This document shows, in pieces, positions 1-64,000 of a stretch of 64,000 nt of DNA. The DNA is from Bacteroidia bacterium. Lineage in GTDB: Bacteria > Bacteroidota > Bacteroidia > 2-12-FULL-35-15. Under the pieces are notes generated by a model that saw nothing but the letters and a program-made list of their open reading frames with translations, had not been told where the DNA came from and made no database searches. A program made the translations under genes and the position numbers. The DNA lies in contig JAVHPE010000095.1 in the NCBI GenBank assembly GCA_036170475.1, positions 36,906 through 100,905 of the forward strand, in the 5' to 3' direction. Numbering within the stretch: position 1 is the stretch's first letter; every line of letters begins with the position of its first letter.

Positions 1-261
1 ATATACCCCAGTTTCGAGTAGGTAAATTCAAATTCATATCCTAAATTCAAATCAACCGCATATCCACCTTTACTTGGGTCAATTACTTTATAAGGTGCCC
101 CTTTCTTTGTAATAGAGATTTGCGAGTTTTTTAAATCCCCTTCTTTGATCTTTAACTTTAATGTAACGTTTAAGTTCGGAGCAACTTGAGAATATAGTAT
201 AGTTGAAGAAAAAAACAATACTACCAATAAAATAATTTCATTGATATTTTTGGGGACTGCC
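1..261 (-). CDS. Partial CDS for a hypothetical secreted protein. The N-terminus lies near 261 (no in-frame ATG; probable TTG start) and the C-terminus is beyond the window start.
   Basis: Open frame on the minus strand from ~261 to position 1. The translation begins with a hydrophobic signal-like stretch (..EIILLVVLFFSSTILYSQVAPN..). The frame runs off the window. Confidence 0.25.
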
Positions 262-694
262 AATATAATTTTTTTTTTCTTCATTAGGTCGGTACAAAAA
301 TACTGAAAATTTTTCTTAAAATCTAAGACTACACAACCCTGAACAAAAGGGGAAAACAAGCTCTATGTATATCATTCAATATCAGCATTTATATTAATAT
401 ATCAAGGAATGTATTTATATTTTCAGGGCTTTCTTATAAAAAAACTTTGTGAAGTGCACCTTGATATTTGTAGTATAAATTACCAAAAAAAAATTTAAAA
501 GGTGCAGCGCACTGTAACACTATTTAATATTTCGGATACGTTGCACCTAATAAAACAAGGTAAAATTTGCATTCTACACATATTTCGCGGCTATGCGCTT
601 TTTATAAGAAAGTCGTGTTTATATTTTAGCAGGTTAGTACACTGTTGTTAAAAGTTGTAATTTTACCAATAAATAATTTTTATAGTATCATTCG

Positions 695-1480
695 ATGCAA
701 AAACTTTGCCAAGCTGTATGTACACTAACGAAAAAAGTTGGAGCTTTTATAAAAAAGGAAGGAGAAATTTTCTCAGCCGATCGTATCGAAATAAAAGGTA
801 AAAATGATTTTGTTTCATACGTTGATAAAACCTCCGAACAAAAATTAATAGAGGGGTTAAGTTTACTGTTGCCCGAAGCTGGTTTTATTGCTGAAGAAGG
901 AACTTCATCAAAAAAAGGTATTCACTATAATTGGATAATAGATCCCCTTGATGGCACTACAAACTTCATACATGGAATTCCATGTTTCGCAATTAGTATA
1001 GCATTAATGTATAACAATAAAATAGTGCTGGGCGTGGTTTACGAAATAAATCAAGATGAATGTTTTTACGCATGGGAAGGAAGTAAAGCGTATTTGAATG
1101 AAAAGGAAATAAGTGTTTCTGATGCTAAAACATTATCCGATTCATTGCTTGCTACTGGTTTTCCGTATTATGATTATGATCGACAAAATGAATATTTAGA
1201 CTTACTCAAACATTTTATGAAAACCACCCATGGCCTGCGAAGACCAGGTTCTGCCGCAACTGATTTGGCTTATGTCGCGTGTGGTCGTTTTGACGGGTTT
1301 TATGAATACGGACTTCAGCCATGGGATGTGGCTGCCGGAGCATTTATTATACAGCAGGCGGGTGGCAAAGTGACTGATTTTAAAGGAGCTGATAATTATA
1401 TTTTCGGGAAGGAAATTGTAGCAGGGAATAATGCTTGTTTCGATGAGTTTTTAGGTGCAGTAAAAATCTATTTTAAATAG
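695..1480 (+). CDS. Inositol monophosphatase family protein (SuhB-like)
   Basis: 261 aa. Contains the IMPase motifs IDPLDGTTNFIHG and WDVAAGAFIIQQAGG. Confidence 0.85.
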   Translation: MQKLCQAVCTLTKKVGAFIKKEGEIFSADRIEIKGKNDFVSYVDKTSEQKLIEGLSLLLPEAGFIAEEGTSSKKGIHYNWIIDPLDGTTNFIHGIPCFAISIALMYNNKIVLGVVYEINQDECFYAWEGSKAYLNEKEISVSDAKTLSDSLLATGFPYYDYDRQNEYLDLLKHFMKTTHGLRRPGSAATDLAYVACGRFDGFYEYGLQPWDVAAGAFIIQQAGGKVTDFKGADNYIFGKEIVAGNNACFDEFLGAVKIYFK

Positions 1481-1511
1481 GACGCATTAATAGTTAATAT
1501 GAAAAAAAATT

Positions 1512-2015
1512 ATGAGTAAAACCTTAATATTAAACAGCAAACAAATTCAACAAAAAATAAACCGTATTGCCTACGAGATATACGAGAACAATTACGATGA
1601 AAAGGAAATAATTATTGCCGGCATTTCAAAAAATGGTTTTATTCTTGCCAAACGTATTGCGGATGTTTTGCAGCATATTTCGCCAATTAAAACAAAATTG
1701 ATCGAAATTGTTATTGATAAAAAAAATCCACTTTCGAGCGAGATAAAAATTGCATTATCCGATAAAGAATTAGAGAACAAGGTAATTATCCTGGTTGATG
1801 ATGTATTAAACTCCGGCAGAACATTAATTTTTGGTGCGAAACCATTTTTAACCAGTCCTGTTAAACGTCTTACTACAGCTGTTTTGGTAAATCGTGGTCA
1901 CAATCGATATCCGATTAAAGCTGATTTTGTGGGATTATCCCTATCCACCACATTGCAGGAGCATATTACTGTTGAAATTGATAAAAAAGGGAAAGAGGCA
2001 GTATATCTGAATTAA
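1512..2015 (+). CDS. Phosphoribosyltransferase-domain protein (PyrR-like)
   Basis: 167 aa. Carries the PRTase PRPP-binding motif VIILVDDVLNSGRTL. The N-terminus resembles PyrR (QIQQKINRIAYEI...IIAGISKNGFILAKRIA). Confidence 0.7.
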   Translation: MSKTLILNSKQIQQKINRIAYEIYENNYDEKEIIIAGISKNGFILAKRIADVLQHISPIKTKLIEIVIDKKNPLSSEIKIALSDKELENKVIILVDDVLNSGRTLIFGAKPFLTSPVKRLTTAVLVNRGHNRYPIKADFVGLSLSTTLQEHITVEIDKKGKEAVYLN

Positions 2016-2407
2016 TTCAAGCGTTGCGGGACAATCAGTTCAAATTCAGGAATGATAACGTAAAAGCGGGCTTTATCAATTTTCCGTTCCATTAAATAGG
2101 TTCCACTCATTCTACCAATATCGGTAGTAATAGTACAAGCAGATTCATATTCAAAAACCTCCCCTGGTTCCAGCATTGGCTGTTCTCCGGCTACACCATC
2201 CCCATCCACATTGGTAAACTCGTTGCTTGAATCAAAAATATCCCAATGGCGAGAAACTAATTTAACAGCGTAATCGCTTTTATTCTCAATTGTTATAATG
2301 TACATAAAAAGAAAATGACGGTTTTCCGCATTTGAATGCTCCGTGTGAAACTTAGTTTCAACACTTATTTTTATACCGTGCGTTGCTTGTGTGGCTTGCG
2401 TTCCCAT
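2012..2407 (-). CDS. apaG: ApaG (DUF525) protein
   Basis: 131 aa. Aligns along its length to E. coli ApaG (I.V.VE..Y..E.S......F.Y.ITI.N......L..R.W.I......V.G.GVVG.QP.L.PGE.F.Y.S). Confidence 0.85.
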   Translation of the reverse strand: MGTQATQATHGIKISVETKFHTEHSNAENRHFLFMYIITIENKSDYAVKLVSRHWDIFDSSNEFTNVDGDGVAGEQPMLEPGEVFEYESACTITTDIGRMSGTYLMERKIDKARFYVIIPEFELIVPQRLN

Positions 2408-2675
2408 AACATTATATTTTAGTATGTGAAAAATATTACCGAGATAATATTAAACATTACTTTTTCAATTAAACAAGTATTAAGCCAGAAAGTTTAAACC
2501 GAATAATCTGATAACTTTTTACAATTAAATTAAATTCTAATTTTCCTTTATTCTTAATCTACCTGTTAGATGTAAAAGAATAAAAAAAGGTTGCAAATGT
2601 AAAAAAATTTCGGATTTAATTTAAAAAAGTTTCAGGTTCAGTGTCTTAGCCACAAACCTTAAACCAGAAGGATAT

Positions 2676-4040
2676 TTATCTCATGGAATTTAATCGTTTT
2701 ACTCCGATTAACTGGTCGTAAAAAGTGCCTTGTTGGCGGTGATAAACATAAATTGTATAATCGTTTTCGGTTTCGTAGTGCATTCCTTCTATTAACGTTT
2801 CATCGGCAGCCGTCACACCATCTTTCAAAAACGTATATTCATAGTTATAATATCCCTGCTTCAGATACAAAGTGCATTCGTACCCAAATCGCTTTTGGTT
2901 ATAATGCATTAAATTTTCCTGATTACATTTCCATGCATTAAATGCACCAAAAACATATAAGTTACCATCAGTTAACAGGGCATCATATTGAAGAAAAAAA
3001 TGTACGTAACAATAATCAGCCTCCACTTCACTATTATTTCCCTCTTGTACTTTTACCAGAAAATTTCCATTAATATCAGTATAAGTAGTATATCTTTTAA
3101 ATGTTCGTTTTTCATCCGATACTAAATTTACCTGATTTCCTGAGGAATCAATATTTACCTTAGCAATTCGCTCAGACTGATAGCGAATACTTTTAATATC
3201 AAAATACCTGAATTCATTGCCACCTGTAAATACATTGTCTTCATCGAAATCATATACAAGTTCCGCATCTTTTACAAATAAAGGTTTTAAAGTGGTTTTA
3301 GCATTATCCCAACGACTATTTTGTGTTATCACTACATTTAAGTCAGCAAAAGGGTTTGTAATAGTGTAGCCAGTATGGTTAATTGTAAAATCTATTTCCT
3401 GTTTAAAATTTCTATCGGAAATAATGCTTGCAGGAGTAACTTTTGAATCAATCATTATTTTATTTTGAAAAACCATAAAACGCCTTGTAATGACAATATT
3501 ATCAGGATTTCCATCCAGATACACTTTTAAAATATAATTACCGGATTTAGTAATGCGGGTAGTATTATTTGGAAAAACAGCATTATAATGTGTAAACTTT
3601 TGAAGCGTATTAAAAGAATAACGGTAATCGTTAATAGTATTATCCGCGAAGCCGTCAATATATTCAGCAGCAACCAAATCAGAAGGTTCCCAATTGTAAT
3701 TACATAAAATTATAGTATAGGAATAGTTTTTCAAATCAGCATCCAAATCATCAAAACTTAATTTTAATTTTTGTTCCAAATCAAGATTAAGGATAGGTTG
3801 AGATAATTCAAAACTTTCATCATGCAGCAATACTGTTTTAATTGATGGTTTATAAACATAATCATCATAACGGATAGTATTATTTCCATAATAATCGTCT
3901 ACTGTAGTATCTATATTGGATGGGGTATTTAGGGCTTTCCACAAACCGGATTTATTTTTTTTTTGTGCGAAGCAAATTGTATTCAACAATAAAAAAACAA
4001 GTAATAGAAGCGGCAGGCATGTGCATTTTTTGTTTAACAT
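2676..4040 (-). CDS. Secreted hypothetical protein (beta-rich, possibly DUF5103-like)
   Basis: 454 aa with an N-terminal signal peptide (LLLLVFLLLNTICFAQ). No motif I can recognise. Contains an A10 homopolymer in codons 27-30 (QKKNKS). Confidence 0.5.
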   Translation of the reverse strand: MLNKKCTCLPLLLLVFLLLNTICFAQKKNKSGLWKALNTPSNIDTTVDDYYGNNTIRYDDYVYKPSIKTVLLHDESFELSQPILNLDLEQKLKLSFDDLDADLKNYSYTIILCNYNWEPSDLVAAEYIDGFADNTINDYRYSFNTLQKFTHYNAVFPNNTTRITKSGNYILKVYLDGNPDNIVITRRFMVFQNKIMIDSKVTPASIISDRNFKQEIDFTINHTGYTITNPFADLNVVITQNSRWDNAKTTLKPLFVKDAELVYDFDEDNVFTGGNEFRYFDIKSIRYQSERIAKVNIDSSGNQVNLVSDEKRTFKRYTTYTDINGNFLVKVQEGNNSEVEADYCYVHFFLQYDALLTDGNLYVFGAFNAWKCNQENLMHYNQKRFGYECTLYLKQGYYNYEYTFLKDGVTAADETLIEGMHYETENDYTIYVYHRQQGTFYDQLIGVKRLNSMR

Positions 4041-4122
4041 ATCTGTTAATTTGAAAATTTATTAATTTGAAAATTTGAAAATGATCTTATAGAATAATCA
4101 ATTAGCACATTTTCAAATTGGT

Positions 4123-5988
4123 TTAATACGCCAAATATTGTTCATACAAAGTTTGCAAATAGGCTTTAGCCTGAGTCAAAACAGTATCATTTAAGGTTGT
4201 TTGCGTTTTCGGTTGTAATTCCTGCACTTTTTTTGTATTAAACGAATACACAATGTTTTGTTGTGGTGAAATCCAGCCTAAGGCATTTTCATTTGAATAA
4301 TAAGCAAATCCTTTTACATCTTCTCTAAAAACATTTTTGCTCCATACAAAATTGCTGTGAGGTAATTTTAAAGCACCTAAAATGATAGCTGGTATGTCAT
4401 TTTGATTAGTTATTTTATCGAAAACTTTTCCGCGTAAATTATCAACAAGAGCTCCACCGGTTATCATTGCAGCAATTCTGTGACCTTCCGGGAAATCCAA
4501 ATTTCTGTTCATTGGCAGATGATGACCATGATCTGCGACTAAAACAAACAAGGTGTTTTTATACCAGGGTTGTTTTTTTGCTTCAGTAAAATAATTATAT
4601 AAACAATAATCGGTATAATAGGCTGCCTTTTTAAAACGTTCCTGCTCTTCGCCACCATTAAAAGGTGTCTGCATAGTTACTTCAAATGGCTCGTGTGTGC
4701 TCAACGTTAAAACAATTGAAAAGAAAGGTTGCTTTTCATCTTGCAATCCATCGAGTTGTTTTAAAAAAACATATTCGTCATGTGCTCCCCATTTACTGTT
4801 CAATTGGCTTTTATCGAAATTATTTTTATCGATTATTTTTCCGAATTGTGTATTTAAAAGATAGGATTTCATATTTGCAAATTCTATTTCCCCTCCGTAA
4901 TAAAATGACGATTGATAACCTTGTTTCCTTAACTCAATATTCAGTGAGGGCAGCTGTTCGGATTTGCTTGGGGTAGTAATAATTGAATTATTTGGTTGGG
5001 AAGGGAAACCGCTTAATATTGATACCAACCCTTGTTCTGTCCTGAATCCGCTGCTGTACATTTGAGTAAACAACAATCCTTCCTTGCTTAATTCGTCAAA
5101 ATGCGGTGTAACATTATTTTCGCCACCCAACTCTTTTATTATATCAGCTGTCCAACTTTCCAGGACGATAAAGACAATATTAGGTTTTTTGCTTTTTGAT
5201 AGAAGTTGTGTTTTATCGAAAGAAGTCGGGAACAAGTCAGCGGTAATGCTTTTTGCTTTTTTTCTATCCATAAACAGATAGGGATTTTTTTTGTCATTCG
5301 CCTCAGCAAAACTATGTGCTAAAAACCAGATATTATTAGTTGCAATATGATTATTTATTTGCAGGGTAGAATAATAAGCACTACTCTCATTAATAGGTGC
5401 AAGCTGGAAACCACCTCTGTAACCAACAATTAAAAGACCCGGTATTAGTAGTATCTGAATAATTTTTACTTTTTTATTTTCAATGGGATAGGAAAAATTT
5501 GTGATGAATTTGAGATAAAATTTTATTTCAAAATAAATAAAAATACCACAAATACAAAATAAAAGCAAAACCGTCCATACCGAGATAAATGAAAGAATTT
5601 CTTTGGGATATAATAAATAATTAAAAGCTCTTGCGCTTAGTAAAGTTCCCCACTCTCCATACATTTTTAAATTAGCAATACTAAGTATTGACACCATAAC
5701 CATGCAGGTTATATTAAAAATAAGGTTGATGCGATGAATAAATCTATGTTTATAAAACTGCTGAAAAGCCCATAATAAAAAGGGAATAGTAATGGCAGAG
5801 CAGGCGGTAGAAAAATCAAGTGGCAAAGCATAAAAAAAACTTAAAACCGTTTCTGAATGTTGTCCATCTGGAATTTTAATATGATGATAAATAATGAATA
5901 CTACTCTGAAAAAAGCAAAGAGCAACATCCAGAAAATTATGAGTCTGATTAAGTAATGTATTTTTAAAAAAAATATTTTTTTTATCAT
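4123..5988 (-). CDS. LTA synthase / sulfatase-family membrane protein (alkaline phosphatase superfamily)
   Basis: 621 aa. Five or more N-terminal TM helices, then a sulfatase-like domain with LVADHGHH and FIVLESW... motifs. Confidence 0.8.
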   Translation of the reverse strand: MIKKIFFLKIHYLIRLIIFWMLLFAFFRVVFIIYHHIKIPDGQHSETVLSFFYALPLDFSTACSAITIPFLLWAFQQFYKHRFIHRINLIFNITCMVMVSILSIANLKMYGEWGTLLSARAFNYLLYPKEILSFISVWTVLLLFCICGIFIYFEIKFYLKFITNFSYPIENKKVKIIQILLIPGLLIVGYRGGFQLAPINESSAYYSTLQINNHIATNNIWFLAHSFAEANDKKNPYLFMDRKKAKSITADLFPTSFDKTQLLSKSKKPNIVFIVLESWTADIIKELGGENNVTPHFDELSKEGLLFTQMYSSGFRTEQGLVSILSGFPSQPNNSIITTPSKSEQLPSLNIELRKQGYQSSFYYGGEIEFANMKSYLLNTQFGKIIDKNNFDKSQLNSKWGAHDEYVFLKQLDGLQDEKQPFFSIVLTLSTHEPFEVTMQTPFNGGEEQERFKKAAYYTDYCLYNYFTEAKKQPWYKNTLFVLVADHGHHLPMNRNLDFPEGHRIAAMITGGALVDNLRGKVFDKITNQNDIPAIILGALKLPHSNFVWSKNVFREDVKGFAYYSNENALGWISPQQNIVYSFNTKKVQELQPKTQTTLNDTVLTQAKAYLQTLYEQYLAY

Positions 5989-6761
5989 TTAAGATACAGT
6001 TGTCCTGTCCCTTTTTTAGTTTCCTGAACTGTTACAGGATTTCCGTAACAATAAACATCACCAATATAATCGATCAGACATGTTAAATTAATTGTATTAA
6101 CAGTACATATACCGGTAGTGAAAGTATGAATCCTGGTAATATTAGTTTGTAAGTCCTGGCAATTTAAAAATGCAGTGCCTCCAATATCGCAATTGTGTTC
6201 AAATGTATAGCCGGATAAAGTTAAATCGCCTGAGCCATGCATGTGCGAGGTTACTTTTGAGTTATTCACGACTAATTCAATGTTCCCTGAATTTTTTGTT
6301 TGTACGTCAAACATATCAGTAGTAATCGTATTCAACCCTTTAATGTTGCCGGTTCCATTAGAAGTAATAAATTTTATTACCGGCATTTTAATATACACAT
6401 TTAAAGGTTTTTTATAACTACGAGTCCAGTTACAGCGGTTCTTATTTCTAATAAATAAAGTTCCATCCGTTACTACTGTTTCAACAAGTGGAACTATATT
6501 TTCTCCTGCTTCCACTTTTACTTCAAAGGTTGAATCCTGTGAAATAAACACGTTCAAATTATCTTCAACAAAAAACTTGTCAAAACCATTTATTGCGCGT
6601 GTTTCGGTTATAATCGTACCTGTTCTCTTAATACAATCACACCTGTTTTCTTTTTTGCAGGAAGAAACAAGAACAATTAACAAAAATGCTATACTGATTT
6701 TACTGTATTTTATTTTTTTCATTTTGGTACTATTTAAAAAAAAATATTGAAATTCTCCCAA
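5985..6761 (-). CDS. Lipoprotein, DUF2807/GIN-domain (putative auto-transporter adhesin head) family
   Basis: 258 aa. Lipobox LVSSC. Repetitive beta-solenoid-like sequence. Paralogous to the CDS at 41036..41782. Overlaps the upstream gene by 4 nt. Confidence 0.6.
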   Translation of the reverse strand: MGEFQYFFLNSTKMKKIKYSKISIAFLLIVLVSSCKKENRCDCIKRTGTIITETRAINGFDKFFVEDNLNVFISQDSTFEVKVEAGENIVPLVETVVTDGTLFIRNKNRCNWTRSYKKPLNVYIKMPVIKFITSNGTGNIKGLNTITTDMFDVQTKNSGNIELVVNNSKVTSHMHGSGDLTLSGYTFEHNCDIGGTAFLNCQDLQTNITRIHTFTTGICTVNTINLTCLIDYIGDVYCYGNPVTVQETKKGTGQLYLK

Positions 6762-6769
6762 ATAATATA

Positions 6770-6818
6770 CTCAATCTCAATCTCACATCTTATATCTCAT
6801 ATCTCATATCTCATATCT
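6770..6818. repeat. Heptanucleotide tandem repeat (CTCAAT x2 then ATCTCAT x3-4) in the promoter region of the DUF2807 lipoprotein gene
   Basis: Read directly: ctcaatctcaatctcacatcttatatctcatatctcatatctcatatct. Confidence 0.8.
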
Positions 6819-7926
6819 AAAACTGATACCCTAAGCCCCATTCAAAATAATCGGCTTTAGCCCAATGTGTAAGAAGTGTAAAATTTGCGATAAGGTGTTT
6901 TGTAACCAAATATCTTAACCCAACACGATGAAAAAATATTCCATTATAGGCTTGTTTTTTATACACATAAATACCAAAATCAACAGGCAACGAAAGTCTG
7001 TTCATATTAAAAGAATAACTAATTTTTACCCCGGACTGAGCAATATCGGTAATTTTATCCGTGACTATGGAATCATTTGCCCATACTTGTTTGGTAGCAT
7101 TGTTATACGCAATTTCAATACCACCACCTAATTTGTTTTTATAATTTAATGTTCGGTATAAATTTGCCTGAATTCCGTATGCAAAATATTCAGGCCCCCC
7201 TGGATTTTCAAGTTCTTTAATCCCAAAAACACCAATTACAGAAGGTTGCCAAATTTTTTTCGCGGGATAAATCGTATCCTTTTTGTATACGCAATTTTTA
7301 TTACCAAAAGCGTACCCTAAGCCCAAATTAACAGTAGCCATGTTTAAGCCTAAGTTGGGTGTACTCATTGCCGCATTAGAAGCGTGTGTTAAGCCAACAC
7401 CTGCATCCAATCTCCATCCTTTTGAAATCATTATAGCTGAACTCAACCGGAAGTTAACAAAGCCATTAAAATGAGAACCAATGACTCCATTTTGATGATT
7501 TTCGATTCTATCAAAATCCTTCGTTAGGTAGGCCAATCCAACTCCAATCCGAAAATTCAATCGGGCTTTCCGATAAAGTTTATTTAAACGAATATTTGTA
7601 TATGGGTAAAAAGCCTCCAGATTGCCCAGTTGTTGAGGATTCGCCAGATACATGTGCAAAAAGCAAACGCCAATTTCAGGATATTTGTGGATTTGCTGCC
7701 ATGTTTTAGTGCCATCCGTACGAAAAATATAATTTACCTCTGCGCCATAAATATGCCCCTTAATAACATTCGCCATATTATTTCGATGACTAATGATAAA
7801 ACCATAATGCCCTTGTCCGGATAGTAAAAAATCATGTCCCGGCATATTTTGAGCCATTGATGAAGCCGGCAATATCCATATAACTAACACTATTAATATC
7901 CTAAGCAGCTTACTCTGTTTAAACAT
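6817..7926 (-). CDS. Outer-membrane beta-barrel protein, acyloxyacyl hydrolase / PagL-like (lipid A deacylase family)
   Basis: 369 aa with a signal peptide. Contains the GVGLTHASNA (H-x-S-N) motif typical of PagL-family hydrolases. C-terminal aromatic residue (..GLGYQF). Confidence 0.5.
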   Translation of the reverse strand: MFKQSKLLRILIVLVIWILPASSMAQNMPGHDFLLSGQGHYGFIISHRNNMANVIKGHIYGAEVNYIFRTDGTKTWQQIHKYPEIGVCFLHMYLANPQQLGNLEAFYPYTNIRLNKLYRKARLNFRIGVGLAYLTKDFDRIENHQNGVIGSHFNGFVNFRLSSAIMISKGWRLDAGVGLTHASNAAMSTPNLGLNMATVNLGLGYAFGNKNCVYKKDTIYPAKKIWQPSVIGVFGIKELENPGGPEYFAYGIQANLYRTLNYKNKLGGGIEIAYNNATKQVWANDSIVTDKITDIAQSGVKISYSFNMNRLSLPVDFGIYVYKKQAYNGIFFHRVGLRYLVTKHLIANFTLLTHWAKADYFEWGLGYQF

Positions 7927-8100
7927 TTGAAAAATAAAAAATTTTAGTTAGCGAAATTATTAAAATTATTGGTTTAAAAAGCAATTACGCAACTAACGAA
8001 ATTACAAGAATTTACACATCCAAATGAGATAATTAGTAAATTCGGTAGAAAATTTTGCTAAAGTTTGTCAAAGTATATCGAATGTAATTTAAAAAAAACA

Positions 8101-8892
8101 ATGGAAGAAAAATTAAAAGCGTTTGAACGTTTATTAACTATAATGGACGAATTACGTGAAAAGTGTCCCTGGGATAAAAAGCAGACTATTGAAAGTATTC
8201 GGCATTTAACAATTGAAGAAACATACGAACTATCTGATGCCATTATGGAAAAAGATATGTTGAATATAAAAAAAGAATTGGGTGATGTTCTTTTACATAT
8301 TGTTTTTTATTCACGAATCGCTTCTGAAACTAAAAATGGAACAACCACGCTTAACAAAGGTTTCGATATTACGGATGTAATTAATTCACTTTGTGAGAAA
8401 TTAATATTTCGTCATCCGCATATTTTTGGCGATGTAATTGTGGAAAACGAACAGCAGGTAAAAGAAAATTGGGAAAAATTAAAATTGAAGGAAGGTAATA
8501 AATCGGTTTTGGGAGGAGTTCCAGCCTCGTTGCCGGCATTAATTAAAGCGTCACGCATACAGGAAAAAGCCCGTGCTGTTGGTTTTGATTGGGATAAGCC
8601 CGAACAGGTATGGGAAAAGGTGCAGGAAGAAATAGCGGAATTTAAACATGAAATTGATTCAAACATATCGAAAGAAAAAATGGAAGGAGAGTTTGGCGAT
8701 GTACTATTTTCATTGATTAATTACGCACGTTTTATGGATATTAATCCAGAAGATGCATTGGAAAAAACAAATAAAAAATTCATAAAGCGTTTTCAATATT
8801 TGGAGAGCGAAGCTGGTAAATCGGGTAAACAATTAAGTGATATGACCTTGGCTGAAATGGATGTTTATTGGAATAAAGCCAAAGAATTGTAA
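8101..8892 (+). CDS. mazG: Nucleoside triphosphate pyrophosphohydrolase MazG
   Basis: Contains MazG motifs LREKCPWDKKQT, EETYELSDAI and GDVLLHIVFYS. The ORF opens at 8065, but the conserved N-terminus (MEEKLKAF) starts at 8101. Confidence 0.85.
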   Translation: MEEKLKAFERLLTIMDELREKCPWDKKQTIESIRHLTIEETYELSDAIMEKDMLNIKKELGDVLLHIVFYSRIASETKNGTTTLNKGFDITDVINSLCEKLIFRHPHIFGDVIVENEQQVKENWEKLKLKEGNKSVLGGVPASLPALIKASRIQEKARAVGFDWDKPEQVWEKVQEEIAEFKHEIDSNISKEKMEGEFGDVLFSLINYARFMDINPEDALEKTNKKFIKRFQYLESEAGKSGKQLSDMTLAEMDVYWNKAKEL

Positions 8893-8900
8893 AAAAGCAA

Positions 8901-9482
8901 ATGAATTTTTTATCTCACCTATATTTGTCAGGGGATTCAGAAGGAATTATTATTGGCAATTTTATAGCCGATTCTGTAAAAGGCAGTGCTTTCAACCTAT
9001 TCCCACCTGAAATAAAAAAAGGAATACTATTACATCGTAAAATTGATTCTTTTACTGATGCACATCCTATAGTGGAACAGAGCAAACAACGTTTACGTGG
9101 TAAGTATAAGAAATATGCCTGTGTAATTGTGGATATTTATTATGATCACTATTTAGCAGCCAATTGGAAGGCTTATTCCAATGATGAATTGCACCAGTTC
9201 ACACAAAATATTTACACGATTATAAAAAATAATTATTCTTTATTACCAGCTAAATCAGCTCTTTTCACCAAGTACATGTTACAACACAACATACTTTTTG
9301 CATATTCAAAATTAGAAGGTATTGAGAAGGTGCTCTATGGAATGTCCCGCAGAGCATCCTTCCAATCAAATATGGAATATGCTATTAATGATTTAAAAGA
9401 ACATTATTTCTTATTTGAAAATGAATTCAGAACTTTTTTTCCAGACTTACAGCAATTTGTAAAAACCGAAATAAAATTTTGA
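8901..9482 (+). CDS. acpH: Acyl carrier protein phosphodiesterase AcpH
   Basis: 193 aa. The N-terminus MNFLSHLYLS...GNFIADSVKG matches E. coli AcpH (MNFLAHLHLA...GNLLADFVRG). Confidence 0.8.
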   Translation: MNFLSHLYLSGDSEGIIIGNFIADSVKGSAFNLFPPEIKKGILLHRKIDSFTDAHPIVEQSKQRLRGKYKKYACVIVDIYYDHYLAANWKAYSNDELHQFTQNIYTIIKNNYSLLPAKSALFTKYMLQHNILFAYSKLEGIEKVLYGMSRRASFQSNMEYAINDLKEHYFLFENEFRTFFPDLQQFVKTEIKF

Positions 9483-9500
9483 AAAAAATTTTAAAATAAA

Positions 9501-9947
9501 TTATACAGTTGGTGTTTCGTGAATAATAATTTTTTCAATCACATCGCCCTGGTTTATCTGGTCAATAATTGAAAGTCCTTCTACTACCTTACCAAAACAG
9601 GTATGTACTCTGTCCAAATGAGCTGTTTGTGCCCTGCTCATTACAATAAAAAATTGTGAGCCTCCTGTATCCTTACCGGCATGAGCCATTGAAAGCACAC
9701 CTCTGTCATGAAATTGGTTACCTCCTGTTAATTCGCATTTAATTTTATATCCGGGTCCACCGCCGCCATTACCATTTGGACATCCACCTTGCAGAACAAA
9801 TCCAGGAATTACACGATGAAATGTAAGTCCATTATAAAATCCTTTTTTTGCCAGGTCACAAAAATTTTTTACTGTTCCCGGAGCATCTTGTTCGTAAAAC
9901 TCCACTTTCATTGTACCTTTTGCTGTTACTATTTCCGCTGTTTTCAT
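9501..9947 (-). CDS. Peptidyl-prolyl cis-trans isomerase, cyclophilin type
   Basis: Cyclophilin motifs FHRVIPGFVLQGGCP and SMAHAGKDTGGSQFFI. The ORF extends to 10040, but the conserved start is MKTAEIVTAKGTMKVEF. Confidence 0.85.
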   Translation of the reverse strand: MKTAEIVTAKGTMKVEFYEQDAPGTVKNFCDLAKKGFYNGLTFHRVIPGFVLQGGCPNGNGGGGPGYKIKCELTGGNQFHDRGVLSMAHAGKDTGGSQFFIVMSRAQTAHLDRVHTCFGKVVEGLSIIDQINQGDVIEKIIIHETPTV

Positions 9948-10227
9948 TTTTATTGTTTTAAAAATTGTTTGGCAAAGATATACTGAAAGCAGGTAAGTTT
10001 TCATCTCTTTGCAAATAATCATTATAATACATTGTTGCATCCAAAAAATAACTTCAACTATTACGCTATTAACTTTTGAATGTTTATAACATCTGAAAAA
10101 ACACTAAAAATTCAATAAGAAATGCATCATTTTTACAATTTGTAATTATTCCCGATAACCATAGGGGGTTATCGTTAACTTATTTATTGAGGGAAAAGCA
10201 AAAAACAAGTGTTAAAATTTACAAAAG

Positions 10228-10872
10228 ATGAAAACGGGTATCACTTTATTTAGTGTATTTTTAGCGTTAATCTTATTTACTTCGACAGAAGAAATAAATG
10301 ATCAGGACAGGCGAATCTTTAAAATCGTAAAAATAAAAAGCCAAAAATGGATGGCTGAAAACCTGAATGTAAGTTTCTATCGAAATGGAGATTCAATACC
10401 ACAAGTAAAAAGTGGGACTGAATGGTCGAAACTAAAAACAGGCGCCTGGTGTTATTATGCAAATAAATTAGAAAATGGAATTAAGTATGGTAAATTGTAC
10501 AATTGGTATGCGGTAAATGACCCTCGGGGATTAGCGCCTAAAGGTTTTCATATACCATCAGATGATGAATGGGATCAGTTAATCGCTAACCTTGGACAGG
10601 AAGAGGCAGGAGTAAAAATTAAAGCGAAAAGAGGTTGGAAAATAACTGAATATGCGACAAATGAAAGTGGATTTTCAGGTCTGCCGGGTGGTTACAGATA
10701 TAATGTCGGACCCTTTCTTTATGAAGGGAATAATGGATGCTTCTGGAGTGCTACAGGCTCACAAAATAATAAAGCATGGGGGCGCACTTTGAGCCATAGT
10801 GTAAGTGATATGGGTAGAGATGATGGCAGTATGGGCAGTGGCTTGTCAGTTCGTTGCATTTTGGATGAGTAG
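10228..10872 (+). CDS. FISUMP (Fibrobacter succinogenes major paralogous) domain lipoprotein
   Basis: 214 aa with a signal peptide. Has the hallmark motifs KYGKLYNWYAV, GFHIPSDDEW, GLPGGYRY and CFWSAT. Confidence 0.7.
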   Translation: MKTGITLFSVFLALILFTSTEEINDQDRRIFKIVKIKSQKWMAENLNVSFYRNGDSIPQVKSGTEWSKLKTGAWCYYANKLENGIKYGKLYNWYAVNDPRGLAPKGFHIPSDDEWDQLIANLGQEEAGVKIKAKRGWKITEYATNESGFSGLPGGYRYNVGPFLYEGNNGCFWSATGSQNNKAWGRTLSHSVSDMGRDDGSMGSGLSVRCILDE

Positions 10873-10907
10873 ATAGCAATGCAAAAATAATTTCTTAAAA
10901 ATAGCTT

Positions 10908-11342
10908 ATGGATGATTTTATGAAAGCCGCTATTGAACAGGCAAAGGTAGGCAATAGTCAAAATGGAATCCCGATTGGAAGTGTATTGGTAAAGGAAGGG
11001 GAAATCATAGGAGTTGGCCATAATAAACGGATACAGGATAATGATCCGGTAACTCATGCCGAGATTGACTGTTTGCGAAATGCAGGGCGGGTAGGTAATT
11101 ATAAAGACGCTATTTTATATTCCACACTAATGCCTTGTTATTTATGCGCAGGAGCTGTAGTTCAATTTGGGATAAAAAAGGTGTATGCAGGTGAATCCGA
11201 AACATTTCCTGGTGCTAAAGAATTTATGCAGGCTCATGGTGTAGAGGTTATTGATTTGAATCTGGATGAATGTAAAGATATGATGAAGGAGTTTATATCG
11301 AAAAATCAGAAATTGTGGAATGAAGATATTGGGGAATTGTAA
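10908..11342 (+). CDS. Cytosine/nucleoside deaminase (CMP/dCMP deaminase zinc-binding; yeast FCY1-like)
   Basis: 144 aa. Zinc-ligand motifs HAEIDCL and PCYLCAGA. The C-terminus (FISKNQKLWNEDIGEL) closely resembles yeast FCY1 (FIDERPQDWFEDIGE). Confidence 0.85.
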   Translation: MDDFMKAAIEQAKVGNSQNGIPIGSVLVKEGEIIGVGHNKRIQDNDPVTHAEIDCLRNAGRVGNYKDAILYSTLMPCYLCAGAVVQFGIKKVYAGESETFPGAKEFMQAHGVEVIDLNLDECKDMMKEFISKNQKLWNEDIGEL

Positions 11343-11357
11343 ATTCAGATTGCCGTC

Positions 11358-11852
11358 TCAATCAATATATTTCAGCAGTTCTTCCTTGTTCATTACTCCC
11401 TCAGAAAAAATTAAAAGTCTTTTCTTTTTATCATAGATATGTATGGATGGAGTTACACGCGCTATGGTGTATTTATAATATCGCCTGTCTTTATCCCAAA
11501 GAATATTTATTTGAGGGTACATAATAAGGGCATAATCACTATAGAACTTTTTCAATTCGGAAGAATCTGCCCTTGAGATCAGGTAAAATTGAGTGTGAGA
11601 AAAATCATTTATATTTTTTTTAATGATTTCAATTTCTTCTGCACAATATGGGCAGCCCATCTTAATGAAAATAAAAACTGTTTGTTTTTTTTTCTTCAAG
11701 TCAGCCTGAGTAAAAGCATTTCCATCAATTGTATAATATTGGAATGGAGGCATTACTTTAAGAGAATCGTAATTTATTCTCTTCGCTGATTCCTGGGCAG
11801 TCCCATAAATGCTCAATAGTACTGTGATGAATAGGAAAATATTTTTTTTCAT
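11358..11852 (-). CDS. Secreted thioredoxin/glutaredoxin-fold protein (CPYC active site)
   Basis: 164 aa with a signal peptide. Contains a CPYC redox motif. Confidence 0.6.
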   Translation of the reverse strand: MKKNIFLFITVLLSIYGTAQESAKRINYDSLKVMPPFQYYTIDGNAFTQADLKKKKQTVFIFIKMGCPYCAEEIEIIKKNINDFSHTQFYLISRADSSELKKFYSDYALIMYPQINILWDKDRRYYKYTIARVTPSIHIYDKKKRLLIFSEGVMNKEELLKYID

Positions 11853-11902
11853 CTTGCAAATTTAATTGAAATTGAGACCTGTAATTGCGAAATCGAAAAT
11901 TG

Positions 11903-13150
11903 TTACGAGTGTGGAATCAATCCGGCTTTCTCTCGTTTGTTATAATCCTTTATCAGTAAAGTATACAAAAAAACTCCTATCATATACATTCCGGCTGTAA
12001 TCCAGAAAATGTTTACATAATCAACATTTAAATGTCTAAGAATTCCAAAGCCAATGGCACTAAAATATGCTGAACCGGACCAAAGAGCGGAGGTTAAACC
12101 ACTTACCATTTCCCTATTACGTTCTCCAACATATTTCATGGTAATTTCGGATGTCATAGGCGTTGCCAGACTCATTAAGGGTTGTCGTAATAAATAAAAA
12201 AGAGAAGCGACAAAAACGGCGATATTCAAATAACTGTAATATTGAGTAGTAGCCATTATTATCAAAGCAACTATGGCAAATGATTGTGTTGTCGGTATTG
12301 CTTTTTGATAACCGATGCGTTCTTTAATTCGGGGGACATACATTGCAATAACAGTTACCAAAACAGCGGTAATAAAATTGAGAAACGAAAATGTTGAAGT
12401 ACTCATATTATGTACGTTCGAAAAAAACAAACTCATAAAAGGAATAGTAAAACCAGCACCAATAGCAATAATTGCGGTAGGAATGATTGCACGCATTATT
12501 ATTTTCCAATCATAATCTTTTAAGTTGCTACGCTTTTTTGTGATTATGGGAATATATTCATTTTTGTTTATTCGCAAGACAAAATATATACCCAGAAACC
12601 CCAGAGCAGCAATACTAAACAATAAATTTCGTTCGCTGAAAACAATAGGATTTATGCGATTGAAAATGGCAATTATCAAGCTTCCAATAATACTTGCGAT
12701 ACTCCAAGTTGCAAAATTTAAGGTAATAACAAAAGTATGTTGCTCTCTTGGAGAATTGCGCAATATAAAAGGTAAAATAGGTATTTGAATAAAGGTGTAA
12801 GCTATTCCCCATAATAAATGCGATACCAGCAACAGGGCAGTACTATGAAAATTCACACCGATTAATATCAGTATTGCAAATAATGGAGTTGCAATTGAAG
12901 AAATATAAAACATCGGCACTATTTTTCTGCCTTTGATATGCATCCCAAGAAACAAAGCCAGAACAAGCATTCCTAAATATCTATAAGATGTAAAGTGAGC
13001 ATACTCAGCATCACTATAGTGTTCCGCTTTCATATACAAGGGGAGAATAGCGATAAACGTAACATTAATCAACTGGACAAAAAACTCAACAGTAATCAGA
13101 TTGAGCATGGATTTGTCGAGTTTGAAATATTCCTTTATTGTGGAGAGCAT
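11903..13150 (-). CDS. MFS transporter
   Basis: 415 aa. About 12 hydrophobic segments in a 6+6 arrangement. Confidence 0.8.
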   Translation of the reverse strand: MLSTIKEYFKLDKSMLNLITVEFFVQLINVTFIAILPLYMKAEHYSDAEYAHFTSYRYLGMLVLALFLGMHIKGRKIVPMFYISSIATPLFAILILIGVNFHSTALLLVSHLLWGIAYTFIQIPILPFILRNSPREQHTFVITLNFATWSIASIIGSLIIAIFNRINPIVFSERNLLFSIAALGFLGIYFVLRINKNEYIPIITKKRSNLKDYDWKIIMRAIIPTAIIAIGAGFTIPFMSLFFSNVHNMSTSTFSFLNFITAVLVTVIAMYVPRIKERIGYQKAIPTTQSFAIVALIIMATTQYYSYLNIAVFVASLFYLLRQPLMSLATPMTSEITMKYVGERNREMVSGLTSALWSGSAYFSAIGFGILRHLNVDYVNIFWITAGMYMIGVFLYTLLIKDYNKREKAGLIPHS

Positions 13151-13214
13151 TATTTAATACCAGTTGTAAATTTCAGTTATTTATTTTTATAATTGCAGTA
13201 AAGATATTTTTTTT

Positions 13215-13721
13215 ATGAATTACATTCAACAACTTCTCAAAGAACATTCCCGATCTAATACAGATACTATAGCAAAAGCAATTGGAAACAATGCTGTTGA
13301 ATTCAAAAAAATTATTGATATAATTTACCATGAAAAAGCACCTTTACCACAGCGTGCATCGTGGCTATTGTCGACAATAAATAAAAAGCACCCCGAATTA
13401 TTGAACCCTTATATTCCACTGTTTATTGCCAGCATCCAAAAATTCGATACGGATGGCATCAAGAGAAATATGTTTTTAGTATTGGCCTCGCATAACATTC
13501 CTGAAAAACTGCAAGGTAAGTTGGTAAATCTTTGTTTTGATTTACTGCTTTCTTCAGAGGAAACAGTGGCTGTAAAAGTTCACGCCATGCAAGCTATTGC
13601 AAATATTGCCAAAAAACATCCTGAATTAAAAAATGAATTAAAAGCAGCTATTGAAGATCAAATGCCAAAAACTTCTATCGCATTTCATGCAAGGGCAAAG
13701 CATGTATTGAAAGGGTTTTAG
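13215..13721 (+). CDS. Hypothetical helical (HEAT/ARM-like) protein
   Basis: 168 aa and all-helical. No motif recognised. Confidence 0.4.
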   Translation: MNYIQQLLKEHSRSNTDTIAKAIGNNAVEFKKIIDIIYHEKAPLPQRASWLLSTINKKHPELLNPYIPLFIASIQKFDTDGIKRNMFLVLASHNIPEKLQGKLVNLCFDLLLSSEETVAVKVHAMQAIANIAKKHPELKNELKAAIEDQMPKTSIAFHARAKHVLKGF

Positions 13722-13740
13722 GAATTTTTTATTAAATACA

Positions 13741-13774
13741 AAAAAGCTCCAGAAATAATTCAGGAGCTTTTTTA
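13741..13774. terminator. Bidirectional intrinsic terminator between convergent genes
   Basis: aaaaagctccagaaataattcaggagctttttt. Confidence 0.6.
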
Positions 13775-13791
13775 ACAGGAAAAATAAAAAA

Positions 13792-14976
13792 TTATTTCAG
13801 TCCAATTAATTCAACATCGAATGTTAATTCAGCCTTTTCAGGAATCATTGGTGGACGACCTTGTTCGCCATACGCCAAAAAATAAGGGATAATCAGGCGT
13901 AATTTATCACCAACATTCATCAATGCGATACCTTCATCCCAACCTGCAATAACCTGCCCTTTTCCCAATTCGAACTCAAAAGGTTCATTACGTTCAACGG
14001 AAGAATCAAACATTTTTCCATTAGCTAAATAGCCTGAATAATGCACTTCAACTTTTGTTCCGGCAGTAGCTTTTTTGTTGCTGTTGCTTTTAACTATTTC
14101 ATAATATTTTAACCCGGAAGGTGTTGTTTTCATTTCTTTCCCTGTAATATCAAAAAGTGCCGGAGCAATTATCGGCTGAACATCTAAAATTTCTATATCA
14201 AAAATTAAGTCCGAGTTAGGCGGAATAACAGGAGGATGCCCGGATTCACCATACCCTAATCTGGATGGGATATAAAATTTGAATTTATCTCCTTTGTGCA
14301 TTAGTGCAATACCTTCTTCTAAAGCTTTAATAAGTTGATCTGTTCCCATTTTTACTGTAAATGGTTGTCCGCGTTCTACTGAAGAATCAAATGGCAAACC
14401 ATCTTTAAAAAAGCCGCTGTAATGAAGCGTAACTTTTGTTCCCATTGCAGATTTTTCAGCCAACTTATTTTCTTTTATTATCCAATATTTTAATCCGCTG
14501 GTCATTGTAATTGTATCTTTTCCTTTTACATCCCAAGCAAGTGGATTTTCGACTAAATTCACTAATTCAACATCAAAAATAAGTGTTGAATTAGGAGGTA
14601 TTGGACCTGATTGATTATTACCGTAACCTAAGTCGGGACCAAATTTAATTGTTGCTTTATCTCCAACCTGTAGGAGTAGAAATGCTTCGTCCCAGCCTTT
14701 TACCACCTGACCTGTACCCAGTTTAAATGAAAATACTCCACCATGTTTGGAAGAACTATCAAAAACAGAATCATTTGTTAATTTTCCGATATATTTAACC
14801 ATTAATTTATCACCAATTTTGGGCTTCATACCATTTCCCTTTTCGGTAATGGTATATTCCAAACCAGAAGCTGTTTTAATAGTTTTAGGGTTAATTATTT
14901 TCTCGCTTTTTGCTTTTTCCTGCGCATTTACGCTTGTTGCAATAAATGCCAAAAGAATGATTGCAATTTTTTTCAT
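13792..14976 (-). CDS. FKBP-type peptidyl-prolyl isomerase with three tandem FKBP domains, secreted
   Basis: 394 aa with a signal peptide. Three repeats of the FKBP signature (DSS...G.PF.F.LG.GQVI.GWDE....M.VG.K..L.IP..L.YG). Confidence 0.85.
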   Translation of the reverse strand: MKKIAIILLAFIATSVNAQEKAKSEKIINPKTIKTASGLEYTITEKGNGMKPKIGDKLMVKYIGKLTNDSVFDSSSKHGGVFSFKLGTGQVVKGWDEAFLLLQVGDKATIKFGPDLGYGNNQSGPIPPNSTLIFDVELVNLVENPLAWDVKGKDTITMTSGLKYWIIKENKLAEKSAMGTKVTLHYSGFFKDGLPFDSSVERGQPFTVKMGTDQLIKALEEGIALMHKGDKFKFYIPSRLGYGESGHPPVIPPNSDLIFDIEILDVQPIIAPALFDITGKEMKTTPSGLKYYEIVKSNSNKKATAGTKVEVHYSGYLANGKMFDSSVERNEPFEFELGKGQVIAGWDEGIALMNVGDKLRLIIPYFLAYGEQGRPPMIPEKAELTFDVELIGLK

Positions 14977-15082
14977 AGTAAAAAAACTTTAGTATTTAAG
15001 CTAAGATTTCAAAGTGAGATACTAAATTTTATAAGCAATAAAGAGAGTTGCAAATCTATTATCTACAGTTTATTTAGTAATT

Positions 15083-16075
15083 CTATTGAGCAGGTGTAAA
15101 GCTTATTAATTCTACATCAAAAACCAATGTTGAGAAAGGAGGGATTGGTCCTGCACCTTGTTCTCCATATCCAATGGAAGAAGGAATAATTAATTGTCCT
15201 TTTGTACCAATACTCATCAGAGAAATGCCTTCATCCCAACCCGGGATAACTTTTCCTTCTCCCAAAGGAAATTCTATTGGTTGGTAAGGTCTTCTTTGAT
15301 CGAATACCCCTGCTAGTTTTGCAGCAGCTTCATCACTGGTATCAAAAACACTTCCATCTAACAAACGACCTGTATAATTTACTTTTACTTTACTTCCTTT
15401 TGTTGGTTTAGTTCCATTTCCGGGAGTTTTTTCAATATAGTACAAACCACTTAAAGTGGGTTTAACTGTAATTTTATTCTCCTCCAGATATTTAGCTAAT
15501 GTAGATGGTTCATTATTTTTAAGGCTTTCCATCATCGCTTTTTTCTCTTCCATTTTTTTAGTGTTTTCTTTCTCCGCTTCTTCCTTGGAAGTGATTTTTT
15601 CAAGTTTTACAACAAAATTCAACATGCTTTTTTTTTCAATAAAAGCGGGAACTTCTTTAGAACCAAAAGTTTTAAGAAAGAGAGAATCCGCATTAATCAA
15701 AAAGCTGGCACTATCTCCAGCCGACATCATAGATAAAGCATCTTCAAAACTTCCTTTGAATGTGGGTTTAGCCAAGGGGAATTCGATAAAGTCAGTTCCA
15801 TTCGGATTCTGTTTAGAATCAAATAATATTGAATCTTTGTTGGTTTTATACAACAATACTACTTTAACAACGTCGCTCTCTTTAGGTTTAACACCTTTCT
15901 CATTCTGTTTATAAAATTTAACATACAAGCCATTTTCAGTCTTTTTATAACCCGGATAAGAGGATTTTACAGTTTTTCCGGTAGTCGGGTTATTCCCTTT
16001 TAAACCTTTCCCATTTACCTGAGCATTCATCGTAATTGCTGATAATGCTAAAATAAGGATTGCTACTTTTTTCAT
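15083..16075 (-). CDS. FKBP-type peptidyl-prolyl isomerase (FkpA-like, N-terminal domain plus FKBP), secreted
   Basis: 330 aa. C-terminal FKBP domain (GRLLDGSVFDTS...IEFPLGEGKVIPGWDEGISLM). Tandem paralog of the next gene. Confidence 0.85.
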   Translation of the reverse strand: MKKVAILILALSAITMNAQVNGKGLKGNNPTTGKTVKSSYPGYKKTENGLYVKFYKQNEKGVKPKESDVVKVVLLYKTNKDSILFDSKQNPNGTDFIEFPLAKPTFKGSFEDALSMMSAGDSASFLINADSLFLKTFGSKEVPAFIEKKSMLNFVVKLEKITSKEEAEKENTKKMEEKKAMMESLKNNEPSTLAKYLEENKITVKPTLSGLYYIEKTPGNGTKPTKGSKVKVNYTGRLLDGSVFDTSDEAAAKLAGVFDQRRPYQPIEFPLGEGKVIPGWDEGISLMSIGTKGQLIIPSSIGYGEQGAGPIPPFSTLVFDVELISFTPAQ

Positions 16076-16101
16076 ATTGAATAAATTAGTATTGAGTTCC
16101 G

Positions 16102-17049
16102 TTAAAAACTTATTAATTCAACATCAAAAACCAATGGTGAAAAAGGAGGAATAGGACCTGCACCTTGCTCTCCATATCCTATAGAGGAAGGAATAATTAA
16201 TTGCGCTTTTGCGCCTGCACTCATTAAAGAAATACCCTCATCCCAACCTGGAATAACCTGCCCTTGCCCTAAAGGAAAATCAATTGGTGTATAAGTTCTT
16301 TCTTTATTATAGATACCTGCTTGTTTTGCAACTGCTTCATCACTGGTATCAAAAACACTTCCATCCAATAAGCGTCCTGTATAATTTACTTTTACCTTAC
16401 TTCCTTTAGTTGGTTTAGATCCTTTCCCTTTTGTTTTTTCGATATAATATAATCCGCTTGCAGTAGGTTTTGCAGTAATTTTATTAGTTTCTAAATATTT
16501 TGCAAAAGCTTTAGGTTCTTCATTTTTACGAAGTTCGATCATAGCTTTTTGCTCTTCCATTTTCTGACTGCGTTCTTTGTCTGCCACTTCCTTTGGTGTA
16601 ATTTTTTCAAGTTTTACTTCAAAATTTAGCATCGTTCCTTTTTGGATATAAGGAGGAAGAGTTTTAGTTCTGAAAGTTTTCAGATAAACGGAATCAGCAC
16701 TGATCATAAAGCTGGCGCTATCACCAACAGACATCATTGCCAATGCATCTTCGAAACTACCTTTAAATGTTGATTTACCTAAAGGGAACTCAATAAAATT
16801 AGTACCATTCGGGTTCTTGTTTTTTGAATCAAATAAAACAGAATCTTTGCTGTTTTTATATGCCAAAGATAATTTAACAATATCGCCTTCTTTAGGTTTA
16901 ACTCCCTTTGACTCCTGTTTAAAAAACTTAGCATATACACCGGTTTCGGTCTTTTCATAACCGGCGTATGGTGATTTATTACATGCAGTAACTACTAATA
17001 CAGCGCCAATAGCTGCAAACGCGACTTTTTTAGAAAATTGTTTTTTCAT
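16102..17049 (-). CDS. FKBP-type peptidyl-prolyl isomerase (FkpA-like), tandem duplicate of 15083..16075
   Basis: 315 aa. Collinear and highly similar to the upstream paralog along its full length. Confidence 0.85.
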   Translation of the reverse strand: MKKQFSKKVAFAAIGAVLVVTACNKSPYAGYEKTETGVYAKFFKQESKGVKPKEGDIVKLSLAYKNSKDSVLFDSKNKNPNGTNFIEFPLGKSTFKGSFEDALAMMSVGDSASFMISADSVYLKTFRTKTLPPYIQKGTMLNFEVKLEKITPKEVADKERSQKMEEQKAMIELRKNEEPKAFAKYLETNKITAKPTASGLYYIEKTKGKGSKPTKGSKVKVNYTGRLLDGSVFDTSDEAVAKQAGIYNKERTYTPIDFPLGQGQVIPGWDEGISLMSAGAKAQLIIPSSIGYGEQGAGPIPPFSPLVFDVELISF

Positions 17050-17121
17050 TTTATTTTTGTGAATTTTATTTTTGTGACATTTATTACTAATAAATTTTTT
17101 TCAAGGTGCAAATATAGTATA

Positions 17122-17209
17122 GATTTGAGAATTGAGATGTGAGATTTGAGAAAAAACATTCTTTAATATGGAAAGCTATTTCACATTTCCCATCTCATAT
17201 CTCATATCT
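17122..17209. repeat. Inverted arrays of the same heptamer family (ATTTGAG-type on the left, ATCTCAT on the right) flanking a 40-nt spacer, upstream of an FKBP gene
   Basis: gatttgagaattgagatgtgagatttgag ...40 nt... catctcatatctcatatct. Confidence 0.75.
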
Positions 17210-17470
17210 AACATGTATCTATTTGTTATACACAAGGCGTAAGGAAAAAAGGAAAGAACCCTATAATAAACGGACAAAGCAGACAGAAAAGTGCAATTCA
17301 ATCCGACACACCCCGACCACGCAAAAAGAAAATTTTGTTTTTTTTGCCAACGCACTTTTAAAAACAAGTGACTTTCCCCGCACACCGTCACTCATTTCTG
17401 TTAACTTTGTCACAGTCGCATTTCATAGTAAGAAAAAAAAGAAACGCCCTGGTGCCTAACATCACCTAAG

Positions 17471-17633
17471 TTACATGGCCGTTTATAGTAAGTTTCATCA
17501 TTTGAGTTCGCAATGAAAATAGGGCGTGGCAAAAACCTTTCACAGCGGTAGAAATTTTTAACTATTAGTTTTTGCCACTTGTAATTTTATAATTATTTTT
17601 ACGAAAGCGGCAACAGCCGCTTATTTTGCCGTT
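17471..17633 (+). repeat. Dispersed ~150-nt structured repeat, copy A (contains an 11-bp-stem hairpin gtggcaaaaac..gtttttgccac and a terminator-like hairpin aagcggcaacagccgctt + T-run)
   Basis: About 88% identical to 62047-62196. Overlaps the 3' end of the FKBP gene 17565..18524. Confidence 0.8.
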
Positions 17634-18524
17634 ATGTTTTGTTAAATTCAATAATTCTATTTCGTAAATAACAGTTGTGTATGCAGGAACAATATTGGTT
17701 GAAGAGCCTGTTTCGCCATAAGCAAGGCATGAAGGAATAATAAATTTTGTTTTTGCCCCTTCATTCATTAATCTTATTGCTGTGTTAAAACCTTTAATTA
17801 CCTGTCCTTCCTCGCCAAAATTAAATTCCAAAGGTTCCGCGCGTTCATAAGTAGATTCAAATTGCTTTCCATTTAAAAAATAGCCTTTGTAATGTATTTT
17901 TATCATATCTCCACTCTCCACGTAATCACCGGTACCTTGTTTTATTGGCAAATAATACATGCCATTATCCAGACGGTAAAATTGAGTTTGGTTGGTATCC
18001 AGATAAATCTGAAGCTTGCGTGATTCTTCAATATCGCGGTCTTCAATAATTACATGGTATTTTTCCAATTCGTCAATATATTCTTCTCTGGTTAAAATGC
18101 GATTTAATTTTATATCCATTTTAACAGCAGTTCCCCGATTTAAAAAAAGCGGGAGTTCTGTTTTAAAAAATTCTTTAAAGAGAGAATCAGCATTGACAAT
18201 AAAGGATACACTATCTCCTGCATTCATTTTGGTTAAGCCTTCTTCAAAGCTTCCTACAAAGGAGGATCGATTAAAAGGCAAAATAACCATTCCTGTTTCG
18301 TTACAAGAATAGGTGTCAAAAAAAACAGAATCTTTTAATGTTTTATAGGTAATTTTAAGTTGCAAAAAGTTACCGGGGGAAGGTTTACTCTTCCCGTCAC
18401 CAATCGTTTGTAACTTATAATATAGTCCTGAAGCAGTTTGAGTGTAGCCTTTAAAGGGTGAATTATCCCAACATGAACTTAAGATTGAAGAAATAAATAA
18501 GACAACGGTAACCTTGATATTCAT
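17565..18524 (-). CDS. FKBP-type peptidyl-prolyl isomerase with a C-terminal tail derived from a repeat element
   Basis: 319 aa. The FKBP domain ends at ..VIYEIELLN. The last ~25 aa (TKHNGKISGCCRFRKNNYKITSGKN) are encoded by the dispersed repeat at 17471-17633. Confidence 0.75.
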   Translation of the reverse strand: MNIKVTVVLFISSILSSCWDNSPFKGYTQTASGLYYKLQTIGDGKSKPSPGNFLQLKITYKTLKDSVFFDTYSCNETGMVILPFNRSSFVGSFEEGLTKMNAGDSVSFIVNADSLFKEFFKTELPLFLNRGTAVKMDIKLNRILTREEYIDELEKYHVIIEDRDIEESRKLQIYLDTNQTQFYRLDNGMYYLPIKQGTGDYVESGDMIKIHYKGYFLNGKQFESTYERAEPLEFNFGEEGQVIKGFNTAIRLMNEGAKTKFIIPSCLAYGETGSSTNIVPAYTTVIYEIELLNLTKHNGKISGCCRFRKNNYKITSGKN

Positions 18525-18551
18525 AAACTATTTTAGAAATAATTAGGCAAT

Positions 18552-19076
18552 TTAACGAATAGATAATAATTCAATATCATAAACTACAGAAGATTTTGGA
18601 GGTATTTTGCTATCGTCACCCATTAATCCATGCGCTAAATAGGATGGTAAAATAAAAATCGCTTTATCCCCCACATGAAGGAGTTGAATTCCCTCATGCA
18701 AGCCGCTTTCTACATTATCCTGTCCAATCAAAAAAACCTTAGCCCCTGTTGAATCAGATGAATAGCAAAGTGTTCCATCAAGCAGACTTATTTTATAATT
18801 TACTTTAGCATGTTTATCGGGCAAAGCGGGAGCACCCGTTCCTTTTTTTGTTATTATATAACGTAACCCTGTTCCTGTAGTAGTCATTTTCCAGCCACGA
18901 TGGGCAATATATTGATCAATTTCATCACTTTCCTGCCGAACGTACATTTTATTGGCATTAATCAATTTGTCCTGAAATTCTTTGCCTTGTATATTTGTAT
19001 TCTTCGTTGTTTTTTTATGCCCGTCGCTACAGGATTGAAATACAGAAACGAAAAGTAAAAAGCAAAAGAAGCTCAT
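18552..19076 (-). CDS. FKBP-type peptidyl-prolyl isomerase lipoprotein (GldI-like)
   Basis: FKBP signature (LLDGT...GLHEGIQLLHVGDKAIFILPSYLAHG). Lipobox VFQSC after an internal Met. The ORF could extend to 19166. Confidence 0.7.
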   Translation of the reverse strand: MSFFCFLLFVSVFQSCSDGHKKTTKNTNIQGKEFQDKLINANKMYVRQESDEIDQYIAHRGWKMTTTGTGLRYIITKKGTGAPALPDKHAKVNYKISLLDGTLCYSSDSTGAKVFLIGQDNVESGLHEGIQLLHVGDKAIFILPSYLAHGLMGDDSKIPPKSSVVYDIELLSIR

Positions 19077-19162
19077 CTCAAAGCCTCTTACCTTAATCCC
19101 CTCTCCAAAAGAAAAGGAAAATAAAGTGAGTTGGTTCCTGCCAGCTTTAACTTTCCCCTTTT

Positions 19163-20248
19163 TCATTTATCTTTTTCATTTTTAATGCTTAGTTTCCTCT
19201 GTTTATGGGAGGTTGGGATAGACTTCGGCTGGGATGGGCTACTCAGTTCTTTTTTATACTGAGGTAACAATGAAACGAATTTAATAATGGTTTCATCCAA
19301 CGATAAATCACTCATACCTCCCGCAGCGTTTGCATGTCCGCCACCATTAAAATGTTTGCGTGAAAAAAGATTCACATTAAAATTACCTTGCGACCGAAAG
19401 GATGTTTTTATTTCATCATCACGTTCCACAAAAAAGGCGGAAAAACGAATTCCTTCAATGGAAAGAGCATAATTGACAATACCTTCAGTATCTCCCTTTT
19501 TATAATTAAAATGGGTCAATTCATCATTTCGTAAACTAAAAAAAGCTGTTCCATATTCTTTTAAAATAGTCAATTTCTCCGCCAGACAAAAGCCTAATAA
19601 TCTCAGTTTATCTTCAGTATTGTCATCATAAATACGATTATGAATTGCGGCATTTTCTGCTCCCGCTTCAATCAATTCCGCGATTATTTTGTGTGTTTTC
19701 GCGGTAGTGGATGGGAAACGGAAAGAACCGGTATCTGTCATTATTCCAGTATATAAACAATTTGAAATGTTTTTATTAATAACTTTTTTATCATTCATTA
19801 GCTCAATGAAATCAAATACAAGTTCGCAGGTGGAGCATGCTTTTATATTGTGAAGCATGTAATCTGCAAAGTCCTCTGGTTGTAGGTGATGGTCGATGAT
19901 ACATTTTACCCCCTTAGCTTTTTCTACTTCCTCGCCCAATGCATCAATCCGTTTGAGTGAATTAAAATCCAGACAAAAAATAATATTCGCTTTTGCAACG
20001 GCTGTTTTAGCCTCCTTAGTTTTGTCAGAAAAGTTAATTACCTTTTTATTGCCGGGCAGCCAAAAAAGGAAGGAGGGATAATCATTTGGCGTAATAACTG
20101 TTACTTTATGTTTTTTAATGGTTAAATAGTTATATAAACCAAGGGAAGCCCCCATGGCATCACCGTCAGGCGACCAATGTGTAACAATTACTATGTTTTT
20201 AGACTTACTTAAAAGCTCTTTTATTTCTTTAACTTGATTTGCGTTCAA
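19163..20248 (-). CDS. nrnA: DHH-family phosphoesterase, NrnA-like (bifunctional oligoribonuclease / pAp phosphatase)
   Basis: Contains DHH (THWSPDGDAMGASLGL) and DHHA1 (NGGGHANAAGG) motifs. The ORF is open to 20533 (456 aa), but the first ~95 aa are hydrophobic junk. The conserved N-terminus (..NQVKEIKELLSKSKNIVIVTH) suggests a TTG start near 20248. Confidence 0.8.
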   Translation of the reverse strand: MNANQVKEIKELLSKSKNIVIVTHWSPDGDAMGASLGLYNYLTIKKHKVTVITPNDYPSFLFWLPGNKKVINFSDKTKEAKTAVAKANIIFCLDFNSLKRIDALGEEVEKAKGVKCIIDHHLQPEDFADYMLHNIKACSTCELVFDFIELMNDKKVINKNISNCLYTGIMTDTGSFRFPSTTAKTHKIIAELIEAGAENAAIHNRIYDDNTEDKLRLLGFCLAEKLTILKEYGTAFFSLRNDELTHFNYKKGDTEGIVNYALSIEGIRFSAFFVERDDEIKTSFRSQGNFNVNLFSRKHFNGGGHANAAGGMSDLSLDETIIKFVSLLPQYKKELSSPSQPKSIPTSHKQRKLSIKNEKDK

Positions 20249-20542
20249 TTGCAGTTTAGTTTGATTGGTCGGTAAATTTACAATTTTTAACCGGCTTTTG
20301 CATCTTTCATTTGTGGCTAAAATTAATAGATTTTGGATTTCAGTATTGAGTAATAAAATGAAAACAAAAATAATCTTCAAAACCAAGGTCAAGGCGCATA
20401 TATCGCATCTCACTATAATTTTATGAAAAACTAATAAATTTTTTCTAATTTCGTGGACAACAAAATCAGCTAAATTAGTAATTGGCAATAAATACAAGAG
20501 AAAAATAAAATCAAAAAAATCAAAAATTAACACTTAAAAAGA

Positions 20543-20962
20543 ATGGCAACAAACAGAACATTTACAATGGTTAAGCCTGATGCTGTGGCAAATGGATACA
20601 TTGGTGGAATTTTAAAGATGATCAACGATGCCGGTTTCCGGATTGTCGCGATGAAATACACTAAGATTTCAGCTGAAGCTGCCGGTGCATTTTACGAAGT
20701 ACACAAAGAACGTCCTTTTTATGGCGAATTGGTTACCTATATGTCCTCTGGCCCTCTGGTTGCTGTTATTTTGGAAAAAGAAAATGCAATTGTCGATTTC
20801 AGAAAATTAATTGGAGCAACGGATCCTGCAAAAGCGGATGCAGGGACTATTCGTAAAATTTATGCAAAATCAATTTCGGCTAATGCTGTTCATGGATCTG
20901 ATAGTGATGAGAATGCACAGATTGAAGGGGATTTCTTTTTCTCGAAGTTGGAAAGATTTTAA
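20543..20962 (+). CDS. ndk: Nucleoside diphosphate kinase
   Basis: 139 aa. Canonical Ndk sequence ([10 protein letters not shown]...NAVHGSDS). Confidence 0.95.
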
Positions 20963-20988
20963 TTTACAAATAATCGACTCTTCTACAA

Positions 20989-21046
20989 ATTTACGAAACT
21001 GTGTACCTAGTATTTTTACTCAGTTTCGTAAATTCGTTTTTATTTG
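20989..21046. terminator. Hairpin (12-bp stem tttacgaaactg/cagtttcgtaaa) followed by a T-run, between convergent ndk and pheT
   Basis: Read directly. Confidence 0.5.
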
Positions 21047-21057
21047 TTATGCCTAAC

Positions 21058-23547
21058 CTACCTTATCTCCGCTCCTACTTTTTCCTGATATGTTTTTATC
21101 AACTTCTCCATAATTTTTTCAATCTGTTTATCCGTAAGTGTAGCATTTTCATCTTGTAATGTAAAGCTTAATGCGTAGGATTTTTTTTCAGCAGGTAGTT
21201 TATCTCCTTCATATACATCAAACAGATTAACACTTTTCAATAAGTTTTTTTCAGATTGATATGCCAGTTGCTCCAATTGTTCGAACTGAATTGCTTTGTC
21301 AATTAACAAAGCTAAATCTCTTCTGACCTCAGGGAATTTAGGTACTTCGGAATACATCAGACGGGTATTCTTTAAACTTTCCATGATAAAATCCCAGTTA
21401 AAATCGGCATAAAAAACATCCTGTTTAATATCCATTGATTTTAAAACAGATTTAGAAACTGTTCCAAATTCAACCAATGTTTTTTTTCCCCTGTTAAAAC
21501 TTACCCCTTGAGAAAACAAATCCCCCTTGTATTCCGCTAATTTCAGCTCATTAATTCCTAAACGCTCCAAAATAGCTACAACAAAGCCTTTCATCGTATA
21601 AAAATTAACGACATTATTTTTTACATTCCAGCTTTCATCTTGTTTACGACCTGTAATAAATAGGGATAAATGCTTAGTTTCAATGTGCCCGCCTGAACGA
21701 ATGAGTTCGTCCTTTCGGGCAGATTTAGTGGCTTCTCCGTCATTAATAGCTATATAAGTTTTACCAAATTCATAAATTTTTAAATCCGCATTCCTACGGT
21801 TTTGATTATACGCGATAGCCTCTAATCCACTAAATAAAAGAGTTTGACGTAGTGCATTCAAATCCGCACTTAAGGGGTTCATCATTAAAACACTTTGTGT
21901 GGCATTCAATGAATTTAATTTACCGGCATATTCAGCTTTCGTTAAAGACAAACACATCATCTCCGAAAAACCATTATTAGAGAGTAATTCAGAAACAGTA
22001 TTTTGTGTTTTTTCTTTATCAGGTTTTTCAGCATATTGTATGGAAGAATTTAAGGAAGTTGGAATTTCAATATTGTTGTAACCATAAATACGAAGAATTT
22101 CCTCCACAACATCCTGTTCACGCAATACATCCATTTTAAATGTTGGTATCACAAGCAGCAACGCATCATTACCCTGATGCTCAATATCAATACCCAGGGA
22201 GGTAATAATATTTTTAATAATTTCAGTATCTATCTTTTTACCGATCAGGCGTTCGCATTTTTCATAAGAAAAAGGAATTTTAAAATTTTCAATTTTCTTG
22301 GGATAAATATCAATCAGTTCCGATGAAATTTTTCCACCTGCAATTTCTTTAATTAAAAGAGCTGCCCGCTTTAAAGCATAAACAGTAATGTTTGGGTCAG
22401 TTCCCCGCTCAAAGCGGAAGGATGCATCTGTTTTTAAATTATGACGTTTTGATGATTTCCGAATGGATATTGGACTGAAATACGCACTCTCTAGAAAAAT
22501 AGTTGTTGTAGCTGATGTAACACCAGAATCTATTCCACCAAATACACCTGCGATACACATTGGATTTTCGGCATTACAGATCATCAAATCATCCATTGAC
22601 AATTCCCGTTCTACTCCATCCAATGTATTAAATTTAGTTTTATCCGCGATTTTTTTTACGATTACTTTATTCCCTGTTATCCTGCCAGCATCAAATGCGT
22701 GCAAGGGCTGACCTAATTCATGCAAAACATAATTAGTAATATCCACAATATTGTTAATAGGGCGAACACCGATTGCTTTCAGGCGATTTTTTAACCAAAC
22801 AGGGGATTCTACAACTGTTATATCAGAAATTATTAGCCCTGAATAACGAGGACAGGCAATTGAATCTTCAACAATAACTTCAATTTTTGAATCAGTAGAA
22901 TCAATAGCAAAATTATTTACCGGAGGTAATTCTAATTTTGATTTCGGGATTTCAGATTTCAGGTTTATTAGATTTAAAACTGCTGACAAATCACGGGCAA
23001 CACCAACGTGTGAAGCGGCATCAACACGATTAGGAGTCAACCCGATTTCAAACACATAATCTTCTTCTGCCTTAAAATATTCTTTTGCCGGCATTCCAAT
23101 TTTTGCGGCAGCATCAAGTACCATAATCCCTTCATGCGATGTGCCGAGCCCAATTTCATCTTCAGCACAAATCATTCCTTCTGAAAGTTGCCCTCGAATT
23201 TTAGATTTTTTTATTTCAAAGGGTTCTCCAATACTTGGATATAACATTGCCCCAATAGTTGCTATTACCACTTTTTGCCCAACAGCTACATTGCTTGCAC
23301 CACAAACTATGGTTAATAAAGTTCCTGTGCCGATATCAACTGTTGTAATACTCAAACGATCAGCATCCGGATGTTTTACTTTAGTTTTTACTTCTGCAAT
23401 GACTAATCCATCCAAACCTCCTTTAATGGACTCAAATTTTTCAATGCTCTCCACTTCCAGTCCGCAATTGGTTAAGAATGTTCCGGCTTCAACGGCAGAC
23501 AAGTCGGTCTTAATATAATTTTTTAGCCAGTTATATGATATTTTCAT
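21058..23547 (-). CDS. pheT: Phenylalanine--tRNA ligase beta subunit
   Basis: 829 aa. N-terminus MKISYNWLKNYI... with tRNA-binding, B3/B4, B5 and C-terminal FDX-ACB-like regions. Confidence 0.95.
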   Translation of the reverse strand: MKISYNWLKNYIKTDLSAVEAGTFLTNCGLEVESIEKFESIKGGLDGLVIAEVKTKVKHPDADRLSITTVDIGTGTLLTIVCGASNVAVGQKVVIATIGAMLYPSIGEPFEIKKSKIRGQLSEGMICAEDEIGLGTSHEGIMVLDAAAKIGMPAKEYFKAEEDYVFEIGLTPNRVDAASHVGVARDLSAVLNLINLKSEIPKSKLELPPVNNFAIDSTDSKIEVIVEDSIACPRYSGLIISDITVVESPVWLKNRLKAIGVRPINNIVDITNYVLHELGQPLHAFDAGRITGNKVIVKKIADKTKFNTLDGVERELSMDDLMICNAENPMCIAGVFGGIDSGVTSATTTIFLESAYFSPISIRKSSKRHNLKTDASFRFERGTDPNITVYALKRAALLIKEIAGGKISSELIDIYPKKIENFKIPFSYEKCERLIGKKIDTEIIKNIITSLGIDIEHQGNDALLLVIPTFKMDVLREQDVVEEILRIYGYNNIEIPTSLNSSIQYAEKPDKEKTQNTVSELLSNNGFSEMMCLSLTKAEYAGKLNSLNATQSVLMMNPLSADLNALRQTLLFSGLEAIAYNQNRRNADLKIYEFGKTYIAINDGEATKSARKDELIRSGGHIETKHLSLFITGRKQDESWNVKNNVVNFYTMKGFVVAILERLGINELKLAEYKGDLFSQGVSFNRGKKTLVEFGTVSKSVLKSMDIKQDVFYADFNWDFIMESLKNTRLMYSEVPKFPEVRRDLALLIDKAIQFEQLEQLAYQSEKNLLKSVNLFDVYEGDKLPAEKKSYALSFTLQDENATLTDKQIEKIMEKLIKTYQEKVGAEIR

Positions 23548-23752
23548 TTCCTTATTTTTATTGGTTAATCCTCCAACTCAATCTAAAAGTAGTGCTGGAA
23601 TATTTTTTTGAAATACAAATTTAAGAAATCAATTTGATAATCAAGAAAGGAAATAAATATGCCAGGGCAGAGCACATTCTCATGTTAATCATGTTATTGA
23701 GTTAATAAGAATTTACGAAATGTAACGCTTAGAACTCAAGCCATACGACACG

Positions 23753-25813
23753 CTATTTATTTCTCATTAATTGCTCTAATACTTGCTTCGCTTGCAGGTT
23801 AACCGGGTTTTTCTTTAAGACTTGTTTTAATAACTCTTTTGCCTTCTTATAATTCTTTTTATAAATAGATAAGCCGACAACATTCATCAGTAATGGTTCA
23901 TAATCAGGATCAAGCTTTAACGCCCGGCTATAGATTGTTTCTGCTTCTGAACTTTTTCCAAGGAGTAAATTAGCATAACCCCAATTATTGAGTGCCTGCA
24001 CATATTCAGGGTTCTCATTTATTAATGCTAAAAAAATTACAACCGCATCCTGAACCTTATTCTGCGCCAATAATGAAGCCCCTAATTTATTTTTAAATTC
24101 AGCAATATAGGGCGCTAAATCAGTTGCCTTTTTATAAAACTCGTAAGCATCCTGAATTTTACCTGTGTTGGAATACGCATTACCAATACGGTATAACGTC
24201 CACGCATTTGCGTTGTCCCAAGACTTTTTTGTAAGAATGGTATTTAATAGGTTTTCTTTCCCTACCTGATTTACATAAATGATGATTTTAGCAAAATCAT
24301 GCCTGATGAAATAAAGGTGTACCAATATTTCGAAATTTTGATTCACATCATTTGTAGTTTTATCCGATAAATATTTTTTTGCAGAATCAAGGTAGGCAGG
24401 CTTATTGTCGAATTTATCATATTGTTGAATATACGCTTTTGCCATTATTTCAACACTCGGATTTTTTTCATTTACAGCCCCTAAACCAATAAATTCTTTC
24501 TGTTTTTTTGATTTTTCTTTCTTGATCGGTTTTCTGATATAATGATCATGAACTGTAACATGAGGAATATCTATAGACCCGGATTTGGGCATGTGGCATA
24601 TAACACAGTTATCTTTACTCTTATCTCTCAGTTCCTGTTTTTCCGCACATAAAGTTTGGTTCATTTTCCCATGGCAATTTTTACAGGCATTGTTATACAC
24701 TTCCGTACCAGTTGTTTTTACGCTTACATGCGGGTTATGACAGGTAACACAAGTTAAAGAATTTTTATAGGGACGTAAAGAATTGACATCATTTTCCGGT
24801 TTAAAGCTATTTATAAAACATTTGCTTTGCTTTAACCTGTCAGCATGTGAAGCCATTATGAATTCTTCATCAGCATTTTTGTAACGTGGGAGAAAAGTGA
24901 TCATGTAATCCGATAATTTCATTCCGGGCTTAAAATCAAAAAATGATTTCCCATCTTTCAATACCGAATTCCCTTGCAAATGGCATCGTTGACAAACATC
25001 AAATTGCAAATCAATTGGTAATTTACCAGGATTAACAATAGAATAATCAATGTATTTTGATGTATCAATTTTTACCCCCGTTGAACGCTGTTGAATATGA
25101 ATGCCACCGGGACCATGACAACGCTCACAAGTAATACCTTCTGGTAATTTAACAAATTTATTTTCTGAACCCTCCACAAAATCAGGTAATGAATTATGAC
25201 AACTTATACATTCTAAACCAATTTTTCGTGAAAAACGAGTATTAAAGCCATTTTCAAACCCTGGAGGGAAATCCCATTGCCCTTTTTGTGTATAATAAGT
25301 CATTGGCAATTGACATAAATAACCATTTGTGCTGGATATGTGCGAATTGGTATGTTGCCCGGAACCTACAATATAATCAACCTTTTCAATACGTTTATAA
25401 ATGGTATCCCCACCTGAACGAATGTTTTTGTTCATTCGGACAGGCATCCCTTTCAAACGAAACTCCATAATTTTCATGCTATCTCCATCCCAAAAAGGAT
25501 AGTAATAGAAATTCAAATATTTATCATAAATTACCGAGTGTTTATCAAACTTTGCTGAACTTTTTTGTTTACTTGCATAATCAAAACTTTTACCCATTCC
25601 TGTTTGTATGAATGAATCATAAATTTTCTGATGACAAAGTTTACATTGATTCATTCCCACATAATGAGCAGTATCATTGAGATTTAAGTAGTTACCCTTT
25701 AATGATTGAGGATTAGTAATTTTCGATTGGTTTGAATGGTCACAAGAAACTATTGACAGCAGTGCAACTGAAAAAACTGAAAACAAAATAATATTTCGTA
25801 ATTTGAACTTCAT
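23753..25813 (-). CDS. Multiheme cytochrome c (7 CxxCH motifs) with C-terminal TPR repeats, secreted or lipoprotein
   Basis: 686 aa with a signal peptide. Seven CxxCH motifs counted: CKLCH, CISCH, CERCH, CQRCH, CVTCH, CKNCH, CVICH. TPR-like repeats in the C-terminal third. Confidence 0.8.
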   Translation of the reverse strand: MKFKLRNIILFSVFSVALLSIVSCDHSNQSKITNPQSLKGNYLNLNDTAHYVGMNQCKLCHQKIYDSFIQTGMGKSFDYASKQKSSAKFDKHSVIYDKYLNFYYYPFWDGDSMKIMEFRLKGMPVRMNKNIRSGGDTIYKRIEKVDYIVGSGQHTNSHISSTNGYLCQLPMTYYTQKGQWDFPPGFENGFNTRFSRKIGLECISCHNSLPDFVEGSENKFVKLPEGITCERCHGPGGIHIQQRSTGVKIDTSKYIDYSIVNPGKLPIDLQFDVCQRCHLQGNSVLKDGKSFFDFKPGMKLSDYMITFLPRYKNADEEFIMASHADRLKQSKCFINSFKPENDVNSLRPYKNSLTCVTCHNPHVSVKTTGTEVYNNACKNCHGKMNQTLCAEKQELRDKSKDNCVICHMPKSGSIDIPHVTVHDHYIRKPIKKEKSKKQKEFIGLGAVNEKNPSVEIMAKAYIQQYDKFDNKPAYLDSAKKYLSDKTTNDVNQNFEILVHLYFIRHDFAKIIIYVNQVGKENLLNTILTKKSWDNANAWTLYRIGNAYSNTGKIQDAYEFYKKATDLAPYIAEFKNKLGASLLAQNKVQDAVVIFLALINENPEYVQALNNWGYANLLLGKSSEAETIYSRALKLDPDYEPLLMNVVGLSIYKKNYKKAKELLKQVLKKNPVNLQAKQVLEQLMRNK

Positions 25814-27666
25814 AAACTATTCATTTCATTGGAAATAGAAGGCAAATAGAGATCTATAATTCCCATTTTTTTCATCAGAAAAGAGGCATTCATTGTACTG
25901 CAAACTCCCTCTTTTATTTTATAGTCGAAATTTAATTTATCATCGCTGATGGTAATTTCAAAACATAAATTTCTCACATTCTCAGGAAACTGATTATATA
26001 ATTTGGAAAGTTCAACATCATGAGTGGCAATAATTCCGACTCCGTTTAATTTAATAATTTTTTTGATCAGAGCTTCTGAACCTGTATGTTGGTCTTTGGA
26101 ATTAGTACCTTTTAAAATTTCATCCAGTAAGAAAAAAACATTTTCGCCTTTTTCATACTGATGTATCAGCAATTGTAAACGTTTTAATTCCGCATAAAAA
26201 AATGATTCATTTTCCTGCAATGAATCATTCGTTCTTAAACTTGTAAACAATCGTACAGGAGTAAATCTGAATTTTGTTGCACATACCGGTGCACCTATCA
26301 TAGCGAGGATAAGATTAACTCCAATGGTTCTTAAAAAAGTGCTTTTACCAGCCATATTTGCACCCGTCAATAAATCAATTTTCGGTTTCCCTGTAATATG
26401 ATAATTATTTTTAATTAGCCGATTTTCGTTTATTAATGGGTGCCCCACATTCTCTGTTTCAATAACAAATGTATTAGTATCCACTTCAGGAAATGCATAG
26501 GTAGGGTTGTTAGCAGCGTATAAAGCAATACTAATATAGGCATCAAATTCGCCAATATTATCTATCCATTTAAGGAATTTTTCTTTATGATTTGTTTTCC
26601 AATTTTCTACCCTTATCATCATATTGATATCCCAAAGAAAAATTCCATTGAGTAGCAATGCCACAGCTATGTTCATACGGGCATCCAATAAATTCACAAT
26701 TTTTTTTAATTTGCCAATGCTGCCACTTGCCGGTTCCTGATTGTTAGTAAAGCTTGCACTCAAACTGCTTAAATTTTTTGTTTCAAATTTTTCTGACTCC
26801 ACCTTGGAAATTAAGGAAACATATTTATTGATAGAGTCGAATTTCCGGCTTAAGCGATCATGAATACGGTTAATCTTTTTTGTGTTGAGACCAACAATTA
26901 TTAGCTGAAATAAAAATAAAATAGCGAAATAACCTATCGGTAAAAAATTAATAAAATAAAGAATTACCGCTGAAAGAGTGAGAACAGGTAATACCCAACT
27001 AATTATTTTGAAAACAGAGGAAGAAAAAAGTAGAGGTTCCTCCAGCCAATCTTTGATGACATCCTTATCAGCAATGCCTTCTACATTTCCAAAACCAAGT
27101 GCGACAAAGCGCCGGCACCATTCCTGTTTTTTAGAAAGTTCTTTTACTGCCAGCTGTCGTTCAGTGATCTCATCTTTATCTGTAAATGGGTTTGCAAGCC
27201 AGCCCGCAAGCTTCATTCTGCCAGTATAGGTAGAGGTTCTGTTTAGAATCTGAAATATGGATCTTTTTCCGAAAATATCCAGATCAGAAATAAAATTATG
27301 GTGTTTATCAATAAACTCATTTCCTTCATTTAGCTTTTCATAATTGTTATTTAATAAGACAATTTCTATTTCATTTACTTTAATCAGGTTATGCAGAAAT
27401 GTGATTTCTCTTGCAATTTTAATTTCAATTGACAGAAGAATCAGGAAAAGTATAACAGTAATTGGAATAATAATAAATGAAATAATAGGATGATGCCCAA
27501 AGAGATAAAAAAATGCGACTATTGCAACAATAAATATAATCGATCGACTGTAAAATATTAAATTTATCCTGCTTTTTTGAAAAACAATTTGTTTATTAAA
27601 TTCAACATTTTTGTTGTTATATAATTCTATTAATTTAATCATAATTAAATTCAATTTATTATTCAC
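25810..27666 (-). CDS. MutS-family ATPase with N-terminal transmembrane region (MutS domain V protein, no mismatch-binding domain)
   Basis: 618 aa. About 4 TM helices at the N-terminus. MutS ABC ATPase motifs in the C-terminal half (GANMAGKSTFLRTIG, FFLLDEILKGTN). Overlaps the downstream cytochrome gene by 4 nt. Confidence 0.8.
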   Translation of the reverse strand: MNNKLNLIMIKLIELYNNKNVEFNKQIVFQKSRINLIFYSRSIIFIVAIVAFFYLFGHHPIISFIIIPITVILFLILLSIEIKIAREITFLHNLIKVNEIEIVLLNNNYEKLNEGNEFIDKHHNFISDLDIFGKRSIFQILNRTSTYTGRMKLAGWLANPFTDKDEITERQLAVKELSKKQEWCRRFVALGFGNVEGIADKDVIKDWLEEPLLFSSSVFKIISWVLPVLTLSAVILYFINFLPIGYFAILFLFQLIIVGLNTKKINRIHDRLSRKFDSINKYVSLISKVESEKFETKNLSSLSASFTNNQEPASGSIGKLKKIVNLLDARMNIAVALLLNGIFLWDINMMIRVENWKTNHKEKFLKWIDNIGEFDAYISIALYAANNPTYAFPEVDTNTFVIETENVGHPLINENRLIKNNYHITGKPKIDLLTGANMAGKSTFLRTIGVNLILAMIGAPVCATKFRFTPVRLFTSLRTNDSLQENESFFYAELKRLQLLIHQYEKGENVFFLLDEILKGTNSKDQHTGSEALIKKIIKLNGVGIIATHDVELSKLYNQFPENVRNLCFEITISDDKLNFDYKIKEGVCSTMNASFLMKKMGIIDLYLPSISNEMNSL

Positions 27667-27767
27667 ATGCTATACCAGCAAAAGGCATACGAAATTAAGC
27701 AAATTATTAGATTGGAAATTTTATCTTTAGGTTTTGTATATTTGCCTGTACAATTAAATAACTGCTC

Positions 27768-30700
27768 ATGAAATCAAAAACTACTTTGTTCAAAATTTTT
27801 ATTATTTGTTTTTTTGCACTTGTTTTTTCTAAAACAAATGCAAGTACTTTTACAGTGATTAATACTTTGGATGCAGGTTCCGGATCATTGCGTCAGGCAA
27901 TTACTTCCGCAGGAACTAATCCTTATGATGCTGATAATATTATATTTAATATTCCTACATCCGATCCAAATTACAATGCTTCAACGGGTGTTTTTACCAT
28001 ATCTCCTGCATCTTTACTTCCTACTGTTAATAGTATTTCTGTATCTATAGATGGTACAACACAGCCGGGAAATACAAATCCAAATGGTCCTGAAATATGC
28101 ATTAAAAGTACCGCTAATCTGTCCTATGCTTTGTGTTTCCCATTTTCCGGATGTAGTGTAAAAGGCTTGATAATAAATGGATTTCAATATGGTGTTATTC
28201 TTACAAAGTATGGTACTTTTCCAAGTGGGTCTTGTACGGTTGCAAATTGTTATATTGGAGTAAATTACGATGGTAGCGCCGCACTTTCTAATGATATTGG
28301 AATTGTACTATATGGGGATGTTGCAACTAATACAATAAAGGACAATCTTATTTCTGGAAATACTACGGCAGGTATTGGTGTTAGGAAATCAAATGGCAAT
28401 GTTATCCAAGGAAATAAAATAGGGTGTGATAGAACAGGAATGTATGCTATTCCTAATTACTACGGTGTGGCTATTGATTCATCAGCAAATAACACTGTTG
28501 GCGGAAATACAGCGTTACAACGAAATATTATTTCAGGAAATTTATCTGCCGGAGTTGCCATTAATACAAATGTTTCACATGATAATACTGTCAAAGGAAA
28601 TTATATAGGTATCAATATTAATGGTATTGCCAGAACTGATACCATTCCAAATTTCTATGGTATTGCTATCAATGATTCCTACAATAATATTATTGGGGGT
28701 GCTTCGGCAGCGGAAAGAAATATCATTTCTGGTAATAGTGATGGTGGAATTTCCATTTTAGGTCCAAACGCTAAAAACATGACTATCAAAGGAAACTACA
28801 TTGGAACAAATATTTCCGGAACTGATTCTATACCAAACGCGAATGGAATTTTATTAAGCGGAACTTCCGGAAATACCATTGGCGGAAGCAATACAGGTGA
28901 GGGTAATTTAATTTCCGGAAATAAATCAGCAGGAATCGCCTTGGCATATTCAGGAACAAGATTAAATACAATAATTGGAAATTATATCGGAACAGATTTT
29001 CAAGGGACTCAGATATTGAGTAATTATACAGGAATTTATTTAAAGAGCAATGCCAATAAAAACACCATTGGTGGTTCTACTCCGGGTGAACGGAATATTA
29101 TTTCAGGAAATATTGAAATGGCATTATGTATTGAATCGTCTGACAGTAATACGGTAAAAGGAAATTATATTGGTCCTGATGTAACAGGCATGAATGCTTT
29201 AAAATTGTCGAATGATACGCTTGTTCAAGCCAATGGCTTATATTTTAATTCAAATTCAAAATACAATACTGCCGGTGGATACGGTGCAGGAGAAGGAAAT
29301 GTAATTTCCGGAAACAGGATATATGGTCATGATTATTATGGTAACTCTTCCTATAATCCCACTATTGGGAATTATATTGGTGTGGATGCAACCGGTAATA
29401 ACCCAATGCCCAACGCAACAGGTATTTGTATGGATGGGGGTTCTAATCATAATCCTATCATTAATAATGTTCTTTCAGGTAACCGTGCTTACGGAATATT
29501 TATTGTTACCACAGGCACCGATTACAATGTCCTTAACGGAAATAAAATTGGGACTAATGCAGCAGGAACTGATTCAGTACCAAATCAAATTGGCTTAATC
29601 CTTGGGGGAGGAACAAAACACAATACTATTGGGGGAACAACGACAGCAGATAGGAATATTATTTCGGGTAACAGATTTGATGGAATTGAAGTAGCTGATA
29701 CATATACTTCTTTAAATGATATTATAGGAAATTATATCGGGACAGACATCAGCGGAACCCTTGCATTGCCTAATTATAATGGTATTGGTTTCGCAAGTAG
29801 CCCAAGTAAAAATAATATTGAAAATAATGTGATCAGTGGAAATAGCTACTGCGGACTTATTCTTTATGAACAATGCGACAGCAATACTGTTTACAGCAAT
29901 AAGATTGGTGTTTCTATGGATGGAACTACGATTTTGAAAAATAATACCGCGGGAATAGTTATTGCAAAAGGCTCGAAATATAATATAATTGGTGCTTTGA
30001 ACAAAGGGAATATTATCGCAAATCATGATTCCATTGGTATTGCTGTTATTGATACAGGAACAGTGTTCAATACAATTTCCGCAAATCAGATTTATGGTAA
30101 TGGAATAATGGGAATTGATCTTTATCCTTATGGTGTTAATAATAACGATGTTTCAGATAATGATATCGGTTCCAATGAACTGATGAATTACCCTGTGATT
30201 CAAAATGTTTACCTTGATTGGTCAAGCGGAATCGCAACCATTACCGGAACGATGGATTGTGCAACATACAGTGGTCCTGATGGAATTAAAATTGAACTCT
30301 TTAAATCCAACGGAACCAATATGTTTAATCACGGGGATGCGACTGCCTTTCTTGGAGATACAGTAGTAGTAGGTAGTTCCGGAAACTGGAGTTTTAATTG
30401 TACAGGGTTAACTTCAAGTGATATGGTAACTGCTACGGCAACTGATGTTAAAGGGAATACCTCAGAATTTGCACAGAACATAGGTATCACGGTAAGTGTG
30501 AATGAAAATAATTCCGGTAATGAATACTCTGTTTATCCTAATCCAGCAAGTGACCAATTGAAAATTTCATTTTATTCATTGTCTGAAAAGAATGTCGAGA
30601 TTAATCTTTTTTCAATTACAGGAGAACTTGTTAAGATTATTGAGAACAAAAAATTTAGCATAGGTAAAGTTGAATTGAATTATGATATTTCCGAACTTCA

Positions 30701-30782
30701 TCTTAATAAAGGTTTGTATTTCCTTGCTATTACAGAAGAAGGAAGGGCAGTCAAAACGTCTAAAATTATTATTACTAACTAA
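27768..30782 (+). CDS. Right-handed parallel beta-helix repeat protein with CSLREA-like N-terminal motif and T9SS C-terminal sorting domain
   Basis: 1004 aa with a signal peptide. N-terminal GSGSLRQAIT motif. About 20 tandem ~22-aa PbH1-like repeats (GNYIG.D..G.....N..GI). C-terminal SVYPNPASDQLKISF.. T9SS CTD. Confidence 0.8.
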   Translation: MKSKTTLFKIFIICFFALVFSKTNASTFTVINTLDAGSGSLRQAITSAGTNPYDADNIIFNIPTSDPNYNASTGVFTISPASLLPTVNSISVSIDGTTQPGNTNPNGPEICIKSTANLSYALCFPFSGCSVKGLIINGFQYGVILTKYGTFPSGSCTVANCYIGVNYDGSAALSNDIGIVLYGDVATNTIKDNLISGNTTAGIGVRKSNGNVIQGNKIGCDRTGMYAIPNYYGVAIDSSANNTVGGNTALQRNIISGNLSAGVAINTNVSHDNTVKGNYIGININGIARTDTIPNFYGIAINDSYNNIIGGASAAERNIISGNSDGGISILGPNAKNMTIKGNYIGTNISGTDSIPNANGILLSGTSGNTIGGSNTGEGNLISGNKSAGIALAYSGTRLNTIIGNYIGTDFQGTQILSNYTGIYLKSNANKNTIGGSTPGERNIISGNIEMALCIESSDSNTVKGNYIGPDVTGMNALKLSNDTLVQANGLYFNSNSKYNTAGGYGAGEGNVISGNRIYGHDYYGNSSYNPTIGNYIGVDATGNNPMPNATGICMDGGSNHNPIINNVLSGNRAYGIFIVTTGTDYNVLNGNKIGTNAAGTDSVPNQIGLILGGGTKHNTIGGTTTADRNIISGNRFDGIEVADTYTSLNDIIGNYIGTDISGTLALPNYNGIGFASSPSKNNIENNVISGNSYCGLILYEQCDSNTVYSNKIGVSMDGTTILKNNTAGIVIAKGSKYNIIGALNKGNIIANHDSIGIAVIDTGTVFNTISANQIYGNGIMGIDLYPYGVNNNDVSDNDIGSNELMNYPVIQNVYLDWSSGIATITGTMDCATYSGPDGIKIELFKSNGTNMFNHGDATAFLGDTVVVGSSGNWSFNCTGLTSSDMVTATATDVKGNTSEFAQNIGITVSVNENNSGNEYSVYPNPASDQLKISFYSLSEKNVEINLFSITGELVKIIENKKFSIGKVELNYDISELHLNKGLYFLAITEEGRAVKTSKIIITN

Positions 30783-30828
30783 TCAAATCCCGACAGGTTT
30801 TTATAATCTGTCAGGATTAAACACTATT

Positions 30829-32880
30829 ATGACAAACAAATACTCCTTTTCCCTTTTCCTTATTTTAATTGTTGTTAATATTTCAAATGCCACTGTTTAT
30901 ACGGTAACAAATACAAACAATTCAGGAGCCGGTTCATTACGACAAGCAATTACCGATGTGAATATATACCCCGGTACACATACCATTTCATTTAATATTC
31001 CTACTACAGATCCAAATTATATTTCCTCACAAGGGGTATGGAAAATCACTCCAACAGCCACATTGCCAATTATTACGAGGAACAATGTATTGATTGATGG
31101 AACTACACAAACTACTAATCAGGGAGATACGAATCCTCTCGGACCTGAAATATTGATTGATGGTAATAATTTGTACGTTTCTGATTTTGCTTTTCATTTA
31201 TATAATGTTTCCGGGGCAACCATCAAAGGTTTTATCATTGGACGATTTACGGTTGGCATAGAGATTTCAGGCACAAGCCACGACAATATTATTGCAGAGA
31301 ATTATGTTGGTTGCAATTATAATGCTACCGACACTTTGAGTAATACGCATGGCATCGAATTATTGAGTGGTCCATACCACAATACCATTGGGGGATCCTC
31401 CATAAGCGATAGAAATATTTTTTCAGGAAATAATCATGTTGGAATTCGCGTAGTAAATTCTAACAGCAATATTATTAAAGGAAATTATGTTGGGCTCAAC
31501 CGCACTGGTGATGGCGCTGTTAGAAACTTTGATGGGATCAGTATTGAGGGAACATCAAAATACAATTTGATTGGCGGTTATACTTCCGCTGAAAGAAATT
31601 ATGTTTCCGGTAATGATGCCTATGGAATTCCGGTGTTTGGTACAGGGTGCAGTTACAATATTATCGTTGGAAATTATGTGGGGACAGATATTACAGGTAC
31701 CGATTCAATTCCTAACACTTACGGAGTTTTATTTGATGATGGTGCAAGTTATAACCGTCTGGGCGGACAACATGCAGGAGCCGGCAATTTATTGTCGGGC
31801 AATTCCGGTTATGGAGTTTTTCTTTATAATCCGGGAACACAAAAAGATACTGTTATTGGAAATCTTATTGGGACTGATGTTTCGGGTACATTGCCCTTGG
31901 CAAATTCAATTGGTATAGTAATAGACGGACCCTCTTATAAACATTATATCGACAGCAATGTGGTTTCAGCAAATCGCCAAAATGGTATTATTATTCATCT
32001 TAGTGGAAGCGATAGCAATATGGTGGTTAGGAATAAAATCGGAACAGATATTACCGGAACTCAGGCTCTCGGAAATGTATTTGACGGAATCAGAATAGGC
32101 GAAGGTCCACAGCATAATATAATAGGCAAACCGGGCAAAGGTAATATCATTGCCAATAATGGTGGTAATGGAATTACGGTTATGACCCCTGCGGAATTGT
32201 ATAATATTTTTACTGAAAATTCCATTTATAATAATGCAGGACTCGGCATTGACCTTTGGCCAGCGGGACCAACAAGTAATGATATAGGAGATGCGGACAC
32301 AGGACCAAATGATTTGATGAATTTTCCGGTGATTCAGAATTTGAATCTGAATACTTCCAACGGAGTTACAACTATCTCCGGAATTATTGATTATACAGTA
32401 TTTGGCGGAGCAAACGGAATAAAAATAGAATTGTTCAAATCGGATAATGATGCATCAGGCTATGGAGAAGGGAAAGAATTCATTGGCTCCGTTTTAGCTG
32501 ATGCTGCCGGCAATTGGGCATTTAGTTGTTCCTGCCTTACAGGCTCTGATATTGTTACTTCTACTGCTACCGACTTATTGGGGAACACTTCTGAGTTTTC
32601 TTTAAATGGCAGTATTACCGTAGGACTGGATGATATAACGAATGATAATGTGGTGCTATATCCCAATCCTGCCAATTCAGTTTTAACAGTTAAATTTTTA
32701 AACAGTAAGTTTCAAAATACGGATTATAAAATTATAAATATATTTGGAGAGCTTGTTTTGAAAGGAAATTTAAAAGAAAGTGAAAATAATATCGATATAA
32801 ACATCTTATCCAAAGGTATTTATTATTTGCAAATACAAAGTAAAGTTAATGTGGTAATCAGAAAAATTATAAAGGAATAA
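30829..32880 (+). CDS. Right-handed parallel beta-helix repeat protein, paralog of 27768..30782, with T9SS C-terminal sorting domain
   Basis: Same architecture as the upstream paralog: GAGSLRQAIT, PbH1-like repeats and VLYPNPANSVLTVKF CTD. The ORF is open from 30682, but the signal peptide starts at Met 30829. Confidence 0.8.
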   Translation: MTNKYSFSLFLILIVVNISNATVYTVTNTNNSGAGSLRQAITDVNIYPGTHTISFNIPTTDPNYISSQGVWKITPTATLPIITRNNVLIDGTTQTTNQGDTNPLGPEILIDGNNLYVSDFAFHLYNVSGATIKGFIIGRFTVGIEISGTSHDNIIAENYVGCNYNATDTLSNTHGIELLSGPYHNTIGGSSISDRNIFSGNNHVGIRVVNSNSNIIKGNYVGLNRTGDGAVRNFDGISIEGTSKYNLIGGYTSAERNYVSGNDAYGIPVFGTGCSYNIIVGNYVGTDITGTDSIPNTYGVLFDDGASYNRLGGQHAGAGNLLSGNSGYGVFLYNPGTQKDTVIGNLIGTDVSGTLPLANSIGIVIDGPSYKHYIDSNVVSANRQNGIIIHLSGSDSNMVVRNKIGTDITGTQALGNVFDGIRIGEGPQHNIIGKPGKGNIIANNGGNGITVMTPAELYNIFTENSIYNNAGLGIDLWPAGPTSNDIGDADTGPNDLMNFPVIQNLNLNTSNGVTTISGIIDYTVFGGANGIKIELFKSDNDASGYGEGKEFIGSVLADAAGNWAFSCSCLTGSDIVTSTATDLLGNTSEFSLNGSITVGLDDITNDNVVLYPNPANSVLTVKFLNSKFQNTDYKIINIFGELVLKGNLKESENNIDINILSKGIYYLQIQSKVNVVIRKIIKE

Positions 32881-32909
32881 GGGTTCCCCCCTATCAGAAG
32901 AGAATAGTT

Positions 32910-33968
32910 ATGGCAAAAATAAAACAAAACTCATTTTTCAAAAAAACAATAATTGCGTTATTTCTTATTCTGGTAATTGTTGGTGGGATAGGAGGATATT
33001 ATGCCTACAAAACTATTTATCAACCCAATATTAATTCAATTGATAAAAAATCACAAATTATTTATATCCCAACAGGATCAAGCTTTACAGATGTTATGGA
33101 TATTTTAAATGAACATAGTATTTTAAAAAATCAATCAACTTTTGAATTCCTTGCAGAAAAAAAGAAATATAAAAATGCGGTAAAACCTGGTAAATACCGC
33201 ATATTAGCTAATATGAGCAATAATGCATTGATTAATTTATTAAGAGCAGGAATTCAGGAGCCTGTCGAACTGAATTTCAATGGAATAAAAACCACCAATC
33301 AGCTTATTTCCAGACTGTGCCGAAGAATTGAAGCTGATTCGATTTCACTTTATAAAGCAATGAATGATAATGACTTTTTAAGTAAATACGGCTTCAACGC
33401 TGGTAACGTGCAAACTTTATTTATCCCTGATACCTATAAATTTTATTGGAATACTTCTGTAGATGAATTTTTTGAGCGGATGTATAAAGAGTACAAAAAA
33501 ATCTGGACAACTGCACGTAAGAAAAAAGCTATTGAAATTAAGTATTCGCCAACAGAGGTGGCTATATTAGCATCTATTGTTCAGGGAGAGCAGTGTTGCG
33601 ATAATTCAGAAAAGAAAATAATAGCAGGTTTGTATATTAATCGTTTAAAACAAGATAAATTATTACAATCTGATCCTACCGTTATTTTTGCGATTGGGGA
33701 TTTTTCCATTCAACGTGTTTCATTTGAACAAACACATTATGAATCACCTTATAATACTTATCTTAACAAAGGCTTACCTCCAGGTCCCATTGGTTTTGCT
33801 CAGGAATCTTCAATTGATGCCGTTCTCAATTATGATAAAAATAATTACATTTTTATGTGCGCTAAGGAAGACTTATCCGGGAAACATTATTTTTCTACCA
33901 GCTATGAACAGCATTGTGTGTTCGCACAAAAATATCGTGATGCTTTGAATAGTAGAGGAATTCATTGA
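32910..33968 (+). CDS. mltG: Endolytic murein transglycosylase MltG (YceG family)
   Basis: 352 aa with an N-terminal TM anchor. YceG-like domain (..LASIVQGE......II.LYINRL......LQSDPTV.....). Confidence 0.85.
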   Translation: MAKIKQNSFFKKTIIALFLILVIVGGIGGYYAYKTIYQPNINSIDKKSQIIYIPTGSSFTDVMDILNEHSILKNQSTFEFLAEKKKYKNAVKPGKYRILANMSNNALINLLRAGIQEPVELNFNGIKTTNQLISRLCRRIEADSISLYKAMNDNDFLSKYGFNAGNVQTLFIPDTYKFYWNTSVDEFFERMYKEYKKIWTTARKKKAIEIKYSPTEVAILASIVQGEQCCDNSEKKIIAGLYINRLKQDKLLQSDPTVIFAIGDFSIQRVSFEQTHYESPYNTYLNKGLPPGPIGFAQESSIDAVLNYDKNNYIFMCAKEDLSGKHYFSTSYEQHCVFAQKYRDALNSRGIH

Positions 33969-34006
33969 TAGAAAAAAAATCGTAATTTTGTTTAAAATTT
34001 TTAAAA

Positions 34007-34237
34007 ATGAATATTCAGGCAGAAAAATTAGAGTTGATAAAAATGCTTGTAACTATACAAGACTCAGCACTTTTGAAAAAAATCAAAAAACTTTTGGAAA
34101 AAGAGCAAAGTGATGACTTTTTTTGCAATTTGAGTAATGAGCAAATAGCTTCTATAGAGAGAGGGTTAGAGGATGTAAAAAAGGGAAAAACAATTCCACA
34201 TGAAAAAGTAAAGAAGCGTTATTCAAAATGGCTTTAG
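34007..34237 (+). CDS. Type II antitoxin (ParD/RelB-like), partner of the overlapping toxin
   Basis: 76 aa, helical. Overlaps the downstream RelE/ParE-like gene by 10 nt. Confidence 0.55.
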   Translation: MNIQAEKLELIKMLVTIQDSALLKKIKKLLEKEQSDDFFCNLSNEQIASIERGLEDVKKGKTIPHEKVKKRYSKWL

Positions 34238-34524
34238 AAATTATTTGGTCGGAGGAAGCGGATTTTAATTTAGATTCGATAATTAAATATTTGCAAAGTA
34301 ATTGGACTGAAAAAGAATTAAAGAGTTTTTCTGTAAAATTAGAAGAACAATTATCCTTAATATCAGAATTTCCATTACTTTACAAACAATCACAACGTTT
34401 ACATGGCACTCACGAATGTGTTTTGACAAAGCATAATTCATTATTTTATGTAGTTGATAAAAATTCAATTTATATCCTTTCGATTTGGGACAATCGGCAA
34501 AACCCACTAAAACTTAAAAAATAA
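34228..34524 (+). CDS. Type II toxin, RelE/ParE family
   Basis: 98 aa. ParE-like N-terminus (LEIIWSEEADFNLDSIIKYL). Size and operon context fit a TA module. Confidence 0.65.
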   Translation: MALEIIWSEEADFNLDSIIKYLQSNWTEKELKSFSVKLEEQLSLISEFPLLYKQSQRLHGTHECVLTKHNSLFYVVDKNSIYILSIWDNRQNPLKLKK

Positions 34525-34527
34525 TTT

Positions 34528-35934
34528 ATGACAAAAATTAAATTCGGAACAGATGGCTGGAGAGCTATCATAGCAAAAGATTTTACTGTTGACAATGTTG
34601 CACGAGTTACGATTGCAGCAGCTGAATGGGTAAAGAAAAATTTTGATAAACCAACAGTAGTTGTTGGACATGATACCAGGTTTGCAGGTGAGCTATTTGC
34701 AGAAACCACTGCTTTAGTGCTTGCCAATAGTGGTGTCAAGGTATATCTTGCAAAAGATTTTGTATCAACCCCCATGATTTCCTTAGGCGCAAAAAAACTA
34801 GGCACTTCATTAGGAGTTATTATTACTGCATCACATAACCCACCATCCTACAATGGTTATAAATTGAAAGGGGGGTTTGGAGGCCCATTATTGTCGGAGG
34901 ATATTCAACTAATTGAAGATAATATTCCTGCGAAAAACTCTATTGGTCTTGATAAACTTTCGATTGAAGATTTTGTAAAATCCGGGCTGATTGAATATGT
35001 TGATTTAGAAACAATGTATGTTGATCATGTGGAGAAAAACTTTGATATGGATGCCATACGAAATACAAAAATGAATTTCGCTTATGATGCCATGTATGGT
35101 GCCGGACAAAACGTAATGCGCAGGATTTTACCAGACATTACCTTTTTACATTGTGATGAAAATCCCGGGTTTGAGGGGCAGGCTCCGGAACCAATTCATA
35201 AAAACTTACAACCCTTTTCTTCTTTAATTTCTGAGAGCGGTGATATTGATTGCGGCTTAGCAACCGATGGAGATGCTGACAGAATAGGCTTATACAACAG
35301 CAAAGGAGAATTTGTAGATTCACATCATATCATACTTTTATTGATTAACTATTTAGTTAAAGAGAAAAAATTTACCGGGAAAATAGTCAATGCCTTTTCG
35401 GTAACACCACGGGTAAAAAAAATGTGTGAATATTATGGTTTGGAATATCAGGTTGTAAAAATCGGCTTTAAACATATTGCCGGAATTATGATTTCGGAAG
35501 ATGTTTTGCTTGGTGGCGAAGAGAGTGGAGGCATAGCAATTAAAGGTCATATCCCTGAGCGCGATGGTATCTGGATGGGATTAACGATATGGGAATACAT
35601 GGTTAAATCTGGGAAATCATTAGATGATTTAATTCAGGAAGTGTATAAAATTGTTGGTCCATTCAAATTTGAACGCAGTGATATGCACCTGAAAGAAACA
35701 GTAAAAGTGGCAATTGTGGAAAATTGCAAGAACAATAAATACAGCGCTTTCGGACCGTATAAAGTGGATCATGTTGAAACAATAGATGGCTGGAAATATT
35801 TCTTTAAAAATGGAGATTGGTTGATGATACGCGCTTCCGGTACAGAACCTGTATTGCGGAATTATGCGGAATCAGAAACAACTGAAAAAGCTTTTGCTAT
35901 TTTGAAAGCAGCTGAGAAAGCGTTGTTGGGGTAA
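34528..35934 (+). CDS. Phosphohexose mutase (phosphoglucomutase/phosphomannomutase family)
   Basis: 468 aa. Active-site loop TASHNPPSYNGYK and Mg-binding DGDADR. Four-domain PGM/PMM layout. Confidence 0.9.
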   Translation: MTKIKFGTDGWRAIIAKDFTVDNVARVTIAAAEWVKKNFDKPTVVVGHDTRFAGELFAETTALVLANSGVKVYLAKDFVSTPMISLGAKKLGTSLGVIITASHNPPSYNGYKLKGGFGGPLLSEDIQLIEDNIPAKNSIGLDKLSIEDFVKSGLIEYVDLETMYVDHVEKNFDMDAIRNTKMNFAYDAMYGAGQNVMRRILPDITFLHCDENPGFEGQAPEPIHKNLQPFSSLISESGDIDCGLATDGDADRIGLYNSKGEFVDSHHIILLLINYLVKEKKFTGKIVNAFSVTPRVKKMCEYYGLEYQVVKIGFKHIAGIMISEDVLLGGEESGGIAIKGHIPERDGIWMGLTIWEYMVKSGKSLDDLIQEVYKIVGPFKFERSDMHLKETVKVAIVENCKNNKYSAFGPYKVDHVETIDGWKYFFKNGDWLMIRASGTEPVLRNYAESETTEKAFAILKAAEKALLG

Positions 35935-36059
35935 AATAAGTCTCAAAAAAACAACAGAAAAGTAAAATAACCACGGAGACACGGAGAACACAAAGAAGCA
36001 CGGAAGAAAATTATTTGAAACTCTGTGAACTCTGTGTTTCTGTATTAAAAACCGTTCCT

Positions 36060-36584
36060 TTACTCCTTCTCAGTATTTTCAAACTTCACAATATCCGCTG
36101 CAAAGTCCATAAAAAATTTATGAGCGGATGTAAACATAAAACGATTATCAGCTGTCTTTTCAATAATGTTCCTACGATTAAGCGTATTAATGAAGTTCTT
36201 GCGTGAGTCAGCATCCTTTAATTGTTTGTTTGATAAAATTAAATCAATATAGGATGAGTTAGTAAAATAATTTTCGATTTCTTCAATTTCAAATTCACTA
36301 AATTGAATGCGTTCTAAAAAATTTTTTCCATCTCGGTCAAGCTCATAGCTTAAAAGTGCAAAAAATATACAGATATCACGGGACAACATTTCATTGGATT
36401 CATCAGAAACCAGATAAACAAAATCCTGAGTGATTTTTAAATCATAGTTGAATGATGCTTTAAAAAAATAGGTGTACGATTGTTCGTTATCCTTCAGAAC
36501 TGCGTATGTACGCTCTTGTGGTAATATAAATTTACCACTCATTAAATCTTCTACAATTTGGCGATGATGATTAGGAAATTCCAT
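36060..36584 (-). CDS. Hypothetical helical protein, third gene of the SMC-like ATPase operon (size compatible with a MukE/JetB/ScpB-like partner)
   Basis: 174 aa. Overlaps the upstream gene by 14 nt. No motif recognised. Confidence 0.5.
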   Translation of the reverse strand: MEFPNHHRQIVEDLMSGKFILPQERTYAVLKDNEQSYTYFFKASFNYDLKITQDFVYLVSDESNEMLSRDICIFFALLSYELDRDGKNFLERIQFSEFEIEEIENYFTNSSYIDLILSNKQLKDADSRKNFINTLNRRNIIEKTADNRFMFTSAHKFFMDFAADIVKFENTEKE

Positions 36585-37764
36585 GTTTATTGATTGTTAT
36601 TTTAGGAACAGTTACTGTTAAATCGTTAATTTTTATTTTGTCGAATTCAGGCTTTTTACCAAAATCTCGCTCAATATCCTCATCAAAAGCCAACGTGGTA
36701 AGTGCAAAGAATTTTTCAATTTCTACTTTCTTATATTCTTCCTTTAGCGTTTTGTTACACCACTTGAAAAAATCACTTACCGGCAAATTAGATTTTAATT
36801 TATGAGTAAAAAATTCTTTATCAAAAATCCATTTTTCTTCCGTATTAATTTCTTCCTCAAAATAAACTGCAGGATCATTTTTAAATTGTTCAAAAATTTC
36901 TGAAGCGTTAAAGAAAGTATTGTTGGAATAAATATTTGTCCTCTTAGCTTCAAATAATTCAGGTACTTTTTGTTTATAAGGATTTTTCAGGAATGTTATC
37001 CAGCCAGTCAGAATAATTGATTCAGTGCGAATACGTTCTATTAGCGGCAGTAATTCATTGGTTAAAATTTTTGATTGTTTTAATAAATTATCATTCACTT
37101 GAATCAATTGAAAATAAAGTTTTTCAAATAAAACACGTGAATTTTCCTCATCGCAGTTCAAACGATATTTATTTGAAAACTCAGATATATCATATAATTT
37201 ATTAGTAATAGATGTGGTATGATTAATGTCCAGAATTTTGTTGAGTGGAATAATATATTCATCAATCCATCTTGAAGCACGGACAATCTTTTCGCGGTAA
37301 TCAATTTTCTTTACATTGGCTTTTAATTCACGCGTTTCATTCAACAAACTAATGGTATTTTTTTCTACCATCTCATAGAATGCCCTAATTTCATTGGACA
37401 ATTCAATTAAGCGTTGATTTAAAATTACTTTATCCCCTTTTATATTCTCTTTAATTTTACGAAATAATTCAGCGATTGAAACATGATATTTTTCAATTGT
37501 CTCAGGCAACATTGGCTTAAACTCACTTAAAATAAACTCAATCAGGTTATAATAAACAGTCCGTATTTCGTAATTATCATTAACCGCGCTTAATATTTTA
37601 TAGTCGATAAGCTGAGATTTAATATCACTATTGTGTTTAGAAGTAATTTGATTTAACGTTTCGAAAGTAATAACACCGGCTTTCGTTTGTGTTTCATACA
37701 ATTCATTGATAATATCAAAATACTCTAATAAAAAGCGCAGTATGGTTCTTGGTTCAGCTTTCAT
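36571..37764 (-). CDS. Hypothetical helical protein, second gene of the SMC-like ATPase operon (possible kleisin-like partner)
   Basis: 397 aa, all-helical. No motif recognised. Downstream of the ATPase after a 204-nt spacer carrying a palindromic element. Confidence 0.5.
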   Translation of the reverse strand: MKAEPRTILRFLLEYFDIINELYETQTKAGVITFETLNQITSKHNSDIKSQLIDYKILSAVNDNYEIRTVYYNLIEFILSEFKPMLPETIEKYHVSIAELFRKIKENIKGDKVILNQRLIELSNEIRAFYEMVEKNTISLLNETRELKANVKKIDYREKIVRASRWIDEYIIPLNKILDINHTTSITNKLYDISEFSNKYRLNCDEENSRVLFEKLYFQLIQVNDNLLKQSKILTNELLPLIERIRTESIILTGWITFLKNPYKQKVPELFEAKRTNIYSNNTFFNASEIFEQFKNDPAVYFEEEINTEEKWIFDKEFFTHKLKSNLPVSDFFKWCNKTLKEEYKKVEIEKFFALTTLAFDEDIERDFGKKPEFDKIKINDLTVTVPKITINKHGIS

Positions 37765-37803
37765 TTGAAAATTATTTCTTTGTTTAAAATTATAAATAAT
37801 CGT

Positions 37804-37966
37804 CTACCCTGGCAGGGTTTCAAACCCTGTAAGGGCTTATGGTCCAATATAAATTACGATTCCAATTAAATTACATAATTTTATTTTACTCCAAACAGCT
37901 TTGAATTACACTTTTATCCAAATGCCTAAACCCCTGACAGGGTTTGAAACCCTGTCAGGGGATAGT
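37804..37966. mobile_element. MITE-like element: two related perfect palindromes (core CAGGGTTTnAAACCCTG) forming ~30-bp terminal inverted repeats around an AT-rich ~95-nt core. It fills the intergenic gap inside the SMC-like operon.
   Basis: ctaccctggcagggtttcaaaccctgtaaggg ... cccctgacagggtttgaaaccctgtcagggg. Confidence 0.55.
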
Positions 37967-37968
37967 TA

Positions 37969-40656
37969 TTATTTACTTTTTATTGTTTTTGCAATTGGTT
38001 GAACAGCCCCATTTCTTTCAACGACAACAGCATTCTGTTTTTCATTGATATTTACTTTTCCATTTGATGGATAAATAAAATAATATTTATTAAACCCTTC
38101 AACTGCGTCAGGTGCAGCAAAAATAGGTAGGAAATTATGTTCCTTACAAAATTTCACTATCTCCGGACGGTTTTGTTTATCAATGGTTGCAACCTCGTCA
38201 ATAAACAACGCGATTTTATTGTGTTCATCCGCAACAGCTAAGCGATTGATAATGGACATAATCATTACCAAGCGAATCATTCGGTCGGTACCATCTGATT
38301 CAACCTGATTTGCAAGATCTACACGTTTATCGGTTCCTTTAATATGAAGTAATAATTCTATATTAAATAATTCATCAAAACTTACTTTTTTGCCACTGTC
38401 GAGGTAGGTATTTAATACTTTTAAATTTTCGGATTGGTCAAACTCAAAACTCATTTGCCCATTGAACTCCTGAATAGAGGCGATTTTTTTTAACTCGCCA
38501 ATGATGCGATCGTTATCCAACAATTCAATTTTCATTGATTCTATATTGGAGATACGCGTTTGCGAGAGTTTTTCGTTGAATTTTGTATAAACAAATTGTT
38601 TAAACTCTTCATAGCGTTTTAGCAAAGTGTAAGCAGGATTGGCAAATTGTGTTGAAATACTGGATAATAACCCATCGATGCTACGTTCTTTATCAGATAA
38701 ACAGGCTATTTCATCCTCCACAAAGTTTATAAACTGCTCAATGTCAGCGCTGTTATTGCGTAAACGATATTTTAAATTATCAAATATGGCATCTTTTTTT
38801 ACTTTTAATTCAATTCTGTCTTTTTGATGAATTGAAATTTTAGAAAAGATATAATCCAAATTATCATTTGTTTCGTATTCAGTAGGCACCAGATTAATAG
38901 CTTCCACTTCAATTTTTCGAGCTTTCAAATCTCTAACACGAACTTCCAGATTGCGTTTTTCTTCCTGCAATTTGTCAAACATAATTTGTTTTTGAGAAAT
39001 TTCTTTAACCAAGGAACTTAAAAGCTCTTCCAGTTCTTTCTTTTCCAACGTTAATGATCTAACATCATCCGTGATGGAACGAACCTGCTTTTCCAATGCA
39101 GGTTTGCTTTCAATCTGTTTCACTTTTTCTTTAATTAATTCAATTTCACTTAAAATCACTTTCAGTTTTGAATCAATTTTTTCTTTGTCAGCTACCGTTT
39201 TTAATAGCTCTTCCGTTTGTTTTTTCTCTAGCTGTAATCCTTTCAATTCATCTTTCAATTCTTTAACTGATTTGAATTCTTTCAGTGTGATTCCTTTAGT
39301 GATATCAATTTCGCCATCAAAAATCGCCAGTAGTTTTGCTGAAATTTTTTTGATTGGTTTTTTGATTTGTTTACTTGGCAAGCCTGTAACCTGTTCTGAA
39401 AGGACAGAATTAAGCAATTGCTTCACATCTTCGTTATCCGAAATTTTATGAATCAATAAATTGTTGTAATTATCAATTTGATTTTCGAGTGATGCGATTT
39501 GGTAATTTAATTTATCAATTCGCATTTCAAGTTGTTTACTTGATAATTTTTGAATCTCTATGGTAGTAAACCGTGTTTCAATGTCCTTACGATCTTTATC
39601 CAAATTGCGTAATGATTCTTTCAAGAAATCAACCGTTTCAAATTTAAGAATCTCATTCAATGCGGCTTGTTTTTCAACCAACAGATTGGTTTTGTTTTTT
39701 ATTTCGGCATTTTTTTCACCGATATAAGAAGCGTAATTTAATTCCTTAGGTTTTAATATCTCATTAATTTCGTTATGCACCGCGGCAATGTGTCTTCCTC
39801 TTTCGATAGAAGAAATTTCCAATTCAGGAATCGCGGAGGTGTAGGAATAATTAAAAGCGGAAATTAATTCACTAACGATTTTTGTTTTTGAATTATATAC
39901 TTTAACTAATTCGCGAAACTCAAGGAAATCGGTACGTACCGACTTAATACTTTTAATTTCCTCGTTAATACGCAATAAATCAGTAATATCTTTTTTGTTT
40001 TTTTGAGAGAAATTCAAACTTTCATTTTCACGATTATCAGCAATGATCAACGACTCTTTTAGCGTTTTATTTGTAATCAACTTGGAGTTGATTAAATAAC
40101 GATATACTTTTGAAAAATTATTACTCAAACCATCTGCTTTTACGGTATCTTCCAGCCATACCACAGCATTATTCTTTATTCCACGATGGTATACCAGATT
40201 AAAGACATCTGATTTAGTAGCAAATTTGCTATGTGCAATTCCTCTTTCAATAAGTTTTCCGATCACTTCATCAAAATTCAATAAGCGTTGATGTGTACCT
40301 TCGTTTTCAAAGAAATACTCTTCATCGTATTCACTGTCAATTTTATAGTATTCCAATTCGCCATCTGTATTTCTTTTCACAAGAATACAATAGTAGCCCA
40401 GCTTATTTATCTCGAATATTAAAAAACTTTTATTATGAGTAGGAAAGTAGTGATGGATAGTTTCTTTATCCCCTTTGCGTTGCCCGCTGAACGACATTTT
40501 TTGTCCGTCAACAACAAACAAAAAGTTCAAAGCATAAATCAAGGTACTTTTCCCGATGTTATTCGGTCCGACCAATTGCATTGAATCACAATTGTCTAGT
40601 TTCAATTCGGCTTTACCATAGCCTTTCGAGTTGATAAGGGAAATTCTTGTAAGCAT
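37969..40656 (-). CDS. SMC/MukB/JetC-like ABC ATPase (Rad50-type head halves separated by a long coiled coil)
   Basis: 895 aa. The N-terminal head (ISLINSKGYGK...LVGPNNIGKSTLIYALNFLF) carries a Walker A motif. About 400 aa of K/E/L-rich heptad coiled coil. The C-terminal head has Walker B (ALFIDEVATID) and a signature-like ESDGTDRM. Confidence 0.75.
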   Translation of the reverse strand: MLTRISLINSKGYGKAELKLDNCDSMQLVGPNNIGKSTLIYALNFLFVVDGQKMSFSGQRKGDKETIHHYFPTHNKSFLIFEINKLGYYCILVKRNTDGELEYYKIDSEYDEEYFFENEGTHQRLLNFDEVIGKLIERGIAHSKFATKSDVFNLVYHRGIKNNAVVWLEDTVKADGLSNNFSKVYRYLINSKLITNKTLKESLIIADNRENESLNFSQKNKKDITDLLRINEEIKSIKSVRTDFLEFRELVKVYNSKTKIVSELISAFNYSYTSAIPELEISSIERGRHIAAVHNEINEILKPKELNYASYIGEKNAEIKNKTNLLVEKQAALNEILKFETVDFLKESLRNLDKDRKDIETRFTTIEIQKLSSKQLEMRIDKLNYQIASLENQIDNYNNLLIHKISDNEDVKQLLNSVLSEQVTGLPSKQIKKPIKKISAKLLAIFDGEIDITKGITLKEFKSVKELKDELKGLQLEKKQTEELLKTVADKEKIDSKLKVILSEIELIKEKVKQIESKPALEKQVRSITDDVRSLTLEKKELEELLSSLVKEISQKQIMFDKLQEEKRNLEVRVRDLKARKIEVEAINLVPTEYETNDNLDYIFSKISIHQKDRIELKVKKDAIFDNLKYRLRNNSADIEQFINFVEDEIACLSDKERSIDGLLSSISTQFANPAYTLLKRYEEFKQFVYTKFNEKLSQTRISNIESMKIELLDNDRIIGELKKIASIQEFNGQMSFEFDQSENLKVLNTYLDSGKKVSFDELFNIELLLHIKGTDKRVDLANQVESDGTDRMIRLVMIMSIINRLAVADEHNKIALFIDEVATIDKQNRPEIVKFCKEHNFLPIFAAPDAVEGFNKYYFIYPSNGKVNINEKQNAVVVERNGAVQPIAKTIKSK

Positions 40657-40884
40657 CTTTTTTGAGTTTCAAATTTATTAGGGAGTCAAATATAGTGAGA
40701 TGCTTGTTTGGTTTGAAGTGCTGTTTGGAATGTTAATAACAAGTGCTTGAATACTAAATAATTACATTATTTTTTGTTGAAAAATTTAAAATGTTCAGAA
40801 TTAATTCTAACTATCAAAGCAATTTAACCCGTCATCAGGATTTAATAGGTTCTTGAGGTTGCCTCTATTTGCATGAGGGATTGC

Positions 40885-40948
40885 AATGGAAAGCCCGCAG
40901 CGCAGCGAGGACTTGTAATGGAAAGCCCGACCCGCAGCGCAGCGAAGG
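40885..40948. repeat. GC-rich ~27-nt direct repeat x2 (aatggaaagcccg..cgcagcgcagcga(g/a)gg) in the divergent intergenic region
   Basis: Read directly. Stands out against the AT-rich background. Confidence 0.6.
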
Positions 40949-41035
40949 GGCATGCCCAAAAATAATCCTGAATGGTGTAAATTATCTATATTTGTTTATA
41001 AGAAACTGTCAGTAAATTTATTAATATCACTAAAC

Positions 41036-41782
41036 ATGATTTCAAAATTGAGTAAAATAGCAGTGATTGCACTGTTCTTTGCGAGCTGCGATAATATGAC
41101 CATTTCAACCGGTGATGGTTCAAAGAAAATAACCGGTAACGGAAAAACCGTTTCTGAGTTGCGTGAAATAAAATCGTTCAATGCAATTTCAATAGATGGA
41201 GTTTTTAATGTTATTCTGGAGCAGGGAAGTAAAGAAAGTGCAAAAGTAGAAACCGATGAAAATATTTTACCAGTAATTATTACAGTTGTTGAAAACGATA
41301 CATTGAAGGTAAAAATGAAGGATAGCACTTCTGTCCACAAAATGACCAAATTGGATGTGTTTATAACCCTTGTATCAATTTCAAGTATAAAGACTGTTGG
41401 AGTAGGTAGTTTGAAAAGCACAAATACATTGCATTTAAAAGATCTTGATTTGAATTTTGAAGGTGTAGGTGCTACGGAAATAAACCTGGAAGCAGATAAA
41501 TTAACAGTCGAATCAAAAACCGTTGGTGCCTTATTATTATCGGGTCTTGTAAAAGAAACAACAATTAATCATAATGGTGTTGGGATAATACATGCCTTCG
41601 ACTTAAAATCAGAAAAACTAATACTACATACAAGTGGAGTTGGTGCCGCAGAAGTATTTGCATCGCAGGAACTGACGATTGACGCATCAGGCATAGGTGG
41701 CGTAGAATACAAAGGAGGAGCCACTATAAAAGAAATTAAAAATGATGGAATTGGAAAAGTTGTTTGTATGGATTGTAAATAA
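41036..41782 (+). CDS. Lipoprotein, DUF2807/GIN-domain family (paralog of 5985..6761)
   Basis: Lipobox LFFASC. Repetitive G-V-G beta-solenoid-like repeats. The ORF is open from 40952, but the signal peptide starts at Met 41036. Confidence 0.6.
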   Translation: MISKLSKIAVIALFFASCDNMTISTGDGSKKITGNGKTVSELREIKSFNAISIDGVFNVILEQGSKESAKVETDENILPVIITVVENDTLKVKMKDSTSVHKMTKLDVFITLVSISSIKTVGVGSLKSTNTLHLKDLDLNFEGVGATEINLEADKLTVESKTVGALLLSGLVKETTINHNGVGIIHAFDLKSEKLILHTSGVGAAEVFASQELTIDASGIGGVEYKGGATIKEIKNDGIGKVVCMDCK

Positions 41783-41791
41783 AGGAGAGTA

Positions 41792-42589
41792 TTACTTTAG
41801 CTCAACTTTTACCAAATAACTTCCCGCATTTTGCGCATTATAAACTTCTTCATAGATTGAAAGATATAATATTCCAGTATCATTAGAGATTCCTGAATAC
41901 TTTTCTCCTGCTCTTGTCATAACTCCATGTTCAGCAATTTTAAAAACTACATTTCCGTAGGTTGGATACGTGTAATTGTTTGTTGCGGAATCATCCACAG
42001 AAAGGGGAGCATAATCATAGGAAGAAGCGGTTGTAGATGTTCCTCCCACAGTTTTACCATCAGGAGTATATTTTGCACCTGATAAACTTGCAAGGACTAC
42101 TTGTCCATTTGCGGAAATAGAAAGTTTTTGTCCCTTTTTAACCATAATTCCTGTGTTTAACCATCCACCGGCAGTATTGCTACTAATATGTTTTGATCCA
42201 ATAAGTTTAAAAGCTGTTTGTCCGTCCGCAGTATTAAATATCTCTATACTTTCCATCTTTTCACCAGGAATAGTCAAGACACCATATTCTGTTTTTATTT
42301 CCAATGATTTAATATTTGTCTGACCGGCAATATTGTAGGTATAATTAATTTCAACAACATCAACTGTTTTTACGGTTTCTCCATCTTCCTGTTTTACTCC
42401 CATTTTTATACTTGATACATCCTTAACAGGAATATCCAGTTTCCCGTAATCAGTAATCAGATTTATTTTTGATAATGAGGCAGCGCCTAAAACGATATTA
42501 CCATCCTTTAAAATAATACGAAGTTGTACCTGAGAAAACAACAAGGGGGAAAGAAGGATTAAAAATCCGGTTAAACTTTTTCTGAGCAT
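41792..42589 (-). CDS. Secreted hypothetical protein
   Basis: 265 aa with a signal peptide (FLILLSPLLFSQ). An (ATGA)n SSR lies 18-63 nt upstream of its start. Confidence 0.5.
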   Translation of the reverse strand: MLRKSLTGFLILLSPLLFSQVQLRIILKDGNIVLGAASLSKINLITDYGKLDIPVKDVSSIKMGVKQEDGETVKTVDVVEINYTYNIAGQTNIKSLEIKTEYGVLTIPGEKMESIEIFNTADGQTAFKLIGSKHISSNTAGGWLNTGIMVKKGQKLSISANGQVVLASLSGAKYTPDGKTVGGTSTTASSYDYAPLSVDDSATNNYTYPTYGNVVFKIAEHGVMTRAGEKYSGISNDTGILYLSIYEEVYNAQNAGSYLVKVELK

Positions 42590-42606
42590 TAGCTTATGTT
42601 TTATTT

Positions 42607-42652
42607 ATGAATGAATGAATGAATGAATGAATGAATGAATGAATGAATGAAT
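42607..42652. repeat. (ATGA)~11 tetranucleotide microsatellite, 18-63 nt upstream of the start codon of the secreted-protein gene 41792..42589
   Basis: atgaatgaatgaatga... read directly. Confidence 0.9.
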
Positions 42653-42772
42653 AAATAAATGTTTGTTCGAACAAATTAAAACTAAAGAATGAAACCAGTC
42701 ACGCTAAAAATTAAATTCGGTAGTAAAAATATGAATAAGTTATTACCTTGAGAATTTTTTTTCAGACAGACA

Positions 42773-44113
42773 CTATTTATAGTCCACAGTAAAAATATCT
42801 TCAGCATAATGCTTAACTAAAACGGAGCCATCCGCATCCAATTCTTTAAGAGTTACTTGTTTCAATTGGTTAATCAAGTCACGGTTGTATGGAGTTTTTA
42901 CCTTAATATAATTGTCGGTAAAGCCATGCATAAAGCCATCTTTTTTATCCGCTTCGAATAATACTGTATGTGTTTCGCCTAAATGTTGTTCGTAAAAATA
43001 TCTCAGCTTTTTTGCGGAAAGAATACGTAACATTTTATTTCGTTTTTTACGGATAGCGACAGGAACAATATTTTTCAGATGAATGGCATCAGTATTATCT
43101 CTTTCGGAATAGGTAAAAACATGTAAATAAGAAATAGTTAATTCATTCAGGAAGTTATAAGTATCTATAAAATCTTCATCGCTTTCGCCCGGAAAACCAA
43201 CTATGACATCCACACCAATGCAGCACTGAGGCATTAATGTTTTAATTTTTGCAATCCGTTCGGAAAATAATTCACGCAAATAACGTCTGCGCATAGCCTT
43301 TAGCATCTTGTTACTTCCCGATTGTAATGGTATATGAAAATGCGGAACAAATCTTTTTGATTGTGCGACAAATTCAATAATTTCATCTTTCAATAAATTT
43401 GGCTCAATGGAAGAAATCCGGAAACGTTCAATACCTTTCACACTATCTAATTCTTTTACTAAATCAAAAAAAGTTTCTTTTTTATGATTACTTGTTTTAG
43501 ATTCGTTGTTACCAAAATCACCCAGATTAACCCCTGTAAGGACAATCTCTTTCATATTTTGTTTTGCAATATCGTTTGCATTTTTTATCGCGTTTTTAAT
43601 AGTATCGCTGCGACTATTGCCTCTGGCTAATGGAATAGTGCAAAATGAACAATTATAATCGCACCCATCCTGTACTTTCAGAAAAACACGTGTACGGTTA
43701 CCAATAGAGTATGAATCAACAAAAAAATTCGCGTTTTCAATTTCACAGCTATAAATTTCAGCTTTTGTTTTTTTTGTTAAATCATTTAAGTAATTAAGCA
43801 ATTTGAATTTCTCGGAAGCACCCAAAACTAAATCAACGCCATAAATATTAGCGATATCTTCAGGCTTTAATTGGGCGTAACATCCCACTATTACGATGTA
43901 TGCATCAGGAGAAATGCTCAATGCCGACTTTACGATTTGTTTACATTCCTTATCAGCATTGGCAGTAACAGTACATGTATTAATAACATATACATCCGGA
44001 GATTCCTTGAAATCAACCTTAAGGTAACCCTGTTCTTCAAACAAACGTGCAATGGTAGAGGTTTCGGAAAAATTTAACTTACAGCCAAGTGTATAGAAGG
44101 CTACTTTTTTCAT
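42773..44113 (-). CDS. mtaB: tRNA methylthiotransferase, MtaB-like (radical SAM, UPF0004 plus TRAM)
   Basis: 446 aa. The N-terminus MKKVAFYTLGCKLNFSETS resembles B. subtilis MtaB. Radical SAM CDYNCSFCTIP. Confidence 0.8.
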   Translation of the reverse strand: MKKVAFYTLGCKLNFSETSTIARLFEEQGYLKVDFKESPDVYVINTCTVTANADKECKQIVKSALSISPDAYIVIVGCYAQLKPEDIANIYGVDLVLGASEKFKLLNYLNDLTKKTKAEIYSCEIENANFFVDSYSIGNRTRVFLKVQDGCDYNCSFCTIPLARGNSRSDTIKNAIKNANDIAKQNMKEIVLTGVNLGDFGNNESKTSNHKKETFFDLVKELDSVKGIERFRISSIEPNLLKDEIIEFVAQSKRFVPHFHIPLQSGSNKMLKAMRRRYLRELFSERIAKIKTLMPQCCIGVDVIVGFPGESDEDFIDTYNFLNELTISYLHVFTYSERDNTDAIHLKNIVPVAIRKKRNKMLRILSAKKLRYFYEQHLGETHTVLFEADKKDGFMHGFTDNYIKVKTPYNRDLINQLKQVTLKELDADGSVLVKHYAEDIFTVDYK

Positions 44114-44537
44114 AGGGTAACGAAGTTAGTAAATTTCAATGGAACAGGATCGAATCTTGGAGTAAATTTTTAATATAACTCTGTCCGAAATCAAAAAGAA
44201 TATTTTATTCTCTGAATAATTACCATGAAAAACAAAAGTCATACTTTTGATTTTCATGGATAAAATATTTGTCGAACAAAGTGGTAACAATTTAAAAATT
44301 CGTTACAGTTTAGGTCCAATCCCTTAAACTATTTTATTGTTTTTAAAATTAATAAAACTAACAGATTTAGCAAAAATTATAATCTGAAAGGCGCATAAGC
44401 CAGAAAAGGTAGCGGGGGCAGCATTTGCTAGTGCGTGTGCCGATGACCTTTTCTTGAATTTTTTGTTACTTTTTGTTTCAAGACAAAAAGTAAAATGCTT
44501 AAAAGGACTAGGAATTCTATATCTTAGATGAATATAA

Positions 44538-45152
44538 TTAGGTGCAAAGCCCTATTATCAGACTACCTAAATAGTAACAAAAATTCAATAATTCCTCATA
44601 CAATTCTTTTACAGGCAGTCCCATCACATTAAAATAAGAGCCTTCAATTTTCTCAATAGCGATGTATCCAATCCAATCCTGTGCGCCATAAGCACCTGCT
44701 TTATCATAAGGATTAAAATTATTGACATAATATTCAATTTCTTCCTGAGATACTTTTTTAAAATAAACATGGGTTAATGCGTAAAATGTTTTTGTCTTAT
44801 GTTTTGATTTTAAACAAACTCCAGTATATACTTCGTGTTTTTTTCCTGAAAGCATTTTTAGCATACGTACAGCATCCTCATAATTTTTAGGTTTATTGAG
44901 TACTTGATTATCTATCCAAACAATGGTATCTGCGGTAATCACAATGGTATTATCGCTTAGCTCCTTATCAAATGCCTCCGCTTTTTTTCTACATAAATAA
45001 AGAGGAATTTCCTGAGCAATTAAATTTTCAGGGAAACTTTCATCTACCTCTTTAGTGTGTACCTCAAAATTAAAGCCTAATTCTTTCAGCAAATACTGTC
45101 TTCGCGGTGATTTGGAAGCCAGTATTAATTTGTATTTTTTTATATCTTTCAT
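44538..45152 (-). CDS. maf: Maf-like nucleoside triphosphate pyrophosphatase (septum formation protein Maf)
   Basis: 204 aa. Maf N-terminal motif LILASKSPRRQYLLKELG. Confidence 0.85.
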   Translation of the reverse strand: MKDIKKYKLILASKSPRRQYLLKELGFNFEVHTKEVDESFPENLIAQEIPLYLCRKKAEAFDKELSDNTIVITADTIVWIDNQVLNKPKNYEDAVRMLKMLSGKKHEVYTGVCLKSKHKTKTFYALTHVYFKKVSQEEIEYYVNNFNPYDKAGAYGAQDWIGYIAIEKIEGSYFNVMGLPVKELYEELLNFCYYLGSLIIGLCT

Positions 45153-45276
45153 TTTACTACATTAAATTTTAAAACCTCCTCCTAAATCCATTTCCTTAAA
45201 TAATGGAAAACTAGTAATTTTTTTACCAAAGGTAGCACAGATTTAGGTAGATTTTTCTATGGTAATTTGAATTAAA

Positions 45277-45295
45277 TTACTGATTTAATCAGTAA
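45277..45295. promoter_or_regulatory. Perfect 9-1-9 palindrome TTACTGATT-T-AATCAGTAA ~80 nt upstream of bioB (candidate operator)
   Basis: Read directly. Confidence 0.4.
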
Positions 45296-45373
45296 AATAC
45301 TTCTACTCGTATTTCAAACTGCAACAGTAAATCAATAATTATTTTTATATTTGCATTCAATCGAAAAAAAATT

Positions 45374-46345
45374 ATGACAACAGCAAGACATAACTGGACA
45401 GTTACAGAAATACTTGATATATATAATTCGCCTTTACTTGGATTAATTAATCGTGCACAGCAAATTCACCGTGAGTTTAATGATGCTGCTGAAGTTCAAG
45501 TAAGTTCGCTATTGTCAATAAAAACAGGTGGTTGCGTTGAAGATTGCAGTTATTGCTCTCAGGCAGCAAGGTATAATACCGATGTTGAAATACAAAAGTT
45601 AATGGAAGTAAGTCAGGTGTTATTAGCGGCTGACAGGGCAAAAGCAGGTGGCGCATCTCGTATATGTATGGGAGCAGCCTGGCGCGAAGTAAGAGATAAC
45701 AGCGATTTTGACCGGGTGCTGGAAATGGTAAAAGGCGTAAACGAAAAAGGAATAGAAGTGTGCTGCACCTTAGGAATGCTTACTGAAACACAAGCACAAA
45801 AGCTTGCAGATGCCGGGTTATATGCCTATAACCATAATCTGGATACATCAGAGGACAACTATAAAAAAATTATTACTACCCGCAGTTATAATGATCGATT
45901 AGATACAATTAAAAACGTACGTAAAGCTAAAATAACTGTTTGTTCCGGAGGTATTATCGGTTTAGGTGAAACCATTGAAGATCGTGTTAATATGCTGAAA
46001 ACATTATCATCTATGGAAATTCATCCTGAATCAGTTCCAATAAATGCGTTGGTTCCGGTTGCAGGCACTCCAATGGAAAACCAGCCACTTGTTCCTATCT
46101 GGGATATGGTGCGTATGATAGCCACCACACGTATTGTTATGCCTGAAACAGTAGTTCGGCTTTCAGCAGGCCGCACACAAATGAGTTTAGAAGGACAAGC
46201 CTTATGCTTTTTGGCTGGCGCTAATTCAATTTTTGCCGGAGATAAATTATTAACAACCCCTAATCCGGATTTTAATACGGATATGGAAATGTTTAAAACT
46301 TTCGGATTAACTCCAACTAAATCATCTAAACAAATTGAGAGTTAG
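45374..46345 (+). CDS. bioB: Biotin synthase
   Basis: 323 aa. Radical SAM motif [10 protein letters not shown] plus BioB-specific [2Fe-2S] region. Confidence 0.95.
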
Positions 46346-46387
46346 AAAGTTGGAGAGTTGGAGTTTGAAATAGTTGAAATCGCTTAA

Positions 46388-47572
46388 ATGATTCATTCAA
46401 AAAATAAAAAAATAAAAAAAACATCTATTGTTTTTCCCGCTGATAAATTTTTATCCGGTTCTCTTCACAAACGGATAGAACAAAGTTCGTTACGTAAATT
46501 AGTTATTAATAATCAGTTGATTGATTTTTGTAGTAACGACTATTTAGGTTTTGCCAGTAATAAAGAATTAATTGACTTTACCGAACTTGAGATCTCAAAT
46601 CTCAAATCTCAAATCTCAAATCTCTCCGGTTCAACCGGTTCTCGTTTATTAGCGGGCAATTCAGCTTATGCCGAAACATTAGAAAAAAAAACCGCAACAT
46701 TTCACCATGCAGAAGCTGGTTTAATTTATAATTCGGGTTATGATGCAAATGTGGGTTTATTCTCTGCCTTAGGGCAAACAGGGGATACTATCATTTATGA
46801 TGAATTGATACATGCCTCAGTGCATGATGGAATAAGATTATCATCAGCCTCCGCTTTTATGTTCAGGCACAATAACATTTTACATCTGGAAGAACGTCTG
46901 AAAATAGCAAAAGAGATTGTTTACGTTGTTGTTGAAAGCATTTATTCAATGGACGGAGATACGGCATCATTAAAAGAAATTGCTATACTCTGTAAAAAGC
47001 ACAATGCCAATTTAATTGTTGATGAGGCTCATGCAACAGGCATTACACTCAATAATGGCAAAGGAATTGTAAGCCAGTTGAATCTGGAACAGGATATTTT
47101 TGCCCGTATTCATACTTTTGGCAAAGCACTTGGATGCCATGGTGCTATCGTACTTGGAAGCGATTTGCTTCGTAATTTTCTGATCAACTTTTCCCGCTCT
47201 TTTATTTATACTACTGCCTTGCCGGTAAAAAGTCTTGTTGCTGTGAACCAAGCCTATCAATTACTTCAGAAGAGTGAAGACTTGATCAAACAACTTCATG
47301 AACTTATCCGATACTTTAAAAACCATCTTTCAGAAAATCCAAAAGCACAATTAATTGTAAGCAATAGTGCCATACAAAGTATCATTGTTACCGGAAATGA
47401 CAAGGTAAAAAAACTTGCTTCCATATTGCAACAAGGCGGGTATGATGTACGCCCTATTCTTAGTCCGACCGTTCCCAAAGGAAAAGAACGTTTACGTATT
47501 TGTATTCATGCTTTCAATACACAATCGCAAATTCAAGGCTTATGTGATTCTATTAACAAGCACTTTAAATAA
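46388..47572 (+). CDS. bioF: 8-amino-7-oxononanoate synthase
   Basis: 394 aa. Collinear with E. coli BioF (SNDYLGF, PLP-lysine region TFGKALG). Contains an in-frame heptanucleotide repeat at 46592-46624. Confidence 0.9.
   Translation: MIHSKNKKIKKTSIVFPADKFLSGSLHKRIEQSSLRKLVINNQLIDFCSNDYLGFASNKELIDFTELEISNLKSQISNLSGSTGSRLLAGNSAYAETLEKKTATFHHAEAGLIYNSGYDANVGLFSALGQTGDTIIYDELIHASVHDGIRLSSASAFMFRHNNILHLEERLKIAKEIVYVVVESIYSMDGDTASLKEIAILCKKHNANLIVDEAHATGITLNNGKGIVSQLNLEQDIFARIHTFGKALGCHGAIVLGSDLLRNFLINFSRSFIYTTALPVKSLVAVNQAYQLLQKSEDLIKQLHELIRYFKNHLSENPKAQLIVSNSAIQSIIVTGNDKVKKLASILQQGGYDVRPILSPTVPKGKERLRICIHAFNTQSQIQGLCDSINKHFK
46592..46624 (+). repeat. (ATCTCAA)x4 plus partial heptanucleotide repeat in-frame inside bioF
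   Basis: atctcaaatctcaaatctcaaatctcaaatctc, encoding ..EISNLKSQISNL.. Confidence 0.85.
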
Positions 47573-47706
47573 TTATTTGCTTTTGCACACTAATCAATTT
47601 TAACATTGCTATTTAAGCAATTTCCCTCAATAATTTCAAAAAACGAAAAAACATTCCTTATCTTGCGTCTCCAAATTCAACAATATTGAAATATTAAATT
47701 TATACT

Positions 47707-49779
47707 ATGGCCGAATTAGTTCCGATACCGTTTGACCGACTTTTAAAGAGAATTTTCTACGAATATAAAAAGACCGACTCCATCTTTGATTTGTCCTCAA
47801 AAAAGATGTACCAACCGGGAAATGAATTTGATTTATCGGTAAATTTTCTTGGTAAAAATGCTGCAAACCCCGTTGGCCCGGCAGCTGGACCTCATACACA
47901 ACTCGCTCAGAATATTATCCTCGCCTGGCTTGCCGGATCAAGAATACTGGAACTCAAAACCGTTCAGCTCAACGACAGGCTTGAAATTGCAAGACCTTGT
48001 ATAGATATGGCTACCATCGGTTTCAATACCGAATGGTCACAGGAACTTTTACTGGATGAGTCTTTGCATGAATACGTGAAAGCTTCGATGATTATTGAAA
48101 TTCTGAAGCATTGGATGTTTCTTTCCGACAAAACTAAATCGTATACTGCCAAACAATTTGATACTATTTTAGATCTCAGCGTAGGCTATGACCTTGCCGG
48201 GATACAATCAGATAAGATGCGCAACTGGCTGCATTCTATGCGGAATGCAAGTTCTATTATTGAAGAATACAGGAAACAAATTCCATCCGAATTTACAGCT
48301 TACAAAGACCTGTATTTCAATCCTGAAATCAGCGAAACAATAACGCTTTCCACCTTTCATGGAACAAAGCCGGAAGAAATTGAAAGCATCTGCGAATTTC
48401 TTATTTCCGAAATGGATTTTAACGTGGTTGTCAAGATGAATCCTACCATGCTTGGTAAGGAAAAACTCGAGTACCTGTTGCATGAAAAGCTTGGATATAC
48501 ATATATTGAAGTCAATGAAAACGCCTATAAAGCAAACATTGCCTACAATGATGCTGTTGAAATGATAAAAAGATTGCAAGTTAAAGCGGCTAAGTCAGGA
48601 AAAAAATTGGGTGTTAAATTTGGGAACACACTTGAAGTAGTTAATAAAGGTGGTTTTCTGAAAAGCAATTTACAATATTTATCTGGTCAGCCTCTACACA
48701 TCCTACATCTGGCCTTGGTAAATGAATGGAGAAAAACCTTTGGCGCGAATTTCCCGGTCTCTTTTTCAGCAGGCGTTGATGCAAATAATTTTGCTGATTG
48801 TGTATCCATCGGACTTTTGCCGGTTACCACCTGTACCGACCTTTTAAGACCAAAAGGGTATGGACGACTACCGCAATATCTTCAGAATTTAGAAATGAAG
48901 ATGAAAACAAGCGGTTCAAAAAACATTAGAGAATTTATTATTAAATCAGCTAATAATCCCCCCTGCCCCCCTTTTCAAGGGGGATTAACTCAGGATGGAA
49001 GCGCAACTGATGCAATCCCCCTTGAAAAAGCTTGTCCTGAGCCTGTCGAAGGAGGGGGCAGGGGGGATTATTTTGAAAAAGCGGTCATTGCCAATACTTC
49101 TAAACTTCTGAAAAGGAGCATCGAGAATCCTCGCTATCAATCTATCAATAACAGCAAAGCTCCAAGGAAAGTAGGAAGTCACCTGCATCTTTGGGATTGC
49201 CTTAACTGCGATAAATGTATTCCTGTTTGCCCAAATAATGCTAATTTCTTTTTTGATATAGAAGCTGTTGAACTTGACTATTCAAACATTGAAGTGAATG
49301 AGACGGGATGGAAAAAAACAGATGGAGGACATTTTAAAATTGAGAAAAAAAATCAGATTGCAAACTTTGCAGATGCCTGCAACGAGTGCGGCAACTGCGA
49401 TGTATTCTGTCCGGAAGACGGGGGACCTTATATCGAGAAACCGAAATTTTTCGGATCGTTGGAGGCATTCAAACTTAATAAAAATCAAAGCGGATTTTAT
49501 CTTGACTTCAAGCAAAATAAATCTTCATTGACAGGCCGGTTCAAGGACAAGGAATTTGAATTGACTGGGGATTCTATTTTGAACAGGAATGTTTTCAGTT
49601 CAAACACAGCAGCCATTGAAACAAACGCAAGTACACATGAAATATTAAAAGCTTCATTGATCAATTCAAAAACAGGAATGATTGACATGCAATACTACCA
49701 TGCCATGTCAGTCTTGCTGAAAGGAATGTTAAACACAAGCCGTGTACATTTCGTAAACATTGAAGCACACCAATCATAA
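47707..49779 (+). CDS. YgfK-like Fe-S oxidoreductase subunit (putative selenate reductase YgfK family N-terminal region with 2x[4Fe-4S] ferredoxin motifs; lacks the GltD-like flavoprotein domain)
   Basis: 690 aa. The N-terminus is recalled (not aligned) as YgfK-like (..PIPFDRLLKRIFYEY..). Ferredoxin motifs CLNCDKCIPVCP and CNECGNCDVFCP. Carries an in-frame GC-rich palindromic insert at 48951-49074. Confidence 0.55.
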   Translation: MAELVPIPFDRLLKRIFYEYKKTDSIFDLSSKKMYQPGNEFDLSVNFLGKNAANPVGPAAGPHTQLAQNIILAWLAGSRILELKTVQLNDRLEIARPCIDMATIGFNTEWSQELLLDESLHEYVKASMIIEILKHWMFLSDKTKSYTAKQFDTILDLSVGYDLAGIQSDKMRNWLHSMRNASSIIEEYRKQIPSEFTAYKDLYFNPEISETITLSTFHGTKPEEIESICEFLISEMDFNVVVKMNPTMLGKEKLEYLLHEKLGYTYIEVNENAYKANIAYNDAVEMIKRLQVKAAKSGKKLGVKFGNTLEVVNKGGFLKSNLQYLSGQPLHILHLALVNEWRKTFGANFPVSFSAGVDANNFADCVSIGLLPVTTCTDLLRPKGYGRLPQYLQNLEMKMKTSGSKNIREFIIKSANNPPCPPFQGGLTQDGSATDAIPLEKACPEPVEGGGRGDYFEKAVIANTSKLLKRSIENPRYQSINNSKAPRKVGSHLHLWDCLNCDKCIPVCPNNANFFFDIEAVELDYSNIEVNETGWKKTDGGHFKIEKKNQIANFADACNECGNCDVFCPEDGGPYIEKPKFFGSLEAFKLNKNQSGFYLDFKQNKSSLTGRFKDKEFELTGDSILNRNVFSSNTAAIETNASTHEILKASLINSKTGMIDMQYYHAMSVLLKGMLNTSRVHFVNIEAHQS
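48951..49074. repeat. GC-rich nested palindromic element inserted in-frame in the ygfK-like CDS
   Basis: Outer IR aataatcccccctgccccc / gggggcaggggggattatt. Inner IR tttcaagggggatt / aatcccccttgaaa. Confidence 0.75.
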
Positions 49780-49792
49780 CCCATTCCAGCAG

Positions 49793-52405
49793 ATGAGCCA
49801 AACAGAAACCGGACAAAAAGTAAAACTTGATTTTAATCTTAACGGAGAAGCCTTTTCGGGCTTTGTTGACAATGATACATCACTCATGACTGTCCTTCGC
49901 GAGCAGGCAGGACTTACATCTCCTAAAAATGGTTGCGCTCCTCAAGGTTCATGCGGCTGTTGCACTGTCATTGTGGATGGAAAAGCTGTTTCATCCTGCG
50001 TTGTTCCTGCAAAAAGCGCTAATGAAAAAAATGTCCTCACGCTGGAAGGCTTTACTGAAAAAGAAAGGGACGTCTTCGCAAAATCATTTACATTGGCTGG
50101 AGGTCTTCAGTGCGGATTTTGTATTCCCGGAATAGTTGTTCGCACAAAGCATCTTATTAATAAAAATCCGATTCCTAACAGAGAAGAAATTGCCAATGCG
50201 CTAAATAACCATATTTGTCGCTGCACCGGTTTTGTGAAAATTATTGATGCCATTGAATTAGCTGCTCAGGCTTTCAATGGTAAACAAATCCCTGAAGCTG
50301 ATTATTCTGGCAAGATAGGCACAAGCCTGCCGAAAATGGATGGTAAAAAATTTGTCTTGGGCGAGCGTCCTTTTATTGACGATATCACACTCCCTGAAAT
50401 GCAGTATGCAGCTTTTTTATTTTCTCCGCATCCACGTATCAAAGTCAACAAAATCAATACATCTGATGCTGAAAAAATGGTCGGTGTCACGAAGGTAGTC
50501 ACTGCAAAAGATGTTCCGGGACAAATCAATCAGGGCACTATTTATCAGGACTGGCCTACATTTATTGCCGAAGGACAGATTACACACTGCATAAGTGATA
50601 TACTTGCTGGGGTTGTTGCGTCTGATGTTAAGACGGCTCGTAATGCACTTGAAAAAATTATCCTTGATTATGAAATTCTTCCGGGTGTTTTTGATGCGGA
50701 AGAAGCGTTGAAACCGGGTGCTGTTCAGGTTCATGACCATCATGTGAATTTACTCGCAAATTCAATTATCAAAAGAGGGAATGTAGAGGAACAACTTAAA
50801 AATTCAAAATTTGTTGAAACCAGAACCTTTGAAACACAGGTAATTGAACATGCTTTTTTAGAAACTGAAAGTGCGATTGCAAGTAGTAAAGATGGAATTA
50901 TTGAAGTATTAAGCCAGGGACAGGGAATATTTGATGACAGAAAACAAATTGCATCCCTCCTCAATATTAGTGAAGATAAAATCAAAGTTACACTCATCAC
51001 CAACGGCGGTGCTTTTGGAGGTAAAGAAGATTTAAGCGTTCAGGGGCATGTTGCTTTAATGACATTCCTTACCGGGAAGCCAGTGAAGGCTACCTTAAAT
51101 AGGGAAGAAAGTATCCGAATGCATCCAAAGCGTCATGCTATTAAGATGACCTACACTGTTGGCTGCGATGAAAACGGAAAATTAACGGCTGTTAAAGCAC
51201 GGATGATTGGTGATAAAGGTGCTTATGCATCTGTAGGAACAAAAGTGATAGAGCGCGCTGCAGGCCATGCCTGCGGACCTTATAACATACTTCATTCCGA
51301 TGTGGAGGCACTTGCTGTTTATACCAATAACCTCCCTTGTGGCGCCATGCGCGGATTCGGAGCCAATCAGGCGGCCTTCGCAATGGAAGGCATGATGGAT
51401 ATTCTAGCAGAGAAAGTCGGTATTGATGGATGGGAAATGAGATGGAGAAATGCTGTTGACAAAGGTGATACTTTTGTTACAGGTCAGGTTTTTGATAAAG
51501 CGGTAGGCATTAAGAAAACGTTGCTTGCAGTAAAGGACATATATTACTCATCTAAAAATGTTGGGATTGCCTGCGGAATTAAAAATGTGGGTATCGGTAA
51601 TGGTGTGATTGAAAAAGGTCAGGCGATGGTTACCGTTAATCCGGATGAGACCATTACTATCAATACCGGATTTACTGAAATGGGGCAAGGTTTCTGCACC
51701 ATTATGACTCAGTTCTTTTGTGATGTTACAGGTATAGATGCCAGAATTGTAAGGGTAAACATTGATACCACAGAACCAACTCCTTGTGGAATGACCACCG
51801 CATCAAGGGCTACAGTCCTTGGAGGAAGAGCCATGATTAAAGCGGCTCAGGAAATGAAGAAAGATTTGGATAAAGGATTGAACTTAAAAGAACTTAAGGG
51901 TAAAAAATATTTCGGTGAAGTTGTAATTGATTATACAACCTCATTGGAAGCCAAGGCAGAAAAGCCGATCACACACATGTCATTCAGTTTTGCAACCCAG
52001 TTATGTATTTTGGATGATAAGGGAAAATTAAAAAAATATGTTGCTGCACATGATGTAGGCAGGATCATCAACCGAAAAATGATTGAAGGTCAGTTGGAAG
52101 GCGCTATACACATGGGATTAGGCTATGCGCTTACAGAAGAATTAAAATTAAAAGATGGCGTACCTGAATCTTTCAAATTCCGGTCACTTGGTATGTTACG
52201 TGCCAAGGATATGCCGGAAACACAAATACTATTAATTGAAGAAAATGAACCTGAAGGTCCGTTTGGAGCAAAAGGTATTGGCGAAGTCGGGCTTGTTCCA
52301 ACAGCAGGAGCGGTAGCAGGTGCTTTATATAAATTCGATGGCATCAGAAGATATAAGTTGCCGATGAAAGATTCTCCTGCGGCAAGGGCGATCAGTTCAA
52401 AATAA
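49793..52405 (+). CDS. Molybdenum hydroxylase, XdhD/aldehyde oxidoreductase (Mop)-like: two [2Fe-2S] domains fused to a molybdopterin-binding domain, no FAD domain
   Basis: Plant-type [2Fe-2S] CGCCTV, then CGFCIPG and CRCTG, then an ~700 aa Moco-binding domain. The ORF is open from 49760, overlapping the upstream gene. The likely start is MSQTETGQ at 49793. Confidence 0.8.
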   Translation: MSQTETGQKVKLDFNLNGEAFSGFVDNDTSLMTVLREQAGLTSPKNGCAPQGSCGCCTVIVDGKAVSSCVVPAKSANEKNVLTLEGFTEKERDVFAKSFTLAGGLQCGFCIPGIVVRTKHLINKNPIPNREEIANALNNHICRCTGFVKIIDAIELAAQAFNGKQIPEADYSGKIGTSLPKMDGKKFVLGERPFIDDITLPEMQYAAFLFSPHPRIKVNKINTSDAEKMVGVTKVVTAKDVPGQINQGTIYQDWPTFIAEGQITHCISDILAGVVASDVKTARNALEKIILDYEILPGVFDAEEALKPGAVQVHDHHVNLLANSIIKRGNVEEQLKNSKFVETRTFETQVIEHAFLETESAIASSKDGIIEVLSQGQGIFDDRKQIASLLNISEDKIKVTLITNGGAFGGKEDLSVQGHVALMTFLTGKPVKATLNREESIRMHPKRHAIKMTYTVGCDENGKLTAVKARMIGDKGAYASVGTKVIERAAGHACGPYNILHSDVEALAVYTNNLPCGAMRGFGANQAAFAMEGMMDILAEKVGIDGWEMRWRNAVDKGDTFVTGQVFDKAVGIKKTLLAVKDIYYSSKNVGIACGIKNVGIGNGVIEKGQAMVTVNPDETITINTGFTEMGQGFCTIMTQFFCDVTGIDARIVRVNIDTTEPTPCGMTTASRATVLGGRAMIKAAQEMKKDLDKGLNLKELKGKKYFGEVVIDYTTSLEAKAEKPITHMSFSFATQLCILDDKGKLKKYVAAHDVGRIINRKMIEGQLEGAIHMGLGYALTEELKLKDGVPESFKFRSLGMLRAKDMPETQILLIEENEPEGPFGAKGIGEVGLVPTAGAVAGALYKFDGIRRYKLPMKDSPAARAISSK

Positions 52406-52594
52406 GGTATTGTTAATTTAATGGAGTAATACTTAATTTGAAACATATTAAACCTTAGTGTCTTTGAGTCTTTGTGGCTAAAAAATATTGCCACTAAGGC
52501 ACAAAGACACTAAGAAACACAAAGAATACAATAAATAAACAATGGACCTTAATATATCTGACAAATAAAAATAAACCATCAAATAAAAATAAAC

Positions 52595-53794
52595 ATGAGC
52601 ACACTCACACAATCAAAGGCAGAACTGCTGCTAAATTCTCTTGGTAACCTAAAAACAGACATGGTTAACCGTGATTTCCTTTTAACCTGGGAGCGCAAAG
52701 ATGATGAAATAAAAGCTGTACTTGACGTAGCTCAATTAATGAGCGACTTGCATAAGTCAGGCACTTCAATTAAATCTTTTGACACAGGTTTGGCGATTTC
52801 ACTTTTCCGTGATAATTCCACCCGTACACGTTTTAGTTTTGCTTCTGCCGCAAATGCACTGGGATTAGGACTTTCCGAGTTAGATGAAGAAAAATCACAA
52901 ATTGCACATGGCGAAACGGTTCGCGAAACAGCCAATATGATTTCATTCCTTGCAGAAACTATCGGTATCCGTGATGATATGTTTTTGGGTGAAGGCAATA
53001 AATACATGAAGGAATTTGGTAATTCTTTGCAGGAAGGTTATGAAAATGGCATTCTTCATCAACGACCTACTATCGTTAATCTTCAATGTGATATTGACCA
53101 TCCTACACAAGCGCTTTCTGATTTAATGCAATTGAAAAATACGTTCGGATCAGTTGAAAACCTACGTGGGAAAAAGATTGCAATGACATGGGCATATTCA
53201 CCAAGTTATGGTAAACCGCTTTCTGTACCTCAGTCAATTATCGGATTGATGTCACGCTTTGGAATGAATGTTTCACTTGCATATCCCGAAGGTTATGGCT
53301 TGATCCCTGATGTTATTGAACAAGCCAAAAAACAATCGGTACAAAGTGGCGGCAAATTTGAAATTGTAAACAATATGGAAGATGCTTTCAAAGATGCCGA
53401 TATAGTATATCCTAAATCTTGGGCTCCATTTAATGTTATGAAGCGCAGAACGGTATTATTAAACAACAATGATAAACAGGGTCTAAAAGATCTTGAAAAA
53501 GAATGTCTGGCTAATAATGCAAAATTCAAAAACTGGGAGTGTGATGAAAGCAAAATGAAAACGACTAAAAATGGTAAAGCGTTGTATATGCACTGCCTGC
53601 CTGCCGACATTACAGGTGTAAGTTGTGAGCAAGGTGAGGTATCTAAAGATGTATTTGAAAAATACCGTCTTTCCACTTATTCTGAAGCTGGTTACAAACC
53701 ATTTGTTATTGCTGCTATCATATATCTTTCACGTATTCAGAACCCGGTTGAAAAACTCAGGAGTATCGTTGAAAATAATAAAAGAAGGAGTTAA
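52595..53794 (+). CDS. Knotted carbamoyltransferase, YgeW-like (ATCase/OTCase family)
   Basis: 399 aa. Carbamoyl-phosphate binding STRTR motif plus HCLP. Length and N-terminal extension resemble YgeW rather than ArgF/PyrB. Confidence 0.75.
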   Translation: MSTLTQSKAELLLNSLGNLKTDMVNRDFLLTWERKDDEIKAVLDVAQLMSDLHKSGTSIKSFDTGLAISLFRDNSTRTRFSFASAANALGLGLSELDEEKSQIAHGETVRETANMISFLAETIGIRDDMFLGEGNKYMKEFGNSLQEGYENGILHQRPTIVNLQCDIDHPTQALSDLMQLKNTFGSVENLRGKKIAMTWAYSPSYGKPLSVPQSIIGLMSRFGMNVSLAYPEGYGLIPDVIEQAKKQSVQSGGKFEIVNNMEDAFKDADIVYPKSWAPFNVMKRRTVLLNNNDKQGLKDLEKECLANNAKFKNWECDESKMKTTKNGKALYMHCLPADITGVSCEQGEVSKDVFEKYRLSTYSEAGYKPFVIAAIIYLSRIQNPVEKLRSIVENNKRRS

Positions 53795-53930
53795 CAAAGG
53801 AAGTTGAATTGCCTGAACTCTTTATGTTTTAATCTAAACTGTAGATTTACCTTTTCCGAAGTTTCAAACGTTGGAAAAAATTTACTTTAAAATAAAATAC
53901 ATTGGTTTGTTTTTGAATTTGGTATAAAAC

Positions 53931-53968
53931 AAAAAAATCCCACAATTTAAAAATTGTGGGATTTTTTT
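53931..53968. terminator. Bidirectional intrinsic terminator between the ygeW-like gene and the convergent 156-aa gene
   Basis: aaaaaaatcccacaatttaaaaattgtgggattttttt, a perfect 13-bp stem flanked by A and T runs. Confidence 0.8.
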
Positions 53969-53980
53969 AGAATAAATAAA

Positions 53981-54451
53981 CTATAAATTTCTGATCGGGT
54001 TATTGCTTTTTGGTATTTGCATTCCAACTAAAACAGCTACACATCCCCCCTTAGAAGTAGTATCTACAGGTTTTAATTCAATCACTAAGTCCTGAGATGA
54101 ATTAGAGTAAAAATTCCAAAAATCCACACTTTCACCACCGGTAGCACTATTATAAACTTCTGTATTGCTTTCATCAAGTACTCTGAAATTAACTTTCCCG
54201 ACGGATTTTTCAGAACAGATTTGTAATTTATAATACAAGCCTTTATAAAAGCTTAAATGAATTTCTGTTGGTTTCCCATCTTTAATAGTAACATTATTTA
54301 TTTGCCCATTATGGGTATAGGGTAGCAATTTTTGAATTCCTACTTTAACGATGGATCTACATTGAGCAACTCCTAAAGTATTAATTGCAAAAAATAAAAT
54401 AAATATTGCAATTACTGTTCTTATTTTTTTTAGTGATAATTTCATAACCAT
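53981..54451 (-). CDS. Secreted hypothetical protein
   Basis: 156 aa with a signal peptide. Lies 8 nt downstream of the 292-aa lipoprotein gene. Confidence 0.5.
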   Translation of the reverse strand: MVMKLSLKKIRTVIAIFILFFAINTLGVAQCRSIVKVGIQKLLPYTHNGQINNVTIKDGKPTEIHLSFYKGLYYKLQICSEKSVGKVNFRVLDESNTEVYNSATGGESVDFWNFYSNSSQDLVIELKPVDTTSKGGCVAVLVGMQIPKSNNPIRNL

Positions 54452-54459
54452 ATATATAA

Positions 54460-55338
54460 TTAGCTTGTTAATTTATTTCTTAATGTTTCAACTTTTTCAA
54501 GAATTGCTTTTAATTGTTCCTTAGTAACTTCATACGATTTGTTATTGCCCACGCTTGTTACATTTTTATCAGTTGAGGCTACAGCATCATCATGAGCAGG
54601 TTTTAAGGTATCGAAAATTGCCGAAATATCTTTTATATCCACAAGAATACCGGAAATCTCCGGGTCAGAACTAAACTTTTCAAGCATCTTGATTAAGTTT
54701 TTTACTACTTTTTTTTGACTTGCCACTAAGCCAAAAATTTCAGACTTCTGGGTTTTATTCGCCATATTAGTGATAAAATGCATTCCTTCAACCCATCCTC
54801 CGGCTGTAATCAAAATCGAAGTATTATTTCGTTGATTTTCTTTTAAATACATATAGGCGTCAACGCTTGCTTCAGCAACAATTTGCATAATTGAATCTGA
54901 ATTATTGGCGTTTGCTTTTAATCGCTGTGTCATTCTTTGCGCAAAGTCTCCTTCAATACCCAGAGAAGCAGTAAGTTCATTTACATCTTTTAAATAAAAA
55001 TTTATATCTTGATTCTCCTTGTACAATAAACAAAAAGATAAATCAGATGAATAAGTTCCCAAATTGACTGCTTTTGAAAAACTGGAAATATATTTTGAAA
55101 TGTTTTTTGGGGAATTAAGCAACGATTTATCAAAAGCCGCACCTGACATTTTAAGAATGGTAAAAGTTTCTATAGGTGAAGGAATATTATATAACTTACT
55201 ATTCAGCTCAGTATCTAAAACAGTGCTTACTTTAACATAATTCACAGGTATTTCAGTTGGAGTTTTGTCCGGTTCACCACAACTTATTAAAGAAATACAA
55301 GCGGTAAGTAATGAAATTGTTAATATCGGTTTCGTCAT
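54460..55338 (-). CDS. Hypothetical lipoprotein
   Basis: 292 aa. Lipobox LISCG. No motif recognised. Confidence 0.5.
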   Translation of the reverse strand: MTKPILTISLLTACISLISCGEPDKTPTEIPVNYVKVSTVLDTELNSKLYNIPSPIETFTILKMSGAAFDKSLLNSPKNISKYISSFSKAVNLGTYSSDLSFCLLYKENQDINFYLKDVNELTASLGIEGDFAQRMTQRLKANANNSDSIMQIVAEASVDAYMYLKENQRNNTSILITAGGWVEGMHFITNMANKTQKSEIFGLVASQKKVVKNLIKMLEKFSSDPEISGILVDIKDISAIFDTLKPAHDDAVASTDKNVTSVGNNKSYEVTKEQLKAILEKVETLRNKLTS

Positions 55339-55496
55339 TTTTAAAGATGTTTATTAAAAAATATAACCTTTTTTGTTTTCAACAAAATTAATAATATTAT
55401 TAGAATAGTCAAGTATTTTCTTCTTTATTAATTTTTATCAGAAAATTTAATAAAACACATTATTTTTCGTTTTGCGTAATTACTTATCTTTATACA

Positions 55497-57272
55497 ATGC
55501 GATTAAAATTTCTTCTGATTTTTGAGTTATTATTTGTTTTTGTGCTCTGTTTTAAAGTTAGCGTATGTGCTCAGTCTGTTGAAGAAAATAGTAGTCAAAA
55601 CAGTAACTATTTATTGGAAATTATCACTGTAAATGATTTACCTCTTCTCAATAAAATTTCCTATATAAAATCCTTTGTAAAAAAAAATGAACGTGAAAAA
55701 GGACTCGGAAACGTATTGTTTGCTTGCTTTGATAAAGCATATTTAACCGCCCATTATGATAGCTTAATTACTGATTCATTAACCCTGAAAGCATATTTGA
55801 CTTTTGGGTTGCAGTATAAATGGGCTTATTTAAAAAGAGGTAATATTGATGAAGGCATATTAAGTGAAATAGGTTATAGAGAAAAACTATTTAACAATCA
55901 GCCGGTATATTATAAAAGTGTAAAACATATTCAGGAAAAAATAATTACTTATTACGAGAACAATGGTTATCCTTTTGCATCTATAAAGCTTGACAGTATA
56001 GTAATTTCAGGAGAAAATATTTCAGCGCAACTTAAACTTACCAAACATTCGGAAGAAAAAATTGACAGTATCATAGTAAAAGGAACAGCAAAAATTTCAG
56101 CTGTTTATTTATATAATTATCTTGGAATAAAACAGGGTAATTTGTATAACGAAGGTCAATTGAAAAAAGTAAATACACGTATTACGGAAATCCCTTTTGT
56201 CCGCTCTTCAAAGCCAGCAACAATACTGTTTACTAATAATTTTAACAAACTTATTTTATATCTCGAGAAAAAAAATGCCAGCCAGTTTAACGGTATCATT
56301 GGGGTTTTGCCGGATAATAAAACAGGGAAAATAACTTTTACCGGAGATGTTAGTTTAAAATTGCAGAATGGCTTAGGCAGAGGAGAATTAATTGATTTGA
56401 ACTGGCGCAGACTGCAAACACAAACACAGGATTTAAAATTGCGTTTGGTATATCCATTTTTATTACGTTCTCCGTTTGGACTTGACTATAATTTAAAACT
56501 TTATAAAAAAGACACAACATTTTTGGATATAAATCAAAACATTGGTTTTCAGTACATTTTTACAGGTGGAAATTATTTCAAAATTTTCTATAATAATAAA
56601 ACATCTACATTGCTTTCTACAAAGGGGCTAGAATATTCAACAACCTTACCGCTTAATGCGGATATTCAAAATAATATGTATGGTATCGGACTAAAATATG
56701 AAAAATTAGATTATCGTTTAAATCCCCGCAAAGGATTTTCATTTTTGGGTAATGCAAGTGCCGGAACAAAAAATATTAAAAAAAATGCAAAATTAAACCC
56801 TATAGTGTATGATGGGTTGAAATTAAATTCAACACAATACAATGCGGATATAGAAGCAAGTGCGTTTATCCCTATTAAGGATAGAAGTACTGTTAAGATG
56901 GGAATACAATCGGCATTTTTGTATGGAGAAACAATTTTTCAAAATGAATTGTTACGAATTGGAGGACTAAAAACAATACGTGGTTTTGATGAAGAATCCA
57001 TTTACGCATCGGCATTTTCAATATTCACGCTGGAATATCGGTATATTCTGGAACAAAATTCTTATTTGTATGTGTTTGGAGATGGCGCATATTATGAAAA
57101 AAATAATGTGAGTACATTTGTACACGATACTCCAATTGGATTTGGCGCCGGCATTAGCTTTGAAACTAAAGCCGGCATTTTTTCAATCAGCTATGCACTT
57201 GGTAAACAATTCGATAATCCTATTCAGCTTAGAAGCGGTAAAATTCACTTTGGTTTTGTTAATTATTTTTGA
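55497..57272 (+). CDS. Omp85/BamA-family outer-membrane beta-barrel protein (hypothetical)
   Basis: 591 aa with a signal peptide. Alternating beta-strand pattern. C-terminus ..GFVNYF. Confidence 0.5.
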   Translation: MRLKFLLIFELLFVFVLCFKVSVCAQSVEENSSQNSNYLLEIITVNDLPLLNKISYIKSFVKKNEREKGLGNVLFACFDKAYLTAHYDSLITDSLTLKAYLTFGLQYKWAYLKRGNIDEGILSEIGYREKLFNNQPVYYKSVKHIQEKIITYYENNGYPFASIKLDSIVISGENISAQLKLTKHSEEKIDSIIVKGTAKISAVYLYNYLGIKQGNLYNEGQLKKVNTRITEIPFVRSSKPATILFTNNFNKLILYLEKKNASQFNGIIGVLPDNKTGKITFTGDVSLKLQNGLGRGELIDLNWRRLQTQTQDLKLRLVYPFLLRSPFGLDYNLKLYKKDTTFLDINQNIGFQYIFTGGNYFKIFYNNKTSTLLSTKGLEYSTTLPLNADIQNNMYGIGLKYEKLDYRLNPRKGFSFLGNASAGTKNIKKNAKLNPIVYDGLKLNSTQYNADIEASAFIPIKDRSTVKMGIQSAFLYGETIFQNELLRIGGLKTIRGFDEESIYASAFSIFTLEYRYILEQNSYLYVFGDGAYYEKNNVSTFVHDTPIGFGAGISFETKAGIFSISYALGKQFDNPIQLRSGKIHFGFVNYF

Positions 57273-57405
57273 TATACCAACTGCACGTAAGTCATATTGA
57301 GCCTGTCGAAATATGTGCGATGGCTTCTTAACATAATGACTTAGAAAATCTTCTCCCATCCAACCAAATAAATTCTTAAATTAGCCATTCGAAAAAAGAA
57401 TAATT

Positions 57406-58836
57406 ATGGAATTTTTATTTATTGCCTTAGGTTGTATTTTTGGTTTTGTAATTGCATTTCTGTTTTATAAATCAAAACAAAACACAGGTGCTGATACCTC
57501 CCTGTTGGATAGTAAAATTATTGAGCTGGATAAAGATAAACTTGTGCTGCAAACTAATATGGCTAATGCTGAAAAAGAAAATCAACGGCTTACCAATGAA
57601 TTGAAAAGCGTTAAAGTACAATTGTCAGCAGAATTAATTTCAGAACGTGAAAAATATTTAAAGGACATTAATATTGAGAAGGAAAAATTAAGTAAAGCTG
57701 ATAGTCGGCTTGCAAAGGCTGAGCAAGTATTTCAATCACAGGAAGAAAAATTTACCACACTCAAATCAGAGCTCGAAAATGTTCATAAAAAATATACTAC
57801 GGAGTTTGAAAATATCGCGAATAAAATATTAGATGAGAAATCGCAAAAATTTACGGATCAAAATAAAAACAATCTGGAAATTATTTTAAACCCGCTAAAA
57901 GAAAAAATTAAGGATTTTGAAAGCAAGGTGGAGAAAGCTTATAAGACAGAATCGGACGAACGCATCACACTAAAAGCGGAAATAAAAAATTTGATTGATT
58001 TGAATAAACAAGTGAGTGAGGATGCTAATAATCTCGCTAAAGCATTAAAAGGAGATAATAAAAAACAAGGCAACTGGGGCGAAGTTATTTTGGAAAAAGT
58101 GCTGGAACGTTCAGGCTTAGTAAAAGGACAGGAATATTTAACACAATTCAGTACCACCAACAGCGAAGGAAGCCGAATTCAGCCGGATGCTCTGATAAAA
58201 CTTCCGGATGATAAGCATATCATAATTGATGCAAAGGTATCGCTGATAGCATATGAGGCATGTGTGAATGCGGCTACTGATGAAGAAAGAGAGCGCTTCA
58301 CTAAAGATCATCTTTTATCAGTCCGCAATCATGTAAAATTATTAAGCAGTAAAGACTATCAATCCTCTCCTGATATAAATACCCCTGATTTTGTATTGTT
58401 ATTTATACCTATTGAATCATCGTTCAGTATTGCAGTTCAGGCTGATCAGGAACTCTTTAGTTTCGCGTGGGATAAAAAAATAGTAATTGTGAGTCCTTCC
58501 ACATTATTGGCGACATTACGTACCATTGCATCGCTATGGAAACAGGAGCGTCAAACAAAAAATGTGATGGAAATTGCCCGGCAAGGGGGTGAATTATACG
58601 ATAAATTTGTCGGCTTTTTGGAAGATATGCAAAAAATTGAAAAAGGAATTGAATTATCAAGCAAAGCCTATCAGGATGCAATTAATAAGCTAAACACAGG
58701 TAGTGGAAACCTGGTCAGAAGAATTGAAAACATTAAAAAATTAGGTGCAAAAACCAATAAGGAAAAACAAATTCCGGCTAAGTTTTTAGAAAATGACGCG
58801 CCTTCACAATTATTTATGGAAGGTAACGAATCATAA
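57406..58836 (+). CDS. rmuC: DNA recombination protein RmuC
   Basis: 476 aa. N-terminal TM helix, coiled coil and an RmuC domain (GNWGEVILEKVLERSGL...). Confidence 0.9.
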   Translation: MEFLFIALGCIFGFVIAFLFYKSKQNTGADTSLLDSKIIELDKDKLVLQTNMANAEKENQRLTNELKSVKVQLSAELISEREKYLKDINIEKEKLSKADSRLAKAEQVFQSQEEKFTTLKSELENVHKKYTTEFENIANKILDEKSQKFTDQNKNNLEIILNPLKEKIKDFESKVEKAYKTESDERITLKAEIKNLIDLNKQVSEDANNLAKALKGDNKKQGNWGEVILEKVLERSGLVKGQEYLTQFSTTNSEGSRIQPDALIKLPDDKHIIIDAKVSLIAYEACVNAATDEERERFTKDHLLSVRNHVKLLSSKDYQSSPDINTPDFVLLFIPIESSFSIAVQADQELFSFAWDKKIVIVSPSTLLATLRTIASLWKQERQTKNVMEIARQGGELYDKFVGFLEDMQKIEKGIELSSKAYQDAINKLNTGSGNLVRRIENIKKLGAKTNKEKQIPAKFLENDAPSQLFMEGNES

Positions 58837-60101
58837 TGAAAAAAATAATTTCCTGTCTGGCTTTCTGTATTCTTATCGCTTCATGCGGTACACCACGCAA
58901 AACAAGCACTACAAGCCCGAATATAGTTTATAAGCGCGATGCGAATGCTATTCACCCCCAATTTGCGATATTTCATGTAAGCGATACCATTACTGAATTA
59001 CATTTTAAAATCAGCAGCAAAGAACTTTTATACATGCGCCCTGACGGAATTAATTTTTATTCCAATGTATTAATTTCATACCGGTTATTGCCAACGTATG
59101 ACTCTAAAATCATTATTGACAGCGCCTCTGTAAGGTTGGTTGATATGAATAATGATAATTCAGATAAATTTTTAATCGGGAAAATTAACATAAAAGCGGC
59201 AGCGGCACATACCTATTTTTTGCGTATAACCATTACTGATTTGAATAGGAATATAGATGTATTAACTGTTATCGCGATAGAAAAAGATAATGATTTGAAT
59301 CGTCAGAATTTTCTGGTGAAATCCAAAGAAACAGATGCGCCACTATTTCGTAATTATCTAAAAACAGGTGAAGAGATTACTATAAATTATAAAGCGAAAA
59401 TTGGAGTAAACTTGTATGTACGGTATTATACCCGAGATTTTCCACTAGCTTCTCCCCCATTCTCAGTAAGTGATTCAAGACCTTTTCAATATAAACAGGA
59501 TAGCGCATTTACGCTTCAATTGTCAGTTGATGGCAGTTGTAATTTTATCGCACAAAAAAAAGGTTTCTATCATTTTCAGTTAGATACATCAAAACGTATA
59601 GGCTTAACATTATTTAATTTTTCAGACGCTTTTCCAGAGGTAAAAAAAGCGGAGGATATGGTAGCTCCTTTACGCTTTATCACTTCAAAACAAGAATATG
59701 ATGAGTTAAATACAAGTGCCAATAAAAAAGCGGCTATTGAAAAATTTTGGGTAAATAGTACTGGAAATCAAGAAAGGGCGAAAGAAATAATTCGTAAATA
59801 CTACAATCGGGTGCAGGATGAAAATCTATATTTTACTTCCTATTTAGAAGGATGGAAAACGGATAGGGGAATGATTTATCTGATTTTCGGATCTCCCAAT
59901 GTAATCTATAAAACAGCAAATTCTGAAACATGGATTTATGGTGAGGAGAATAATGTAAATTCTCTTTCCTATTCCTTTTCCAAAGTAAATAATCCTTTTA
60001 CAAATAATGATTATACACTCGACCGCTCTGTTGTTTATAAACAATCATGGTACACAGCAGTTGATATTTGGCGACAAGGAAGAACGTATTTGCAGGATTG
60101 A
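58836..60101 (+). CDS. GWxTD domain-containing lipoprotein
   Basis: 421 aa. Lipobox LIASCG. Literal GWKTDRGMIYLIFGSPN motif. Confidence 0.85.
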   Translation: MKKIISCLAFCILIASCGTPRKTSTTSPNIVYKRDANAIHPQFAIFHVSDTITELHFKISSKELLYMRPDGINFYSNVLISYRLLPTYDSKIIIDSASVRLVDMNNDNSDKFLIGKINIKAAAAHTYFLRITITDLNRNIDVLTVIAIEKDNDLNRQNFLVKSKETDAPLFRNYLKTGEEITINYKAKIGVNLYVRYYTRDFPLASPPFSVSDSRPFQYKQDSAFTLQLSVDGSCNFIAQKKGFYHFQLDTSKRIGLTLFNFSDAFPEVKKAEDMVAPLRFITSKQEYDELNTSANKKAAIEKFWVNSTGNQERAKEIIRKYYNRVQDENLYFTSYLEGWKTDRGMIYLIFGSPNVIYKTANSETWIYGEENNVNSLSYSFSKVNNPFTNNDYTLDRSVVYKQSWYTAVDIWRQGRTYLQD

Positions 60102-60192
60102 ACTAATAAAATCAGGATGAATGTTAAATGTTGTATGTTGAATTATTCATTTTATTTACAATTTAACATTTAACATTTAATACAAAATAAAA

Positions 60193-60954
60193 ATGCAAAC
60201 CAAACAACAAAAAAAAGAAGAGGAAAGTTTAATATTTGGACTAAGACCCATTATTGAAGCTATCCGGGCAGGTAAAGAAATTGATAAACTACTCGTTCAA
60301 TCAGGTTTAAAAAGCGAATTATTTTCTGAGTTGATGGGCGTTTTAAAGCAACATAACGTTACGTTTCAATATGTCCCTGTTGAAAAACTGAACCGGCTTA
60401 CCACAAAAAATCATCAGGGTGTTGTAGGATATATTTCCGCAATCACGTATCATAAAATAAAAAATATATTGCCCGCTATTATCTCCAGCGGAAAAGTTCC
60501 TTTATTATTGATTTTAGATCGAATTACTGATGTACGTAATTTTGGTGCGATAGCCCGTACAGCCGAATGTTCTGGTGTTAACGCAATCATAATACCCTCC
60601 CATGGTGCGGCACAAATTAATGCGGATGCGATTAAAACTTCTGCCGGTGCATTACACAAGATTTCGGTATGCAGGGAAGAAAACGTAAAAACTGTAATTG
60701 ACTTTTTAAAAGAATGTGGTGTACAAATTGTTGCCTGTACAGAAAAAACTTCGGATTATTATTTCCAGATTGATTTTACGGTGCCTACCGCCATTATTAT
60801 GGGTTCGGAAGAAGATGGCATTTTAAATGAATACCTCCAAAAGTCAGATGCGAAAGCTAAAATTCCTTTGATGGGAGAAATAGGCTCATTGAATGTATCG
60901 GTTGCCGCCGGTATCATTTTATATGAAGCGGTTAGCCAGAGGTTGGTAAATTGA
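60193..60954 (+). CDS. rlmB: SpoU/TrmH-family RNA 2'-O-methyltransferase (RlmB-like)
   Basis: 253 aa. SPOUT motifs IILDRITDVRNFGAIARTA and IIMGSEEDGI. Confidence 0.85.
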   Translation: MQTKQQKKEEESLIFGLRPIIEAIRAGKEIDKLLVQSGLKSELFSELMGVLKQHNVTFQYVPVEKLNRLTTKNHQGVVGYISAITYHKIKNILPAIISSGKVPLLLILDRITDVRNFGAIARTAECSGVNAIIIPSHGAAQINADAIKTSAGALHKISVCREENVKTVIDFLKECGVQIVACTEKTSDYYFQIDFTVPTAIIMGSEEDGILNEYLQKSDAKAKIPLMGEIGSLNVSVAAGIILYEAVSQRLVN

Positions 60955-61043
60955 ATTATTATCATTCATTCGTAAATGTTCCGCCTTTTGTCTTAAATAC
61001 ACAATTCAAGAAGTATACTTCGGGAAATTAAAATTGAAATACT

Positions 61044-61067
61044 TGCAACAGTCGCTTATTTTGCCGT
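61044..61067 (+). repeat. Partial copy (3' end) of the dispersed repeat
   Basis: gcaacagtcgcttattttgccgtt matches the 3' part of copies A and B. Confidence 0.5.
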
Positions 61068-61161
61068 TGGCGGTAATTGTAAAAAAAACCGCTTCCCGAA
61101 AATGTTTCCATTTATTGCAACTTTTGTTGTATCTTTGTAGGGAAACTTTATATGAAACAAT

Positions 61162-61500
61162 ATGACACCTAAGTTTAATGTTTTGTTTATGGAAGATGTG
61201 CGTGAATTCCTTGCGTGGGTTGACCAAAAATCTAAAGACAAAATTATTTACAATATCGACCGTGCCAAATTGCATAACGACCGAGAGTTATTCAAAAAAT
61301 TGAAAGGCGAAATTTGGGAATTTAGAACCCTTTATAACAAGACCTATTACAGACTCTTTGCTTTTTGGGATAAATCGGACAAATCTGAAACATTAGTTAT
61401 TTCAACTCATGGAATAATTAAAAAAACAGATAAAGTTCCCGAGAAAGAAATTGAAAAAGCGGAATTATTAAGACAAAAATATTTTAAACTTAAAAAATAA
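61162..61500 (+). CDS. Type II toxin, RelE/ParE superfamily (HigB-like / Gp49-like)
   Basis: 112 aa. Toxin-first arrangement, directly followed 5 nt later by an HTH-XRE protein. Confidence 0.65.
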   Translation: MTPKFNVLFMEDVREFLAWVDQKSKDKIIYNIDRAKLHNDRELFKKLKGEIWEFRTLYNKTYYRLFAFWDKSDKSETLVISTHGIIKKTDKVPEKEIEKAELLRQKYFKLKK

Positions 61501-61505
61501 TTATT

Positions 61506-61835
61506 ATGGCAACCGTGAGTAAAATGAAGCTATACACGTTAGAAGACATTAAAGATGAGTTCATCGGGAAACGTGGGACAGTTAAACGTGACCAGTACGA
61601 ACAAGAATTGCAACTTGAAGTATTAGGCGACATGATTAAACAAGTTAGACTTGAACGTAATTTAACACAGGAACAACTTGGAAAATTAATTGGAGTGCAA
61701 AAGGCTCAAATTTCTAAATTGGAGAACAGTGCGACCAATGTCACAATGGAGACTATTTTGCGTGTATTTAATGCTTTAAAAGCTAAAGTAAGTTTTAGGG
61801 TGGAATTAAAAAATCATCAAATTCAAATTGCTTAA
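61506..61835 (+). CDS. HTH XRE-family antitoxin (HigA-like)
   Basis: 109 aa. HTH_3 motif LTQEQLGKLIGVQKAQISKLEN. Confidence 0.7.
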   Translation: MATVSKMKLYTLEDIKDEFIGKRGTVKRDQYEQELQLEVLGDMIKQVRLERNLTQEQLGKLIGVQKAQISKLENSATNVTMETILRVFNALKAKVSFRVELKNHQIQIA

Positions 61836-61840
61836 AGAAA

Positions 61841-62033
61841 CTACGGAGAGTTACGGATATTTACGGACTGTGGCGTAGAAAAAAACGCAACGTAAAGAAC
61901 GGACATTTACGGAGAATAACGGGTATTTGCGAACTGTAACGCAGAAAAATGCAACTCAAAACACGGACATTTACGGAGAATAACGGATATTTACGGACTG
62001 TAACGTGGAAAGAAAAAGAAACAACTAACCGCC
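61841..62033. repeat. Three tandem ~64-nt direct repeats rich in TTACGGA/ACGGA words (iteron-like)
   Basis: The unit tacggagaataacgg(a/g)tattt(a/g)cg(g/a)actgtaacg + an A-rich ~20 nt tail occurs 3 times. Confidence 0.8.
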
Positions 62034-62046
62034 AACATTAAATATG

Positions 62047-62196
62047 CTATATGGCCGTTCATAGTAAGCTTCATCATTTGAGTCCGCAATTGAAATAGGT
62101 CGTGGCAAAAACCTTTCACAGAGGCAGAAATTTTTATCTATTAGTTTTTGCCACTTTTAATTTTACAATTTTTTTTACGAATCGGCAACATCGCTT
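62047..62196 (+). repeat. Dispersed ~150-nt structured repeat, copy B
   Basis: Same element, same orientation. Lies between the 64-nt tandem repeats and the IS3 transposase fragment. Confidence 0.8.
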
Positions 62197-62279
62197 CAGA
62201 CCATAACGGTTAGACCTGTGTTTGCTGACTTGTAGACAATTACGCAGAAAAATAATCCGACCCTTTAAAAGCATTAGAG

Positions 62280-62666
62280 ATGGCAATTAAGTCGCGAAAA
62301 TATACAAATCGAAAACTTATACATCATTCAGACAGAGGTTTGCAGTACTGCGATGGGGATTATATCGCAGTTTTAAAACACAATAAAATTAGTCCTAGTA
62401 TGACCGAAGTATACGACCCATACGAAAACGCAATAGCAGAGCGGGTAAACGGAATACTTAAAGACGAATTCGACATTGGAGAAGGTTTTATAAATCATAT
62501 ACAAGCTGTAAAGGAAATAAAAGAAGCTATAGAAACATATAATTCTTTTCGCCCCCATTTAAGCTGTGAAATGATGACACCTGTTGATGCGCATACATTT
62601 GGTAAGTTTAAAATGAAAAAATGGGGAGGACGAAAGAAGTACAACAAAAAATTAATATACCTTTGA
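62280..62666 (+). pseudogene. IS3-family transposase fragment (C-terminal part of the rve integrase core only)
   Basis: Contains HSDRGLQY...NAIAERVNGILKDE...FRPHLSCEMMTPVDAH, i.e. the DDE-domain C-terminus. The frame closes ~50 nt upstream, so there is no N-terminal half and no orfA. Confidence 0.6.
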
Positions 62667-62995
62667 ATCGTCAAGTTAAACGGAATCAAGCTATGCTGAA
62701 GAGCAACTTGCTAGGGATACACTTGATGAACGACAAAAATGTCAATTCAATGGGGAGTCAATCCGATAACCCATTGATATTTTTAGAGTTCAATATGCTT
62801 AAAAAAACTTACCCAAAGAAAATCTAAGACAATGATAAATTTCATAATTTCTAACTAAAAAAAGTGTCAACCTATTTCAGGACAAGACATTTACAGATTA
62901 TTTTGAAAGAATAATAAAAATGCTTGACGCAATAAGAAATAGAAAGTGATACAATTTCGGTTAAAAAGATATATGATAAATTAAAAAAAAATTAA

Positions 62996-63094
62996 ATGCC
63001 CGAACAACATAATATAGAATACAAACAAAGTTGGCACGAAGACTACCTAAAATGGGTTTGTGGTTTTGCCATGAACTTACTTATGATGAAGTGA
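62996..63094 (+). pseudogene. N-terminal fragment of a divergent-AAA (AlbA_2 / AAA-4) ATP-binding protein
   Basis: The 32-codon ORF MPEQHNIEYKQSWHEDYLKWVCGFA.. matches the conserved N-terminus (E.K.SW.....LK.I.AFAN) of AAA-4 family proteins and then terminates. Confidence 0.35.
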
Positions 63095-63162
63095 AAATTA
63101 TAGATAAAGATTTTGCATTGAGTGAAGCGGAGTATGAGAAATTTAATGTAGTAAAATAAGCA

Positions 63163-64000
63163 ATGGCTAAAAAACAAATACCGGCAAAAGAAGGATTCAA
63201 CGAAATTTTGCTTTACACCACACCCAATGGCAAAGTAAAGGTTGAAATTTATTTGCAAAACGAAACAATATGGCTTACCCAACAAAAAATAGCTGATTTG
63301 TTTGGGGTGCAAAGACCAGCCGTTACTAAACACCTGAAAAATATTTTTGAATCAGGTGAATTAAAGGAAGATTCAGTTAGTTCCATTTTGGAACATACTG
63401 CCTCAGACGAAAAAAAGTATAAGACATTATTTTATAATCTGGATGCTATTATTTCCGTAGGTTATCGTGTCAACAGCAGTCAGGCAACGGCATTCCGTAT
63501 TTGGGCAACAGAAAGATTAAAGGAATACATCATCAAAGGATTTACAATGGATGATGAAAGGCTCAAAAACCCGAACAATATTTTTGGGAAAGATTATTTC
63601 GAAGAGCAATTGGCGCGGATTCGCGATATCCGTTCGAGCGAAAGACGATTCTATCAAAAAATTACAGATATATATTCGCAATGCAGTGCCGATTATATTG
63701 TAAACGAACAAACCACTAAAGATTTTTTTGCAGCAGTTCAAAACAAACTGCATTGGGCAATAACAGGACATACAGCCGCTGAAATAATTGCAGCAAGAGT
63801 TGACGGTTCTAAAGAAAATATGGGTTTAACTACCTGGGAAAATGCGCCAAAAGGAAAAATCAGAAAAACAGATATTGGCGTTGCAAAAAATTATCTTAAC
63901 GAAAAAGAATTAGACGGGTTAAACCGAATAGTAACAATGTATTTGGATTATGCAGAAATTCAAGCGATGAAAGGAATAGTAATGTATATGAAAGACTGGA
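63163..64000 (+). CDS. RhuM-family (virulence-protein RhuM / Fic-associated) protein, 3' end beyond the window
   Basis: Open frame from ATG 63163 to the end of the window (>279 aa). Conserved RhuM motifs (..IWLTQQKIADLFGV....ISVGYRVNS..AT.FRIWAT..L.EY...). Confidence 0.75.
   Translation, partial: MAKKQIPAKEGFNEILLYTTPNGKVKVEIYLQNETIWLTQQKIADLFGVQRPAVTKHLKNIFESGELKEDSVSSILEHTASDEKKYKTLFYNLDAIISVGYRVNSSQATAFRIWATERLKEYIIKGFTMDDERLKNPNNIFGKDYFEEQLARIRDIRSSERRFYQKITDIYSQCSADYIVNEQTTKDFFAAVQNKLHWAITGHTAAEIIAARVDGSKENMGLTTWENAPKGKIRKTDIGVAKNYLNEKELDGLNRIVTMYLDYAEIQAMKGIVMYMKDW

Follow-up and report, generated by a model that had tools for sequence, protein, structure and literature searches.

The question raised by this locus is whether three adjacent genes, encoding a YgfK-like Fe-S protein, a fused FAD-less Moco hydroxylase, and a YgeW-type carbamoyltransferase, constitute a minimal catabolic system, as the original prediction had it, or a piece of something larger. 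The window, by which we mean the whole 64-kb stretch of DNA analyzed here, carries all three as intact ORFs on its + strand, side by side and at the predicted coordinates, and NCBIfam and Pfam agree with the three assignments. The features of the locus are as follows.

47639..47706, + strand: conserved leader or promoter-proximal region upstream of ygfK-short (blastn to L093 and L094)
47707..49779, + strand: short YgfK, 690 aa (TIGR03315 N-terminal match, Fer4 Pfam matches)
48955..48986, − strand: 32-nt palindromic mini-element (REP-like), in-frame insertion (sequence)
49014..49069, + strand: another copy of this mini-element, interrupted by a 24-nt insert nested within it (sequence)
49198..49233, + strand: first CxxCxxCxxxCP [4Fe-4S] motif, C498, C501, C504, and C508 (Pfam Fer4)
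49378..49413, + strand: second CxxCxxCxxxCP [4Fe-4S] motif, C558, C561, C564, and C568 (Pfam Fer4)
49793..52405, + strand: fused 2x[2Fe-2S] and molybdopterin hydroxylase, 870 aa (TIGR03311, Pfam)
52595..53794, + strand: YgeW knotted carbamoyltransferase, 399 aa (NF005538, TIGR03316)
53930..53969, no strand assigned: perfect 18-bp hairpin, flanked on each side by A/T runs (sequence)

In terms of domain composition, short YgfK consists of an FMN TIM barrel resembling those of DPD and DHODH (residues ~1–415), a linker, a ferredoxin-like domain that holds 2x[4Fe-4S] and a β-rich insertion, and a C-terminal tail. E. coli YgfK aligns to the 690-aa protein through residues 5–406 and 905–979; the N-terminal barrels share 38% identity over 412 aa and the C-terminal Fe-S domains 28%, with residues 905–979 aligning to positions 49207–49506. 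The GltD-like NAD(P)H/FAD module that lies within E. coli YgfK (residues ~410–900) has no alignment in the short protein, where Pfam detects neither Pyr_redox nor Fer4_20, and it is missing from all of the ~660-aa members of the family. The TIGR03315 (Se_ygfK) profile is matched at positions 4–398 of 1012 plus a second short stretch, and the score of 408 bits lies below the NCBIfam cut-off of 835 for the full-length protein. The protein had been described as truncated, which is wrong: the GltD-like module is missing from the interior, and the ~660-aa form is a conserved family that keeps its C-terminal Fe-S domain and tail. All eight cysteines of the two [4Fe-4S] motifs are invariant (for the four of the first motif, 55 family members were compared), and 91 of the 91 columns that are invariant in 75 relatives are retained.

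Short YgfK has no sequence-level match in the PDB. Its AF2 model (pLDDT 79) finds its best fold matches in pig DPD and DHODH and superposes best on the FMN barrel and Fe-S domain of DPD and on DHODH. Identity to DPD in the structural alignment is, however, 13–16%; the Fe-S domain of the short protein bears the large β-rich insertion and the tail, and the DPD sequence LSCPHG, which contains the catalytic Cys671, reads LSTFHG (by eye). PreA and PydAc likewise represent an FMN and 2x[4Fe-4S] half without the NADPH/FAD half. The XdhD and UacX variant of C. difficile also has a reductase without an FAD domain, but that reductase is of the PydA/UacX type (PF01180), whereas in the one in the window both the barrel and the C-terminal domain are of YgfK type; C. 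sporogenes retains full-length YgfK. Short YgfK is predicted to be a 2,8-dioxopurine reductase.

The 690-aa length exceeds the family norm of ~660 aa by 30 residues, which are contributed by two copies of the mini-element. The copy at 48955..48986, together with one extra base, adds 11 codons (NPPCPPFQGGL); it matches the same element in L003, L004, and L013 at 100%, and Logan contigs L006 and L009 begin exactly at this point. The copy at 49014..49069 is also in frame and adds 19 codons (IPLEKACPEPVEGGGRGDY). Both insertions fall in the variable, low-confidence linker, and the reading frame is kept.

The Moco hydroxylase gene most likely starts at ATG 49793 rather than at TTG 49760, because the recorded product is 870 aa long and relatives align from 49793. 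The protein comprises the Pfam domains Fer2, Fer2_2, Ald_Xan_dh_C, MoCoBD_1, and MoCoBD_2, has no FAD domain according to Pfam, and is accompanied by no gene for an FAD subunit in the window. It scores 959 bits against TIGR03311 (Se_dep_XDH; cut-off 830), covering profile positions 5–846 of 848. The XdhD identity considered for it was rejected: TIGR03313 is matched at 228 bits where 1102 are required, E. coli XdhD is 24% identical, and ygfM is absent from the window, such that the label XdhD/Mop-like gives way to a TIGR03311, DOPDH-like assignment.

Among solved structures, the closest are the Desulfovibrio aldehyde oxidoreductase MOP (1VLB/1DGJ), which has the same fused, FAD-less 2x[2Fe-2S] and Moco architecture and matches over the full length (E 1e-87), and the selenium-dependent nicotinate dehydrogenase (NDH) of Eubacterium barkeri (3HRD), to which the two Moco domains each match best. 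NDH is built from four subunits, including an FAD subunit, and has a leucine at the position of bovine E802, whereas the window enzyme is fused and retains the purine-binding Glu and Arg (bovine E802 and R880) as well as the equivalents of F914 and E1261. Hand mapping on bovine XO alignments puts Ile in the place of F1009 and Thr in that of A1078, a combination that resembles the DOPDH signature of F1009V and A1078T/S. All 240 of 240 invariant columns are retained. The enzyme is predicted to be a urate/2,8-dioxopurine oxidoreductase similar to DOPDH/XdhAC. Like it, XdhAC of C. sporogenes (DOPDH) is a fused Fe-S and Moco protein without FAD that belongs to a selenium-linked family, and XdhAC cannot use NAD(P)H (bioRxiv 10.1101/2025.04.24.650524; PMC12507026). 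The window enzyme is probably selenium-dependent. Selenium markers beside the cluster in 80 related loci number six for YqeB-like and nine for MocA-like genes and zero for selD and yqeC, and tblastn finds no homologue of yqeB, yqeC, mocA, or selD in the 64-kb window.

YgeW scores 657 bits against NF005538 (cut-off 453) and 627 bits against TIGR03316 (cut-off 500), is 64% identical to E. coli YgeW, and retains 86 of 86 invariant columns. It is predicted to phosphorolyse a ureido group of 2,3-diureidopropionate to give carbamoyl phosphate.

The catabolism marked by these genes had been called uncharacterised; in fact, the reductive urate/2,8-dioxopurine pathway was solved in 2025, in work on gut Bacillota and E. 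coli (PMC12507026; bioRxiv 10.1101/2025.04.24.650524). According to these reports, XdhAC is selenium-dependent, makes no use of NAD(P)H, and has an electron donor that is an open problem; neither report mentions Bacteroidota or Planctomycetota (the terms checked) or describes a short form of YgfK. The E. coli cluster, ygeW-ygeX-ygeY-hyuA-yqeA ... ygfK-ssnA-ygfM-xdhD (Li et al. 2025, PMC12507026), shares YgfK, YgeW, and XDH-family Moco homologues with the window, in line with the predicted link to that neighborhood. It differs in having XdhD with the FAD subunit YgfM, whereas the window enzyme is neither XdhD nor paired with YgfM. The trio is predicted to supply steps 1, 2, and 5 of the seven-step pathway and so cannot form it alone. 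The substrates we propose are extrapolated from E. coli and Clostridium enzymology, and the redox proteins are 24–38% identical to the E. coli enzymes.

What the rest of the pathway looks like in this group can be read from relatives. The short YgfK family yields at least 120 matches of 55–89% identity and ~660 aa; 240 relatives were confirmed in species-representative genomes of at least six phyla, with the ~660-aa form present in Bacteroidota, Ignavibacteriota, Acidobacteriota, Planctomycetota, and Verrucomicrobiota. Species-representative loci were mapped to the number of 80. The conserved order in relatives from Bacteroidota, Ignavibacteriota, and Acidobacteriota is ThrC-like, SsnA, YgfK-short, XDH, YgeW, CysK-like PLP enzyme, YgeY, carbamate kinase, ATCase-like. 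SsnA lies directly upstream in every locus of these three phyla with enough flank (at least 49% identity to the window protein), and among loci with sufficient sequence downstream, PLP enzymes and YgeY are present in most and carbamate kinase in many. YgfK-short and XDH are adjacent in most loci of these phyla and of Planctomycetota; in Verrucomicrobia, a separate PreT-like gene adjoins short YgfK. The relatives' SsnA, YgeY, and carbamate kinase all exceed NCBIfam cut-offs and are 40%, 57–58%, and 46–47% identical to their E. coli counterparts, and L001/L016, L002, and L015 encode five of the seven pathway proteins. HyuA and YgeX of E. coli are absent from the relatives' clusters, which instead have the ThrC-like and CysK-like PLP enzymes and the ATCase-like gene, so the downstream chemistry may differ from the published pathway.

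Against this background, the window stands alone among such loci in having neither SsnA upstream nor the other cluster genes downstream. It holds three of the nine cluster genes, and at most three of the seven pathway proteins, fewer than define a 2,8-dioxopurine cluster; SsnA adjoining the reductase, the marker of Li et al., is not found in it. As predicted, no ygfM, carbamate kinase, or amidohydrolase follows the trio, and tblastn detects no homologue of ygfM, hyuA, ygeX, ygeY, yqeA, or ssnA anywhere in the 64 kb. The three genes are adjacent and in the same order in relatives, where they are part of the nine-gene cluster rather than a unit of their own. The trio is thus a fragment of a larger cluster and not a minimal system, since the window alone lacks SsnA upstream and the rest downstream, and since its steps are non-consecutive. 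Our preferred reading, to which we assign a probability of roughly 0.6, is that a reductive urate cluster of the Bacteroidota type was broken up in this lineage and that the trio is its central block. The remaining pathway genes and carbamate kinase would then most likely be encoded elsewhere in the genome.

The junctions bear on how the break is to be understood. The upstream neighbor of ygfK-short is bioF, with its stop at 47572, and homology to the relatives' SsnA-YgfK intergenic region begins at 47639; aligned with L093, L002, and L013, the window shares a block of ~75 nt that ends at the ATG. These alignments place a rearrangement breakpoint between the two positions. Downstream of YgeW lie a 156-aa and then a 292-aa gene, both on the − strand, and the hairpin at 53930..53969 is likely a bidirectional terminator for the trio and the convergent 156-aa gene. 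It is very improbable, in our judgment, that the join of bioF to ygfK-short is chimeric and that the real genome has SsnA upstream. This junction is indeed present in the MAG contig only: per-run contigs with bioB all stop ~78 codons into bioF, those with the trio begin inside ygfK-short or the XDH gene, and a related population with the canonical SsnA-YgfK junction (L093) co-occurs. However, L093 and the window share only 86.7% identity over the junction, so that L093 represents another strain, and no repeat that could cause a mis-join is seen at 47572–47639. Seven independent per-run assemblies show the same junction of YgeW with the 156-aa and 292-aa genes, which means that the cluster is cut short at least at its downstream end.

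A more serious alternative, which we nonetheless consider unlikely, is that the flanking genes were deleted, possibly with the help of IS200-like or REP-like elements, and that the trio is a decaying remnant of an already non-functional pathway that has so far escaped disabling mutations. The survival of three of nine genes in 64 kb, the non-consecutive steps, the mobile mini-elements within ygfK-short, and the IS200-like transposases within relatives' clusters are all consistent with this notion. The trio is nevertheless under strong purifying selection, with a dN/dS of 0.05–0.08 equal to the value between full-cluster genomes, although over a long branch this measure is blind to recent relaxation. 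No rate acceleration relative to the outgroup is detected, the numbers of private substitutions are typical, no family-invariant residue is lost, none of the three ORFs is shortened, leader and terminator are both preserved, and both element insertions are in frame in a variable linker. The same metagenome also provides separated cluster genes, which, like the purifying selection and the retained leader and terminator, speak for the broken-up cluster. Runs 548 and 527 of the SRR254905xx series, which also contain window-type contigs, carry a CysK-like PLP gene that shares 94% identity with its L002 counterpart. This gene is not preceded by YgeW and is followed by an IS200-like transposase; the transposase can be counted for decay, and the persistence of the gene in the same runs against it. 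A ThrC-like/SsnA contig of the series breaks right after SsnA (L095), but it is somewhat more diverged and comes from a run in which no window-type contigs were seen. These complementary fragments could belong to other strains, because a canonical cluster is present in at least one co-occurring related population (L093).

That the trio is instead self-contained, with the FAD-less XDH and short YgfK as a closed redox pair acting on another purine or pyrimidine and YgeW acting on the product, is hard to reconcile with the neighborhood comparison, in which none of the 80 mapped loci with enough flank shows the trio without SsnA or other cluster genes adjoining. In the known pathway, YgeW acts only after two ring-opening hydrolases, of which none is present, and both redox steps are reductions, such that the pair would not be redox-balanced alone (PMC12507026). 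The trio does form its own unit with leader and terminator, 8–13 nt separate the ygfK-short and XDH genes here as well as in the three relatives closest to the window, and both redox enzymes lack external electron-input modules, but we hold this explanation to be highly unlikely.

In the broken-up cluster that we favor, the FAD-less Moco enzyme would convert urate to 2,8-dioxopurine by removing the oxygen at C6, and short YgfK would dearomatise 2,8-dioxopurine with electrons passed through its two [4Fe-4S] clusters to the FMN in the DPD-like barrel; YgeW would later phosphorolyse a ureido group to carbamoyl phosphate. Steps 3, 4, 6, and 7 would fall to SsnA, a hydantoin-opening enzyme, YgeY, and a PLP lyase encoded outside the window. 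Because an NAD(P)H/FAD module is missing from both redox enzymes and from the genes nearby, electrons would have to come from a separate low-potential carrier. Clostridial PydAc/UacX offer the analogy that makes a ferredoxin or flavodoxin the most likely choice; for Clostridium XdhAC and UacX, proposals name an unknown or ferredoxin-type donor (bioRxiv 10.1101/2025.04.24.650524; PMC12507026), and no ferredoxin gene lies within the 64-kb window. The YgfK-short/XDH pair may share one electron entry point. A bolder version, which we regard as doubtful, has short YgfK serve the FAD-less Moco enzyme as a dedicated redox partner in a two-protein, four-electron "urate reductase": one low-potential donor would feed the [4Fe-4S] chain of YgfK, which would supply both its own FMN and, through the [2Fe-2S] clusters of XDH, the Moco site.

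As a fragment of a cluster only, the window is the less valuable example of what it led to, namely a large family of loci in which both reductive enzymes lack an NAD(P)H/flavin input module. BLAST surveys requiring 80% coverage of full-length YgfK probably miss the short variant, judging from the methods of Liu et al. Electron entry into the pathway can be addressed cleanly in the short-YgfK loci. If true, the "urate reductase" pair would tell which electron donor or accessory protein serves DOPDH/XdhAC physiologically, and would add a third electron-input solution beside the NADH-linked and separate-ferredoxin forms, in a pathway reaching environmental Bacteroidota, Acidobacteriota, and Planctomycetota.

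The three genes lie side by side on one strand, between bioB-bioF (45374-47572) and two convergent genes that have no Pfam match and appear secreted or lipoprotein-like. The profile matches and same-strand reading frames bear out the original prediction of adjacent selenium-type YgfK, Moco hydroxylase and YgeW genes, with secreted-type genes beyond them on the other strand.

47707-49779, + strand: YgfK-short, 690 aa; 408 bits on TIGR03315 (cut-off 835), N-terminal 400 profile positions only
from 49793, + strand: XDH/Moco protein; 959 bits on TIGR03311, "selenium-dependent xanthine dehydrogenase" (cut-off 830)
52595-53794, + strand: YgeW, full-length; 657 bits on the YgeW model (cut-off 453)

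The gene finding is real and the calls are right. ATG 49793 is the most probable start of the Moco gene, giving 870 aa, because the product on record has this length and the alignments of relatives begin there. Pfam identifies Fer2, Fer2_2, a/b-hammerhead and MoCoBD_1/2 in the product and no FAD domain; the description as a fused, FAD-less enzyme thus stands, but the XdhD-like label does not, as the score on TIGR03313, the model for XdhD, is just 228 bits. Queried by tblastn with the E. coli proteins, the 64-kb window gave no match for ygfM, hyuA, ygeX, ygeY, yqeA, ssnA, yqeB, yqeC, mocA, ygfT or selD, in agreement with the predicted lack of an FAD subunit, carbamate kinase and amidohydrolase near the trio, and the remaining neighbours are housekeeping genes. 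GC content was rejected as a sign of foreign origin: it is 0.39 for the trio and 0.34 for the window, but also 0.39 for bioB.

The E. coli ygfK/xdhD/ygeW neighborhood had been called uncharacterised; the pathway that these families mark is already known, having been solved by two studies in 2025 (PMC12507026; bioRxiv 10.1101/2025.04.24.650524; commentary PMC12990295). In step 1, urate is reduced to 2,8-dioxopurine, with NADH by XdhD-YgfM in E. coli and, in C. sporogenes, by the FAD-less, selenium-dependent XdhAC/DOPDH, an enzyme that takes no electrons from NAD(P)H and has no known physiological donor; in step 2, 2,8-dioxopurine is dearomatised by YgfK, or by UacX in C. difficile (PMC12507026; bioRxiv 10.1101/2025.04.24.650524). 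SsnA opens one ring and HyuA the other (steps 3/4), YgeW phosphorolyses one ureido group, the carbamoyl phosphate yielding ATP via YqeA (step 5), YgeY hydrolyses the other ureido group (step 6), and YgeX releases pyruvate (step 7) (PMC12507026; bioRxiv 10.1101/2025.04.24.650524). By homology, the window trio is predicted to cover steps 1, 2 and 5.

In the hydroxylase, the equivalents of bovine xanthine oxidase E802, R880, F914 and E1261 are kept, with Ile at F1009 and Thr at A1078 (bovine numbering, positions mapped by hand); these two changes resemble the DOPDH differences F1009V and A1078T/S of Liu et al. The closest solved relative over the whole length is Desulfovibrio aldehyde oxidoreductase, likewise FAD-less, and that of the Moco domains is the selenium-dependent nicotinate dehydrogenase.

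Residues 5–406 of E. coli YgfK align to the barrel of YgfK-short with 38% identity, and residues 905–979 align to its Fe-S region, which carries the C-terminal ferredoxin-like domain and tail; the protein contains two CxxCxxCxxxCP motifs. Rather than being truncated, as originally proposed, it is not cut at the C terminus and lacks the internal GltD-like module (E. coli YgfK ∼410–900) alone. The best 120 database matches share 55–89% identity with it, and nearly all have ∼630–730 aa, most near 660, so that in sequence terms the ∼660-aa architecture is the norm of a large family. When a single genome was scanned for each species, 240 relatives were confirmed; the 80 top-ranking ones belong to Bacteroidota, Ignavibacteriota, Acidobacteriota, Planctomycetota, Verrucomicrobiota, KSB1 and other groups, and nearly all are MAGs.

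No match to YgfK-short was found in the PDB by sequence. An AlphaFold2 model (mean pLDDT 79, pTM 0.71; 55-sequence alignment) has pig dihydropyrimidine dehydrogenase (DPD) and dihydroorotate dehydrogenases as its top PDB fold matches. Together with the missing GltD-like module, these matches indicate a predicted PreA- or PydAc-like unit, comprising an FMN barrel and 2x[4Fe-4S] but lacking the half that would bind NAD(P)H and FAD. By eye, LSTFHG (residues 213–219, 48343-48363) aligns with LSCPHG of DPD, which would place a putative Thr at the position of the DPD catalytic Cys671; the invariant Cys C98 (RPCID, in a low-confidence loop) might be an alternative proton donor.

In the closest relatives, whose YgfK-short is 78–85% identical by BLAST and 81–89% over aligned positions, a single strand encodes ThrC-like PLP (414 aa), SsnA (431), YgfK-short (660), XDH (870), YgeW (400), CysK-like PLP (484), YgeY (401), carbamate kinase (∼320) and ATCase-like (307) proteins, with SsnA, YgeY and carbamate kinase above NCBIfam cut-offs. 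The proteins of this cluster, together with the E. coli set, were mapped to 80 species-representative loci (the best 80 of the 240). Among loci with at least 49% identity to the window protein (L013-L047), SsnA lies directly 5′ of YgfK-short wherever the upstream flank is long enough, and the XDH gene directly 3′ in nearly all. Within the Bacteroidota-type group, the trio stands alone in the window only; comparison with relatives, as the original prediction had suggested, thus places the trio genes in a larger conserved cluster. Planctomycetota have the identical gene set, rearranged.

Across the mapped loci, YgeX, selD and yqeC were found in 0/80, HyuA in 1/80, YqeB-like genes in six and MocA-like genes in nine. 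The Bacteroidota-type cluster (L001/L016 6964-20447, and most of the related loci L013-L047) lacks homologues of HyuA and YgeX; a constant part of it are the ThrC-like (414 aa, Cys-rich N terminus) and CysK-like (484 aa) PLP enzymes, and it often ends in carbamate kinase and an ATCase-like gene above the TIGR00670 cut-off. Judged from gene content, its chemistry after the first steps may depart from the route described in 2025. Other arrangements among relatives are as follows.

L058-L065, L081-L083 (e.g. L064 7143-9626 and L068 5395-7104, both on the - strand): Verrucomicrobiota variant
L029 1890-5310; L035 3428-7204; L052 2-3717; L085-L087: conventional three-subunit XDH (XdhA/B/C-like, FAD subunit) beside the cluster
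L099 49-7479: PreT-like (380 aa), PreA/UacX-like DHO_dh+Fer4 (410 aa), YgeW, CysK-like PLP, YgeY and XdhC/CoxI-like genes

In Verrucomicrobiota, YgfK-short occurs without XDH and adjoins a divergent 827-aa Fer4_20 + Pyr_redox_2 (PreT/GltD-like) protein and adenine deaminase; this arrangement amounts to a full-length YgfK divided over two genes, perhaps serving a different purine route. Several related loci have the conventional XDH beside the cluster as well as the fused, FAD-less one, which fits a division of labor between xanthine oxidation and urate reduction. The L099 cluster contains no YgfK-type reductase.

The trio genes themselves appear intact. Their dN/dS against the nearest relative is 0.05–0.08, equal to that between complete-cluster genomes, distances to the outgroup are not inflated, and all columns invariant in other family members are kept (91/91 in YgfK-short, 240/240 in XDH and 86/86 in YgeW), with an ordinary number of private changes, which are conservative. 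By these sequence measures, the genes are not decaying. A strong bidirectional hairpin lies 3′ of YgeW, and a leader precedes the trio.

47639-47706 (L093 2731-2799; L002 ∼1500-1576; L013 ∼3430-3496): AT-rich leader of ∼70 nt, directly 5′ of ygfK-short

The leader is conserved though the SsnA-YgfK spacer ranges from 66 to ∼260 nt among relatives, and homology between the window and a canonical relative starts exactly at the end of the latter's SsnA. Neither the leader nor the rest of the window matched any RNA family in Rfam, riboswitches included, and a sigma-70 promoter scan gave chance-level results; the leader is possibly a promoter or operator.

The window YgfK-short exceeds the family norm by 30 aa, and a 32-nt palindromic element (AATCCCCCTTGAAAAGGGGGGCAGGGGGGATT), inserted twice in frame, makes up the excess.

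48955-48986, reverse orientation, in frame in ygfK-short: mini-element copy 1
49014-49069, forward orientation: mini-element copy 2, split by a nested 24-nt insert
49029-49052: nested 24-nt piece, AGCTTGTCCTGAGCCTGTCGAAGG, translated "CPEPVEG"

The two copies flank the native "TQDGSATDA" in a variable, low-confidence inter-domain linker. A 100% identical copy occupies the same site in three relatives (L003 4758-4789, L004 2987-3018, L013 4771-4802; blastn-short) despite coding DNA just ∼80% identical to the window; the number varies, with two in the window and one in the 84% relative. The per-run short-read assemblies break exactly at 48955. The element looks REP-like or MITE-like in sequence and would tolerate translation. 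Exact intergenic matches of 17–18 nt to the nested piece (L003 1741-1758, L013 1754-1771, L054 5903-5919) suggest a second small repeat family.

The gene set had been taken for a minimal form of the system; it is a fragment. A genuine minimal system is very unlikely, since steps 1, 2 and 5 do not follow on one another and electrons are consumed in both redox steps; the trio would be neither chemically contiguous nor redox-balanced, and relatives keep the larger cluster. Most simply, the nine genes of the cluster would be scattered in this lineage, with the trio as one functional piece. Seven per-run assemblies of the metagenome series SRR254905xx, independent of each other, show the break after YgeW. 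Two of these runs also contain a CysK-like PLP gene that shares 94% identity with its counterpart in the nearest relative; its contigs lack YgeW on the upstream side and carry an IS200-like Y1 transposase gene on the downstream side. On a ThrC-like/SsnA contig assembled from a different run in this series, homology stops right after SsnA and unrelated genes follow. Candidate pieces of the cluster of this genome, SsnA and CysK-like fragments with complementary breakpoints, are thus present in the same run series. The canonical-cluster strain L093/L094 was rejected as the missing piece, being a different strain at 86.7% identity; L095, which bears SsnA, is more diverged and comes from another run.

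L003 8245-8715; L004 6474-6944; L096 1750-2232: IS200-like Y1 transposase genes (PF01797)

In relatives, these genes lie between the XDH gene and YgeW or after a separated CysK-like PLP gene, and they interrupt the cluster of the 84% relative; they may be linked to both cluster fragmentation and the mini-elements. That the trio is instead a recent remnant of a lost cluster is an unlikely alternative, though one to be taken seriously. A chimeric join at bioF/ygfK-short, for which it speaks that the upstream junction is seen in the MAG contig alone, ranks below the remnant and is highly improbable. Five per-run contigs with the window's exact bioB (L100-L104) all stop ∼77–78 codons into bioF (window ∼46388-46621), which suggests that this gene contains a repeat or a site that varies among strains.

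Both redox proteins, YgfK-short and XDH, lack an NAD(P)H/flavin entry module, and de novo ORF clustering of the 80 loci found no ferredoxin, flavodoxin, transporter or GltD-like gene conserved beside the Bacteroidota-type cluster. The likeliest electron donor to both would be a low-potential carrier, by analogy with the ferredoxin-dependent Clostridial PydAc and with C. difficile XdhD/UacX, for which such a donor has been proposed (PMC12507026). In the window and its closest relatives, 8 to 13 nt separate ygfK-short from the XDH gene, and the two genes occur together in ∼45 mapped loci, most directly adjacent; this arrangement allows a putative shared electron entry via the YgfK Fe-S chain.

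Neither "Bacteroidota" nor "Planctomycetota" occurs in PMC12507026 or bioRxiv 10.1101/2025.04.24.650524, and a full-text literature search found no other description of the flavin-module-less YgfK/FAD-less hydroxylase form. What is new is a family that pairs a flavin-module-less YgfK with an FAD-less selenium-type hydroxylase, and its setting in a cluster without HyuA and YgeX across environmental phyla.

Follow-up and report, generated by a model that had tools for sequence, protein, structure and literature searches.

The final 3 kb of the window (the whole stretch of DNA analysed, 64,000 nucleotides long) lie directly behind an rlmB-type gene and were described in an initial annotation as a mobile-element graveyard flanking a possible defence island. 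All seven features listed there were recovered where they had been placed, by profile searches, TRF, blastn/nhmmer and tblastn. The host belongs to an uncultured freshwater/groundwater Bacteroidota lineage, and the region is ordinary in kind. Its features, together with a second repeat copy from elsewhere in the window, are as follows (+, forward strand; related loci are cited by L number).

17436-17645 (+): second, solitary attC-like site (nhmmer E 2.5e-65; AAC 17458-17460, GTT 17631-17633)
60193-60954 (+): rlmB-type SpoU rRNA 2'-O-methyltransferase (Pfam SpoU_methylase E 2.1e-37, SpoU_sub_bind E 1.3e-17)
61023-61068 (+): site 0, an upstream site reduced to its L'-spacer-R' end (GTT at 61066-61068)
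61066-61161 (+): cassette leader; outer arm GTTGGCGGTAATTGT (61066-61080), complementary to 62019-62033
61162-61500 (+): Gp49/HigB-like (RelE/ParE superfamily) toxin, 112 aa (Pfam Gp49 PF05973 E 6.7e-15)
61506-61835 (+): HTH-XRE (HigA-like) antitoxin, 109 aa (Pfam HTH_3 PF01381 E 1.7e-12)
61842-62033 (+): cassette trailer of three ~64-nt units (TRF; alignment with the flanks preceding R'' in L116, L087 and L099)
62012-62229 (+): attC-like structured site, the "full" dispersed-repeat copy (nhmmer E 5e-59; R'' AAC 62034-62036)
62205-62262 (+): single trailer-type unit from another cassette, fused to the truncated site (tandem units at the L088 end match it at 86%)
62280-62666 (+): C-terminal ~28% of an IS3-family transposase, 128-codon ORF (rve_3 E 5e-17; NCBIfam transpos_IS3 E 6.4e-29)
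62860-62889 (+): probable IS3 right end, AAAAGTGTCAACCTATTTCAGGACAAGACA (21-29-nt matches in L079 and L084)
62996-63094 (+): probable AlbA_2/divergent-AAA ("ATP-binding protein") stub, ~25 N-terminal codons (tblastn E 9e-6)
63163-64000 (+): RhuM-family gene, running past the window end (Pfam PF13310 E 5.2e-94, profile positions 7-206)

The rlmB gene is the conserved left anchor of an insertion hotspot. Its identity ranged from 59% to 94% across 80 fetched related Bacteroidota loci (~80 genomes), and the toxin-antitoxin (TA) pair, the IS3 piece and RhuM were all absent from these loci within 10 kb of it. In more distant relatives (about a dozen species), the conserved gene P466 starts 2-109 nt past rlmB; in the closest clade (L005-L009, L085 and L086), a cargo of one or two genes lies behind rlmB and differs from genome to genome. 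Positions 61000-64000 are the proximal end of a strain-specific variable insertion hotspot directly 3' of rlmB, and the junction, which the initial annotation had proposed to compare among relatives, is variable and not conserved housekeeping DNA.

Nearest to the anchor lies the toxin-first RelE/Gp49-like and HTH-XRE pair that had been noticed earlier, with both domains matched in Pfam. The toxin gene is identical in 10 Logan contigs, and the antitoxin matches NCBIfam antitoxin models under the model cut-offs. With the toxin first and a 5-nt gap to the HTH-XRE gene, the two would form a type II HigBA-like system; they resemble HigBA-type modules, among them the TA cassettes known from chromosomal integrons, in gene order, sizes (112/109 aa), gap and the combination of Gp49 with HTH_3. 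In contrast to canonical HigB, the toxin belongs to the Gp49 (PF05973) branch, and PADLOC gave it a weak, partial NsnC match. The same toxin-first architecture stands ahead of a site in L097 and L106, although the window pair is merely 36%-37% identical to that of L097. Upstream of the toxin, the leader, which is similar to those of L116, L100 and L091, carries TATCTTTG at 61130-61137. The Bacteroidetes -7 promoter consensus is TAnnTTTG, and by resemblance to it this motif may be a promoter element.

The dispersed repeat occurs in only two full copies in the window (62012-62229 and 17436-17645), which share 84% identity by blastn. The copy annotated as full at 62012 is present, but its right arm (L') is truncated at about 62203; it reads AAC, a 5-nt spacer, L'' AAATATGC, a conserved core with the hairpin GTGGCAAAAAC/GTTTTTGCCAC, then L', and four Logan contigs terminate within it, at 62019-62114. 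The partial copy reported behind rlmB was likewise found, positions 61045-61068 matching 17610-17633 at 23/24 nt, and this remnant reaches back to about 61023 when aligned with the right ends of the L100 and L105 copies. In an alignment of 19 copies, AAC was present in 19/19 and GTT in 18/19, while the full RYYYAAC and GTTRRRY motifs occurred in 9/19 and 6/19, respectively, with the aligned ends read by eye and a chance expectation of 1/16; the site termini have the inverse-core (R'') and core (R') ends characteristic of attC sites. Between these ends, L'' and L' are imperfect inverted repeats with unpaired spacers of 5 nt (columns 28-32) and 6 nt (columns 199-204), as in attC sites, and the structure is kept from copy to copy: 95.8% of cells were paired, both sides had changed in 31 cells, the covariation score was reached by 0/500 shuffles, and sliding the 3' partners dropped pairing to 37%-53%. 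The covarying column pairs are 33/198, 36/192, 37/191, 38/190 and 44/183.

Compared with the canonical attC geometry, for which the attC of aadA7 was used, the site would run in the order R'' (..YAAC), 5-nt unpaired spacer, L'', structured core, L', 6-nt spacer and R' (GTTR..), with an internal loop, asymmetric at 4/5 nt (columns 39-42 versus 185-189), that could supply an extrahelical base in the L box of the folded bottom strand, no individual base being assigned. The usual length of attC sites is about 57-141 nt, and the main site family, at ~184-190 nt (about 184 nt from R'' to R' at 17454-17637), is longer. In L116, the site that closes a cassette is 79 nt long; its box geometry is the same, its core different. 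As counterpoints to an attC reading, the full RYYYAAC and GTTRRRY motifs are each confined to a minority of the copies, the conserved core, the leader and the trailer are unlike classical attC sites, and the window holds one cassette and one solitary site among opposite-strand genes.

Related sites are arranged in arrays. A 20-mer from the site core matched 20 metagenome contigs, a single sample contributing 12, and nhmmer with the site returned 38 matches, partial copies counted. Copies in the same orientation, 0.9-4.4 kb apart, occur three to a locus in L103 and L105 and two to a locus in L096, L104, L106 and L101, and ORFs near sites are co-oriented with them in 60 cases and opposed in 15; relatives therefore carry tandem arrays of co-oriented ORFs between sites, and the window a single cassette plus a remnant. 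By ORF reading, the cargo includes TA pairs of several types (HigB-HigA in L106, Gp49-HTH in L097 and the window, antitoxin-ParE in L090), a methylase with a restriction enzyme (L096), DUF262 (L091) and an HNH endonuclease (L105); TA and restriction/methylation are among the common functions of integron cassettes (PMC8618304). Cassettes of unrelated cargo share a conserved leader (~100 nt, carrying a promoter-like box) and a conserved ACGGAC-rich trailer.

The ends of consecutive sites are related to each other. In 8/8 consecutive pairs, the 16 nt past the GTT of one site were complementary to the 16 nt ahead of AAC in the next, with a mean score of 7.9; arms of one and the same site scored 2.7 and background 2.2 (sd 1.8), and the true partner ranked top in 5/8. 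Pairing of one site's end with the next over 16 nt is a signature of circularisable integron-type cassettes. The same holds across the window pair, from 61066 to 62034, where 13/15 nt are complementary, but the score ranks only third among 22 left ends. The sites are thus chimeric, the 5' end of a cassette being complementary to R'' of its own 3' site. Furthermore, cassette starts can be identical while the upstream L' arms differ, with the switch exactly at GTT (L100/L091, L090/L096a, L099/L104a and L103b/L103c/L106b).

These observations bear on the possibility that the slot is a generic defence or mobile-element flank in which TA, IS3 and RhuM accumulated independently, the repeat being MITE/REPIN-like litter that takes no part in gene movement. 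The long inverted arms would suit such an element, as would outer arms that pair with each other in some copies (scores of 9 in L097 and L103c and 7 in L100), and the conserved core and copy-to-copy identity of 84%-92% resemble recent amplification. The solitary 17.4-kb copy sits between housekeeping FKBP paralogues (Pfam FKBP_C) encoded on the opposite strand. No recombinase was found either: Pfam searches of 20 window ORFs gave no integron integrase or tyrosine recombinase, and IntI1 and XerD, used as tblastn queries, gave no tyrosine recombinase in the window or in any array-bearing locus among 120 loci; as the contigs are short, an integrase may lie elsewhere in the genome. However, a self-contained MITE does not predict that the arm past GTT pairs with the next site instead of its own, and the arms covary although their sequences differ between copies. 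The strong strand bias relative to neighbouring ORFs, the junctions of shared and unshared sequence exactly at GTT and the short L116 site of like geometry and other core also speak against litter, which we regard as rather unlikely.

The strand bias and the covariation could also be produced by a transcribed RNA element, such as a multi-copy small RNA or a 3'-UTR stabiliser or terminator with regulatory tandem units, since co-orientation with upstream genes and covarying pairs are features of structured RNAs. TAACTTTG, a Bacteroidetes -7-like box, recurs exactly or with one mismatch in the left flank common to six copies, among them the one at 17.4 kb (where it lies about 45 nt upstream of AAC), and some copies end on the right in a small GC hairpin followed by Ts. 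Against this, the repeat matched no Rfam family, whether at gathering cut-offs or at permissive E-values, single-sequence folds were not unusually stable (z of -2.2 and -1.4 as RNA and 0.1 as DNA), and a consensus scan of 60900-64000 gave no terminator-like sites. An RNA element would also leave unexplained the pairing between a 3' flank and the 5' flank of the next site ~1 kb away, and we consider it distinctly improbable.

The three ~64-nt tandem repeats of the initial annotation are present (61842-62005; period 64, 2.5 copies, 82% matches, TRF score 221), with TACGGA motifs every ~10 nt, but the iteron reading given to them does not stand. Units 1 and 2 are degenerate tandem duplicates of the segment ending in R'' of the site, a degenerate R'' included, and equivalent units lie upstream of sites behind unrelated cargo in L116, L087, L099 and L088; plasmid iterons adjoin a rep gene or origin, no rep gene lies near the units, and we rejected the candidate. 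An integrated plasmid or ICE remnant, in which these repeats would have been replication iterons and the TA pair an addiction module, has a superficial likeness to a plasmid maintenance region in its direct repeats with 10-nt phasing beside a TA pair, but rep, par, mob and integrase genes are all absent from the region and the units belong to the cassette trailer, which makes this origin very remote.

The reading that we favour is that the dispersed repeat is probably an integron-type (attC-like) cassette site and the hotspot an integron-like cassette array with no visible integrase, decayed downstream. The term CALIN denotes attC clusters without an integrase. No attI or Pc could be defined, and a complete integron has intI, attI and Pc adjacent, so that the locus is at best a CALIN. 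The window most likely holds one TA cassette, from 61066 to about 62203. This cassette is intact and runs from the GTT of the site remnant (61066) through the promoter-like leader, the TA pair and the three-unit trailer to the site that belongs to it (62012 to about 62203); its movement would be catalysed by an IntI-type tyrosine recombinase. By analogy with the TA cassettes of sedentary chromosomal integrons, the TA pair would most likely stabilise the array.

Beyond this cassette, the array appears to have decayed, the truncated right arm being joined to a stray trailer unit and followed by the IS3 tail, a probable IS end and the AlbA_2/AAA-4 stub, with an intact RhuM gene farther on. The C-terminal piece of an IS3-family transposase was correctly recognised at first reading; it covers profile positions 266-368 of 369 (the last ~28%), and the upstream part is missing in all frames, so that no complete element is present. 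Downstream of it, AAAAGTGTCAACCTATTTCAGGACAAGACA is probably the right end of the IS3 element, as judged from a matching sequence in L079 that adjoins an IS3-type (rve) transposase gene. The 32-codon ORF read as an AlbA_2 remnant exists, and its first 25 residues are 65%-70% identical to the N-termini of Bacteroidota proteins, one of which has SLFN_AlbA_2 (PF04326, E 4.3e-10) followed by HATPase_c_4, although the ORF had no direct Pfam match, even at E 10. The IS3 tail and the stub are real debris, but the dispersed repeat, which had been counted with them, is most likely the organising element.

The RhuM-family gene does run off the window and is intact, as a 100% identical full-length protein (P0001) has 338 aa, so the gene is expected to end at about 64179. 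P0001 matched the PADLOC model PDC-S05 over residues 9-337 (E 2.4e-147), that is, over the full length of the family. The gene has 86% nucleotide identity to Ignavibacteria contigs, and this similarity is essentially confined to RhuM, beginning 22 nt upstream of its ATG. In Ignavibacteria, a type III restriction-modification operon ends with a 91%-identical RhuM, whereas the window RhuM stands alone behind a pseudogene stub. We suggest that RhuM spreads horizontally as a single-gene module and regard it as a candidate for a role in defence. The proposal of a defence-island flank holds for the variable slot, for RhuM as PDC-S05 and for an HNH nuclease among the relatives' cargo at the rlmB slot (defence model PDC-M68A, E 7e-25); it does not hold for a recognised multi-gene defence system, which PADLOC did not report in these 3 kb, where the only candidates were PDC-S05 and the weak, partial NsnC match. 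Like defence-island hotspots beside core genes, the slot is one fixed position with different accessory genes in each genome; in contrast to them, it holds small site-bounded cassettes and not large islands beside a tRNA or integrase.

Integron cassettes, above all those of sedentary chromosomal integrons and CALINs (the Vibrio cholerae superintegron and its VCR repeats are an example), have much in common with these loci: AAC...GTT ends, spacers that stay unpaired, L arms that covary, a site length that varies (79 to ~185 nt here), and a cargo in which TA, restriction-modification and nuclease genes are frequent (PMC4889954, PMC8618304). Integron arrays are similar also in their co-oriented short ORFs and in their chimeric sites, in which the cassette start pairs with R'' of its own downstream site, and VCRs similarly resemble one another in sequence within a lineage. 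In contrast to integrons, no intI, attI or Pc was seen here, the main site family is longer, the outer R-side stems span 13-17 bp, promoter-like leaders and ACGGAC-rich tandem trailers are conserved between cassettes, and the host is an uncultured Bacteroidia lineage; integrons have rarely been reported in Bacteroidota (PMC9024848). It seems doubtful, although conceivable, that the sites of ~185 nt, promoter leaders and ACGGAC trailers constitute a lineage-specific cassette-exchange platform mechanistically distinct from classical integrons, one that seeds arrays and solitary sites and carries self-expressed TA, restriction-modification and nuclease cassettes. Such a platform might depend on a different recombinase, or on accessory proteins binding to the phased TACGGA motifs.

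With integron-type sites as the preferred reading, the features once listed as "junk" fall into a single coherent structure, and the boundaries of the mobile unit are set at GTT 61066 and at the site from 62012 to about 62203. The multiple copies of the site explain assembly fragmentation at these loci, where Logan and JGI contigs break within site copies. A single 20-mer traces a lineage-specific attC-like family, which would offer a handle on the exchange of TA, restriction-modification and phage-related genes in uncultured freshwater Bacteroidia, and, should the sites prove independent of IntI, they would represent a new cassette system.

The 3 kb after rlmB are probably organized as an integron-type cassette array, of which a toxin-antitoxin (TA) pair would be the first cassette, judging from the arrangement of the sequence in the window and in related contigs. 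Every feature that the initial annotation had listed there was present where it had been placed; the list below also includes rlmB itself and a probable IS end.

Features of the 3 kb after rlmB (window coordinates)
60193-60954, rlmB (Pfam SpoU_methylase and SpoU_sub_bind)
61045-61068, partial copy of the dispersed repeat, 23 of 24 nt identical to the right end of the copy at 17.4 kb
61162-61500, toxin, first gene of the pair (Pfam Gp49, E = 6.7e-15)
61506-61835, antitoxin, second gene of the pair (Pfam HTH_3, E = 1.7e-12)
61842-62005, 64-nt tandem repeat (Tandem Repeats Finder: 2.5 copies, 82% matches, score 221, 10-nt sub-period)
62012-62229, full copy of the repeat, 84% identical to the other window copy (17436-17645)
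62280-62666, ORF covering ~28% of an IS3 transposase, at its C-terminal end (rve_3, E = 5e-17; NCBIfam transpos_IS3, E = 6.4e-29, profile positions 266-368 of 369)
62860-62889, probable IS end, recurring in two fetched loci, L079 (adjoining an IS3-type transposase gene) and L084
62996-63094, 32-codon putative AlbA_2-type stub, its first 25 residues resembling the N-termini of Bacteroidota 'ATP-binding proteins' (65-70% identity, E = 9e-6)
63163 to beyond the window end, RhuM (Pfam E = 5.2e-94), with its stop placed at ~64179 from the complete 338-aa protein P0001 (100% identity)

The 32-codon ORF had no direct Pfam match, and one Bacteroidota protein matched by it consists of SLFN_AlbA_2 followed by HATPase_c_4. 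A 42-codon ORF (63031-63159), which ends 3 nt ahead of the RhuM start codon (...ELTYDEVKIIDKDFALSEAEYEKFNVVK) and had no family match, may be what is left of the C-terminus of the deleted AlbA_2-type gene or of some other gene upstream; that it is the tail of the methyltransferase found upstream of RhuM in Ignavibacteria was ruled out, since the sequences show no similarity before position 63141. An inverted match of 41 nt between 45151-45191 and 63117-63157 was judged to be due to chance (E = 0.004 for its 19-nt exact part). Elsewhere the window carries ordinary core chromosomal genes, among them those for T9SS plug, FKBP paralogues, MazG, Maf, BioB, and RmuC. Two big neighboring ORFs at 27768-32880 (1004 and 732 aa), in which a ~190-nt periodic repeat (families D1 and D3) recurs at least 10 times, probably represent a repetitive surface protein.

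Comparison of the junction downstream of rlmB in relatives revealed a variable slot and not a conserved housekeeping continuation in all of them, since in the clade nearest to the window one or two cargo genes, different in every genome, directly follow rlmB. These encode an Exo_endo_phos nuclease (L007), a DUF6864 pair (L008), an HNH protein with matches to the PADLOC model PDC-M68A and to CBASS/Shedu nuclease models (L009), or ORFans (L005, L006, L085, and L086). The next gene encodes a small outer-membrane beta-barrel protein in L006, L007, L008, L085, and L086; in L009 the cargo is directly followed by P466, a conserved 460-aa gene. The window's own TA pair, IS3 piece, and RhuM were absent within 10 kb of rlmB in all 80 related loci; among the loci returned from GTDB genomes, the RlmB proteins nearest to the window's (93-94% identical) belonged to MAGs of uncultured Bacteroidota from lakes and groundwater. 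In ~12 more distant species, P466 begins 2-109 nt after rlmB, ahead of genes for a C1 peptidase, AHSA1, and an M1 peptidase, which is probably the ancestral arrangement. Orthologues of the conserved downstream gene (P0121, P0126, P0132, P0133, and P0134) belong to other samples or genomes. One related MAG (L119; GCA_038918245.1, JBCLAG010000015.1) has a Peptidase_M90 and an SprB-like gene, not rlmB, ahead of the P466 block, so the rlmB/P466 junction is also a synteny breakpoint in the group. Population-level variation at the junction between rlmB and the TA pair is indicated by one Logan sample, where an 18-nt tandem duplication (TTTGTCTTAAATACACAA) interrupts otherwise identical sequence (L004:780-1035 versus window 60940-61175).

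Aligned across 19 complete copies, the dispersed repeat has the layout of an attC-like site: an A-rich tract, a variable outer arm, an invariant AAC (R''), 5 unpaired nt, and a left arm (L'') that differs between copies, then a strongly conserved core of ~110 nt with an invariant 11-bp hairpin (GTGGCAAAAAC/GTTTTTGCCAC), and finally a right arm (L') complementary to the left one, 6 unpaired nt, GTT (R'; 18/19 copies), and a second variable outer arm. The 5- and 6-nt spacers agree with the canonical attC of aadA7. Based on RNAalifold and explicit pair counting, 95.8% of cells were paired and 31 cells had changed on both sides (column pairs 33/198, 36/192, 37/191, 38/190, and 44/183). None of 500 shuffles reached the observed covariation, and pairing fell to 37-53% when partners were slid by 1-3 columns. 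Single-sequence RNA and DNA folds were uninformative, and the comparative analysis alone was decisive.

The 20-mer from the site's core matched 20 JGI metagenome contigs (12 from a single sample) and no viral contigs, and an nhmmer profile gave 38 matches, partial copies included, in the window and fetched loci. Logan and JGI contigs repeatedly start or stop within a copy, and all four Logan contigs with the window's TA pair end inside the site (window positions 62019-62114); these breaks and counts together indicate that the site is multi-copy in these genomes. The copy at 17436-17645 is solitary, lies in opposite orientation in a 500-nt gap between the third and fourth of five tandem FKBP-type peptidyl-prolyl isomerase paralogues (Pfam FKBP_C; 13792-19166, minus strand), and combines a left arm of an L088-like subfamily with a right arm of an L100-like one. 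Simple repeats of the CTCATATCT / CTCAAATCT type occupy three intergenic spots (6766-6833, 17178-17217, and 46585-46624), one of them just left of this copy. L087, L088, L099, L100, and L102 also have tandem repeats, of different sequence, to the left of the site.

In related contigs, blastn and nhmmer detected arrays of same-orientation sites spaced 0.9-4.4 kb apart: L103 and L105 hold three such sites apiece, and L096, L104, L106, and L101 two. Between or beside sites, reading of ORFs identified HigB-HigA (L106), a Gp49-HTH pair with the architecture of the window's pair and 36-37% identity to it (L097), an antitoxin-ParE pair (L090), a methyltransferase with a restriction enzyme (L096), a DUF262 protein (L091), an HNH/NUMOD4 protein (L105), and BRO/DinD-like proteins (L098, L100, and L103). 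Of the mechanically called ORFs lying no more than 1.5 kb from a site, 60 were co-oriented with it and 15 opposite, several of the latter being artefacts within tandem repeats.

When the 16 nt after an upstream site's GTT were compared with the 16 nt that precede the downstream site's AAC, read as their reverse complement, pairing was present in 8/8 consecutive site pairs, with a mean score of 7.9 as against 2.7 within the same site and 2.2 (sd 1.8) for all other combinations, and the true downstream partner ranked best of 22 left ends in five of the eight. Examples are 17/18 nt for the first and second sites of L103, 15/16 for L104, and 15/17 for the first and second sites of L105; in the window, GTTGGCGGTAATTGT (61066-61080) is complementary to 62019-62033 at 13/15 nt. 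The same cassette start also occurs behind differing upstream right arms, with the switch exactly at GTT (L100/L091, L090/L096a, L099/L104a, and L103b/L103c/L106b, where suffixes denote successive sites in a locus). This signature matches the way integron cassettes are built: the mobile unit runs from the TT after one site's G through the next site's G, and integrated arrays therefore hold chimeric sites (PMC4889954). A further cassette, in L116/L117, has a site copy ahead of it and carries a 175-aa gene, related to the L005 cargo at 67% nucleotide identity, and a 60-aa gene; it is closed, directly before P466, by a 79-nt site with another core and the same geometry (CGCCAAC-5-ATATAC ... GTATAT-6-GTAGGC).

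A MITE- or REPIN-like repeat with no part in gene movement would account for the solitary copy at 17.4 kb, but leaves the pairing with the next site and the exact GTT junctions unexplained, and we consider it unlikely. Even less probable is a transcribed RNA element, which would fit the covariation and the co-orientation with ORFs but not the long-range pairing; Rfam returned nothing for the site at gathering cut-offs (and only sub-threshold chance matches at permissive E-values), and terminator and sigma-70 promoter scans showed no enrichment.

In L005, L006, L008, and L009, a conserved ~110-nt element within the first ~160 nt after rlmB separates this gene from the variable cargo, and ends in GTTAGGC-, GTTAGTG-, or GTTGGTG-type motifs. 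By eye, the nucleotides after its GTT are complementary to the left arm of the cargo-closing site (L008, 8/9; L005, 11/15; L009, 13/16), and the element could be attI-like or the first site of an array. The beta-barrel gene (OMP_b-brl_2; L006-L008, L085, and L086) has GTTAAAC or GTTGAAC ahead of it, and because a site's R' adjoins the upstream region of such a gene in L089 (1816-2030), this 'conserved' gene may itself have come as a cassette.

Read as an integron-type array, the window would retain an L'-spacer-R' remnant of an upstream site at 61023-61068, and the TA cassette would start at 61066 with a leader (the segment between GTT and the genes) resembling those of other cassettes, followed by the toxin and antitoxin genes. 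Within this leader, TATCTTTG (61130-61137) fits the Bacteroidetes -7 consensus, TAnnTTTG, and may act as a promoter element. The three 64-nt units, initially annotated as iterons, are instead tandem duplicates of the trailer, the segment after the genes with R'' at its end: AACGGACATT, the terminal stretch of units 1 and 2, aligns with AACCGCCAACATT of unit 3, and in L116, L087, and L099 this trailer lies between unrelated cargo and the site. A plasmid remnant with iterons is accordingly hardly credible, as the units are cassette-trailer duplicates and no rep gene is present. The 62-kb site is intact from AAC (62034) through the core, with its right arm broken off at ~62203 and joined to a single trailer-type unit (62205-62262) matching the L088 tandem units. 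GTTAGAC at 62209 was dropped as a candidate R' of this site because the stretch belongs to that L088-like unit, hence the reading of the site as truncated. The IS3 tail, the probable IS end (62860-62889), the putative AlbA_2 stub, and RhuM complete the region.

RhuM is a widely exchanged single-gene module and a candidate defence gene, matching the PADLOC candidate family PDC-S05 (E = 2.4e-147), and proteins 85-91% identical to it occur in several phyla. Its DNA is 86% identical to Ignavibacteria contigs from 22 nt before the ATG to the window end, and this identity, with 91% at the protein level, points to a recent cross-phylum transfer. The Ignavibacteria gene (L107-L114) is the last of a ResIII/DUF1016/N6_N4_Mtase operon, a type III restriction-modification operon inserted there between hydrogenase maturation genes. 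Within the window, no attC-like site flanks RhuM.

No tyrosine recombinase was detected by Pfam among 20 ORFs of the window, or by tblastn (IntI1 and XerD queries) in the window and the array-bearing loci, whose contigs are short enough that an integrase may lie elsewhere in the genome. At most, then, the structure is a set of clustered attC-like sites that lacks an integrase. In contrast to textbook attC, the present sites are ~185 nt long and have a conserved core, long outer stems, and conserved leaders and trailers, and integrons have been reported in Bacteroidota, though rarely (PMC9024848, PMC8618304, PMC9668308). We therefore grade membership of the integron type as probable, and consider it unlikely that the sites form a cassette system distinct from integrons. 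Of the mobile-element graveyard at the flank of a defence island that the initial annotation had proposed, a real variable hotspot, its debris, and one candidate defence gene stand, and the order within it would be that of an integron-type cassette array.
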